Below, one piece after another: positions 1-64,000 of a stretch of 64,000 nucleotides of DNA (positions are counted from its first letter, which is position 1; the number at the start of each line of letters is the position of its first letter). The notes beneath the pieces were generated by a model. That model saw only the letters and a program-made list of their open reading frames with translations, was not told the origin of the DNA and did no database searches. The translations under genes and the position numbers were made by a program. This DNA is from Piromyces finnis finn (lineage: Eukaryota > Fungi > Neocallimastigomycota), in assembly GCA_002104945.1 (NCBI GenBank), contig MCFH01000029.1:434001-498000 (forward strand), read 5' to 3'.

Positions 1-290
1 ATTTTTTATTGTTAGAATATATGAATGTATGTTATTTAGTAAATTATAATAGATGGATTTATTTTTATAATAATCAGATATTTTAAAATTTTCATAAATA
101 AAATATTTTATTTGGACAATTATTATTATCAATATTATTTTGTATTTCACAACTTTGTGAAGTAATAAATAAACACAAATATAAATTTATTGAATCATTA
201 TTTAAGAAAATGAATCCATCTTTTGTAAAATCAAAAAAAAAAAAAAAAAAAAAAATTATTGATGTAATTTAAATTATATTATTTTATTAC

Positions 291-645
291 CTGAAAGATC
301 ACCAATAACACCACCACCTAAAGCTAAAATACAAGTATCTCGAGTACATTTATTTAAAAGTAAGTAATCTTCAATTTCAGCCTTAGTGTCTCTACATTTT
401 TGAAGTTCACCTGCTGGTATTGTGTATGATAAAACTCTCCTTCCTAATGCATTTGCTTCCTTAGTTAAAAGATTTTCTAATTTTTCCAAATGGTGCATAG
501 CAACATTTTCATCAGTAATAATACAATAAGTTGATGCTTTAATAGAAGAAACTACATCTTTTGCTATGTATGCAGTTATATTATTTCCAACAATAATGGA
601 TTCCTTTCCTAAGATTGGGATTTTGATAATATTACTTTCTGCCAT
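291..645 (-). CDS. ARO1: Pentafunctional AROM polypeptide, first exon (3-dehydroquinate synthase N-terminus); gene continues off the window's left edge
   Basis: MAESNIIKIPILGKESIIVG...IPAGELQKCRDTKAEIEDYLL..CTRDTCILALGGGVIGDL is the DHQ synthase start of fungal AROM. The ORF runs into a GTAATA donor at 290 followed by a poly-T-rich intron. Confidence 0.93.
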
Positions 646-1368
646 TTTTAAATTATTATTTTGTTTTTGTTAAAATAATAAATAAAAATTCTCTAAAGAT
701 AATATGACTTTAAAGTTAGTTTTAAATTTATATTTCTTTAATTAAAATAAAAAAAGGTTTTAATATATTAATATAAAATTATAAATTTATATTTAATATT
801 ATTGCCTTTTTTTCCTTTAATTTCAATTTTTGAATTAATAGAAAAGTGATATTTAATAATTCATCAATTAATCTCTATATATTATATTAATTATGTACTT
901 TTTAAATAGTTTTATTATATCATGTGATTCTTATATCATTAAATTATATATTAAAATATTTTTTTTCAATTAAATCAATTAAAATTGATCAATAAAAAAA
1001 AGAATAAATATGTATCATTTTAAAAAAAATCAAGCCACACATAATGTAATTGAAGTGTAAATAATTTAAATATATATATCAATAATATTACTAATATTTA
1101 CTTTTATCATTTGTTGGTATATTTTTTATTAATGTTCTTTTATATATATATATTTTTCTAATGTATTTTGGTTTTATATATATATGTTTTTATTTTTAAT
1201 TTTTACTTATTAAAATTATAATTAAATATTTCTTATAGAGTTATAATATATTTTATTCAGAGGTTTTGACATTCATTTAAATTCTAGAAAATTATATTTT
1301 TATAATATATCCTTTTTTTTTTTTTGTATTAATTCCGTATAATATTCTTTTGTATTTGACTCAATAAT

Positions 1369-1660
1369 TTATTTAAAATTTAACAATGAGTTTATTTTAT
1401 AATAAATCAAATTATAATTTAAATTAATAAATAAAAGAATATTGTCCAATTCTGTAAGCTTTCTGATCTTCGAATAAAGTAACTTTGTTTTCTCTTTGAC
1501 TGAACATGGTAGTCCTTCTATAAAAAAGTAAATTTTAGCTTCATCATTGAATGAGGAGTCCTTGGCCATCTTCTCAATAGCTTCGCAATAGTCTATAACG
1601 TTCCAATTAATTAAAAGATTTTGGTTTTAGAGAAGAGAAAAAATTATTAGAAAGGATTAA
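1369..1660 (-). mobile_element. Degenerate Ty3/gypsy-type retrotransposon gag fragment
   Basis: Reading upstream of the listed ATG gives NWNVIDYCEAIEKMAKDSSFNDEAKIYFFIEGLPCSVKEK, fitting the Retrotrans_gag pattern (V.DY...F..LA....ND......F..GL...IK). An upstream SLK/Q is recoverable with a 1-nt frameshift. No pol or LTR seen. Confidence 0.6.
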
Positions 1661-4138
1661 TATTATAGAGATAACGATAATATAAAAGCAAACTATTCAG
1701 TTTATATGAAATATATAAAACATATAATATTAATAATTTATAATATTTACTTTATTAATATAATAAAGAAATAAATATATAAATAGAAATTAATGGATCA
1801 TCCATATATTTATATTTTTTAAAGAAAAAAAAGTAACTTAATAATTTGCATTCATATTTCTAATATAGAAAAATATCAAAAGCATTTATCAAATATGTAG
1901 TAAAAATAGATGAATTTATTTTACTGAAAAAATTAATAACAAATTAATATTATAATTTATCATAAGGAATTTAGTCTTGTTTTATAAAAAACTTTTTTAT
2001 AATGAAATTAAAGTATATTAAGTTTTAAATTATTATTTATTATTCATCTAAAAGTAATATAAAAAAAATCAAATAAAAGGTAATTTATAACAATAATGTT
2101 ATTATTATTGTTCGATGTATTATATGAAATATAAATTTTAAATTATTATTCTTCTGTACTTCATTGAAAAAATTTCCATTTTTGTTGTGACACCATTTAT
2201 AAAATAATATATTAAAATTAACTATAAAAAGTTTATTCTACCAAGGCACTAAATAGGTAATAATAATTTTTTTAAAAATCATTTTTAATTATAATTTAAA
2301 TATTAAAATATGTATAAACATGTTTTATTATATATATAAATACACTATTCTTTAATATAAACGAACATTATATATAGTATACATTATTTAAGATGTTTAA
2401 AATAAATATTTTTATTTATTGATATAATTTTCCATTGAAATATTATTTTAATAATTTATGTCTTTTTTTTTTTTTTTAGTTATAAATAATATATATTATA
2501 ATATATAATGAAAAAAAGAAAAAATCAATTATTAATTAATTATTAATTAAAATATTGGGAATAAAATTTACAATTACCAAAAAAGTTCATCCTTTTTGTT
2601 TTATTTTTTTAATAAATTAATATACAATTAATATATTGGAATATTAAGTTTTATATATTGAGATAATATTTGTAAATTGTTTGTCATACACTTTTTTTTT
2701 ATTACTTGAATAAACTCAAAAAATATATATTATAAATATATTAATAATATAATAATTAATTATATAAGAATAAACTTTATTATATATTTTCTCTTTATAA
2801 ATTCGATTTTTTATCTTAGATGTTTATTCTTAAAAACTTTTTTTTTACTTTTTTAAAAAGAATTTTAAATAGGGCAAAGAAAACAAATAAAAGTATTTGT
2901 TAAAAATTTAAGCAAAAAAAAAAAAAAACTTTTTAAAAAAAGAAAACAATTAGCTTTAAGTTTATGAAAAGTTAATTAAACATATATAAGTTTTTCTCTA
3001 TTTTATTTTAAATTAAATTGGTTTCTTTTTTTATCAAAAAAAAAAAAAAAAGTTTTATTTAGAACAATTCACTTGGTTATATACCGAAAATTATTTATCT
3101 TAAGTTATTCAATTTAATAATATTAAATCAATATATTTAAAATATTTTTTTTATTAAACTCTCAAAGCAATTATATATATATGTTTAAATATTTTTATTA
3201 ATTATATTGTTTAAAATAAAACAGAAATAGTTCCAAAGAAAAATATAATATATAATAAATAGGTTTATTCAAGTTTAATTTAAAACCATTAATGTCTTCA
3301 AACTTTTATATATATTTTTTATAAATTTCAGTATATATAATAGAAAATTAGTATTTAATTATTTTATAGTGATATGTTCTTCTGATAGAATAAGTATTTA
3401 AAATAAATTTAAATTTAAAATTTTATTTAGTACCTCTAAGTGTATAATTAGACAATTCTATAGTAGAAAATATAATTTTGTAAGTTAAAGGGTATTATTA
3501 AATATTTATTATTTTAATTAGTTTAATTAAAAATATTATATATTATTTTTCAGTATTTTTTTCTTTTTTTTAAATTTCAAATTTTTCCATAAAAAAAAAA
3601 AGTATTTAAAAATATTTAAAAAATCATTTATAAAAATATAAAAATCAATAAAACAATTTATATATTTTGGTATATTGATTAAAAACAAAAATAGTAATAA
3701 TCTTTTTAAAGAAATTACACTTGAACATTATAAATTACTAAATAAAACTTTTTTGATATATTGATTTTATTATATATTTATTATAGTAAAAATCAAATAC
3801 AACTGCAGTAAATTTATATAAAAAGTAAAAAAAAAAAAAAAAATAAAAATAAAAATAAAACTAAAAAATAATATGAATTATAATAAAATACAATAATTAA
3901 AATGATTAACAAAAAAAAAATACAAAGTAAAAAATAAACTACTTATATACTAAATTATAATAATAAGAAAAAAAAAAAACAGTATTAAAATTATAGAGTA
4001 TTTAAGTTTTAGTAATATCTTATTAATATTAAATAATACGCATTTTTTTTTTATTCATTTAGAATAATTCAATACGCATAAAAGTTTGAAATATTTATAT
4101 TGATATATATATTATTCAATATATAAACGATATATTAA

Positions 4139-7100
4139 TTGAAGATGTTTAAAAGAATAAGGTCTATATTAAAATTTAATAAAAATGATAAGGAAATGGT
4201 AAATATAAAGGAAAATGATTCTCGGAATATATCAGATAGTACAATTTCTAAAGTAAATACTGTTTCAAATACATATGATGATATAAATGAAGATGATTTT
4301 CAGCAATATACTAATGATAAATCAGTAAGAAAGAGTTTTAGTCGAAGAATCCTTAGTTCACTTTCAAAAAAATCTTTTAATAAAAAACATTCATTAAAAA
4401 GAGGAAAAAAAAAATTTGTTGGTTTATTTAAAATTAAGAGAAACAATAAGGATAGAAATAACAAAAAGAATGATTCTTACTTGGAAGATATTGATTATAG
4501 CAACTCAAGTAATCAATGGTTATCTGATAGTAGTCTTAATAATTTAAGTTCTAATGAATCAAGTGATTATACAACAAATACTCATTTACAGGATAATTCC
4601 CAATATCAATTTATAATGAATAAAATTCAAAATAAAAATGCACCCAAAATAAATAAAGAATCATCACTAGTACAATCCTCGAATTCTAATTATAAATTAG
4701 AATCAATTAATTCAATATCCTCACCATCAATGAAATCAAAGTTTGAACATTTAAATAAAAATAAACAAATATCATCAGCGTTTAGTGAAAATGAAATTAA
4801 GTATATCAAAAATCAAAATGAATCAGGAAATGAAACGTCGAATAGCAATAATACAATATTAGAAACGTCTCCTGTTCCGTCAGTAATTCACCGAAACAAT
4901 ATTACACCTCCAGAGACACCTAAAAGTACAATAAGACCCAAAAAAGAAAGTTGTAGTAATATTATACCAAAATCAAAGTTTTCTGACAATAAATTTTCTG
5001 AAACTGAAATTATTTATTATAATCAAGTTAAAGAAAATTCACATTTATCAGATAATCAAGATCAATTAAATAATAATGAAACTATCATAAGGAAAGCATC
5101 TATTGATTTAAATGAAAATACATCTTCAACACCAGAGTATAATATTTCAATTCCCGTTCAAAATCAACAAAAAAAAATAAAAAATAAAAAGTTAGTCTAT
5201 AGGGTTAAAAGTTTTTTTAAAAAGGCATTATCAATTCACTCAAAAAATAAGATTTTAGAATCAAATGTTGATTATAAAATGAAAAAGATAGATGTTTCTG
5301 GTAAAGAGTCTACAATAACATCTATACCAAATAAAAATAATAATTTAAATTCATCTTCTATATCAAATAAAAATTTAACAACATCACCTGAAAGTATAGA
5401 TTCATATGAGAATGATGGTTTAAAAGGACATGAAACTAATGAATTAAATAATGTAAATAATTGGAATTCAGCTTTAGGACAATATATATCTAAAATAAAA
5501 AAAAGAGATAAGATAAAGAAAAATATGGCTAAAAAGTCAAACACTAGTCTTTCAAATGTAATTTCATTATGCTCAAAATCTAATGAATCTTCTTCAACTT
5601 CGTCTTCAACCTCAACAATATCAACACTTACAAAAGATAATATGACATTAGCTGCTACTATAGACTCAAATACACTAAATGCAAAAAACAAAAATGAAAA
5701 TAAAAATAATGGCAAAAGATATGCATATATCTTTAATAACCAAGAAGTTCTTCAAGAATTTAAAAGGGTTAAAAATGAAGAAAATATAAAAGATAATAAT
5801 TCAAAATTAAATGAAAATCAAAATTCGACATCTTTAAATAACAGTTGGAGTACTGTTAGTGAGAGTTATTTAGATGAAACAAGTGGTATTAGAATGAAAT
5901 TGGATAAATCAGAGTATATTGAATTAAATAATACTGAAGAAAATGTGGAAAGTACACCAAATTCACCAAAAACTGAAGTAGAAACATGGAATGATGAAGA
6001 ATTAAATACTAATATATTAAATAATATTAAAACTGAGCTTATTGAACTTAATAACGAAAAAGAAGACACGGAAGATGATAATTCAGAAGACTGGGATACT
6101 GTAAGTGAGTCTGATTCAAACTCTAATGATTATTCAAATAGTAGTCAGGATATAGACAATAAAAAAAGCAATGAATCATTAAGTCAATGCTCTACAGTCA
6201 AATTAGTGAATAGTAAAATCAATGATTCTATAATGAAAATTGCCTCCTCATTTACATCAGAATTATCCAAAGATGAAAATAGCAGTCAATCCATTGACAT
6301 TAAAAAAATCAATGAAAATTCTATTGATACTTCTTTAACAACAAGTATATATAAAAGTAGTCCGTTTATTGAAGAATATATGAACTCAACAACTTCATCT
6401 CAATTTGATAATGAAATAGCTAAGAAGAAGATTTTAGAAACAATAAGTGAAAATTCAAATAAAAATGAAAGTGAAATTGATTTCAAAAATGGCACTAATA
6501 ATGGTAAAGCATTTCTTTCATTCCAAACAGAGAAAAATAGTATAATAGCAAATAAGAACGGTAATATTACTTCATATGATAACCAAAAAATAGATGAAGA
6601 AATAAAAATAAAGTTATTAACTGAGGCGGTGCATTCATATAAAGATTCTATTAATAATGAACAACTTGATTCTTCATTAAATAACAAAGAAATATCATCA
6701 TACATCAAATCATTTAGTAATGAAACTAAAGATCATACCATATCCCAAAATAATGTAAATGAAACATTTCAATCAAGAAATAACACTTCCCTTATAATAG
6801 ATTCAAAATTACCATTTTCCAATGTAAGTTCTTTAGAAGATGATAGCATTGAATTAGACGATATTGATAGTTCATCAATATGTGTAGTAATTGATGAACC
6901 TCAATCATTAATATTTTCAAATAACTCTAATATTTCAAAGTCAGATATTGATTCTTCTGAAAGTAATATTTCTAATAAAGGATTAAATAGTCATAATATA
7001 AACAATTCATCACATTTAAGTAATACGGATTCTAATAATAGTTGTTGTAGTAAAGAATATCTTAGTATTAATTATTCTTCAAAGATACCTTCTTTAATTA

Positions 7101-10100
7101 ATAAAACATCATTATCTTTAGGAGTTACTTCAACTATGATTTCTTCATCAACAATGACAACAACAAGTAATATTTCTTCTCATTTAAGTAATATACCAGA
7201 TTTAGTAACAGATGTTAGTGGTTATGCTTCTTCAAATATACCATTTCGTAATTCATTTTCAATTCCAACTACAATATCTACCTCTAGTAGTGATGTGTAC
7301 AGTCCTCTTCTTTCGTCAGAAATTCCAAGGATGCCAAGTAATGTTAGTATAGGAATTATTGGTGGAGACAGCGATAACCAACATCAGCTTATCACCACAT
7401 ATTTAAGTAAACCATATGATATCAGCAATTTTAATTTATCTAAAAATATGAGTGATAATGTTTATAATTATTCGCTTAATGAGATAGATATTAATCAAAG
7501 TTCAATTCCTAATACCGGATTAATTCAAAAAATAGAGTTTTCTCCTATTGATGATTCATCTACTAGTAATGCTGGATCATCTTCATTAAATCCACCAAAA
7601 TTAAATTATGATTCACCTACTGTATTAAATAAAAGAGAGTCGCCGTTACAACCAAGGGATGAAATTTATAATATAAATTCATTATCAAGTGAAATTGAAA
7701 ATGAAAGTAATACGGGAATATCTTATTATGATTATTCTTACATAACCAATGAATCATCCAGCTTTTATTATAATGAAAGTATTTATAATGTAAATAATAA
7801 AAAAAAGAATGAATATGAACAAATACAGAAATTTAAAGAAAAACAAACAAAAAGTGTTTATAGTAGAAGTAGTTTATTAGTTATTAATGATCCGAAAGAA
7901 GAGTATAATAACCTTTCTAATTTCTATTCTAAAAAAGAAATTGAAGAAATAGAAAGTAAAGATGATAATTATTTAAGCATTTCTAAAGAATTCACGATTA
8001 ATAATGATCAACTAACTGATGAAAATACCTCTTATATTATTGACGATGTAAAACCAACGTTTAATATTGATACAGAATATAATATTTCAAATATTAAAGA
8101 TGAAGATTCTAACTATTTAATTAAATCCAAGAGCTATTCTTACAAAGAATATGGTGAGGATACAAGAAGAAATATGATATATGAATTTTGTAAAATGCTA
8201 AGCAAAAAATATGATAAAGAAAATATGATTGGTGATATTTCTTCTAATTTTGATGAAGATAATAGTATAACGCTAAATCCTCGTCAAGATAGCAATAATA
8301 GTATAGCTATTAGTTTACATCAAGATAGCAACAATAGTATAATCATTAATCCTCGTCAAGATAGTAATAATATATTTATTGATTTTAGTTTTGGACGAAC
8401 TAATCAAGAGTTATTAAATAGTAATGATTTTTTTAATAACAATTATTTAAACGATAGTAAAATACTTACCAGTAATAATATAAATCTTCCATTAATTAGT
8501 TTGCCACCACCACTTTCACCAAAAGATTCAAATACAAAATTAGAAAATATGTCAATATCAACTCAACTTTCATTGAAGAATAAAGATATAATTAATAGAG
8601 AAAACTATATAGAATATAATAAATCTTTTGATGAAGATCAAAATATTTCTAATAATTTAAATTCTTATTACTATGGATGTAATTCTTCATCACACAAATC
8701 ACCTATTCAAAAGGAAAAATATATTAAATATCAAAATGATGAAGAAAGTTATAGTTCATGTAGCAGTTGCAATACATGTAGTTGTAGCAGTTGTCAAAAT
8801 GATTCCAAGGAATATGCCAAAACTGAAAGAAAGAATCAGAGTGGAATTATAGAAAGAAGTTTAAATAATATAGAAGAATATAATAAATCAAAAAATGAGA
8901 TTATTATTGATCAAGATATAATAAGTGAAGTTTTTACTGAAAAATCTAAAAATGTTATTTCTTCTTCAGATAGTTATTATAGTATATCACATAGTTCTTT
9001 TGACGATATCGGTTTTGACTTTTTCTATAATGAATATAACAATTCTAATAATGAAAATAACAGCAACGTAGTAAAAGCAAGTGAAAAACTAGAATTTTAT
9101 TATTTAGATGCAGCTGACATCTATGGTATTAATAGTGATCTTAGAAATAACAGTGATATTCAAGTCATACCTAGTTCATCTTTTAAAAATCCAGATTTTA
9201 TGTTAGGTTCTGTTAATACTATCCATGCATATATAGAATATAATGAGTTAAAATTTAAAAACTCTTATATAAATGAAAATAATCATTATAAAATACCAGA
9301 TATAGTGGATGTTGTTTTAAAAGTTATAAAACCTGAAATCGATAAACAAATGTTAAAAAAAAATATAAAGCAAATTAACGAATGGGCTTGTCTTCAACGA
9401 TTTAACCCTATATATGGTGTTTCAACTTATTTTAATGAAGAGGTTTTAGTAACACAATTTTATAAAAATGGTTCATTAGGTCAATATCTTACCACTAATT
9501 CTTCGATAAGCTTTGAGGAAAAAGAGGAAATTGTTGTTGATATTGTAGAAGGTTTAAATATTTGTCATAGTCACGACTTAATTCATGGTAATTTAAAGCC
9601 ATCAAATATTTTATTAGATGAATACTATCATGCATTATTAAGTGATTTTAGTATGAGTCGTATATCTTCCTCTCTACCAAAGAGTATTAAACAACAATGG
9701 CTAGCACCTGAACTTAAAGAACGTTGTTCACCATTAACAACAGCAAGTGATATCTACAGTTTAGGTTTAATTATTTATTATATCTTTAATGATGGTGTTC
9801 GTTATATCCCTAATGTTTCATCAAAACCAAACTTTTCGGACAAGAATTGGCCTAAAAATATTATAACTATATTAGAACATTGTTTACTAGAAAATCCAAA
9901 TGATCGTTGGACCATAAAAGAAATTTTAAATCATTTAAAGATGCATTATCAATTTGGTAGTATAGTTGATAAATATTTGAATCGTAAATCTACAAATAAG
10001 ATTTTATCTGAAGCTAATTTAAGAAATAAAGGCTGTTTTAGTCAAGAAAATGATTTAAATTATTATAATAAATATCCAAAACTTGAAAGATTTAAAAGAT

Positions 10101-11410
10101 TTAGTAGATATAATCAATATTATCAATATGATAATAACTCTAGCAATAATAGAGATCTTCAATTTGCATTAAGAGCATTAAAGAATTCATTGTATTTCTC
10201 TGATTGGAACTATACTCAAGCAATGAAACTTATGACTGGATCAAAAGAAGTTCCATGTAATATATCAAAAGCTATACAGAGATTGATTATTCCATGTTCA
10301 GAAGGTCATATTGATTCTTTATTGAGATTAGGTCTTTGTTACTTTGACGGCCAAGGTGTTGCTAAAAACAAAGCTAAAGCATATAGCTTATGGAATATTG
10401 CAGTTGAAGTTTTCCCAAAACGTCACGCATTAGGAGGAAAGTATCAACCAATGAATAAAAATTTTATGACTAAAACAAGTTTTTCAAGTCCTTCATCGAA
10501 TTATATAAGAGCCGGTGTTGGATCTTTGAATAATGGATCAATCATGTCATCTCCACGTACTCTAGTTCAATCTTATATTTCACCACGCATTAAAAATTCT
10601 ACACCTAGAATGAATATTAATTCACCAATTGCCTCTAAATCAATTTATATACATAATAATGGTAGTAATTATTCATATGATTCTTTATTACAGAAAAAGC
10701 AAAATTTGTATGGATTAAGTAAATGTAATGAAAGAACATTAGATCTTTGGAAAGAGGTGGCTGAAAGAGAATTTATTCCAGCTTATATTATATTAGGAAA
10801 ATGCTATCGTGATGGTATTTTAGTAGAGAGTGATATTGCCAATGCATTAATTTGGTTTAAGCGTGCTGCTCATATGAATGATATAAATGGTTGCTGGTAT
10901 CTAGCACATTGCTATTTTATTTATTATGATAATTATCAAGATGCATTCACATGGCTTTTAAAAGCTTCTCGAAAGAAGCATCCTGAAGCCGATACAGCAC
11001 TTGGTTTATTATATTATTATGGTCTTGGTATACCAAGAAATATAAATGAAGCTTTGAGCCATTTCCAATATGCTGCTGATCTTGGTAATGCTAATGCACA
11101 ATATTTGTACTGTGAATGCTTAGATTATGTATTTAAAGAAAAAAAGTTCGTTATGCCCAAATCTATTACAGATGAAGAAAAATCAATTCATTATGATAAA
11201 CTTTTCCATTACTGTTCAATGGCAGCTACTCAAGGAAATTCAAGGGCACAATTTCTTTTAGGAAAATTATATCTAGATGGATCCTTAGAATTTGTCAATA
11301 ATGATACTAGTACCTACAAGTTTAATTCTTCCATAGGTCTTCAATGGATAAGACTCTCTGCTGAAAACGGATATAAAAAAGCAAAAGAATTTTTAATAGA
11401 GATTTTATAA
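4139..11410 (+). CDS. 2423-aa intronless protein: ~1700-aa Ser/Asn-rich disordered region, TKL-like (pseudo)kinase domain (~9290-9940), C-terminal Sel1-like repeats (~10250-11400)
   Basis: Kinase motifs VVLK, YKNGSL, HGNLKPSNILLD, DFSMS, WLAPE, SDIYSLG, RWTIKEI. Sel1 motifs LGLCYFDGQGVAKNKAKA, LGKCYRDGILVESDIANALIWFKRAA, LGLLYYYGLGIPRNINEALSHFQYAADLGNANAQY, AQFLLGKLY. Confidence 0.88.
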   Translation: MKMFKRIRSILKFNKNDKEMVNIKENDSRNISDSTISKVNTVSNTYDDINEDDFQQYTNDKSVRKSFSRRILSSLSKKSFNKKHSLKRGKKKFVGLFKIKRNNKDRNNKKNDSYLEDIDYSNSSNQWLSDSSLNNLSSNESSDYTTNTHLQDNSQYQFIMNKIQNKNAPKINKESSLVQSSNSNYKLESINSISSPSMKSKFEHLNKNKQISSAFSENEIKYIKNQNESGNETSNSNNTILETSPVPSVIHRNNITPPETPKSTIRPKKESCSNIIPKSKFSDNKFSETEIIYYNQVKENSHLSDNQDQLNNNETIIRKASIDLNENTSSTPEYNISIPVQNQQKKIKNKKLVYRVKSFFKKALSIHSKNKILESNVDYKMKKIDVSGKESTITSIPNKNNNLNSSSISNKNLTTSPESIDSYENDGLKGHETNELNNVNNWNSALGQYISKIKKRDKIKKNMAKKSNTSLSNVISLCSKSNESSSTSSSTSTISTLTKDNMTLAATIDSNTLNAKNKNENKNNGKRYAYIFNNQEVLQEFKRVKNEENIKDNNSKLNENQNSTSLNNSWSTVSESYLDETSGIRMKLDKSEYIELNNTEENVESTPNSPKTEVETWNDEELNTNILNNIKTELIELNNEKEDTEDDNSEDWDTVSESDSNSNDYSNSSQDIDNKKSNESLSQCSTVKLVNSKINDSIMKIASSFTSELSKDENSSQSIDIKKINENSIDTSLTTSIYKSSPFIEEYMNSTTSSQFDNEIAKKKILETISENSNKNESEIDFKNGTNNGKAFLSFQTEKNSIIANKNGNITSYDNQKIDEEIKIKLLTEAVHSYKDSINNEQLDSSLNNKEISSYIKSFSNETKDHTISQNNVNETFQSRNNTSLIIDSKLPFSNVSSLEDDSIELDDIDSSSICVVIDEPQSLIFSNNSNISKSDIDSSESNISNKGLNSHNINNSSHLSNTDSNNSCCSKEYLSINYSSKIPSLINKTSLSLGVTSTMISSSTMTTTSNISSHLSNIPDLVTDVSGYASSNIPFRNSFSIPTTISTSSSDVYSPLLSSEIPRMPSNVSIGIIGGDSDNQHQLITTYLSKPYDISNFNLSKNMSDNVYNYSLNEIDINQSSIPNTGLIQKIEFSPIDDSSTSNAGSSSLNPPKLNYDSPTVLNKRESPLQPRDEIYNINSLSSEIENESNTGISYYDYSYITNESSSFYYNESIYNVNNKKKNEYEQIQKFKEKQTKSVYSRSSLLVINDPKEEYNNLSNFYSKKEIEEIESKDDNYLSISKEFTINNDQLTDENTSYIIDDVKPTFNIDTEYNISNIKDEDSNYLIKSKSYSYKEYGEDTRRNMIYEFCKMLSKKYDKENMIGDISSNFDEDNSITLNPRQDSNNSIAISLHQDSNNSIIINPRQDSNNIFIDFSFGRTNQELLNSNDFFNNNYLNDSKILTSNNINLPLISLPPPLSPKDSNTKLENMSISTQLSLKNKDIINRENYIEYNKSFDEDQNISNNLNSYYYGCNSSSHKSPIQKEKYIKYQNDEESYSSCSSCNTCSCSSCQNDSKEYAKTERKNQSGIIERSLNNIEEYNKSKNEIIIDQDIISEVFTEKSKNVISSSDSYYSISHSSFDDIGFDFFYNEYNNSNNENNSNVVKASEKLEFYYLDAADIYGINSDLRNNSDIQVIPSSSFKNPDFMLGSVNTIHAYIEYNELKFKNSYINENNHYKIPDIVDVVLKVIKPEIDKQMLKKNIKQINEWACLQRFNPIYGVSTYFNEEVLVTQFYKNGSLGQYLTTNSSISFEEKEEIVVDIVEGLNICHSHDLIHGNLKPSNILLDEYYHALLSDFSMSRISSSLPKSIKQQWLAPELKERCSPLTTASDIYSLGLIIYYIFNDGVRYIPNVSSKPNFSDKNWPKNIITILEHCLLENPNDRWTIKEILNHLKMHYQFGSIVDKYLNRKSTNKILSEANLRNKGCFSQENDLNYYNKYPKLERFKRFSRYNQYYQYDNNSSNNRDLQFALRALKNSLYFSDWNYTQAMKLMTGSKEVPCNISKAIQRLIIPCSEGHIDSLLRLGLCYFDGQGVAKNKAKAYSLWNIAVEVFPKRHALGGKYQPMNKNFMTKTSFSSPSSNYIRAGVGSLNNGSIMSSPRTLVQSYISPRIKNSTPRMNINSPIASKSIYIHNNGSNYSYDSLLQKKQNLYGLSKCNERTLDLWKEVAEREFIPAYIILGKCYRDGILVESDIANALIWFKRAAHMNDINGCWYLAHCYFIYYDNYQDAFTWLLKASRKKHPEADTALGLLYYYGLGIPRNINEALSHFQYAADLGNANAQYLYCECLDYVFKEKKFVMPKSITDEEKSIHYDKLFHYCSMAATQGNSRAQFLLGKLYLDGSLEFVNNDTSTYKFNSSIGLQWIRLSAENGYKKAKEFLIEIL
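8261..8372 (+). repeat. In-frame 36-nt (12-aa) tandem repeat x3 inside the giant ORF
   Basis: NSITLNPRQDSN / NSIAISLHQDSN / NSIIINPRQDSN; DNA unit ends ...cgtcaagatagcaat. Confidence 0.85.
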
Positions 11411-12171
11411 TAACAATATGAAACTTTAATCATAAATAGTAAAACAAAAAAAAATTATGATGAAAAAATGCCCTAAAAAATATTGTTAATCAATTGAAAT
11501 TCATTTAATATATCTAATCAAAAACTTTTAAATAAAAGAATTATTATAATATTAATACATATATATATATATAAATTTTTTTTTTTTAATTATAATATTT
11601 ATTATAATTTATTATAATTGATAAAATAAACAGTAAATTTCATATAAAAATTAAAACATCAAAAATCTTGATTTATTAATTTATATTTATTCATTTCTTT
11701 TGGTATCTTAATATAATTGAGGAGATTTATTTGATGTCATATTTTAGATAATTTAGAATAAATTATATGTTTTTTAAATAATATATATTTCAGTCTTTAC
11801 AACTTTTATATAATATTTTTTAACATGAACAGTTTTAATTTGACTATCCATCATAAATATTATTTAATTTTATTATATCTTGATATATAATTGTAAAATT
11901 GATTTTTGTGGTTAGAAATATAGTTATTATTTATGTAGATATATATTAAAAAAAAAAGAAGAAGAAAACTTGATATAAATAATTTATTTCTTATATGTTA
12001 AAAATATATTTACATATATTATGAAGGATTATATATATTGAAAAATAAAATATTTCAATATTTTAAACTACTATCTATCAAAAAGTATAAATAATATTTA
12101 TAAAAAAAAAGTATTTATTATAATTATAAATAAATAGTTTTATTGTTTTTTTTTTTTTTTTTTTTTTTTTT

Positions 12172-15100
12172 CTATAAAAGATATGGCCTCTCAATGACAG
12201 TTTTTTTATGCCACCAAAAGAATCGATAGCCCTCGTATCCATTTAAATAAATTTGTTTTGTAATTTCTGGGAATACAATAAAATAAACACCTAAAGGATG
12301 CGTAATAATAATACGCCACCACCTTCCACAAAGAATAATTGAACTTTTTATTCTATATAACCAAATACTAAAAATATTATTAATTAAAGATTTATTTTCA
12401 AAATAGTTTAAGGGAAGAGTAATTTTTTCATTATTTTCAGTATTATGAATTGAAAGGGTAAAGGATTTATTATCATGATTATCAGCTGATGTATTTAATG
12501 AGGAAGAAGATGATGATGAAGATGAAGATGAACTTGAATCAATATTAATTTCAATTTCATTTCCTGCTGTTCTTATTTTTTCAATAATGTTTGTTCTATG
12601 GTTTGATTTTGAATATGTACATTTATCTTTTTCACTACTTGAATTGAAATCCATTTCAATAACATGATCTTTATTACCACAAATAGTAGGTATCATAGAA
12701 TTATATTTTTCATGTTGATTAACTTTAACTACATCAGGAACAACAATCTTTGTTGATTCTATATTATTTGTAGAATTTTTAGAATCATCATTTAAAGAAA
12801 TTATTGATTTTGTTTCACATTGACCCATTGTATTTATTTCATACAAAGATTTACTTGGATTTTGCTCATTTTCATCTGATAATTCAAATGTTTTCATAAT
12901 TATGTATGGTTCATTAGATTGTTGATTATCATTAATTTCATATTTTTTCTGATTTTTCGATGTACAGGTAAAAGGCAGATGTTTTTCAGTCTTATCTATT
13001 TTTTTATATTCGTTCTTCATACCATTACAATAACCTTTAATAATACTATTAATAATATTAAATGATTTTACGGAATCAATGATAGGCCATAAAATACATT
13101 GGCATATTAAACACAATACTATACTTGATAATATTACTAGTAAATTAATAGCATTTCCTACGGTAAATAAAAAAATCGCACAAATAGTATAGCAAGTAAT
13201 AAGGAGAATCTCCATAACAACATAATATATAATATTATAGATTTTTCGAAGCCAAGTTGTTCCTTCACCACTCTCTCGATTAATTACAAAAAGCATGCTT
13301 TTAATAGATATAATAAAGAAATAAATAAACCATAAATAACATTTAATAATTGAAAATGGTAATAGAACAAATACAATCATGTTCATATAGATAAAGAGAG
13401 TAAAAAACGACACCATAGCCATATTAAAATTGCATATCTGAAATGATATTTGTTTTAAAAAGAAACTGCGATTACACCAATATAATAACTTTTTCTTCAA
13501 AAATTTTGTAAACTTACTATGGAAAAGATTATTTATACCATTATTTGAATTTTGTTGCTTTTGAGATAATTGTTTATCATTACTAGAATTTATTTTCTCA
13601 TTATTACAATTTTTATCTTTGGTTTCATCAATATATAAAGTATCTCTTGATAATTCATCTTTATTTGATCTCATATCAATCTTTGTTTTATTACTCCTTT
13701 CCATTTCAATTTTATCATTATCAAATACATCATTATCAGTATAAGTATCTTCATATCCCTATTTATGTTATAAAAATAAATTATTTATATTAACTATCAT
13801 GTTTCCTTTGAAGTATAATTAATTTTAATTAAAATTTTATCTTACATCATAATCATCTAATCCATAATATTTTTTATAAAGGAAGCAAAATCTTCTCAAC
13901 TGAATTGCACTATTCATCTATGAATTTTAATATTAAAAATTAATATTAAAAAATTTTTAAAGGTTATTTATTCAATATATTTATTCTTACAATAGCATAA
14001 TTATTTATTTCTTCAACAGTTTCTAAGTTTATATATAATTTTAATTTTGATTCACAATAATTAAAAATACTTTGGAATAGGAATCTAGATGAAGCTATTA
14101 ATAATGCAATCCAATCATACATATTATATTCATCTTGCTCTGGGAAATAACCATTATAACAATAAAATAATATTTGATAAAAGGAAATATAATCAACATT
14201 ACGAAGTACTATTTCCTTTGTTTGTTGTTCTTTGTATATATATGGATTTTCCATACTAAATATTTTTATAAAATAATCACTATGTGGATACAATATTTCC
14301 TCATGGATAAAGAATTTTATATTTTTTGTCTTTTCATCAACAATAAATTTTATATTGTTGTTTTCTAACATTTTTAGTTTGGCAAAATGAAAAAAATAAA
14401 TTCTTCAATTTTATTATACAAAAAAAAAAAAAATATTAAATATATTTGTACAATTTATATTTTTTCATACCTTTTGTAATGTTACATTTTCCTCTAATAT
14501 CTGTTAATAAATCATATTTATTTAATTTATCCATTTCTGGAATAATGATTGTATAGTTTTTTGTTTTTTCATCATTTAAATATAGATTATCGACACTAGT
14601 AAGTATATTTATATTTTCAATTTTTTCATTAAATGACTCTTCTGTTAATGGATCCTGGCATTTTTCTGTATATGTTTCTGTAATAATTTCTTCCGAACTA
14701 TTAACCATAATTTCAGTTTTATTTTCGTTTTCTTTTTTAATATCTGATTTACTATCATTCTTATATTTTTGATTAATATTATTATTTTCAAAAATATGAA
14801 GATCTACCGATTTCAATAATTTATGATCTACAATAAATTCAGGAATGAGAGTACAATTGAAATTAAATAATCTATATTTTGGATCATAGAGAGTATCATT
14901 GGAATTAACATAACCATGTCCAAACATATTTATAATCTTTACCTCATTGTCTTTAAAATTTTCTGTAATAAAATTGCCTTTTTAATTTTAAAGAATTGAT
15001 TAATAAATAAGCAATAATATAATAATAAACTTTCTATTAATTTAGATTATTTTACCTTTTATAACAGCCTTTAATATAAAGCCTGATTGTTTATATGCAG

Positions 15101-16872
15101 ATTCTGTTAAATTAACCCAATTAAATTTATATCTTTCTTTAACTTCTTCTTCATCCCTATTCATATCTAAATTTTGATTATCATTATCATTTTCATTTCT
15201 ATTATTGTTGTTGTTATTATTTTCTTGATTATTCTCGTCACTTAAAATATCAATTTGATCATATACTTCATCATAATAATTCTCATTTTCAGGAATTTTT
15301 TGCCATAAAAATGAATTATCTATCTCTTCATCATACTCTACTACAGGTATTCCATTAAAATGAATGCCTTTATCTAATTTATGAAATTTTATTATTTTAT
15401 TTTTCCTTTTTGGTTTTTTATAGTTATATCTATATCTTCTGTCCGTTAATATATCATCATCTTTAATAATACACAATTTATAATCATTTATTTTATCTTT
15501 TTTTAAATCTTGCTTTATTTTTTCATTTTTTCTTCCTGATATTTTTGTGTCATTTCTACTATCATCATTATTTGGATATATATTCTTTATTTCTTCTGCA
15601 TTTTCTGATTTATTTATTTTTTTGGAATAATTATAATTGATAACATTTTTTGTTAAACCGATATGGACATACCATGTAATAGAATCTATCGAAGCTAGAA
15701 ATTTATCAAAAATTTGAGAATCGGGATCATTCTGCATTACTTCTAATTGCATTGTTTCAATTAACATGTTTGATGGTCGAAAATCGAAAGACCATTCTAA
15801 TTCTAAAGTAAATGGTATTTTCGATGGATCTTTTAAAATGTATCCACTAAAGAAATTCATTAAATAAAAAAAAATTATATTTATAGAAATATATATTAGC
15901 TTTTATTTTTAATTAAAAATAATACTATTATATTAATAATAATTTTAAAACTTTTATTATGTACTATTTTAAATTTTTATGAATATTTAAACGAAGGTTT
16001 GATATTCCCTCTCTCCAGTTGGATTTAACTGTTACAGGAGGTGAGTTTTCGTAATATGAATCAAATGAGGTATTATAAAAGAATGAATAAGTATATCTAT
16101 CACGATTTCTAGTAGATTTTAAAGATAATGGAAGTGTAGGTCTTGCTCTATATTTAAAAAATTGTTTTTGCTTATCAATATCATTTTGAAACGAAATTGG
16201 TGTTGATGAAAATATATTTCCTATTTTATTTTCGTTATCTGTATTATTATTGTTGTTGTTGTTGTTGTTGTTATTGTTATTTCTAACAAGATTTAATATA
16301 TATTCATTACTATTATTCATTATATTTTGAGTTTCGTTCTTATATTCAATATTAGATGAATTTTCATTAGAATATTTAGTACCGTAATTTCCACTGTAAC
16401 AAGATACTCTAGGAGATACTATATCATTTAATACCAACAAATTATAGGCTTGTTGATACATTGTACCCTTAATATGATGCGTTTCTGACGATTTCTCATA
16501 TTCATTATTTAAATTATATTCGTTTAAAACTTCACCATTATTATTATTATTAAATTCGGATGTTTCATCTAAAGGATCAAAATTGATAGTACTATTATTA
16601 ATGATACTTGCATTGGTATCAATCTCATCTTGATTCATTAATAATAAGTTATTATCATTATTGATTTCTAATAGATCTTCATTTTCAAAGTTCCCTTCTT
16701 CCGAATTTGAGTTAAAATGTGAATGTGAGAAATTTATTGACGATTCAGAATTGAAATATGCAGCAATATTAGAATTATTAACCATTGAATTAATATTAAT
16801 ATTTTCGTTTTCATTTTCATTCTCTTGCTCACTAACATTTTCATTATTACTTTCTGTATTATTAAATCTCAT
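12172..16872 (-). CDS. ~1400-aa multi-exon protein: Asn-rich N-terminus, BTB/POZ + BACK-like domain, C-terminal multi-pass membrane region (joins five listed ORFs)
   Basis: Frame-consistent GT-AG junctions: 15056/14977 (phase 1), 14471/14364 (phase 1), 13991/13917 (phase 0), 13846/13758 (phase 0). BTB: IKFIVDE..KFFIHEEILYPHSDYFIKIFS..EIVLRNVDYISFYQILFYCYNG..LLIASSRFLFQSIFNYCESKL; BACK-like NSAIQLRRFC. The first junction (near 15990/15830) is uncertain. Confidence 0.72.
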
Positions 16873-17081
16873 TATAAATATTTATTTAAAATCTTATTTT
16901 TACGATTTTTATTAAAAGTTTCTTAATAAATTTTAATTTACAAGAAAAAATTTAAAAAAAAAAAAAAGAAAAGAAAAAGAAAAAGAAAAATAAATCTTAA
17001 TATTAGTCAAAAATCTTGAAATGAGCTTTTACTTTTACACTTTTATATATAAGCAGATTAATAGATAGACAAACTATTTCT

Positions 17082-17112
<31 letters not shown>

Positions 17113-17522
17113 TTTTATTTTATTTTATTTTATTTTTCTTATCGGTAGATTTATAATTTTAAAGAAATAAAATTACTAATTTTTAAAAACTCAAAAATGT
17201 TAATAATATAATTATTAAGATTATCATTGTACTTTTTATATATAAAGAATACCAGTTGCAATAACTTCTCTTATTTATGTATAAATGACAAATTAATTAT
17301 ATAAAGTAATTAATTAAATATTACATATATATAATCAATAATATGATACTATTCATTATTATTTGTACTACAGTTAAAAATAAAAATAAAAATAATTAAA
17401 ATAAAAAACATTATAGAGTAGCCAGTTTATGTTTTATAATTTTTTTTATTTAATATTTATTATCTTTTAAAAATGATTCTCTTTTTTTTTTTTTTTTTTT
17501 TTAATAATTAAACTATCTTGTT

Positions 17523-17639
<117 letters not shown>

Positions 17640-17847
17640 GAATAACGAATTGTGATTATTTAAGTTGAATCTATTTGTTAATAATTATAGTTTATTATAT
17701 TTATTATAATAGACATTTAATATAATAAATTAATGCAATTGAAATTAAATATTTACATTGATTTTTAAATTATTTTAATATACTTGTTTTTTTTATTTTT
17801 GTTTTTGTTTTTTAATTTTGCGAATCTTAATTATCTGAATCAAAACT

Positions 17848-19713
17848 TTAATCTAATTCATTATCAGCTAAATCACCTTCATCTTCATCATCTTCAACAA
17901 TTTGAATTAAACCACTTTCACTACATTTTCTAATCAATTCTTGACCTTCTTCCTTTGTCATTTTAGCTAAGATGGCGTTAATATCATCTGGATCCATAGT
18001 AAGAAGAGCCTTTTGAATATCTGGAGTTAATGTAGCAAAAGTCTCAGCCTTCTTCTTTTCTTCTTCTGATGGGTTTTCATCCATTGGCCATATATATGTA
18101 CCATCTGGTTGTTCAGCAATCTTTAATCTAGCTTCAATTTGTCTCTTTTCTTCAGCTTCTTCAGCTTCACGCTTTTCTTTTAAGATTTTAACTCTGTTAA
18201 CAATATGATTATAAGTATTATTGACATCTTCCATAAACATTTGTTGAGCCTTTTCAAATCCAGTAATCATTCTCTTAAAGAAAAGTGAAATACCATCATT
18301 TCCTAAAGATTTACAATATTGAATAATTAAACTTTGTTGAACACATGAACGAGCATAGGCTGGTTTAGCATCCATTTGTGCATGGAAAGCTTCTGATAAA
18401 ATTTCATCTTGATATTTTTGATCAACAATTTCTGGATGTTCACCAATGAACTTGTAACTCTTTTCGAAATCATTAATATGAGAAAATTCTTTAGCTGGAC
18501 CATAAGTGATATATGATTCATCATCGTCTTCTTGTTCAATAATAACCTAATTTTTTTTTTTTTTAATAATTAAATTTTTAATATATTATATAAGAAAATA
18601 AAAATATATAAAATAAAAATTTAACTGCCATACTTTTTTTTCTTTATATATTTATTTAATTATTAATACTATAAATGCAACTTATATTATTTTAAATTAA
18701 AAATTTACCTTATCACTTTTTTTTGGTCTTGAGGTAGCTGATGGTGTATGAATTGTTTCAATAACTTTTTCTTTTTTTTGAGATTTTTCAGTCTTTTTTT
18801 CTTCTGGTTTTGGATTTTGTTTAGGCTTATTAATAATCTTTATTAATATAAAGCAATATTAAATTATATAATTATATAGAAAATTATTAAAAATTGTTAT
18901 TAAAATATTGATATTTAAAATGAAAATTATTTTATATAATAATATATAAATTTTCTATTCATTATGATAATTACAGTCTTATCAAAACCTCCAGAATACA
19001 TATTTTCTGAAGTAATTTTTTTATTTTGTTCTTCTCTTTCCTTTTCAATTTCCTTCTTGATAATAGTTTGTCTCTTTGAGATACGTTCAACAAGCTCATC
19101 TAATTCTTTTCTTAACCAAGTATTGAAATTGAATTCTGGATTTTCTTCTTTATGTTTCTTTAACTTTTCAGTTAAAGACTTAATGGATTCACCATATCTA
19201 ATTTTTGAATTTAAAACTTCATCTGGTTCTGGTGGACCCCATCTTGGATCTCTATCTGAATTCCACATAATAGCGACCTTTTTAATCATTTCTCTATCCA
19301 TATCATCAATTTGACTACATATACCCATAAAACTTTTTATTAATTCTACTACATTTTCTTGATCTGTTGAAAATTCTTTTAAAATCTTTGCAACTGAATC
19401 ATTTAAAGTAGTTTCTAATTCTAAAGTAGAAATTTTGTCTCTTCTTTCTCTACGTTGACGATGAAGAGCGGCTTGATGCCAACGAATCATTGAAGCTTTA
19501 TCAATGTTTGGACTATTTTATTTTATAATGATTTTTTTATTAGAATTTTATTTTTATTATTATATGTATATATTATTACATTTTTTATTTCTAAAAATTT
19601 TATATACAAAAACACATTATATCATATTCCTTTTCTCTTGATACATACTGACATTCAATATCTTCATCATCAGATATTTCAAGTTTATCCCATTTACTAT
19701 AATCAACAGGCAT
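17848..19713 (-). CDS. CDC37: Hsp90 kinase-targeting co-chaperone Cdc37 (4 exons)
   Basis: Exon 1 19713-19649 MPVDYSKWDKLEISDDEDIEC spliced to HPNIDKASMIRWHQAALHRQRRERR (19512-18975) is the Cdc37 N-terminal signature. Later exons give FSHINDFEKSYKFIGEHPEIV and CVQQSLIIQYCKSLGNDGISLFFKRM. Confidence 0.96.
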
Positions 19714-20043
19714 TTTTATTTATTTTTTTGTTTATATATTTATATATATGTTTTTTTTTTTTTTTTTAATATTATAATTATTTTTAAAAATAATATTTAA
19801 TTTAATTAAAAATATAATTTTGTTTATTTTTTGTTAGTAAAACAATACATTTATTCATTATTTGTATTTAAGCCAATCATATTATAAAAAATAGTTTGAA
19901 TATAAACTATAACTTTCATTTATAAATAATAAATATTTATAAAATAAATTTAATAGTGAAGAATTATTCAAAAAATAATATATCCTTATTATTTAATAAA
20001 AATGTATTAATAAAAAAAATTTATAGTAATTCGAATAAATAAT

Positions 20044-20094
<51 letters not shown>

Positions 20095-20095
20095 C
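20044..20095. repeat. (ATTT)n microsatellite
   Basis: Perfect tetranucleotide run downstream of the RhoGEF stop. Confidence 0.9.
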
Positions 20096-20341
20096 TTTAT
20101 TTTATTTTATAAAAGTCTTATTAATTTAAATCTTTATAAAATACAAAATTAAAAAGAAATTTAATGAAAAGACAATTATTAAATTACTTTTCTTTTCATT
20201 AACTATTATTGTTGTTATTGTGTTATTACTATTATTAATAATTTTTTATTAATAAAATAAGTATTATTCCTAAAAAATAATAATAATAACTTTTTATCAA
20301 AAAGAAAATCTATTAATTTTTAATAATTTTTTTTTTATTGT

Positions 20342-21810
20342 TTAACAATCTTTGTTAAAATTTATTTTCTCATTATTAGTTTCATTTGTTTCTTTCTTTA
20401 GCAAGATTCTCCTTTGTTCATTGTATTTTTGTACAAATTCATCGCAAGCTTCTTTAGTTTCAAAGAAAATAAGTAACTTTGTTATAGAGGTTTCAGAATG
20501 GTTACTTAATGAAAATCCTAAAATAGAATGACTATGATTAGTGCGTGGTTTTAAGTTACCATCAGTAGTTCCAGAACCCGATTCTCCTACTTTATTAAAT
20601 TTAATGGTTCTAGTGCTAGTAAATTCTACACTTTTGCTAACTGTATAGTTTAAAATATCTATACGATTTTCATAGGCATACTTATATTTTTTATTTTTCT
20701 TCTTATTCAATATAGCTGCTATAAGAACTGTATCACTAAATAAATAAATCTTTTTACGCTTATTCTTTAAGATTTCTGATATATTCCATTCACCTATAAA
20801 GCTTCTTTGAGTATAAGAAATAAGTTCTGGTGGATAGTTCATTATAGTTTTTTCAAGAGAGAACATTTTATTAATATTTTCTTGAATTCTCTTTGCATTA
20901 TTCATAATTTCACCAATTTCAAAAACATAATTTTCAACAGTATCTAAAAGATTATATGATTCTATGTTTTTTGGATTAGAGTCCTTTTTAATGCCTTCAA
21001 AAAGAAGACGGTATTTAAGGAATCTTTGAATAGGAAGAATAATCAATTCCTTGAGATGACTTCTATGGTGTTCTTCTGATTTTTGACATTGTTCCATGAA
21101 ACGGTTGAAACGATCAGTTTGTGGGGATTTTTTCAAATTTTCCAAGGTTCTGTTAGCAAAATGAAAATCTTCTACATATTTAATATAAATTTTCCATTCA
21201 CTAAATTTATTTAAAAATACAGTTGCAATAGGTATTGGACCTTCTTCATCATAATGAGTAAATGCTTCAGCTAATTCTTGATACAATTTATAACTGAATT
21301 CATATATATCAGGAATGTTTTTAAAAATCAACGAAATTTGTACTCTATTTAACATTTCATTTTCAGTATCGACAACAGATTCTAATGGTTTCATAAACTT
21401 TTCAATCATAATTCTCATTTTATCACTATAACTCTTTTCAGTTTCAACTAATTCTTGACAACGGTAACGATTAGCTTCCCATTTTTTCTTCAAAGTTTCT
21501 ACGTCCATTTGTTGTTGAAAACTAAATGAATCTTTGCTACTATAATCCATATCATTCTTATCCTCTCGAAATTCTTGGAATTTTTTAATAGCATCACGCA
21601 TAAGATATAAATTATTTTCTATATCACTCTTTGTTTTTTTAAAGGTGTCTTCTTGAAGATTTGGAATGGTTTTATAATATTCTAATAGCTTCTCAACAAT
21701 ACTTTGATCAATTTGACCATTTATACCATCAGTAACATCCTTATATATTGATAATTGGAACATAACATCATCATTATTATTATTGTTGTTGTTGTTGTTA
21801 TTACTACTAC

Positions 21811-21846
<36 letters not shown>

Positions 21847-23431
21847 TACTACTATTATTATTATTATTATTTGTTGAAACAACTGTATTTGTTGGTAGAA
21901 TAGGATCAGCAATAGCATTATTATCATCTAAATCTATACTACCATTACTATTATATATTGATTGGTTTATTTGTAAGTATGTATCATCATGATGTATTTC
22001 TTTATTATAAATTGATTCATATTTGCTTCTTTCTGCATCATCCATAATAATTGGTTCTAATTTACTTAAACAAAAGATACCTTGTTCACCCTTTGTAATG
22101 TTATAACCAGGATAATAATTATTATCTGCTTCTCTCAATAAAAATATCTGATCATCTACAGAAGCGAATTCCATTTCTTCTTTACAGCGGAAGAAAACGT
22201 AATTACCATCTAATGAATCAATATAATAAATTGGGAAAAGACCCTCGGCACCACTTGAGCAATTTTTACCTAAAATATATTTACCAGAAAATTGATTTAC
22301 TGTAACGGTATCATTTACTTGGAGATCAATATGAAAATCTTCTACTGCTTTAAACTCCTTTGTACAAACATATTTTCCAACAATACTGTCAATATCATCA
22401 TCATTGTCATCATCATCTTGTAAATTTGAACTAGATGTCATGGCTGAATGAGATGCATAAGATGTATTTCTATTTATGTCTATATCACGAGATGTCACTT
22501 CAAAATTATTTGATGAAATATCATTATTATAATTAACTATAGGTGAGTATATAGTTGTATCATTTACTAAATTAGAAGGTAATGTACTACTACGAATAAT
22601 AGTTCTATTATTACTACTATTTGAACTATAAGAATATGTTGCATTATGTTGAGGTAAGACAATGTTTGATTTTGGTGATTCAGAATAATTATATTTGTAA
22701 GTATCATTATATGGTATATTCGATGTAGAAATACTCTCAGATATCCTACTATCACTTTTTATTATTTTAATTTTTCAATTTATTGCGTATTTATTTTAAA
22801 AATAAATTAAATTAGATTATAGTAATAAAAAAAATTTTAGAAATTATAGTTCACTTTTATGTGAAATAATCATTTATATTTTAATAAATCATTAAATTCC
22901 TTTTATTTTTACCTTTGTTGATCTAAATCAAGTATATTAATACTTTCTGACTCTAATTCATAATATCTTTCATTGACAATTTTTGAGATTTTTTCATTAT
23001 ACATACGAATAACATCAACAAAATGTCTACCAAGATTATATCTTATCTTGCAATAACTTTCCCACTCTTTTTCTGTATAAGTATCCACTGTGATATTTAA
23101 AAAAAAAAAAAAATAATAAAAGTTTATGTTTAATAATTTGATTATAAGTTAATAAACATATATGCTATTTAAATAATAATTCAAAATTTCCTATAAAAAA
23201 ATTTACATTTCTTTTCCTTCAAGAAAAACATTGATTTTACTAGTAATTGAAGAGTTTCAATACAATCTTCTAAAGAAGCCTAAAATTAATTAAATTTATT
23301 AATAATTGAAATTTACACATTATTTGAATCAAAATATTATATTTTTAAAAATTATTAATATTTACAGTATCAATCTTGCTCTTTATAATCTCCAAATCTT
23401 TTAATACATTTTCCTCATTAATATTTAACAT
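20342..23431 (-). CDS. Dbl-family RhoGEF: short helical N-terminus, two SH3-like domains, poly-Asn linker, DH and PH domains (4 exons)
   Basis: ATG at 23431 (MLNINEENVLKDLEII) with three short exons, then a long terminal exon from ~22750. SH3: YVCTKEFKAVEDFHIDLQVNDTVTV..YILGKNCSSGAEGLFPIYYI; second SH3-like unit ends GYNITKGEQGIFCLSKL. DH: RYRCQELVETEKSYSDKM..IFKNIPDIYEFS..LKELIILPIQRFLKYRLLFEGIKK. PH: KRKKIYLFSDTVLIA. Confidence 0.9.
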
Positions 23432-25996
23432 TTTGATGTAATTTTCTTTAAATTAAATTCAAATTTTTATTTTTAAAATAGTATTCTTAATTTAAATAAA
23501 TATAAAATTAATAAATATTATATTTATTTTTATTTTTTGTTTTTTTTTTAAAGTTTGTATGTTCGTTAGTTTATTTTTTTGTTTTGTTTTGTTTTGTTTT
23601 TTTGTTTTTTTGTTTTTTGTTTTTTTGGTTAGTCTATTAAATAATTAAATTGTTGCAATTACTTATCCAGAATATTGGTTTTAAAAAATATATATACTAA
23701 TTTTATTATAATTCTAAATACTGGTTAATACGCTTTTTTATTTTGAAATTTATACATGGATTAATAATAATAAATATTAACATATATTATAAATAACAAA
23801 ATTCTTAATAAATAATCCAATATTTTTAATATCTTTTAGAATATTTATTTGTATTCGATTGTTACTGATATTATTGAATATCTAGAAAAAGTTTTTAAAC
23901 AACTTTACTACTTTTATTTTAATAATTTTTATTTTTACTTTTTTTTTTTTTAACTTTATATATTCTTTATATATTAATGTATTTTTTTTTTATAATTGTC
24001 TTTAAAATACATATATATATATATTTGTTTTTGTTTCTTGTTTTTGTTTTATTATTATTAATAATTATTATAAAGATTAATAAAAATATTTATTAAATCA
24101 TTTAATAAATTTATTAAATTTAAAAGAAAATTTAAAGAGGAAAAAATAAATAAGAACTAAAATTTATATTATAAGATCAAAAGTTCTTTATTTATTTTTT
24201 ATATCTTTTAGTTATTTTTCTTTTATTTTTTTCCTCTTTGTTTTTTCTTTCTTTTTAATTTTTTTCTGTCAATCTTTAAATTTATTTATATTTAAAAAAA
24301 AAAAAAAATTAATAAATAAAAAAAAAAAAAAAAAAAAAAAAAGAAATTTCAACTATAATATAACAAATTATAAAAAAAATATTTTAATGTATAATAAAAC
24401 ATAATCATATAATCAAATAACAATACTAAATAATTATATAACTAAAAAATTATAATTTAAAGTTATTGATCAATTATACGCCACATATAATTATAATTTA
24501 ATAATTATTTTTCAAAAATATCATAAATATTTAATACCCTAGCCATATTATAACATATAGTTATGTTTCACTAATATCCTAATGGATATTTACTATACTG
24601 ACATACTGACTTAACTTTACACTCTCACGTGATGTGTAATTATTTGAATAATTAATAAAGTTTAAATGTTAATAAACAATTTAAACAAAATTTAACAATT
24701 CTTATGCTATCATTTGAAATATAAAATATAATTAAGAGTTGGAGTATTAACAATTATAAGTATTTCATTCATAATTTTAAGGTAATTTATCAGTATCAGT
24801 AGAAATAGAAAAAAAAAAAAACCTCATTCCTTCACACAATAAATAAAATATAGTATATTTATTTACTTTTATAAAACAAATAATTTATTTGTTACAAATA
24901 TAAAATTTTTTAACTCTTCCACTATAATTTTTTTAGGGGGAAATTTAATGTAACATTTAATTTATTATAAAAAAAATATTTTTATAAAATTTTTATCAAC
25001 TATATACATAGTTATTATTAGTTAGTCATTTATAAAAAGTATTATAAAAAAATTTATAAATATAATAAAAGATTATTTTATAAAACTTTAAAATATGTAA
25101 TGATCTTCATACTTCATTTCATGATTATCACGTTGATTCATGATTATTTTAATTTTAATTTATTCTATGTATTATTAATTAATAAATTTTATTTATAATT
25201 AAAGTTTTTTCATATATCGAAAAAGTAATGACCAGTATTTGTAATTTTGTATATCAAAAAAAATGTATAAATTAAAATTCGATACAACTATATATTATAT
25301 TATATATTAATTTAAAAATAATATATCAAAATATAATACTGTAATAAATTTGTAATAAATTGATTATAAGCATTTCATTATTGTTTTAAATTATGCTATT
25401 TGTCACACTAAAATGAAAGTTAAATATAAAAATAAATTGAAAGATATTTTACCATTAATAATACCTACCAAAATTTAAACCTGCTACTAAAATGTTGGGA
25501 ATATTTTGATAAGTTATTTTTATATTACTACTATACTATCACTTATAATTATTTTAAGATATCACATTTATAGAAATTATCTTTAATTTTTTTTAAAAAT
25601 GATTATTATAATAACTATTAAATTTAAATATATTCAAAAGTAATGAAATATATATTAACACATACTTAAAACATTTACATTACTTAAAAGTATTCTTTAT
25701 TAAATAAATTTCAGTTTTTTTATTATTAATATCTATTAAGAAACAAATACAACTAGTTAAATCAGATGAAAAATATATCTTATATATAATAGTTCATAGT
25801 CTTCAATAATTATTGTATTTATATATATATATATATATATAATATAATATATATGTATTAAATAAGGTATTAATTTATTCAAAATAAAAAGAATTGTTGG
25901 TATCATGCAATTGTGCTATTATATTATATATATTATCTATCATTTATTAAGATATATTTTAATATTATATTTAAAAAAAAAAAGAGTGTGTGAGAC

Positions 25997-26612
25997 TTAA
26001 CCATATAAACGAATATAACATTCCTTACAATATGGTTTATCTTTATATTCTTTAAAACCAGAATTAGTATATAAAACTGTTTTACAAAAGTCACAGAAGA
26101 AATGATTTGGATGCCATCTTTTATTTAATGCAAATACATAACGTTTATCAACAGGTTTATTGCAATGGGCACAAAGTAAATTTTCTTTTTCTTGATAATG
26201 GAATTCACAGTAAAGTTCACAATCAATACAATAAAAAGCTTCATCACATAATGATTTATCACAAACCTAAATATATTAGAATGGATAAAAGTTTATATTT
26301 TAAAATAATTATTATATAAACTCTATGTGGTTTGGTATTCTTTTTTCAAAGTATATAGTTTTATATAAGAATGTTCATTTAAACTTACATGGCATTTAAA
26401 GCATTTAGTATGCCAATGCATATCCATAGCACTCATAAAATCTTCATCAATAACTTCATTACATCCTTGACAAATTTTACTAAATAATCTACTATAATCT
26501 TCTTCACAATATGGTTTTCCATCTATTTCAAAGAAAGGTTGTTCTTCCGAAAATTTACAACCACAATAAGAACAGAAGAAATGGTTTGGATGCTATAATT
26601 GAAAGTAAAATA

Positions 26613-26643
<31 letters not shown>

Positions 26644-26856
26644 GGTTATAATCATATTATATAATGTTTTGAAATACATTTTTTTTTATTAGTTTTAAAA
26701 AAAAGATAATTATTTTTATTATTTAATATATATAAACTTACCCAAACTTTATCTAATGCTTTAATATATAAATCCTATTTAGATATATAAATTTTAAAAA
26801 GAAAAATAATAATATATATTTAATAATATATAAAGAAAAAAATTATCTTATTTTTC

Positions 26857-26897
<41 letters not shown>

Positions 26898-27771
26898 TTA
26901 TTTTTCAAAAATAAAAAAAAAAAAAAAATATTTGTGTGTATATATATATATATATTATAGTAATAAATACCCCAAAAATTTCTTCATTACAATAACCACA
27001 ACGATTTTTTCCAAGATCGCATTCACTTTCAAAACAAACTTCACAATAAATATCATCTCCTAATTCAAGAATTTTACTTTGATCTAGTACTTTACCACAT
27101 TTTCTACATTGAACATGATCAACATGATAAAAGTTTTGACCTATCATAATCTTTTCATCACAAACTTTAATAACTTCATTACAATAATGACATTCTAATT
27201 CCAAATCTTTAACTTGCATCATTAATTCTTCTTGTGGAGAAGTTGGAACTTCAATATCTATATTATCACTAGCTGGAATAAGAATTGGATCCATACGATA
27301 AAGTTCTAATCTTCTAGCCTTTCTTACTTTTTTTGATTCTCCAAATGGATTTTGGGAATCTTGGTTATTGGATTGATTTGGATTTGGACGATCAAATGGA
27401 TTTTGATTACAAGTTTTATCTATATCATCTTCAAGTAATAACTTTTCTAATTTATTTCTAGCATCATTGTAATCATCTTTTAAATAAAAAAAATTTTTTT
27501 TTATTATCAAGAATATATATATGTATATATAAATTTAGTATTCATAACAGTTTTTTTTGATATATTCACGTTTTATAATATTTTGGTAATATTATATATA
27601 ATATAAAAAATTCACAAAGTTAAAATATATTGTTTATATTATTATTGTGTTTATTTATTGTGTTCGAAATTAAATGATATTAATATACATTTGGAAATTA
27701 AAAAAAAAAAAATATATTTTATTAATAATTGTTGATAATTATTTAATTAAAATAATACCTTTTGTTTCCAT
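25997..27771 (-). CDS. Paxillin-like protein with four C-terminal LIM domains (5 exons; further 5' exons up to ~28750 cannot be excluded)
   Basis: Exons 27771-27759, 27476-26971, ~26785-26752, ~26593-26390, ~26286-25997 splice in frame. Four LIMs (CHYC..HVDHVQCRKC..CEVC; CGYC..WHPNHFFCSYC..CEEDY; CQGC..WHTKCFKCHVC..CEFHY; CAHC..WHPNHFFCDFC..CKECYIRLYG*). The C-terminal CxxCYxxL(Y/F)G ending is paxillin-like. Confidence 0.87.
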
Positions 27772-27987
27772 TTTGTATATCTTCTTTTAATTATAAATAA
27801 TAAATGTTTTTTATTATTATTATTATAATTTTTATTTTTTTTTTTCTTTCAAATAATTAATATAAAAATGCACTATAATTTTATAAATTTATCAGGTTTA
27901 AAAACTTAATAAAGAAAATAAAGGAAAAAAAATGAAAAAAATAACCTTGCTCTACATTTTCTATAAAACATCTGTCGAAAACATATA

Positions 27988-28023
<36 letters not shown>

Positions 28024-29289
28024 TAAAATTCATTTTTTTACCTTTTGATTTCTAAATTTACAACTTATTAAAGTTTAAAAATGATGATGGGAAAATTTGA
28101 TATAATTTTATTTACTATTAAAATTTAATTTTCAATAAAGTTTAATTTATAATGAAAATTATTAATTATCCATCTATTTTTTTTTTTTTTTTTTATTAGT
28201 AAACAATAATGTGTATATATTTATATTTTATAAATTAATATAAATAAGATATTATTAATATTATAATTTATTATATAATATGCTTTATAAGAGTATTATA
28301 AAAGCAATATATAATATAAATAACTAAGAATTTTTTTTTTTATTATTAATGAAAGTAGTTAAATCTTTAAAAACTGAACAAAAATAAATAAAAATAAAAA
28401 TGGATAATACATTCTAATTAAAAAAAAAAAAAATAAATAAATAAATAATCGTAAAATGTATTCTGGTAATATGGTAATCCTAATTAGAAAAAAAAAAAAA
28501 AGGTATTGATATAATATTTTTATGAAATTTATTAGAGATAAGATTATAATCAATATTGATTATGATTAATTATATTGTTATCATTATTAATCAATAACAT
28601 AAATCATTATTTTGATAAAAAGGTTCTTCCTCAAGAATAAAGATACCATCTAAATACTTGATTTAGTTTGATATAATGTTTTTATTATTATTATTATTTT
28701 ATTTCCTTGAATTTCTATTGTCAAAACTTAAGGTGACTGAACACTTTCTTTCTAACACTAAAACAATTAAAACTACTACTATTTACTAAATGAACAAAGA
28801 ATTATTATATATACTAAAAGAATTACATTTTAATAAAGCAACAAAAAAATAAAATAAAAAAAAGAGAGAATAAGAAATAAAAGCAAATTTAATTTTATAT
28901 TTTCATTGTATTTATTAAATTTATTTTTACTACTTTTTTTTTTTTTAAAATTATTTTTATTCTTAATCTAATTATTATTAAATAATAATCGTAGTAATAA
29001 TGGTTAAAATAATAGTATATTATATTATGAGATTTAATAAGAAAATGATATTTGTTTTTAATAGTAGTATATAATATATATATTTTTAGTTTTTGAAAAA
29101 AATAAAATAAAATGATACATACATAATATTTCTAAATTATCTTTGTATTTAGTTTAATATATTTTTGCTTTTTTTTTTTTTTTTTATTTATTTATTTATT
29201 TTTATTTATTTATTTATTTATTTATTTATATAGGCTAATTATTTTATTTCATTTTATTTCATTTTATATTAATTGAAAATTTACCACTT

Positions 29290-31117
29290 TTAACCCAATA
29301 ACTCAAGTAAATCACGAACAAATACTGCAATTTCATATGACGCTGAAGCTAAACTAGATTTTAAAGATTTAATTTCTTGTTCGCCCATATTTGGTATAGA
29401 AGCACCCATTTCCTTTAAGTGGTAATTACTAAATTAAATTTAAAAATAAAAATATTTAAGCATTCATTAATATTTATTTTAAAATATATTTTTTATATAT
29501 AAAAAATATATATCATCAAATTATATTATTTAATCCCTACCCTCTCTTTAAATCTTGAAGAATTAATTCTATTTAATTAAATGAATAATAATTTATTATT
29601 TAACATATTGGATTTAGGAAACATTTAAATTTTTTAAAAATTAGTATTGTTGTAATTATTTTTAAAAAATTGACATCTTTCTAAATTTTTTTTTTTTTAA
29701 TTTACCTCCATTTTCATATAAATGAATACCAGCTTGGCTTGAGAATGTATTTTGTGAAGCACCAATGACATTGTCAACAATGTCAGTAATATAAGCAATG
29801 GAAGAACTAAATTCTCCATTAGAAGCATTTGGTTGTTGAATCTTTTGTAAAAGAGATTGAATTCCTTGAACAATTAAATCAGTCTTTTCTTCCAAGAAAG
29901 CCTACAGAATAATCATTATAATTATTGAATATTTATTAATACAATATTACTATAGTAATTTTAATATATTAGTTTTAATTTTTTTTTTTTTTACCTTTAG
30001 TTCATGAACATTATAAACTTGTTCATTATTTGGAGTATATTCACCCATATTCATTGTTTCTATAATAAAATCAATAATAGATATATATAAATTATCACAT
30101 TATTATTTGTATAAAATATTTTATTATAGACATTAATATAAAGCATATATTTATATTTACTTGGATTAATTGGTGGTAATTGTTGTTGAAGTGGTGTTAA
30201 TTGTTGATTTGATGATTTATTACTTTGAATACCTAATATTCTATTTTGATGTTCCTTTAAAGTACGAACTAATGAAACAATTGTAACTGAAAGATCAGAT
30301 GTAGCACTTTCAATGAAGGATGGGGAAACATCTGGATAACGAGTAGCATGATTCTTAGTTGCATTCATTAAATGAGTAAGAGCAACAGAGAGTCTTTCCT
30401 TAATTTCAATAATCTTTTCTTGTTCCTCAAAAGTAAATTTGTTTTCATTTAATCTTTCATATTCATCAGATTCTTCTGTAATATTCTTACATGTAATAAC
30501 AATTGATTTCATAGCAACTAAAACATCGGCTGGATTATCACTCCTTCATTAAGGAAATAATAATCGCAAATAATTTATTATTTTGAAGATGATGATGAAT
30601 AAAGAAGTTGCATTTATATTTTAAATAATACTAAAAAAAATATTATATATAAATAGTACATTAAAATTTATAATTTAAAAAACTTACTTTGAGGCACTGA
30701 GTAATTCATTAACAGCTTCTTTGTAATTATTAAATCTTTCTGGATTAATACAATCCCTAATAGAAGGACTATTCTGGATTTCTTCATCTTCTTGAATTGG
30801 CTTGGTTGGAGTTGAACTTGAAACTGGAGCTGGTTTGATTTCATCTTCCTTCTTTTGTGGCTCTTCTGGTTCTTTCTTTGGTGTTTCTGGTTTGACTTCT
30901 TTTTCATTTACTTCAGTCTTTACTGGAGTTGGTACTTCAATTATCTTTTCAATTATTTCTGGTTTCTTTTCTTTTTCTTTCTTTAATTCTTCCTTTAACT
31001 TTTCAATTTCTTCTTTTAAATTTTTGTTTTCATTTTCTAATTTTTCATTTTTCTTGGTTAATTCATTAATTTTTTCAATTTGACTATCATTTTCTTGACG
31101 TAATTCTTCAGTAATCT

Positions 31118-31150
<33 letters not shown>

Positions 31151-32852
31151 AAAAGATTATATATAAGTAATCATTTCCTTGTTTTTTTTTTTTTTTTACA
31201 GTAATAATAATAATAATATCTCAATATATTTACTTTTTCATTAACTTCTGTTTGACTACGGAAAGTTTTAATATCATTTTGTAATTGAGTGTAATTCTTA
31301 TATAACTTGGAATATTCTGTAGCATTTTCTTCATTAATCTATATTTATTTATTTAATATTTAGTAAATTAAGTACATATGAATTTTTGCTTATTTTAAGA
31401 GTTCTTACCTTAACACGGTTGGTTAAGGTTTCTTGTACACTTTCTAATTCAGCTTCTAATCTACTCTTTTCAGTCTATATCAATAATAATTTTAAGTTGT
31501 ATAATATATATTTAATACTATATGTTATTATCATCCTTCATATTATGATAAAATTGGTGAATTAAATTATTAAAACCTACAGAATATTTTTCGTTTAAAG
31601 TATCTAATTTTGTTTTTAAATTAAGATTAGCTTTTCTTAATTCAGCAACTTCAATATCGACAGCTTCTTTATCCTAATGACATATTGTTTAAACAATAAG
31701 TTATTAATTAATTTTTTCATGTTAAAAAAAGTAAATAGTACTTCAAAAATATTTACTTCAGCAGTATTTTGACCTTCATTTTCATTTTTGTAATTTAATT
31801 CTTTAGCTAAATTAGCCATAACATCATCTAATGGAGCAAAATTAATTTTTTGATTTGGGGTTTGTTGTTGTTGTTGTTGTTGCTGTTGTTCAGGCATTAA
31901 ACGTTGATTTTGTATATATGGACTTTGACCTTGTTTTAAATTATCATTGTTATTATCCATAGCTTTTTTAATAAATAGATATTTGTTTTATTACAAAATG
32001 CATAAATATAATTAATATCTTTTATAACAGTAACAATAAAAACATAAACTACTTACTATTATTAACTGGAGACATATGATTATTAAATTCACTTTGATTT
32101 TCCTATTAACAAATAAATTAATGAATTATAAGTTTGTTTATTTCTATTTCTTACTAATCATTATATTTTTATACATTCTATAGTTATAATAACTAACATT
32201 TTCAATCTCCGTAATAATGTTTGGGAAACGTCTTTGAATTTCATTATAAATATCTTGAGATAAATCCTTTAAATTTATAATAATAAAAATTACATTAAAT
32301 TTTAATATTTAAAAAAAATGCAATATATAATTTTAGAGCTATTTGTTAATTACTCTAAATCTTGGTTGAGAAAGTGCAGCTAATTTTGCACGAGCTTCAT
32401 TTCTTTTAGGTTGAAATTCTGATTGACTCTGTAAACATTCAGATTCTTTAGTTTAAAAATATACATATAATATATATATGGTTTAATTTAACATAATGAT
32501 TAATGAAATATTTATATGGATATAATTAAATTTTATTTTTTATTTTTTTTTACCTCTAGAATTATAAGTTCTTCTAATCAATTCATCATAAACATCAGTT
32601 GATAATTCTTGGAATTGTTGATTTGTTAATTTAATAAGCTTTTCCTTGGCACCTCTTTGTCTCTTAGAGTCTTTTTATTTTAATATTTATCATTATGTAC
32701 ATATTTATAAATGAATAATTATTAAAAACATTTATCAAATTATATTAATTGAATTAATTTGATTGTTTACCGTTTTCTTGACTTTCTAAGAATTTTCTAA
32801 AAGCAAGATAGTGAGTTTTAATAATGGCTGGTGAATAAAAATCGTTGGACAT
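29290..32852 (-). CDS. SPA2: Spa2/GIT-like polarity scaffold: two Spa2-homology (SHD) repeats, coiled coil, two helical-bundle domains including a GIT1_C-like C-terminus (many exons)
   Basis: ATG at 32852. SHD1 AKEKLIKLTNQQFQELSTDVYDELIRR; SHD2 KRNEARAKLAALSQPRFRDLSQDIYNEIQRRFP. C-terminus LIVQGIQSLLQKIQ...LASASYEIAVFVRDLLELLG* resembles GIT1_C (ITKKIQELL...AYDIAKAAKQL). Junctions checked through the N-terminal half and the last exons are GT-AG and in frame. Confidence 0.85.
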
Positions 32853-34936
32853 TTTAAAACTTTACTTTGATATATTAAAATATGAAATATTCTTGTTTAA
32901 TTTATAATAATAAATTTTTCTAATTTCTTTCTATTATATATTTTATTTTTAAATGATTGCCAAAGAAATGATATTTATAATTGGCTCTTATTATTAATAT
33001 TTGATTTTTAAATTTATAATATTCTTTTCTTATAATAGTATGTTATTTTAATGTTTTATTTTTATATGTTTTTATTATTTATAATATTATTTTTATTTAC
33101 TTTCTTTTAATCTTTATATTTTTTATTTTTATTTTTTTGTGTGTGTTTATATTTTTATTTTATTGATTATTGTTTTTTATTCTTATTTTTTATATATATT
33201 TTTATTGTGTTTGTTATTTTTGTTATTTATTCCTTTCAAAATATACTGTATATTTTTTTAAAATGCATATATAAATATATAAATTGATATATTAGTTTCT
33301 CTTGTTTTAAATCTTATTTATTAATATAGCAAATATATAATATATAATATATACCAGCTAATAAACTTATTGAGTATTTAATAAAATGAATAAGTCTAAG
33401 CTTGATTAACAAAATGTTTGTATAATATATTTATAAAAATTATTAATTAAATCTTCAGGAAAATAGGTATAAATGGTAATAAAAAAACATTTTAAAATAA
33501 TAATATAATAATTTAGTATAGAAAATTTATAAAAAATAAAAAAGGCATTAGTATATATAAAAAATAATACAAAAATATATTAAATATTATATTTTTAATC
33601 CTATAATTTCGAGGAAATAACAATAATAAATTATGTATTTATATTTACCATAACTATTATATAGTTTGAAATAAAGAGATAATCTTTCTAATATATGATT
33701 TATTATTAGTTATTAAATAGTGTTATTTATATATTATTATTTGATAAACAATAAATTGACCAAAATAATAACAATATAAATACAACCGATTGATAAATGG
33801 TATTTATATTATAAAGAAAAATAAATAAAAAAAATATGTTTTTTTTTTATAAATATAAAATTACATTTACTTTTTTTTATTTTTTAGAAAAAGAATAATA
33901 TAATTAAAAAAATAAATCGACTTAAATTTTATATATGAACAGTTTATTGAAATAAATAAGGTAAATATATTATATTTACAAATATTAGTATTGTATTATA
34001 CATATGATTAATATTTAATTATATCATAATAAAATATAAATAGATTACAAATATAATTTGAATAATATTGTAATTTATTATACTTATTTTATTCAATTCA
34101 AATAATTTGCTAAAAAATTAAAATTTTGAATTTTTGAAATTTAAAATTATTATTTATATATATATTATATATTATAAATATATTATGTTATATTAAATAA
34201 ATTAAAAAATTGGAGTTTTTAATACACATTTTTATAATGAATAAATACCACAAAATGATGGTAAAATGACATTGACGCTAACAAGAAAAAAAAAGGTATC
34301 TTTGTTAAATAAAAAAAAAAAAAAGAGAAGAGAAATAAACTTAATTTTAAAATCTATAAACTCTGAAATTATTCTAATTCATATAATAAATTAAATAAAA
34401 TATTGTTTAACATGAAAGAAAAGCTTTTTTAAATATATTTTGCATAGAATATTCATTTGTATAGTTTTATAAATCATCTTAACCTCAATAAAAAATTATG
34501 AGTAATTAGGAAAATGCATTAAAATGTTAATGATGAAATAATCATATATATTATTATATATATAAAGAAAAGCATTTCTATACGAATTAAAAGTTATTTA
34601 GAATAATTATCATTTTTAAAGTCTAATGTTTCTTGTTGCCTTAAACTGGGTTTCCTAATGAAATTTTAATTATAAAAAAACTAATAATATTAAGGTTTAA
34701 TAAATAATTATTGATTAAGTTTTTTCGAAGAAATTATTGGTGAAATTATAATAATTAGTTTTTTAGGATAAAAAAAAAAATAAAGAACATGAGTTTAAAA
34801 AAAAAAAAGGTCTTTAATACTAATAATTATAAAATAATAATTTTTTTATATTTTCTATATTAATATTACAATTAGAATTCTCCTTTGTTAAAGGATTTTC
34901 TTTTTTTCAAATTTTCCTCTTTAATTTAATTTCTGT

Positions 34937-34937
<1 letters not shown>

Positions 34938-34988
<51 letters not shown>

Positions 34989-34990
34989 TT
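34938..34990. repeat. (TTTA)n microsatellite in a long gene-free interval
   Basis: Perfect tetranucleotide run. Confidence 0.9.
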
Positions 34991-37629
34991 GATATCTAGT
35001 TATAGTTCTTTATTAATGCCTAAAACAAACTGGAAACTCTGCACTTAATCATTAAATTTTAATAACCCTTTAATTTTTTTCTCCAGAATTGGAAAGTTTT
35101 ATTTTTTTTTTTTTTTTTGTAAGAAGGTATATATCAATAAATTTATGAATAATAATTACTAGTTATAGATGTAGTGTAAAATTGGAATTTTGATTATAAA
35201 AATAAGATTAATAATAATATTATTATTACCAAGATATATAGTTTTTAATTTATACAATGAAATATCTAAATTATACAAAAACAGTATTAAAAATATAATA
35301 AGTACATAGTTAAGATTAATAAAGCAATTTTAAATAAATAAAGGTTAAATTTATATATATATTTCATATAAAAATTTTTTTAATATTAAAATTTATCACT
35401 AAAATATAATTTATGAAAATTGATGTAAAATTCAATTGTAAAAAAATTGAATTTTTTTACAAAATCTAAAAAAGCATTTTAAAATAATATATTTTATTAA
35501 TGTTGATATTCAGTTCATATTTTTACTAATTATCAAACATTTAATTAATATATTATGCTATAAAAATGAATTATAAATTATGACAGTAAATTGTTTTTTT
35601 CTTAAATATAGTATTAATTTAATAGGATAAATGTTATTATTCATATTAACTTATAACTAATGTATATTATATTATATAAAAAACTCATAATTTACAAAAA
35701 AATATTTTTTGATTTAATTTTTAATTTTTTTACAATTTCTTTTTTCAACCTTTTGCTAACTTGAAATTTCATAAAACTGAATACTTTTAAATTTAAAATT
35801 TTAAAATTTAAAATTATGTAAGCAATCAATAAATTAATGTTTATATCACATGACTATCATTATATATATTTTTTAGATTATGATAATTCAACTGTATAGA
35901 AAAATAAAAACAACAAAACACAATATAGAATTAGTTTTTATTAATAACTTTGAGAAATTTTTGATTTTAATATTAAAAGAAGCATTATTTCAAGCATTTA
36001 TAATGGTATTTTTACTGAAAAGAAATGTTTTTTTTTGTTTTATTTTTATTCCTATTCATACATTAGTAATATCGAATATAACCAGTAATAATTTTATAAT
36101 TAAATGTTCTGAAAGGCAATTATAATATTCTTATATTCAATAATATCAATAATTATTTATATATTTTTATTTCATCTTTCCAATTTTAAATTAACTTTAT
36201 TGTACACATCATTTCATTAATTTTACCTTTTACAAAAAATCTTAACCCAAAAGACATTTTAAATAATAAGATTTTAACCATCATTTTATATTAAATTTTG
36301 ACCTCAGCAATGAGTAACCATAAATATAATAATTTTATTTTTATTAAATAATTTAATCTAATATAATTGTAATTTAATATTGTCATCATCATTATTTATA
36401 TTATTTATATTATTCATGAATGTTATCTTTCCCAATAATGTTTATTATATATTAATTTTATATTAACTATTTTTGTATATGTTAAGGGAAAATAATTGCA
36501 TAACCTAAAAATATATAATTGTAGGAGGTAAAATTGCTATCAAAACTAAAGAAATAATAATATAAAATTTAATATTTAATTATAGAAATATTATATAATT
36601 TAATAATATGCAATTAATATTTTTTTTATTTATTTATTAATTTTCTTTTTGTTCCTACGTATAAAAATTAATTAGGTATATAAAATAACGGTAATGTTAT
36701 TGACTCATCAATATATTTATTTATTTATTTATTGAATAATAATTTTAAAGGAACAATGGATCATATTAAATAAAAAAAAAAAAGAATTATTTTATGTATA
36801 AGAACATAATTTTTATTTATTATTACTATATAAAATAAATGATTCTTTTTTTAGTTGTAATAAACATTTCAATTGGGATATCATATAACTGTAATATATT
36901 TAATAAACTTTTTTTTTAGTTATGAGAAATCTTAAACCTACAAATAAAAAAGAAAAAGTTTAAAAAATCAATTTTTCATATAAAGTTTTTTTTTTTTAGC
37001 AACTTAACTTTTTTTTTTTTTAAATAAATTAATATTAAAAATAATAAATATTTAATAAATAAATAATCCTATCTTTTCAAATCATGGAATATTAACTTTA
37101 TTTATTAATAAAAGTAAAGTGGAAAAAAAAATAAATATTTAATTTTCTTTATTTTTTTTTTTTCAAAACTATTGTGTGCGAACATTTAAAATTTATTATA
37201 AAATTAAATTTTGGAATAGACCAATAAAATGACGTGTTATAAAAAAGATTTACATGTTACTCATATATTATTTAAATACTATTTAATTTAAGTTTATATG
37301 GAAAATAACATAATAATAAAAATTATCATTTATTAAATTAAATAGTATTTAACATTATTATTACAAAGTTTATATATAATTTAATATATTGAAAATTAAT
37401 TTTGAATTTTAAATGATATAAAAAAATATTAATACAAAAAATATATAAATACCATTTTTATTGTACCAATTTTTTTTTTTAAGTTAATAAATATTAATAA
37501 TTATCTTTATAAAAAAATATATTTATATTATAGAATTGTACAGTTAACTTAATTATAAAGATATAAATTATTATTTGTTATTTGTATAGATTAATATCCA
37601 AATTTTGAAAATATAAATATATATCAAAA

Positions 37630-39375
37630 ATGAAAACAGCTTTATTTGCTTATTTCTTTTTAATATCCCTTGCATGGATTAATGTTGCTTTTGGTGCTGG
37701 TGCCAATTCATTTAATGGTGTCACTATTGGAAAGTCATTAAAGCCACTTACCAATCACAACCCATTAATGACTTATAGATACGGTGCTGACCCAGGTGTT
37801 TTTGTATACGATGGTAGAGTTTATGTCTTCACTACAAATGATGGTGATGTTGACCTTACTAACAAAAATATTGCAGAAAACACTTATTCACACATTCAAA
37901 CCCTTAATCTTATTTCTTCTGCTGATTTAGTTAATTGGACCGACCACGGTTCTATTAGTGTTGCAGGTAATAATGGTGCTGCTAAATGGGCTCAATATTC
38001 ATGGGCTCCATGCGCTACCTACAAAAAGATTAATGGTAAAGATAAATTCTTCCTTTACTTCGCTAATAATGCTAATGGTATTGGTGTTTTAACTAGTGAT
38101 TCTCCAACTGGTCCATGGAAGGATCCAATTGGTAAGGCACTTATTACTCGTCAAACTCCAAACTGTAATGTCGAATGGTTATTCGATCCAGCTGTATTTG
38201 TTGATGATGATGGTAAAGGTTATCTTTACTTTGGTGGTGGTGTTCCAACTGGTCAAGATGCTAATCCAAAGACTATTCGTGTCGTTCAATTAGGAGATGA
38301 TATGACTAGTATTGTTGGTACCCCACAATTAATTGATGCTCCATACGTTTTCGAAGATTCTGGTATTAATAAGATCGGTAACACTTATATTTATTCTTAC
38401 TGTACTAATTGGGCTAATGGTCCATATGGTAGTGCTAATATTGCATACATGACAAGTAGCAGTCCAATGGGTCCATTCAAAATGCAAAAATCATGTTTCA
38501 AGAATCCAGGTGAATACTTTGGTAACTATGGTAACAACCATCACACTATGATTGAATTCAAGGGTAAAAACTACATTTTCTACCACACTGAATGGCTTAA
38601 TAAGGAAGTTTTCGGTACTCAAAAGGGTTATCGTACTTCTCATGTTGATGAAATGCCAGTTGTAAATGGTGGTTATGGTATGGCTAAGGGTACTCTTACT
38701 GGTGTTCAACAATTAGAAGATGTTGATGGTACTAGTCTTAATTTAGCTGCTTCATTTGCTTGGCAAAGTGGTATCAAGATTAAGGGACAAGGTGCAGTTA
38801 CTACCGTTGAAATTCCACGTGGTGGATGGACTGGTGTATCTCACGTTGCTCTTGGTAATGCTAAATCTATTACTATTAAGGCTAGCTCCTCTTCTGGTGC
38901 CACCATTAAGGTTTGTACTGGTAATGAAAAGGGTGATGTCCTCGGTTATGTTGAAATTCCAGCAGGTGGTTCTTTACAAGAAGTTACTGCTGAAATTTCT
39001 AATGCTTCAGGTACTAAGGATCTCTTCTTTGTTGCTTCTAATTCTGTTTCTATGGAATCATGGCAATTAAAGGGTAATAACAACAGTAGCAGTGGTAACA
39101 GTGGTGCTGGTTGTTGGTCTACTGCTTTCGGTTACAGCTGTTGTAAGTCATGTGGTCCAGTTTACTTCACTGACGAAAGTGGTAACTGGGGTATTGAAAA
39201 TGGTGACTGGTGTGGTCTTTTAAGTTCATGTTCTCAAGGTGCCTCTCAACAATGTAAGGGTGCTCAAGGTTATCCATGCTGTTCTTACTCTTGTGAATCA
39301 TACATGACTGATAGTGATGGTGACTGGAGTGTTGAAAATAATGATTGGTGTTTAATCAACAAGAACATTTGCTAA
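37630..39375 (+). CDS. Secreted cellulosomal GH43 (XynD-like arabinoxylan arabinofuranohydrolase/xylosidase) + CBM6-like module + two fungal dockerin domains; intronless
   Basis: Signal peptide MKTALFAYFFLISLAWINVAFG. GH43 motifs YGADPGVFVYDGRVY, WAP, LFDPAVFVDDDGKGYLYFGG, FEDSGINK, GNNHH. CBM6-like GGWTGVSHVALG..GTKDLFFV. Dockerins CWSTAFGYSCC..YFTDESGNWGIENGDWCG and CKGAQGYPCC..YMTDSDGDWSVENNDWC. Confidence 0.95.
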   Translation: MKTALFAYFFLISLAWINVAFGAGANSFNGVTIGKSLKPLTNHNPLMTYRYGADPGVFVYDGRVYVFTTNDGDVDLTNKNIAENTYSHIQTLNLISSADLVNWTDHGSISVAGNNGAAKWAQYSWAPCATYKKINGKDKFFLYFANNANGIGVLTSDSPTGPWKDPIGKALITRQTPNCNVEWLFDPAVFVDDDGKGYLYFGGGVPTGQDANPKTIRVVQLGDDMTSIVGTPQLIDAPYVFEDSGINKIGNTYIYSYCTNWANGPYGSANIAYMTSSSPMGPFKMQKSCFKNPGEYFGNYGNNHHTMIEFKGKNYIFYHTEWLNKEVFGTQKGYRTSHVDEMPVVNGGYGMAKGTLTGVQQLEDVDGTSLNLAASFAWQSGIKIKGQGAVTTVEIPRGGWTGVSHVALGNAKSITIKASSSSGATIKVCTGNEKGDVLGYVEIPAGGSLQEVTAEISNASGTKDLFFVASNSVSMESWQLKGNNNSSSGNSGAGCWSTAFGYSCCKSCGPVYFTDESGNWGIENGDWCGLLSSCSQGASQQCKGAQGYPCCSYSCESYMTDSDGDWSVENNDWCLINKNIC

Positions 39376-40319
39376 AAATTTTATTTTTAAATTTTAAATA
39401 AAAAATCCAATACTTTATATATCCCAGTATTTATAAAATATCAATTAATTAAATTAATTTTTCCTCATTGTGTTGGCTCATTTCTTTATAAAAAAAAATG
39501 GTTAAGTTTTAATATTGATTATTAAATAGATTTATATGAAAAAAAATAAGAAAGCCAATTATAAGTAAAATAAAGCAAATTAATATCAAAAAAAATTATT
39601 TTTTTTTTTTGCTTTTTGTTTGTTTGTGTTTTAAAATCCATTAATAAATGCTTAAACTTTAATTATTATTATTTTTAAGTTTTATTTAAAGATGAATAAT
39701 ATTAACGGGCGAATAATGATATATGTAATATTGGGTAATTTTAATATTAATTTCTTGAAAATCAAAAATATAAATTTTTAAAATGGGATAAACGAAATGA
39801 TTAACTTTAAAATACTATGAAATGTAAAAAGTAATAAAATAATAAAGTATATTATAAGCTTTTTTTTTTAATAGTAAAGATTTTATTATAATTATATAAT
39901 TATTTATTTTTTTTGTTTATTTGGTTTTTTATAATAAATTAGTTTCATCATTCCTATAAAAAAGAAATATTTTCAATAATACATTAATATTAAAATGTAT
40001 ACATTGAGTGTTTACGTATTAAAGAAATAAAAAATTAAAGTTGCCATAAAAAAAGGATTAAATTCTATTTAAAACATAAATAAAAGTGAAAAGGAAAAAA
40101 AAAAAGTTTAATTTTGAAAGAATAAAAATAAATTAAGAGAAATAAAAAGTAAAAAATAAAAGTAAATTCTAAATAAATAAAGTGTTAAATGAATAATATA
40201 TCTATTTAATATACCCTTTATAACATAAAGAATGAAAAAAATATTGAAAAACAACATTAATATTCTTTTATAAATAAATACCCTTTTATTTTAATAACAA
40301 TAAATATATATTAAATAAT

Positions 40320-41009
40320 ATGGAATACAAACCAATTGAAAATAAAATAGATATTTCTGATGAAGAGGATTCCTATTCCTTGGATAGTGAAAACCATAAT
40401 ACTACACATAACATTGTAAATAATGAAAATACAGTAATTGATATTAATGACAATGAACTTCTATATGAAGACAATGATAGTGAAATAGAAAATGCTAAAA
40501 AAGAAAAAGCCCGTATTGGATTTTTCAAACAATTTTTAATAAAAAAAGTATATAAGACAGGGTTAATAGGTTATATTTCACTGGTTTCTTTTAATATTAT
40601 TTATAGTGTAATATTTGGAAGTTTTTTAGAAAATATACAAAATTCAAATGAAGAAGATATAAATGAAATGATTAAATTACATCCAGTGATGATGATGACT
40701 TATGCTTGTATATTTGCACCAATGATTGAGGAATTTGTTTTTAGAAAATTGATGTTTGGATTTATAAAGCGATACTCAAAAATTTTAGCATATATTATCT
40801 CTTGTTTCTTTTTTGCATTCGGTCATTTTGGATTTAGTTTTACTATCCTTTTAAATGAAATAGGTTTTTTCCCAATATATTTCATTGCCGCTGCAATTTT
40901 AGCATACATTTACGATTATGATGGATACATTTTAGCATCAATGATTGCACATATGTTATATAATAGTACTATGTTAGTATTAGGAAGTTTGCTTGAAGAA
41001 GAAATATAA
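40320..41009 (+). CDS. CPBP/Abi (type II CAAX-like) intramembrane glutamic metalloprotease; intronless
   Basis: Family motifs IFAPMIEEFVFRK (EExxxR), FFAFGH (FxxxH), ASMIAHMLYN (HxxxN), with several hydrophobic segments. Confidence 0.9.
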   Translation: MEYKPIENKIDISDEEDSYSLDSENHNTTHNIVNNENTVIDINDNELLYEDNDSEIENAKKEKARIGFFKQFLIKKVYKTGLIGYISLVSFNIIYSVIFGSFLENIQNSNEEDINEMIKLHPVMMMTYACIFAPMIEEFVFRKLMFGFIKRYSKILAYIISCFFFAFGHFGFSFTILLNEIGFFPIYFIAAAILAYIYDYDGYILASMIAHMLYNSTMLVLGSLLEEEI

Positions 41010-41562
41010 AATTATACATATAGATATATATTTTTTGGAAAAACAATAATAACAACAATAAAGTAAAACGGAATATAATAAATAAATAAAATTTTGAAAT
41101 AAATAATAAAATTATCCTATAACTTTTAACTATTTTAAAAAATTAATTCATATACTATTCACATACCCATAAATATTGCAATAGATACTATTCTATTCTT
41201 TATACAAATAATTATAAAATATTTTCTTTATATAATTATTTTATATCTTGTTAATAATATAAATTGATTATTTTTTATATTTTTATTAATATAAAAGAGA
41301 GAAAATATTACAATAAATATAATCTAAAAACCAAATACCATGTAAATATAATATTAAAAATAATATAATAATAAAAAGGATAATAATATAATAATAATAA
41401 TAAGAATGAAAATAAAAAAAAAAAAAAAACATTAAATTTATATTACTATATTTTCTTGATAATAATTATTTTATTTTTTTTATTATTAACATTAAATGAA
41501 TTAGCTCGATAATATTTACAAATAATTAAAAAAAAATTAAGTACTGAAAAAATAATTATTTT

Positions 41563-43569
41563 CTATTTTTCTTTTTCTTTTAATTTTTGTTGTGTTAAAT
41601 AATAATCCTTAACAGCTTCAAATGGGATCTATAAAGTTTTAATAATAATAGGAATTAATTCATTATTTAATTATTGTATTATTATGTAAGAATTATAAAA
41701 TTCATATTACTTTATGATCGGATTTTTTTTCGTATTGGGTTTCACGATCATACGTTTGAATATTGAAGGGTGAGTTTATGAAACCTTTTAATTCATAAAT
41801 AAAATGGTTAGTTTTATCTTTTAAAAATAAAGAAATTTCATCCATGGCTTCCTCTGAATCTAAATCATACCTAGTTTTTACCAATATTCAATATATATAT
41901 ATATATATATATATAATGTTTGTTATTGTTTATTATCCTTATTTTTTCTTTCATCATGTCATATATTACCGTTTTATTATACGAAGAATAAAATCACGAA
42001 TAAGATCTATTTCATCTGTATGTAATATAGCTTTAATATCTCGTTCAACCCAAGGTATTATTCTATCAAATTTTGCTTTATATTTTGTTAAGTATTCTAA
42101 ATCTTTTTTTTTTTTTTTATAATAAAAAGTATATATTATAGATTAAAGATTTAATATAATGATTATTATATATATTTATATATTGTAAATGTATAATACA
42201 AACAAGTTTGACTTTCTTTTAAAACTTTATATTTTTCAGGTTGTTTTGAATATAAACCTTGAGTATATATTTTACTTTTGATAGCAGACAATTTTAAATT
42301 AAAAACATTAATAAAAATATTTAAAAAAAAAAAAAAAAAAGATATTTATTAATTATATTTTTAAAGTTTTCTTTTAGAAAATGATGTATGTATAAATATA
42401 CCTTCGATAGTCAATACCATCTTTATTATTTTTGTTATTTGATAATGAAAATAAAGAAGGGTAAGAATATTGATGGTTTCTAGGGTATATTTCTTTCCTT
42501 GATTGTAATTATTATATTGATATAGATATTTTAGTATTACATCATTCATTCATTTTTTTTTAAAAAAAAAAAAAAAAAAAAATTTGGTTTTTAAACCTTT
42601 TCGGTTTTTGGTGTTGAATTTCACCTTCTCCAAAGTATATCTAATTTGTATATTATATATATGAATATATGTACACGTTATTCAATAATTATTTAAGCCT
42701 TTTTAAAAGGAATTACAAAAGCTTTTATAGTATTTAATATTATTATTTTTTTTTTTTACTTTATCATAGGTATATTCATCTTTTATATTGTAAATAGCAA
42801 AATCATAATGTCGTTTACATAAAGGACAATTCTGTGATACTTTGGACCATTTTTTAATACAAACATTACAAAAAGCATCTAATAAAAAATAAAATCATAC
42901 ATATTAGAGACTTTTAGGATTATTTAATTATATATTTATTTTTATAATTCAAATTAACAATTCAAACATATTAATTGAACTACGTGCATATATTTAATAA
43001 AATTAATGAGAAGATTAATTAAATATAAGGAAACAAACATAAATAAAATATGAAATTTCAAGAAAATATATATTTGAATAATGAAATTTCACATTTTAAA
43101 ATTCACATTTGAAATTTCAAATTTGGATTTTAAAATTCTGTATATATATATACTAATTTAAATTGAAGCGTGATAAGTAAAAATAATAATGTCATTAAAT
43201 TTAATATTTAGAATAGGTGAAAAAAAAAAAAAAAAAAAAAAAAAAGAATGAATTACGATAACAAGGATCTAATAAAGTTTTATTTAAAAAGGATTCTAAA
43301 CAAATTGGACAAGTTATTAAATAGTCGTCATCATCAGTGTCATTTTCAGTATTTTTATTTTTTTCTTTTGGATTATCAATTTTTATTTTTTTAATATTTG
43401 AATTTTCAAATGTTTCCGAGAGTTCATGAGGCCTTTTATTTTTTTGATATTTACTATCTAGTTTTTCATAATCTAGAGTTGAAATGTCTAAACCTTGACC
43501 TTCTTCTGAATCATAGGAATTATCTTCAGTCGATTCTGAATTTAAATATTCCTGATAATAATTGGACAT
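41563..43569 (-). CDS. Topors-like C3HC4 RING E3 ubiquitin ligase (multi-exon)
   Basis: Exon 1 ends CPICLESFLNKTLLDPCY and splices to HAFCNVCIKKWSKVSQNCPLCKR (~42880-42760). Downstream exons give RIIPWVERDIKAIL and FLKDKTNHFIYELKGFINSPFNIQTYD, typical of the Topors-like/PWI-like region. Middle exons are not fully resolved. Confidence 0.8.
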
Positions 43570-43788
43570 TATTTTCTTTTAATTTTTTTTAAAATACTAT
43601 TTTAAATATATATACATATTTACTATATTACTAATTTTTTTAACAAAGTAGAAAAAAAAAATTTTTTTAAATACTATAAAGGAAACCACTTAATTAAAAA
43701 TTCTATTTTTCTTTATATATTTTATAAGAATTTGAAATCAAAATTTATTATGGTAATAATTTTATTAATAATTTTATTAATAATTTTA

Positions 43789-43793
43789 TTCAT

Positions 43794-43836
<43 letters not shown>

Positions 43837-43877
43837 TGTATGTATGTATGTATGTATGTATGTATGTATGTATGTAT

Positions 43878-43968
<91 letters not shown>

Positions 43969-43970
43969 TT
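43789..43970. repeat. Compound microsatellite (ATTT)n-(ATGT)n-(ATTT)n
   Basis: An ATGT block is nested in an ATTT array; this explains the spurious FIYL/CMYV ORF at 43732-44049. Confidence 0.95.
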
Positions 43971-44210
43971 TTATTTTATTTTTATTCAATATTACAAAAT
44001 AAATAATAGATTTCAACTAGAAAACTTTTTTTTTAAAGATTTAATTTAAACTTTTCAGTTGATATAATATATTTAATTTATTTATTATTATAATGAATAT
44101 AATCATTATAATCAATGTGTTATATCACTATTACTTTAAATATTTGAATAACAATTCTTATTATTAGTACTGGTATTATTTGTCCAATAAAATATCCAAT
44201 TTTCATTTAA

Positions 44211-45588
44211 TTAATATGGTGGTGGTAAATCATCATCTATTCTTTCATAAAAGACTTGTTGTTGGGAATCATATGTTGGTAATGGTTGAGAATATTCTGT
44301 AACAAAGTTATTAGCTAAATCAGCAGCAAAAGCTATGTTGCAACAAATAATTTTCATTGTTTTTTGTTTTTGTTTTTGTTTTTTTTTTGGCAATTCATTA
44401 AAAAAAAAAAAAAAAGGAAGTTATAAAATTTTAATAAATTTAATATTTCTAGAAAATTATAGAATATCAATATTAAAAATTAAATATATATATATATATA
44501 ATTTACCAGTAATGATAGATTCATCAAAAGCTTCTAAATTAAATATAAATCTTTCAATAGTACCGTCAAATTCATTGGAAGGTTTTAAGTCTTTATTTGT
44601 CATAGCACCAAGACGGAAGTAAATTTGATTTTGATTTTCATTAGAAGAATTACCATCATCAGCTTCATATGAATAGCATTTAATGATTTCTTTAGTTTTA
44701 AATATGCCTGACAAGCCATTGTTTAAATACATACGAATTTCATTATGTTTTCTTACAATAGCAACAACATTTAATCTATCATAGATAACAGATTCAATTG
44801 ACTTTAAATAGTCATCAGTGGAAACAGAGTTACTTTGATCAGAACAGCAAAAAGTTAATTTTCCATCAGCTGTAAGGTTGAGACTGAACTGATACCTATT
44901 TTCAATAGTAATTTTTGATTTTATATAATTAGAAAAACTTTATAAATATCAATGATACTTTACTTTTATATCCAATTTCCAAAGTTTCATGGGTAAAAAA
45001 GTTAATAAAAAAATAGTAATAATAATAATAATAAAATATATTTTATAATTGGTATTGTATTGTATTTTATTATCTATCTAAATCTTAATAATATTTCTCC
45101 TATTAAATACGAGGAAATATATTGTATTAAAAATAATTTTGTTGAAATGAATTTCCTCAATTCTCATTATTATATTTCTAAAATAAAATTATATTACTAT
45201 TTATTTTTATTTTTTATGTGATTTTTACTGTTATTTATATAAATTAATTGTTTATAATTATTGACAATCCAATAAATCCATTTAATTATTTTTATTTTTT
45301 TTTTTTTATAAGCCAATTCGATAATCAATTAATTATTTAAAAATAAAAAAAAAAAAAAAAAAAAGAGAGAGAGAGAGAGAGAGTAAATGAAAAAAAAAGC
45401 ATTTTTATCTTGTAAATTTACTTTTGGTCATCATTAGTCTTTTGGTAACAGAAAAGAGTTTTAATATTTTTAGTTTCTGGTTGTAAAGGAGTAAACCATA
45501 TTAAAAAAGAGAAATCAGAATAACCAATTGAAAATGGAGTGATATCAACATATCCAGTATCTGGTGTGATTTTTCTATTTAAATCCAT
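44211..45588 (-). CDS. Concanavalin-A/LamG-like domain protein with C-terminal LPTY and PPPY motifs (3 exons)
   Basis: MDLNRKITPDTGYVDITPFSIGYSDFSFLIWF..|KYQFSLNL..VVAIVRKHNEIRMYLNNG..FRLGA..FDGTIERFIFNLEAFDESII|..LPTY..DDDLPPPY*. The pattern FS...W / MYLNG / LGA / F.G.I....I.N..L is LamG-3-like. The exon 1/2 junction (45423/~44895) is in frame. Confidence 0.6.
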
Positions 45589-46877
45589 ATTTATTTTTTT
45601 TTCTATTTTATATATGAAAGTTAATATTAATGATATTTTTAAAGTATTTTTAACGAAGATTGATGTATTATAATTATAAAATTATCAATTCTAGTTTTAT
45701 ATATATATATATAATAATAATAATGCTAATTATTTTTTTATTATTACCTTTTTAATGTTTTTTATTTGTTTCCTGTATTTCCAGTTGTTTATTTGTTTGT
45801 TTTGTTTGATTTATCTTTAGTTTGTATTTAATTTTTTTTTTTTGTTCTATTTACAAATGAAAAAAAAAAAAAAAAGAACAAAAAGAAAAGGAAAGAAAAA
45901 AAGTGAAATATAAAATTTTTATTAATTTTACAATTAATTAAAAAAAACTTTAATAAATATAAAAGTAAAATAGAATAAAATAAAAAAAAAATTCTAAATA
46001 TTTAAATCTCTATATTATAAAAAAAATGGATAGTAGTAATATTGCTTTTTTGTATAAAAAAAAAAGTTTATACAACTCAATAAAAGTTTAATAATAATGA
46101 AATAAATCCATCTTAAATAATTTTATAAAATTTCTTTTATTCTTTTATTTTTTTTTTTTTATTAAAATTTAATGAATATTTAGTAAAGAAAAATCAGTTT
46201 AAAATGACCAAAAAAACGTTACAATAAAAAAAAAAAAAAGATACATTACATATCAGATCAGAACTCTTTTATAAATAATTAAATATTTTTTGAAAACATA
46301 TAAAAATAAATACAAATAATTCTATTTATATATCTATTTTATATTATTTCATTTATTATTCTTGTTCATTATTATCCAATTTAAAAAATTTTGTATTTTA
46401 AGCAATATTACTCAACTTTTATTTTATATTCTAAAAAGAACAAAAAGAATTTATTAATTTAATAGTATGTCTTTATCATAAAATGTTTTTTTTTTTTTTT
46501 TTTTATTTATTATTATTATGACTTATGACTTTGAAGATTTAAACTTTAGTTTTATTAATTTTAGGATATTCTTAATTAGTAATATAATATTTAAAAAAGT
46601 TTAAATAAGCCATACATTTTTTTATATATATAATATAAAAATAAATTCCTATATAATGAATTTTATAAATATATATAAAAAACCCATAATTTTTAGTAAC
46701 AAAAAATATTTATATATATAGTTATATTAAAATAAGTTTTTTATTAATTTTATAAAGTAATTGTAATAACAACATACATAATATTCTTAAAAAAGAAAAA
46801 TAATAAAAGAAATAATAATAACAGCAATAACTTACTCTTTATTTTTTTAGATATAAACTAAAATAAATATAATATAA

Positions 46878-47366
46878 ATGGCTTATAATAATTTACACTA
46901 TGGATCTACCAATAGTAGAATGGAACGTTTTTTTAAAGATTCATCTTCTGTTCCTATGGGTGTTCTTCGTGATAAACGTGGATTTCCTCTCCCAGCTTCA
47001 AGAGCTATTCCATTAACTGCAGCTAATAGAGGTTTTGATCATGATATTTCCACTGTTGGACGTGAAATTGATGTTGCATATGATTACAAAAAAAGACAAT
47101 TAGAACGTTCAAGTTCAAATTTAAATGCATTTTCTGTTTCAGATCCAAACCTTTTTGCATCTACAAAAACATCAAATATGAGACCATATGCTTCAATGGA
47201 TTCATTATATTCTTCTAGTGATTCTTTAAACAATTCATCTTCATCTTCAGTTATTTCTAATAGTTCTTCATCTTCTAATATTAGTATTTCACGGTTTAGT
47301 TCAGCTTACATGGATTCTCTTGATCCATCTTTTATGTCTCATTATGTATCTTACGATTTAGATTAA
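46878..47366 (+). CDS. Orphan 162-aa intronless, Ser-rich, probably disordered protein
   Basis: Clean ATG-to-TAA ORF, markedly more GC-rich than its flanks, with host-like codon use (cgt, gct, ggt, tct). No family recognised. Confidence 0.7.
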   Translation: MAYNNLHYGSTNSRMERFFKDSSSVPMGVLRDKRGFPLPASRAIPLTAANRGFDHDISTVGREIDVAYDYKKRQLERSSSNLNAFSVSDPNLFASTKTSNMRPYASMDSLYSSSDSLNNSSSSSVISNSSSSSNISISRFSSAYMDSLDPSFMSHYVSYDLD

Positions 47367-47568
47367 ATTAACTAACATTAAGAATGAAATATGAAAAGAA
47401 ATCCGATTTTAAATATATATAAAGATATTAGTTAATTATAATCAACAACTACAAAAATGTTAAAAAAAAAAAAAAAAAGAGTAATGAAAAAGTTTTTTTT
47501 ATTGTTATTATTCTTTTAAATTAAACTAATATTCTCTTTCAATTTATTTTATTATTATAAATTACTTT

Positions 47569-47613
<45 letters not shown>

Positions 47614-48294
47614 GTTAAAAGATTGTAATATTATTTAATATTATGTAAATATAAAGACAAAATTAAGAAATATATAATAAATACATGAAACATTAATACA
47701 AAATAAAATTAAAAAATTGAATATTCATTTTTTATATCTTGAATATTTAATCAAAAAAAAAAAAAAAAAGGAAATAAAAATAGAAAAAAAAAAAGCTAAA
47801 TACACTGGAATAAAAAAAAAATGAGTAATAATAAAATATAAAATGTTTATATGTTTTTTATATCATTTTATTTAAATATATTATTTACAATACTTACATA
47901 TTATTATTAGCGTTCTATTAATTTTTTTTTTTTTTTTTTTTTATTTTCTTATTATATATATAGTTTTTAATTTATAAATGATAGTATTTTTTATTTTAAT
48001 AGAAAAAAAAAAAAAAAAAAGATATCTTGGTCATATTTAACATTTATAATTTATTATTATAAATATTCAAGTTTCCTTTTTTACAATTTGCAATGTTAAA
48101 ATATTTTGTATTATTTTCCAACTTTAAGATATATTCGTGATTCGTGTATGAATTATGTTATTATTATTTCTTAATTTCATCTTTCTTTTAATATTATTAA
48201 TTTTTTGTAATATTTCTTAATATTGAATTATTTTTTTTTTTTTTTTTTTGAAATATTTTGGATATATTGATTTCAATCTTTAAAGCTTTTCCTA

Positions 48295-48726
48295 CTAATT
48301 ATTTGTAAAATAACCTACGGCAAAACCTATACGTCTAGCTCTTTCACCAGCTGGATCTGAATGAGGAGGACTATCATCATCATCAAAAGCTTTGTAAATA
48401 TATCCACATTTCTTACATTTAGCATCCTTTAATTTATGACAACAATATATTCCACCACATGGACAGCAAAACAATGCCAAACAAATACCCCAACCAGAAT
48501 ATGATTCTTCCCATTCATGAGCACCACCTCTATAACAATGAATTGGTCTTCCTTGTTCATCTACAGCATTTCTATCTTCTGGAAGTTCAATATGTTCTGT
48601 TCCCATTTGAGGTCTTGGTGGGTATTCTGAATAACCTGGTGGTTTCTCATTTAAATTTTCAGTAGAATTATATGATGGTGGTGGAGCTTCATTATCCATT
48701 AATTTATCTTTGGAAGTAGTTTTCAT
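48295..48726 (-). CDS. BRI3 (brain protein I3)-like small Cys-rich membrane protein with PY motifs; intronless
   Basis: PPPSY/PPGY N-terminus, then HCYRGGAHEWEESYSGWGICLALFCCPCGGIYCCHKLKDAKCKKCG, matching the BRI3 pattern C..GG.H.....F...GI..AI...P.G..CC.......C.RCG. Confidence 0.8.
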   Translation of the reverse strand: MKTTSKDKLMDNEAPPPSYNSTENLNEKPPGYSEYPPRPQMGTEHIELPEDRNAVDEQGRPIHCYRGGAHEWEESYSGWGICLALFCCPCGGIYCCHKLKDAKCKKCGYIYKAFDDDDSPPHSDPAGERARRIGFAVGYFTNN

Positions 48727-50563
48727 TTTTTTTAAATACTATAGTTTAAAAAAAAACCACACAACAATTTATTGATTTAAAAAGTTGAAATTAATTGTAA
48801 AAATTTAATTTTATATTGTTATACTTTGGTATATTTTTTTTTCTAATAAGTTTATATAATTGATAACTTGTTGCTTATTGATATAAAATATATGTTTAAT
48901 ATTTCTAATACTTCTTATTTAAAAAAAAAAAATATGGTATTAGATTTAATATACTTTTAAAAAAGAAAAAAATGAAGAAAAGCCTTTACTTGAATTTGAA
49001 AAGCTTTTTTGATTTAATATTACTTTCTTATAATAATTAACCAATATTTAAAAATAAACTTTATTTAATAATAAAATAACTTTTTTTTTTTATTTTTTTT
49101 ATCTTTTCTTTTTTTTGAAAAGGCAATAAAAAAAACTAAAGCCGTTTTTTTAATTAATTGAATTCTTTATTATGTGATACAAAATCAAGATTGTTGAATA
49201 CTGAGCCACAAATAATATTATTAAAATAAAAAAAAATAACTAGAAAATAAAAAAAGAATAGCAGCAATTGGTATCATAATTATTTTATTGTGGCCAGGTT
49301 TTTATTAATATTGATGAATAATAAAGCCACAATAATTTATTTAAATAATATTTTATACTATTTATTTTATTTAATATTATTTTAATATATTATAAAAAAC
49401 AATAATTAATAATTATATATTAAAAATGATAAAAATAAATATAATCATAATATATGAATTTTAATAAAAAACTAAATTGAATTAAGAAGAAATAATTTAA
49501 TTTATATTTAATTAGTTTTTTAATCTATTTAAAAATTTAAAAAGAAACTATTTATATAAAAAGTGGTTTAAAGTTGGTAGTGATGATTATCAAATAATAA
49601 TAGTAATAATAATTAATAATAATGTTCTTTTCTTATTTAATACTAAACATTATATTGGAAGGGTTATTATTAAAAATATTTTAAAATAATACAAATATTA
49701 TCTTGAAATGTTATAATGATTTAAAAATATCATTTAATAATTTAAATATTATCTTGTAAGATGATAATAGTTAAAAATATTATTTAATAAAACTCTTTGA
49801 TAATATTGTTAATTTTATAACTTTTAGATATAAGAGTTAAAAAAAATAGAAATATAATAATATTATGATGATAAATAATTATTATTTAATAAAACTTTTA
49901 AATCTTAGATAATATTTAGTTGAATTAAATATTCATATGTCATAATAATAAGAAATCTTAATAAATGAAATAATACATTATTATAACTACTGATAAAATA
50001 TAATTTAAATAGAAAATATACAAATGAAATAACAAAAAAAAAAAAAAAGATAAATACTATGATGTAAGGTGGTTCATTTGAAAAAAATAAAAAGTATTAT
50101 TTATGGCTATCTCTTTTTTTTTATAGTTAAATCAATGAGTAATAATCCATTTTATGTGTGTATAATTTTATAATTTGTAAACTAAAACTATCGAACATAT
50201 TTAATAAAAACCTATATAACCCTAACCTTATACTTATTTAATATTTTTTAAATTCATGTAAAAGTATAATTATAAAATGTAGAGTAATGTATTGTACTAA
50301 ATATAATAACGTATTATCCAATCATTATTTATAATAATTTAAATTTTTATTTTTTTTTTTTTTGAAATTATTTTCAAAGGTTAATTATATATAGTCAAAC
50401 GATACTATAATAATTAATTAAAAAGGATATAGCAATATTTAGTTTTGCTTTATCTAAATAAATAATATTTTATTTTTTATTTTTTATTTTTTCATACAAT
50501 ATTGCTTCTTTAGTACATTTTCCTTCATATATATAATACATATAATACATTTATTTTAAAAAA

Positions 50564-52704
50564 ATGTCTAGACCAGAACATCAAGCACCAGCAGAAATTG
50601 TAAATATTTTTTTTTTTTTTTTTAAAAAAAAAAACCATCGTTATGTCATTCCAAAACCAATATATATGTTAATGAGAAAAAAAATAAAAACAAAAATTTC
50701 ATTTACAATCTATAAAAAGATTAAAAGAGAGATAATGCCGAAATTTTTTATTAATTATAAATAATATAAAGTAATATAGACATTATTCGATAAGTTATTA
50801 GACAAATCAACATGAACTTTAGAAATTTGTAAAATCTTTAATAATAATGGAATAACTCATAATTCATAATTCCTGAGAATTAATGAAATCATTTTTGTAG
50901 AATTGATAAATTAAGAAAAACCATTGAATTATTGGTTTGCCATAGGAGTGAATTTAAAATTTGTAAAATCTTTAATAATATTGTAATAATTCTATATTTC
51001 ATGAGAATTAATGAAATCATTTTTGTCGAATTGATAAATTAAGAAAAAAAAAAAAAAATTGAATTATTGATTTACAATAGAGGAAATTTCAAATTTCTAT
51101 TTCTACTGATTCTAAAATTTTAAAAATAGTAATTAATTACAAATTTAATTAATTATTCATTTTTATTTATTTTATTTTATTGCGCTTTATTTAAAGGTAT
51201 ACAATGATACTGAAGCTAAAAAGTATACAGTAAAGTAAGTAAAAAAAAATAAAAAAAAATAAAATAAAATAAAATAAAATTTAAATTTTAATTTATAATC
51301 AAATAATTAAATTATTATTGTAAATTACTTTGACATATTATTATCGTTTTAAAGTACTCGTATTCAAGCTATTCAAGCTGATATGTCTTACAGAGCTCTT
51401 GAATTATTGAATCTTCCAGAAGATAAATGTTGTTATTTACTTGATATTGGTTGTGGTTCAGGTTTATCTTCTGAAGTATTAGAAGACGAAGGTCATGTTT
51501 GGGTTGGTGTAGATATCAGTCCTTCTATGTTAGGTAATTATATTAAAAAATTAAATTAAAATAATATGATTATTGATTCAATATATTACCAAAGTTTAAA
51601 CAATATATGTTAAATATTCTAAAATAATTCTATTAATATATATTATATTTTTTAAAGAGGTTGCACAGGAAAGAGATATTCAAGGTGATATGTTTTTACA
51701 AGATATTGGTGATGGTTTTGGTTTCAGACCAGGTACTTTTGATGGTGCTATTAGGTATATTAAGATAATTTAAATAAGTTTTTAATTTTAATTAATACCA
51801 TTACTTTTTATTAACTAAAGAAAAAAGAGAATAAATCATTAATTTAACTTATAAAATATACTATATTTATTTATCATTTCAATATATAATCATAAATGTA
51901 TTATTAAATACAATAACTATCATACTTGTTTAAAATTCATTAATTTTAATATTAATTGGAAAACTTTTTTTTAATATGACACCAACATATCATTTTGTAA
52001 CAACAACAATAATAATAATAACAATAACAATAACAACAATAATAACATCATCAATTCATTAAAACAAATAAATATAAACGTTTAATAGTATTTCTGTTAT
52101 TCAATGGTTATGTAATGCTGATAAAAAATATCATAATCCAAAAAAGCGTTTAGCTCGTTTCTTCTCTACCTTATATTCCTCTTTAGCTAGAGGTGCTAGA
52201 GCTGTATTCCAATTCTATCCAGAAAATCCAGATCAAGTAGAATTAATTGTTGGTAGTGCAATGAAGTGTGGTTTCACTGGTGGTTTAGTTGTTGATTATC
52301 CAAATAGTTCTAAAGCTAAAAAGTTCTATCTTTGTTTATTTGCTGGTTTTGCTGATGATCCAAGCAATTCACCATCCCTTCCAAAGGGTTTAGGTGCTGA
52401 AGGTGAAGAACCAAGAAGCTCTGTTGATTATGCTCATGAACGGTAATTCTATATAAATTTAATTTAAAGTAAAAAAAAAAAAAAATTTAGAAATTTAAAT
52501 ATGTAATATTAAATTATTATATAAATATTCTTTATTAAACATTTTAGTATTAAGGAAAGAAGAAGAAGAGGTAAAAAGAGTAGAGCTCCAATTAAAGACC
52601 GTAATTGGGTATTACATAAAAAGGAAGTCTCCAGAAAGAAGGGTAAAACTAATGTACCAAAAGATTCCAAATATACCGGTAGAAAGAGAAGAGTTAGATT
52701 CTAA
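50564..52704 (+). CDS. BUD23: 18S rRNA m7G methyltransferase Bud23/WBSCR22 (multi-exon)
   Basis: [12 protein letters not shown]|[50 protein letters not shown]|[56 protein letters not shown]. Confidence 0.97.
50821..51085. repeat. ~130-135 bp imperfect tandem duplication (2 copies) within BUD23 intron 1
   Basis: Both copies contain aatttgtaaaatctttaataata...tgagaattaatgaaatcatttttgt(a/c)gaattgataaattaagaaaaa...ttgaattattg.ttt.c.atag. Confidence 0.85.
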
Positions 52705-53557
52705 GTCAATCTTTTTTTTTTCTCTTTTTATTTTCTTAAGAAAAAAAAAATATAATTTAGATATAATCAAATTCATTATTAAATTCATCTTATTAAAAAA
52801 TAGATATACTATATATATATGTATTTTTTTTTTTCAATTTTTAAAACAAAAGAAATTGTAGTAATTTATATATAAAGAAAATTATATATATATATATATA
52901 AAGGATAAATCTTGCTTTTTTATTCTTTATTTATCTCTATGTATGTTTATATATATATATATATTTTCGTTTTTTTTTTTTTTAATAGAATTTTATTGCC
53001 ATTAATCGTTAATTTTTATATTAGAAATATCAAATTGTATAAAAGTCATATTCATCATTAAAACAAAAATGAAATTAAATTTAAGAATAAATAAATTATT
53101 ATTATATAAACATAAAAAAAATAATAAATATTTCTTTGCATTCATTCTCTTTTCTTTTCTTTACTTTCTTTTTTTAAATATATTATCTAAGTAATAATAG
53201 TAAAAAGAAACATATAAAGTATATGCTATTCAACTTTTTTTTTTTTTAATTTTTTAAAATTTAAGGTTGATCAATTAAATTTTCATAGAATTTTATTTAT
53301 ATTATTTTAATTAAAAGATTATCTTTTAAGTATTGTTGACATTTCCATTAATTTATCTTTTTTATTCTCTAATCTTTTACTTTCTTTATTTTTTAAGAAG
53401 TATATAATAAAAAATAAAATAGAAAAATAAAAATAAAATAAAACAAAACAAAACAAAAACAAAAGAAAAAAACAAAAAACAAACAAACAAACAAAAAAAA
53501 AAAAAACAAAAAACAAATAATATTAATAAACTAATAATAAATATAAAAGAAAAAAAG

Positions 53558-55893
53558 ATGTCAACAGCTGTCGAAGAAGAATATTTTAAAAATAAAATTG
53601 CTTCTATAGAGAAATTTGATTTTACTTTAAATACAGAAAGTCAAGAAACTATTTTCGAAGGAATTAAAATTATTTTAAAACATTTTTTACCTGAATGGAA
53701 TGATTTAAAGTTTACTCCACAAACTGATGGTATTACAAATACACTTATTTTAGTATCATGTCCTCAAGGAAAAGTTATTGTAAGAGTATTTGGTAATGGT
53801 ACTGAATACATTATTAATAGAAATGCTGAACAAAAGGTAATCATATTATTCTCATGGAAAAATAAAATATAATTTATATATTTTCATAATGGATATTTGT
53901 ATCTTCATTTATACTTTATTGAAATTTATTTATAAAATTATGAAATTTAAAAAACAAACAAACAAACAAAAAAAAATACTAGTATTTTTATTAAATTTAA
54001 TTATATTTTATAATTATATTTCATTTCTCTCTGTTATTAATTAATATATATATGAATAACAACTATTTTTTTTGTTATAAAATTAAAATAAAGAATTTTA
54101 TATTTTTATCCGATAATAAACTCGCTGCTCCAATTATTGGAAATTTCAACAATGGCTTTGTTCATGGATATGTTGAAGGAAGTGTATTTTCTGTTCCAGG
54201 TAGAGATATTAAGCAATATCATAATAATATATACATATAATTTTTAATATTTAAAATTTCTAAATTTCAAATCATGTAATTAAAGATTTCATTTTTATAA
54301 ATTTCTAAAATTTATATTAAATCTAATTATTTGTTTTATAGACATGTCAGATCCACAAAAGTCTTTATTAGTTGCAAAAAAAATTGGAAAATGGCATAGT
54401 GTAAATATTACTATATTGTGCATTTCATTTATTGACCTTTTTTTTTTTTTTTTTTTTAATATTTGATTAAATATTTTTAAATTTATTATATATCATAAAA
54501 ATGAATGAAATTTCTTTATTTAAATATGTCTTTATACGAATAAATCTTCTATTAATAAAAAAATTCTTCGGATAATAAAGTTAAATTTCCCATTTGAAAA
54601 GAAGAGCTCTGTTTATGATGTTATTAATAAGTGGATTGATGAAGGTATTATCTATTATACAAATACTTTATAATACATAAAAATATGAATATAAAACAGA
54701 ACAAAACAAAACGAAAAAAATGAGTAATATATAAAATTAATAAAGAAAACAATATATGAATATTTTATTTATTTTATTTTTAAATTAAAGCTCCAGAAGT
54801 TTTTGAAGATAAAAGAAAGAATGAAATATATTATTCTAAGGACTATTTAAGAAAAGAAAATTTAAGAAATGAAGTAAATAACCAAATACTGATAAAAAAA
54901 TTATTGTTTTATCTTAAACCGTTTCATTTATACTTCCCTCTCCTTTTTATGTATTCTATTTAGATCAACTTTTTAAAGGAAAAACTTGATGAAATTTCAT
55001 CTCCATTAGCTTTTTGTCATTGTGATCTTCTTTATGGAAATATCATTTTACATAAGGATGAAAATGGAAATGGTAAAAATTATATATTTATTTCATGTTA
55101 TTAAATAAAAAAAAAAAAAATAAAATAGAATGAAATTAAATATATATAAATGATTTAAATTATTATCAGATGATGTAACCTTTATTGATTATGAATATGT
55201 AAGTAAAATAATAAAAAAATATAATTATATATTAAGGTAAAAGCAATTATCTATTTATTAATTCTTATTTTTAAATCTAGGGTTCAATTAATCCAAGAGG
55301 ATTTGACATTGGAAATCATTTTAATGAATATGCTGGTAAGAAGAATTATAAGAAATGAAATTAACATTCCAAATTTAAAATCTTTATTTTTGCCTATATA
55401 ACTTAATATTTTTATAATTTTTTTTATTTATTTCTTGTATTTAAAATCTGTAAATATTTTTATATTTTATTAAAAAATTGAATAAATACACTTTTAGGCT
55501 TTGATTGTGACTATAATTTATATCCATCAAAAGAATTTCAATATAAATGGTTAAAGGTTTATTTACAAAGTTACTTAGGTAAAGAAAATATTAGTGAAAA
55601 GGAAATAGAAGATTTATATCGTGAAGTTAATAAATATGCCTTATTATCACATTATTATTGGGTAACTAAAAAAAAAAAAAAAAAAAAAAAAGAAAAACAA
55701 ATATATATAGATATCAATAATTTAAAATTATATTTTTAAAATTAACCATAAATAATGATAAACAAACATATATTAGGGTGTCTGGGCCATTCTTCAAGCA
55801 AAGTACTCTCAAATTGATTTTGATTATATTAGTTATTCTATTCTAAGGCTTGATGAATACTACAATCAAAAAGAAAGATTTTTAAGTCTTTAA
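53558..55893 (+). CDS. Ethanolamine/choline kinase (10 exons)
   Basis: DGITNTL, VIVRVFGNGTEYIINR, Brenner motif FCHCDLLYGNII, IDYEY, RGFDIGNHFNEYAG, SHYYWGVWAILQAKYSQIDFDY; all junctions are GT-AG and in frame. Confidence 0.95.
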
Positions 55894-56140
55894 AATTTCT
55901 TTTACTTTTTTATTGAATAAATTAATTATTAATAAAAATAGGCATTATCTTTATTATTATTTTATATAATAAAATTATGATATAAATACTAGAATAATCA
56001 ATAAATGATAATATTAATAAATATATCATTTAGGAAAAAAAAAAAGTCTTTTATAATTTAATTAAACACATCAATGTATATTATCAATCAATAAAATAAA
56101 CAAGTAAACAATCAAAAAAAGTAAATAAAAAAAAAATTTT

Positions 56141-56322
<182 letters not shown>

Positions 56323-56651
56323 GATATATTTTTTTTCATTATTTTTTTAATTTATTTTATTTTAATATTAAATGCTTTTATGTTTTTATACGATTTATGA
56401 TAACTATTTGATGATAAAAAAATAAAAATAATCATTATAAGTACTATGTACTTCATAAAAAAAGTATAAAAAATTAAAAAGTATATTTTTTTTATATATA
56501 ATTATTTATACATATGCCATTTTATTGAATTATTTTTTTTATTATTGCTACTTAAAAAAAAGGTTAAAAAAAAAAATGCTATATGAACTAATGATTATTG
56601 CATAATTTACATAATCTTATGTTAGTGCTTTTTTTTTTTTTTTTTTTTTTT

Positions 56652-59080
56652 TTAAAATTTTAAATTAAATTGATGAATATTTGCTTTAGAAAAATCATTT
56701 ACATTTCTTTTAACATATTGATTTTCATTAATTTTATCTTTATAATCATTAGAAGTAATAGATTCAAAAAAGTTAAAAACAGATGAAGAAATAGGTGTAC
56801 AAGAAGAAAGATTATCTATTCTTCCGATGGTGTCTGTTGAATTAATATAGGTATCTAGTTTTATATTATCTAATTCATCTTCTAAATGATCATTTATATT
56901 TTGATTCTTTTCATCATCATCATCATCATCATCTTCTTCTTCAAAGTCACTATATTTATTTTTTTTATTAGAGATACCACTACTTATGGTATGACGATTA
57001 GAATGATAATGAATATCAGTGGTCATTAAATTTGGGAAGGAAGAGTTAGTATTTGATGATGGTGAAGATGTTATAGCTGTATTAAATAGATAACCGACTC
57101 TTGAAGATGAATTAGATGTAGAAAGGGATGGTGATGCTATGACATCTCCTGCAATATTTTCAACACTAGATAATGATATTGGGGTATTTGATATGGAATG
57201 ATGGCGTGGTTGATGGTTATGGAAAATATTATCAAAACTATTATGTATATTATTATTTATTGGAGAGTAGTATAGAGGAAACTCTGGTGTAAGAGTGGTA
57301 TATGATTTATGGAAGGAATTTTCGAAAGAACTACCGTAGGAACTCTTTCTTTGACGAGGAATATTAATTGGCATTGTCATTGTTCGTCCACTTGGCATAT
57401 AACCATAGAAAGGAACATTACTACTACTATCAACCGAAGAAGATGTATTCAAATAATTAACATTGTCAAGTGGAGGGTACACATAACATTTTTGTTTCAT
57501 GACATAGTTGTTAGAGATGGTATCATATTGATCTTGTTCTATAAATGTCACATGATCATTGTTATCAATAACGATGACAGTATGTGTTTTTGTGGCATAA
57601 TCATTTTCATAGATGGTATTATTGAAACGTTCTTTTTCAATACAGATAGGGGCACAACATTTTTCTAATTTTGGTTCAAAGGCTGTTTTTGGTAATTTAT
57701 CCATTGGAATATCTTTTTTATCACTTAAAACATTTAATAATTTATGGCATAGATCATTTAAATCAGTATGATTTTCAACTGCTCTTTTAAAAAGTTTTTT
57801 ACCTCTTTCTACCTTTTTCCAGTAGGTATTAAGGGAACCATTGGACATACCATAAACTGTATTTTTCTTTAATTTTTCGGTGGAAGCATATCCTTTATTA
57901 CCAATATACCATACACTTGGTTCTGGTAAGGAAATATCTCCTACAATTAAATTAAAACCATTATATTTATTTTTATTCTTATCAACATATTTCATATATT
58001 CATATGGAAAATCAATTTGACCGTTATCTAGTGATTCCATTTCATAATCATCATTAGTTTCTTTTTTATCTAATGCATCTTCCATGGCGTATTGTTTATC
58101 TTCTTCTTTAAACTTATTTAATACTTTTTCAGGAACTTGATACATTGGATGATGCATTCGTATTTTTTTTGGAGTGGATGTTGTAGAAGATGTATTTTTT
58201 TGATGACATTTCATTTGTTTTATATTATTATTTTTATAATATAATGATTTTAATAGTAAAAAATCACGAACGAGATAACCTCTAGAAATAGCATTTGGCA
58301 TTAATGATTTAGGATCTTCTCTAAAGTTGGTTATTACAGAAAAAAGACCTTGGCGAGAGCAACCGAGCCATGAACCATATCCTGATATTTTTTTTTCTGT
58401 TTTATAAATATTTTTAATATAATCATTCTTTTCTAAATTCTCTGGGATAGAATCACATGTTCTATTTAAGGATTCTGATAATGAAGAACGTGTGCCATTA
58501 TTATTTTTATTTAAAATTTCATTTAATAATTGTTTTTCATAACTATTGATGGTGGATGGAAGTGAACGCCGCTTCAATTTAGTTGATTTTGCATTATTAA
58601 GATCCTTATTTGGTTTGTTTATATGAGTTACAGTTGCAAGATCTATTGCTGATATAATATTATTATCAATATCCCAATAGTTAGCTGCTTGAGTTGGTCT
58701 TTTTAAAGATTCATCACGGTTTGAAGCAATAATTCTATTGGATTAAAATATTTATATTAGTGTTATTATTTAAATAAATATATTAGTTAATAATCAATTA
58801 TATTGATATACATATATAATTAATAAAAATAGTAAATATATAGAGATAATTTTTTTTTGAAAGTACATTTTAAATTTTTTAACTATTATAAAATGTAAAA
58901 TTTTAATTTAATTTATTTAATTTAATTTTATAACTTTAATTATTATACTTTTAATAATATAAAAAATTTTAAAATTTAATCTTTATCGAGTGAATTTATA
59001 CTGTGTTCTAAAAAAAAAAAAAAAAAAAGAACTTACAATTTATATTTCGGGTGACCAAAAATAAAAAATACAATACACAT
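56652..59080 (-). CDS. TANGO2: TANGO2/NRDE family protein (Ntn-hydrolase-like fold) with low-complexity insertions and a long C-terminal extension (2 exons)
   Basis: Exon 1 59080-59037 MCIVFFIFGHPKYK splices to LIIASNRDESLKRPT (from 58734). Also GSWLGCSRQG..ITNFRE, SRGYLVRDFL, YNGFNLIVGD, YGMSNGSL..WKKVERGK, YATKTHTVIVID. Confidence 0.92.
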
Positions 59081-59634
59081 TTTAATAATTATTTATCTAT
59101 AATAAAATTGATATAATTGAAGAATATGCATATATAAATATATAAACTATTAGTATATATTATTTAAAAATATATATAAAAGTTGATTTAATATATATTT
59201 TAAGAAAAAAGAAAAACATATATATATATATTTCTTTAATTTTTCTGAACACCAAATATTTATATTCCTATTTTTATTTATCAAGGAATATTAAAGTTTA
59301 ACTTACTTTTTGTTATTATTCTTTGATATATAGTTATTCTTTGATATATAATTAATTTACAGATAAAGAGTATACTATGAATTAAAAAAAAAAATTCAAA
59401 AACTATTTATTGCAAAGTGTATATAATTTTTTATTTTACATAATATTAATGATATGATTTTCTACTTTTTTTTTCATTTATTGCTTGAATGATTTAATTG
59501 AAAATTTTAAAAAAAAATTCAAGACTTAACAATGAAATGAAAATTCTTTTGTAATTTTTTTTTATTTTAATAATTAATGTATTGTATATAGATACAGATA
59601 TAATAACCAAAGTATATACTATTAATTTGTATGT

Positions 59635-59815
59635 TTTTTTTGATAATAGATAGTATGAATGAATACTATAAGTGTTATTTATTAGAATTACTTTTTTTTT
59701 GATAATAGATAGTATGAAGGAATACTATAAGTGTTATTTATTAGAATTACTTTTTTTTTGATAATAGATAGTATGAAGGAATACTATAAATGTGTTTATT
59801 AGAATTATTTTTTTA
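59635..59815. repeat. 59-bp minisatellite, 3 copies, upstream of TANGO2
   Basis: Unit gataatagatagtatgaa(t/g)gaatactataagtgttatttattagaattactttttttt; copies start near 59642, 59701 and 59760. Confidence 0.92.
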
Positions 59816-62800
59816 TTTAACTTTGGTCTTTTATAACTTATTAATATTTTTTTAATAATGTGTTTTATTTATATATAATTTATTTATATATTATAATGAA
59901 AATTAAATGTTATAGACATTATTTCTTTAAAGATGAATTAAAAAATTCTTATTTTGAAAGGATAACTTTTTCTCTTTATATATATATTTTTTCTTTTTCT
60001 TTTTTAAAAAATTAAAATTAAAATTTTAAAATTAGAAATTAAAAATAAAAAATCAAATTAATTTTCTTTTCTATATTTTAAAATTTATTGGTTTATATAT
60101 TAAATGTAAATTTTAAATGATAATACTTTTATATAAAAAAAACTTATATCTTATTATAACTAATAAGGAAATGAAAAACTTTTTTTTTTTCCATAATTCT
60201 TTATTTAATACCACTTTTTTTTTTTTTTTGAAATAATTTGGATTAAAATAAATTTTCTTTTCTATATAACTATTATAAATATAAGGAATTTATTAGAGGT
60301 AACCATTTTTTGTAATGTGTTTATAATTAGTAAATAAATTTATGAAATTTGTTTAATTTAAATATATTATATAATATATTTTTATTAAAATATTTCAATC
60401 ATTAATTCATTTAATATATATTAGTAATATATTATACAGTAGTATATGGATATTGAGTATAAATAGTAACATGAATTATTATTTATATTTTCTAAAAGAA
60501 ATTTATTTTTTTTAATATATTTCAATACTACAATACTATTCCTAATATATTTAAATTAATCATTCTATTTAATTACCGCATTCCATAAATCATATGCAAT
60601 ATATAATAACAATATATTATACCATATTATTATATTTCAATATTTTGAAGTTTTTTTTTATATAAAAAAAATATTAAATAAAGGTCACATACTATAAACA
60701 TAAAATTAATAACTAAAGTCATTCCTATGAAATAATATAAATTTAAGATTATTAGAGTTTATCATGGTATAGAGAAGAAATTAACATGAATGTATGCTTT
60801 TTTCTATTTTACTTATCACAAGACAAACTGTTTATTAATAATATAATTATAGGATAAAAGATTGGTCATAAGTTTTTTTTTTAATAAAAGTAAAGTTCAT
60901 TTTTTGCTAAAAAAGAAAACTAAGTAACCTAAATAACAATTGTACAATTTACATTTTTGTAAACCATAAAGATTACGTATTAATTTTATAATAATGATTT
61001 TTTTATATTATATAAAAAGTAATTGCAGTAAAAAACTAAAAGGTTAAATGAAACATTAGCTTAATTTTAATTATAGCAATTAAAAAAGTTTGAGTATTGA
61101 TGAATATTTTTTTTTTTTTTAAAAAAAAAGAATAATTTAGTAATTATGATAACACTAGAAAAGTAAAAATTATTTAATTATTTTTTTTTCTTATACTTTA
61201 ACAAAGAAAGCCATTTTTTTATTTTCTATGTGTAGTTTAATTATTGATAATATAAGTTTTAATATTTTAATTATAATTATAATTTTTTTTAATTCTATAA
61301 TTCTATAATGGATGGAAATTATAAATGTTAAGTTATTTGCTTTTTTCATATTAAACTCACTTGTTAAACTTGTTAAAAGAAAAAGATCGATTATTATAAA
61401 ATAATATGATTTGATAAATAAATATATATATATATATACTAAAAAAACATTATAAAATTTTTTTTTGTCAAGAATATAAACTAATTTTTATATTTAAAAT
61501 AATAAAATAGACAAAAAATGACGCATGAAACTTTAAAAGTAATAATTCAAAATCATTAATTAAAAAAAAAGGATAATACATAAAACTATTTTCAATATTT
61601 TTAATCCATTTTTTTTTAAACTTGAAATTGCTGTATTTATTAAATAAAATACCGATTTGTGTATGTATGATTAAATATATATAAATATATATATATATAT
61701 ATACTATTTGAAAATTTATGAAATAGTATTATAAAATTGTTATAAACAAAAATATAATAATTTTTAACACTACAAATAATATTAATTATAGCTCTATATC
61801 AGTAAGAGTGTGTTACTGTATTAAATAAATATATTTTATAAATGTTATACATCATTTACTACAAGTCAATTATACCTCATATCTTATAATCAATATTATA
61901 ACTATTATTTTATACATCTGTACATCTAGTATTCTAGATATATTTATAAATGACAATGCTATTATATAAAAGATTTTATCATTAATCTTTTTTATTATAC
62001 TATCAGCTTGGAAGAAATGATATAATTATCGTTTATGTACATGCTTTTTTTTTTATTATTACATTTATATTACAATTTAATTCTTAGCTATCGTAGTATT
62101 AAATTATTATTAATAAGAAAATTAATTTTGTTTCCTTAAAAAATACGAATAAATAAGAATGTGAAAATAATAATTCTTTTTTTATTTTTTTTATTAATTT
62201 ATATAGAAGGGAAAATAAGTTAATATGTAAAAAAAAAAAAAAAAAAAAATTCCTTAATTTGTTATTAATTTTATTAACGGACAATTGAAAATCCATATAT
62301 CCTTATATCCATTAAAAAGACTGATTTGTAATAATTATCAATTAATTATAGGAAATATAAGTATTTTTATCATACTCTTACTCATACTTGTAATAGCATT
62401 AAAAAAGAATAAAAATGGCTTGCCGTTTTTCACTGTTTTTTTTTTTCTATGAATATAATTTTTATTTATTAATACATTTTTTTATTCTCATATAATATAC
62501 CTAAATGTAAGAACAATATATTTTTTAATTTCAATTTTTCATATAGTTATGTTAATATAATACAAATTATTGTAAATATTAATATAATTTTTTTTTTTAC
62601 TTGATATATACATTCACATTTTATAATTATAAAAGAAAGTTTATGAAATTTTTTAAAACCGCTCTAATATTCATTTTACAATATTACTTTAAATATAATT
62701 AATGGAATTTATTGCATAGCAAAGTGAAATGTTTAATAAAACAATGAACTTTTTTCTTATCCTTTTAATAATAAAAATGTAAACATTATGTATTACAATA

Positions 62801-64000
62801 TTAAGTATATATTACTAATTTTGAAATAGATAAACAGAAATAGTCATTTAATTAAATGTAACATTTTTTAAGTTGACATCATTATTAATTTACAGCCGCA
62901 ATTTCTTTTCTTTTTTTTTACTAAATTAATATAAAACGGCAATTTTAATTTTTTTATAAAATAAATTAACATAAAAAAATGGATAAATTTATTTTTATAT
63001 ATAAAAATGTTATATTATTTAGCCAATGAACTTATTTCCTTAACATCTATTTTTGGTGTAACTTTCATAAATAGAAAACTTTTAATTTATTTCTTAATAA
63101 TTTACGGTAATAGAAAAAGTGAATTTATTATTAAATAAATTATTAATTTTTATATATAATAAATATATATAATATAATTATTTAAGTAATAATTAAAGAA
63201 AAATAAAAACTTAAAATTTTTGGTAATACATTTAATAAACTTTTTAAACTTTATAGAAATAAACCAATAATATTCTTTTAATTATTTCTTAATAAAGGAA
63301 CAAAATGTTATGACACATCTTTTTTTTTCTTCTTTTATTATAATGGATGATGGTGAATGAAAGAAAGAAAGAAAAAGAAAATTATAAAAAAGAACAAATA
63401 ATAGTTATTAAAGTAAAATCATAATATGAGTTTTTTAGTAACCTTTTTTAATGTTTAAATGATAGTTAGTAATACAAAACATTTATATTATAATAAATGA
63501 TGATATAAAAAATTATTAATATATAACTTTTTGGTGAAATAAGAAAATTGTCCATTTTAAAAGACAACAATTTTATTACTATTATCATCAAGTAGGATAA
63601 ATTTAAAGTTGACTATTTTCCCATTTAACATCTATTTTTGCTATTCTTAAAATCTTACATGTAATTGTTTAGGGTTTGGTATTTTGATAGTAATTATAAA
63701 TCTCTCAACTTTTTTTTTTTTTGTTATTAAAACAATTTCATAAATAATTTTTAATTTTAATTAATATATATTATAAAAACAACGGCAATTTTATATATAA
63801 AGATAATTAAATAAAAATTAAATTAATGGTAAATATAGTAAATGAATTTAGTATTGTTAAATATTTTTTTTTAATTCAAGTAAAACAAAAAATCAAACTA
63901 TGATCAACATTTTCCCCAAATACATAGTACAAAATAACTTATCTCGACCAGAATATTTTTAAATAAATAAATAGATAGAATAATAATAAAATCATGAAGA

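Follow-up and report, generated by a model that had tools for sequence, protein, structure and literature searches.

Does the genome of an early-diverging gut fungus keep a PIX-like RhoGEF, a GIT-like scaffold, and a paxillin-like adaptor together as a gene cluster? The question is raised by Piromyces finnis contig MCFH01000029.1, where, within the 64,000-nucleotide stretch that we analyzed (positions 434,001 to 498,000; the window), genes for a RhoGEF, a paxillin-like LIM protein, and Spa2 lie in succession on the minus strand. A PIX-GIT-paxillin cluster of this kind, as proposed in an earlier note on this DNA, would be unusual among eukaryotes as a signalling module held together by gene linkage and would shed light on how the machinery of adhesion and polarity arose. 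That the genes form an uninterrupted row was confirmed: no annotated genes separate them, a search of both strands between them yielded no credible ORF, and tRNA and Rfam searches of the intervening DNA gave no match. The domain assignments proposed in the earlier note likewise proved right overall when compared with Pfam, AF2, and PDB matches, the number of SH3 domains excepted (coordinates of all features are given in the table).

Table. Positions in the window of the three genes, their parts, and the flanking features, with the evidence for each.
Feature	Position	Strand	Evidence
1334-aa gene, family unassigned, syntenic with GEF-CDC37 in 4/4 genomes	12172..16638	-	
CDC37 gene, GEF neighbour kept in 4/4 gut-fungal genomes examined	17848..19713	-	
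RhoGEF gene P0001, 908 aa: helical N-domain, tandem SH3, DH, PH	20342..23431	-	100% identity to P. finnis BCR36DRAFT_330113; Pfam; AF2
PH-like domain and C-terminal helix, aa 757-907	20348..20800	-	AF2; sub-threshold Pfam PH
DH (RhoGEF) domain, aa 523-741	20846..21502	-	Pfam RhoGEF 2.9e-31
Tandem SH3 coding region, aa 232-339	22052..22375	-	AF2, Foldseek, PDB profile search
Junction of two ancestral synteny blocks (putative), A/T-rich low-complexity DNA, gene-free	23482..25871	.	tblastx
Paxillin-like four-LIM gene, mRNA	25872..27905	-	Spliced contigs, 4 runs of 3 studies; translation; orthologue alignment
LIM gene CDS, product 341 aa	25997-27771	-	
LIM gene exons (ATG at 27771)	27862-27905, 27759-27795, 26970-27476, 26742-26773, 26387-26592, 25872-26264	-	
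R-L-E-L-Y codons, aa 60-64, disordered LIM N-terminus	27582..27596	-	Orthologue alignment, motif scan
Transcribed piece between Spa2 and LIM, apparently non-coding	28454..28833	.	Contigs of 238-337 nt, 3 runs
Spa2 orthologue P0046, 682 aa: SHD1, coiled coil, VBS_C3G9, GIT1_C	29290..32852	-	Pfam; PDB
GH43 + CBM6 + 2 x CBM10 (dockerin) gene	37630..39375	+	Pfam
Rce1-like CAAX protease gene; synteny with Spa2 also in Anaeromyces	40320..41009	+	
Topors-like RING/PWI gene; synteny with Spa2 also in Anaeromyces and Neocallimastix	41708..43569	-	tblastx; neighbour annotations

The scaffold protein had been described as carrying Spa2-homology repeats and a GIT1_C-like end, and this was borne out by Pfam, which recognizes GIT_SHD (1e-24, in two stretches), VBS_C3G9 (2e-30), and GIT1_C (8e-13), and by its match in the PDB to a Spa2-like structure (6lag, 4e-20, vs 0.007 for GIT2, 6jmt). 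No sequence match to any solved GIT FAH domain was obtained from P0046, and neither an ArfGAP domain nor ankyrin repeats appear in the Pfam results for P0046 or P0047. The same three Pfam domains are found in proteins from five fungal phyla under the names 'component of the polarisome' or 'SPA2', and, judged by sequence, P0046 is a genuine Spa2, GIT's homologue in fungi. Its N-terminal SHD1, central coiled coil, VBS_C3G9, and C-terminal GIT1_C-like region are those of S. cerevisiae Spa2, S. pombe Spa2, and A. nidulans SpaA, although at 682 aa it is shorter than most Spa2 proteins of Dikarya (900-1200 aa); with GIT1/2 it shares the SHD and the GIT1_C (FAH) C-terminus but not the ArfGAP and ankyrin regions. 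Fungal Spa2 sits at polarised growth sites and binds RabGAP or MAPKK motifs.

For the LIM gene, the deposited model (P0036, 227 aa) is truncated and begins inside LIM1, whereas spliced RNA contigs support a product of 341 aa encoded by six exons, one of them a 32-nt micro-exon. Pfam recognizes four LIM domains (1.2e-49), as previously proposed, and the longer P. finnis model carries four; among solved structures, paxillin LIM2-3 matches the protein best (7qb0, 1.3e-26, vs 3e-16 for PINCH), and paxillin LIM4 and leupaxin are also matched in the PDB. These matches place the protein in the paxillin family, with four C-terminal LIM domains. The likeness to animal paxillin lies in this four-LIM C-terminus, whereas the Pfam Paxillin/LD region is absent, and the several N-terminal LDxLLxxL motifs of the paxillin family were not found: the N-terminus holds a single, weak LD-like stretch, LEKLLLED in P. 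finnis and FDKLGL in other genera. Also within the disordered N-terminus are an invariant block, RKLELYRMDPILIP, and a conserved [KR]LELY that partially matches the five-residue motif bound by SHD1 of Spa2, (V/I)(I/L)(D/S)(L/A)Y, whose conservation extends from yeast to human (PMC12831199). The mismatches are K or R in place of the expected V/I and E in place of D/S, and a relaxed motif pattern, drawn up after [KR]LELY had been seen, occurs in 5.7% of shuffles; we treat [KR]LELY as a candidate Spa2-SHD-binding site in the sense of a lead only. A paxillin homologue of the same four-LIM kind in Orpinomyces sp. C1A is reported to be transcribed at all life stages and upregulated in zoosporogenesis and germination (PMC5042518), in a study that deals with a 5'-partial sequence and whose scope leaves out gene neighbourhood, Spa2, and GEFs.

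The SH3-DH-PH architecture claimed for the RhoGEF held as to the presence of all three kinds of domain, though there are two SH3 domains rather than one. Residues 225-350 form a tandem SH3 of two five-stranded modules in the AF2 model (pLDDT 90), for which the top Foldseek matches are tandem SH3 structures of STAC1/2/3, sorbin, and p47phox; a profile of the region matches only SH3 domains in the PDB, and the Pfam SH3 match is sub-threshold (0.002). Residues 757-907 are modelled as a beta-sandwich followed by a C-terminal helix, DH-PH alignments to PDB structures (Vav, collybistin, Trio) continue through this PH-like region, and Atlas structural matches span residues 527-900. There is further a conserved N-terminal helical domain of 96 aa with no Pfam match and a disordered linker of ~180 aa; overall, the protein is organized as helical N-domain, SH3, SH3, DH, PH. 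RNA contigs over 23400-23481 show that the 5' UTR of the gene extends at least to 23481.

The core of SH3, DH, and PH is common to this protein and PIX (ARHGEF6/7), but the paired SH3, a remote DH, and the lack of a GIT-binding helix or motif and of a coiled-coil tail set the two apart. Among DH domains of known structure, the best matches are ECT2 (2e-16), Vav (1e-15), and collybistin/Asef (1e-11), with PIX (1by1, 0.002) at about the 50th place of 55, and the Atlas look-alikes comprise ARHGEF9/16/19, kalirin, and ECT2-like proteins, with no PIX cluster. The SHD-binding motif, in strict or relaxed form, is not conserved across the 11 GEF orthologues, and Pfam returns no betaPIX_CC match; the protein stops at residue 908, where the C-terminal helix of the PH region finishes in the AF2 model, and therefore lacks a PIX-type GIT-binding/coiled-coil tail, upholding a caveat that the earlier note had itself entered. 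With the DH remote and both the motif and the tail missing, we rejected the view of this protein as a PIX-like GEF. In an exhaustive HMMER search, the nearest non-orthologues were SH3+RhoGEF proteins of gut fungi, Spizellomycetales, Quaeritorhiza, and Sorochytrium, none of which has CH or betaPIX_CC domains. The RhoGEF is a member of a tandem-SH3-DH-PH Dbl family common to zoosporic fungi, its closest relatives being uncharacterised GEFs of these organisms. Collybistin/ARHGEF9, Asef/ARHGEF4, the ephexins ARHGEF16/19, and ECT2/Vav, its top matches by sequence and features, resemble it in having SH3 upstream of DH-PH, an SH3 that in such Dbl GEFs typically autoinhibits or targets the enzyme; the STAC/p47phox-like SH3 pair and the 96-aa helical N-domain distinguish the P. 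finnis protein from them.

At the level of transcription, no contig bridges the LIM gene to either neighbour, LIM contigs stopping at 25872 and 27905. Because all three genes lie in tandem orientation and their mRNA contigs are separate, a shared promoter or a shared transcript for the trio is argued against. The transcribed piece between Spa2 and LIM, which contains no ORF of at least 45 aa, could be a distal part of the Spa2 3' UTR or an alternative 5' exon of the LIM gene.

Comparison of gene order across gut fungi separates the GEF from the other two genes. The full row was found in Piromyces only, namely in P. finnis and in P. sp. E2, where the order depends on scaffolding over N-gaps. 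In A. robustus and N. lanati, the order is DNA_methylase, GEF, CDC37, and tblastn detected neither LIM nor Spa2 in the 10 kb upstream of the GEF, which are free of assembly gaps. The LIM gene (1,035,576) and the GEF (1,144,836) of N. lanati do share one scaffold, ~107 kb apart; since the GEF and Spa2-LIM also have their strand in common, the ancestral state may have been a loose linkage. Spa2 and LIM, on the other hand, are adjacent and co-oriented, 1.4-1.9 kb apart, in two Piromyces and three Neocallimastix assemblies, the latter with the order Topors, Spa2, LIM, EF-hand gene. The synteny comparison that the earlier note had proposed therefore came out in favor of Spa2-LIM in Neocallimastix and against a GEF beside LIM or Spa2 in Anaeromyces and Neocallimastix; for the GEF, this is the absence of linkage that the note had listed among its refuting outcomes, and a retained cluster of three partners did not hold.

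Even the conserved pair is set in a region where other pairs fare as well. The A. robustus locus runs Topors-Rce1-Spa2 and continues with genes for a secreted and a hevein-like protein, the LIM gene being absent there, and no LIM neighbour was found at the Spa2 loci of Synchytrium, Lobulomycetales, Gigaspora, or Calcarisporiella. GEF-CDC37, CDC37-1334-aa gene, and Topors-Spa2 are each kept in 3/3 genera, Spa2-LIM in 2/3; retention of the Spa2-LIM adjacency does not exceed that of unrelated pairs nearby, and across the three genera compared the adjacency of the trio is not conserved beyond the local microsynteny background. Local content varies as well, the GH43 gene between the Rce1-like gene and Spa2 occurring in P. 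finnis only and being absent from that place at the Anaeromyces locus (L023). By tblastx, collinearity of each block stops at the 23.5-25.9 kb junction, where 23482-25871 holds only low-complexity repeats, with no ORFs and no Rfam match. A metagenome contig from a close relative (L013) has a methyltransferase after LIM; it extends just 4.4 kb downstream, so a GEF could lie farther on.

We consider it highly probable that the trio comprises ordinary, separately transcribed cytoskeleton and polarity genes whose row is a by-product of rearrangement in the Piromyces lineage. Because the conserved neighbour of the GEF is CDC37, and the GEF lies apart from LIM elsewhere, two ancestral synteny blocks appear to have been joined in Piromyces at 23.5-25.9 kb of the window: one would have consisted of Topors-Rce1-Spa2-LIM, with a Spa2-LIM adjacency that is older and common to Neocallimastix, and the other of GEF-CDC37-1334-aa gene, preceded in other genera by the DNA methylase gene. 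Since the join looks genus-specific and the GEF is not PIX-like, ordinary adjacency is more likely than a conserved module. From what is known of their families, Spa2 is probably a scaffold for polarised secretion where growth takes place, the paxillin-like protein is probably an actin/Rho-linked adaptor, and the GEF probably activates a Rho-family GTPase, with its SH3 pair targeting or autoinhibiting it; the three products may come together at the tips of rhizoids or at sites of division, and nothing points to the adjacency itself being functional. Several points weigh against the by-product reading: a given named pair would adjoin by chance with a probability of ~2 divided by gene number; Spa2-LIM persists in two genera whose other local order changed; the animal homologues of these domains, GIT1_C and paxillin, are binding partners; the LIM protein carries the conserved [KR]LELY; and in N. 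lanati the GEF shares scaffold and strand with Spa2-LIM.

In an alternative that we regard as unlikely, the Spa2-LIM pair alone matters: its products would bind each other (GIT1_C to the LD-like stretch, or SHD1 to [KR]LELY), linkage or a shared chromatin context would favor balanced expression, the two genes would have stayed adjacent from the last ancestor that Piromyces shared with Neocallimastix, and the GEF would be an incidental newcomer. Consistent with this are the co-oriented pair in both genera, the GIT1_C of Spa2 and the paxillin-family membership of the LIM protein, the invariant block and weak LD-like motif of the LIM N-terminus, and the yeast-to-human conservation of the SHD1 motif. 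However, the pairing is disrupted in Anaeromyces and missing from the four other lineages, genes of the block that bear no relation to the pair are kept as neighbours at least equally well, the motif match is partial and its relaxed form post hoc, and conservation of the LD-like motif does not reach beyond Piromyces-like sequences; direct binding of Spa2 and Pxl1 is not reported in PMC4294673. We give little credence to the specific proposal that the two products are direct partners, a [KR]LELY helix occupying the SHD1 groove and/or the LD-like stretch docking on the GIT1_C bundle, as a fungal counterpart of GIT-paxillin with linkage retained since the Piromyces-Neocallimastix ancestor.

The SH3 domains of Cdc15 and Imp2 in S. 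pombe organize a network of Spa2, Pxl1, the RhoGEF Rgf3, Fic1, Pos1, and Art1 (PMC4294673). The likeness to the P. finnis trio is that members of the same three protein classes (Spa2, paxillin-like LIM, RhoGEF) come to one cortical site, but the partners are joined by F-BAR SH3 domains and not by mutual binding. Rgf3 is a different type of GEF, and the S. pombe genes for Spa2, Pxl1, and Rgf3 are not known to be clustered. That the trio is a selected, functionally linked polarity module, analogous to PIX-GIT-paxillin and kept as a gut-fungal cluster, is very improbable and has already been largely refuted by synteny: co-oriented adjacency in P. finnis (in P. sp. E2, at the level of scaffolds), a PIX-GIT-paxillin-like domain logic, and the S. 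pombe precedent speak for it. Against it, Anaeromyces shows no linkage of the GEF and Neocallimastix has it at a distance of ~107 kb, two synteny blocks end right at the junction, the GEF has neither the SHD-binding motif nor the C-terminal tail and its DH is not PIX-like, the transcripts are separate, and in S. pombe no genetic interaction is seen between deletions of spa2 and pxl1 (PMC4294673).

As the evidence indicates that the trio is an accident of recent rearrangement, the significance that a cluster would have had falls away. What is gained is a corrected model of a gut-fungal paxillin homologue (341 aa, four LIM domains, a 32-nt micro-exon), the placement of the neighbouring GEF in a tandem-SH3-DH-PH family of zoosporic fungi, and a concrete hypothesis, namely putative binding of the paxillin-like N-terminus by SHD1 or GIT1_C of Spa2.

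Three minus-strand genes—encoding a RhoGEF, a four-LIM paxillin-like protein and a Spa2-like scaffold—follow one another in the window, and searches for intervening features agreed with the earlier note that no gene separates them: there was no credible ORF between them on either strand, and tRNA and Rfam searches of the spacers and junction gave no match. GC content runs from 12 to 30% across the window, with bumps over the coding parts, and the spacer at 23.5-25.9 kb is plain A/T low-complexity DNA in which a repeat search found nothing else. All three genes have GenBank entries, under the names of hypothetical or LIM-domain proteins, and one entry, BCR36DRAFT_330113 (MCFH01000029.1), matches the GEF open frame at 100% identity.

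Features of the P. finnis locus in window coordinates (window position = 33432 minus position in L001, the extracted P. finnis locus)
Feature	Position	Strand	Remarks
RhoGEF (P0001)	20342-23431	minus	908 aa
GEF N-domain (aa 1-96)	22912-23431
LIM gene	~25.9-27.9 kb (mRNA 25872-27905)	minus	spliced RNA contigs
LIM micro-exon	26742-26773		32 nt
LIM start codon (ATG)	27771		on short 5' exon
Transcribed piece without ORF	28454-28498 + 28617-28833		between Spa2 and LIM genes
Spa2-like gene (P0046)	29290-32852	minus	682 aa
GH43 + CBM6 + 2 x CBM10 (dockerin) gene	37630-39375	plus	single exon, GC 0.38; between Rce1-like and Spa2 genes
Rce1-like gene	40.3-41.0 kb
Topors gene	43.5-41.7 kb
TTTA/TTATT-type microsatellites	17480-17650; 43760-43990

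The earlier note had proposed that this fungus may keep the three genes as a PIX-GIT-paxillin cluster, a reading that the synteny survey, a check which that note itself had suggested, does not support for the trio. When the loci of relatives were compared with the whole window by tblastx, two collinear blocks emerged that meet at 23.5-25.9 kb—the first comprising Topors, Rce1-like, Spa2 and LIM genes, the second the GEF, CDC37 and a gene of 1334 aa. The P. finnis order Spa2-LIM-GEF-CDC37 recurs in Piromyces sp. E2, where it spans two N-gaps (2.1 and 5.6 kb). Downstream of the GEF, A. robustus and N. lanati likewise have CDC37 and the large gene of unknown family; upstream of it lies a DNA-methylase gene, and tblastn of the 10 kb upstream of both GEFs, in gap-free loci, recovered no LIM or Spa2 sequence. 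The LIM gene and GEF of N. lanati are ~107 kb apart on one strand of one scaffold, and three Neocallimastix assemblies share the order Topors-like, Spa2, LIM, EF-hand gene. In A. robustus, Topors, Rce1 and Spa2 are followed by a gene for a small secreted protein and one for a hevein-like protein, with no LIM gene within 10 kb; the Anaeromyces LIM candidates (P0031, P0032 and P0035) are known from short metatranscriptome contigs only. Beyond the gut fungi, no LIM gene neighbours Spa2 in Synchytrium, a Lobulomycetales MAG, Gigaspora or Calcarisporiella, while the Basidiobolus contig ends 644 bp beyond Spa2, leaving its downstream side uninformative.

Several neighbouring features deserve mention in their own right. 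The methylase gene directly upstream of the GEF encodes a DNA (cytosine-5) methyltransferase (Anaeromyces L002, 3564-6631; Neocallimastix L005, 1-2109); neither it nor the EF-hand gene had a tblastx match in the 64-kb window, on which basis the methyltransferase gene was either relocated or lost in Piromyces. Metagenome contigs L013-L016, which share ~77% of nucleotides with the P. finnis LIM gene (in L013 over introns as well as exons), carry a methyltransferase gene after LIM, an arrangement that may be taken as suggestive only, given a downstream reach of 4.4 kb that leaves room for a GEF beyond. CDC37, co-oriented with the GEF in Piromyces and Anaeromyces, is inverted in N. lanati (L005, 14844-16937), a local inversion within an otherwise conserved block. 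The GH43 gene, for an enzyme of cellulosome type, appears to have been inserted in this lineage, the equivalent Anaeromyces interval being without one. Long TTTA/TTATT-type microsatellites are intergenic in all three genera (also L008, ~18680-18815, and L023, ~22720-24504), translate to LFIY repeats and give spurious tblastx matches. A deep Spa2-EF-hand synteny was also dropped: unfiltered tblastx matches proved to be AT-rich noise, and with low-complexity filtering the Neocallimastix EF-hand neighbour had no match at the Synchytrium Spa2 locus.

The RhoGEF domain of the GEF is matched in Pfam at 2.9e-31, with SH3 and PH matches below threshold. In an AF2 model based on 17 orthologues, residues 1-96 make up a three-helix N-domain; a disordered stretch follows, then a confidently modelled beta-region (232-339), the DH domain (523-741) and a PH-like sandwich that closes with a C-terminal helix (757-907). 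When modelled by itself, the beta-region (pLDDT 90) forms two SH3 modules; its Foldseek top matches are the tandem SH3 domains of STAC1/2/3, sorbin and p47phox, and its sequence profile matches SH3 domains only. The SH3-DH-PH architecture described earlier thus stands as to its three domain types, though the SH3 is a tandem pair rather than single. The conserved N-domain (pLDDT ~85), which has no Pfam match, may be a family-specific dimerisation or targeting module.

By sequence, the DH domain is closest to ECT2 (2e-16) and Vav (1e-15), then to collybistin and Asef, whereas PIX gives a partial match at E=0.002; ARHGEF9, ARHGEF16/19 and kalirin resemble the GEF by language model, and ECT2-like, ARHGEF39 and FGD by structure. 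The SHD groove of Spa2/GIT binds the motif (V/I)(I/L)(D/S)(L/A)Y, which beta-PIX carries (2026, PMC12831199); no conserved form of this motif, strict or relaxed, was found among 11 GEF orthologues. As the earlier note had remarked, the GEF is without a PIX-type C-terminal tail: the protein stops at residue 908 after the PH helix, and the AF2 model leaves nothing 3' of the PH domain to hold a GIT-binding or coiled-coil region. In an exhaustive HMMER search (3738 matches at E<=1e-3), gut-fungal paralogues ranked directly after the orthologues, followed by SH3+RhoGEF proteins of Spizellomyces, Powellomyces, Geranomyces, Quaeritorhiza and Sorochytrium (1e-37 to 1e-42), in which there are no CH, betaPIX_CC or BRCT domains. 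The DH ranking, the missing motif and tail, and these relatives together indicate that the GEF belongs to an SH3(-SH3)-DH-PH family of zoosporic fungi and is neither a PIX orthologue nor evidently the PIX analogue that the earlier note had thought possible. Two chytrid relatives (P0101 and P0102) are auto-named 'Protein T2', which may be 'Protein ECT2' shorn of 'EC' by annotation clean-up; such an origin would agree with the PDB ranking for the GEF, in which ECT2 comes first.

The other two products fared better. Spa2 is the fungal homologue of GIT, a long-established point that PMC12831199 repeats. The scaffold's Spa2-homology region and GIT1_C-like end, read earlier from sequence, were both recovered in Pfam (GIT_SHD, 1e-24; GIT1_C, 8e-13), together with VBS_C3G9 (2e-30) and with no ArfGAP or ankyrin domain; SHD1 spans about aa 10-115 and GIT1_C aa 564-679. 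The same domain set is found in proteins of Chytridiomycota, Glomeromycota, Zoopagomycota, Basidiomycota and Ascomycota that go by names such as 'component of the polarisome', 'cell polarity protein' and 'SPA2', and among solved structures the scaffold best matches a fungal Spa2-like SHD (6lag, 4e-20), against 0.007 for GIT2; the scaffold is therefore the Spa2 orthologue. The LIM gene has six exons, as defined by spliced contigs (four runs, three studies), and encodes a product of 341 aa with four LIM domains, whose best solved match is paxillin LIM2-3 (1.3e-26), with PINCH far behind—bearing out the paxillin-like assignment. The deposited 227-aa model, P0036, starts within LIM1 and is truncated, orthologues being 341-357 aa long. 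The Neocallimastix orthologue already bears the name 'paxillin' in one source, and a 2016 study, working from 5'-partial sequence, described a gut-fungal four-LIM paxillin homologue with transcripts at every life stage (PMC5042518).

Might Spa2 and the LIM protein touch? The ~110-aa N-terminus of the LIM protein is mostly variable, with two conserved blocks—R-x-K-[LF]-[DE]-K-L, which reads LEKLLLED (LD-like) in P. finnis and FDKLGL elsewhere, and RKLELYRMDPILIP, in which E, Y, R, P, I, I and P are invariant. Three of the five positions in the stretch [KR]LELY agree with the SHD1 motif, the other two having E for D/S and K/R for V/I; because the relaxed pattern was widened after sight of the sequence, and 5.7% of LIM-protein shuffles contain a match, this putative Spa2 SHD1 contact is a lead, not evidence. 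In S. pombe, the SH3 domains of Cdc15/Imp2 recruit Spa2, Pxl1 and the RhoGEF Rgf3 to the division site; spa2 and pxl1 deletions show no genetic interaction, and direct Spa2-Pxl1 binding is not reported there (PMC4294673).

A shared promoter or polycistronic unit is disfavoured by the transcripts, since the ends of the LIM mRNA contigs fall at 25872 and 27905, Spa2 and the GEF have contigs of their own, and the trio lies in tandem orientation. Metatranscriptome contigs L022 (2712-4322) and L017 (3-1031) carry a second long ORF beside Spa2; an operon-like reading was rejected, as this partner differs from the genomic neighbour, and both are probably chimeric assemblies. The ORF-less transcribed piece appears in contigs of 238-337 nt from 3 runs, one with a 118-nt skip bounded by non-canonical ends, and could belong to the distal 3' UTR of Spa2 or to an alternative 5' exon of LIM, or be a small non-coding RNA.

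Taken together, the block ends and the gene orders of relatives mark the trio as a Piromyces-lineage junction of two older blocks, and the survey places the Spa2-LIM adjacency before the Piromyces/Neocallimastix split, with a break in Anaeromyces. Because the unrelated pairs GEF-CDC37, CDC37-1334-aa gene and Topors-Spa2 are kept at least as widely, retention of Spa2-LIM is not above local background; for that pair, a retained linked module has a low probability. For the trio as a whole, the best explanation, and a probable one, is a chance adjacency that a lineage-specific rearrangement created.
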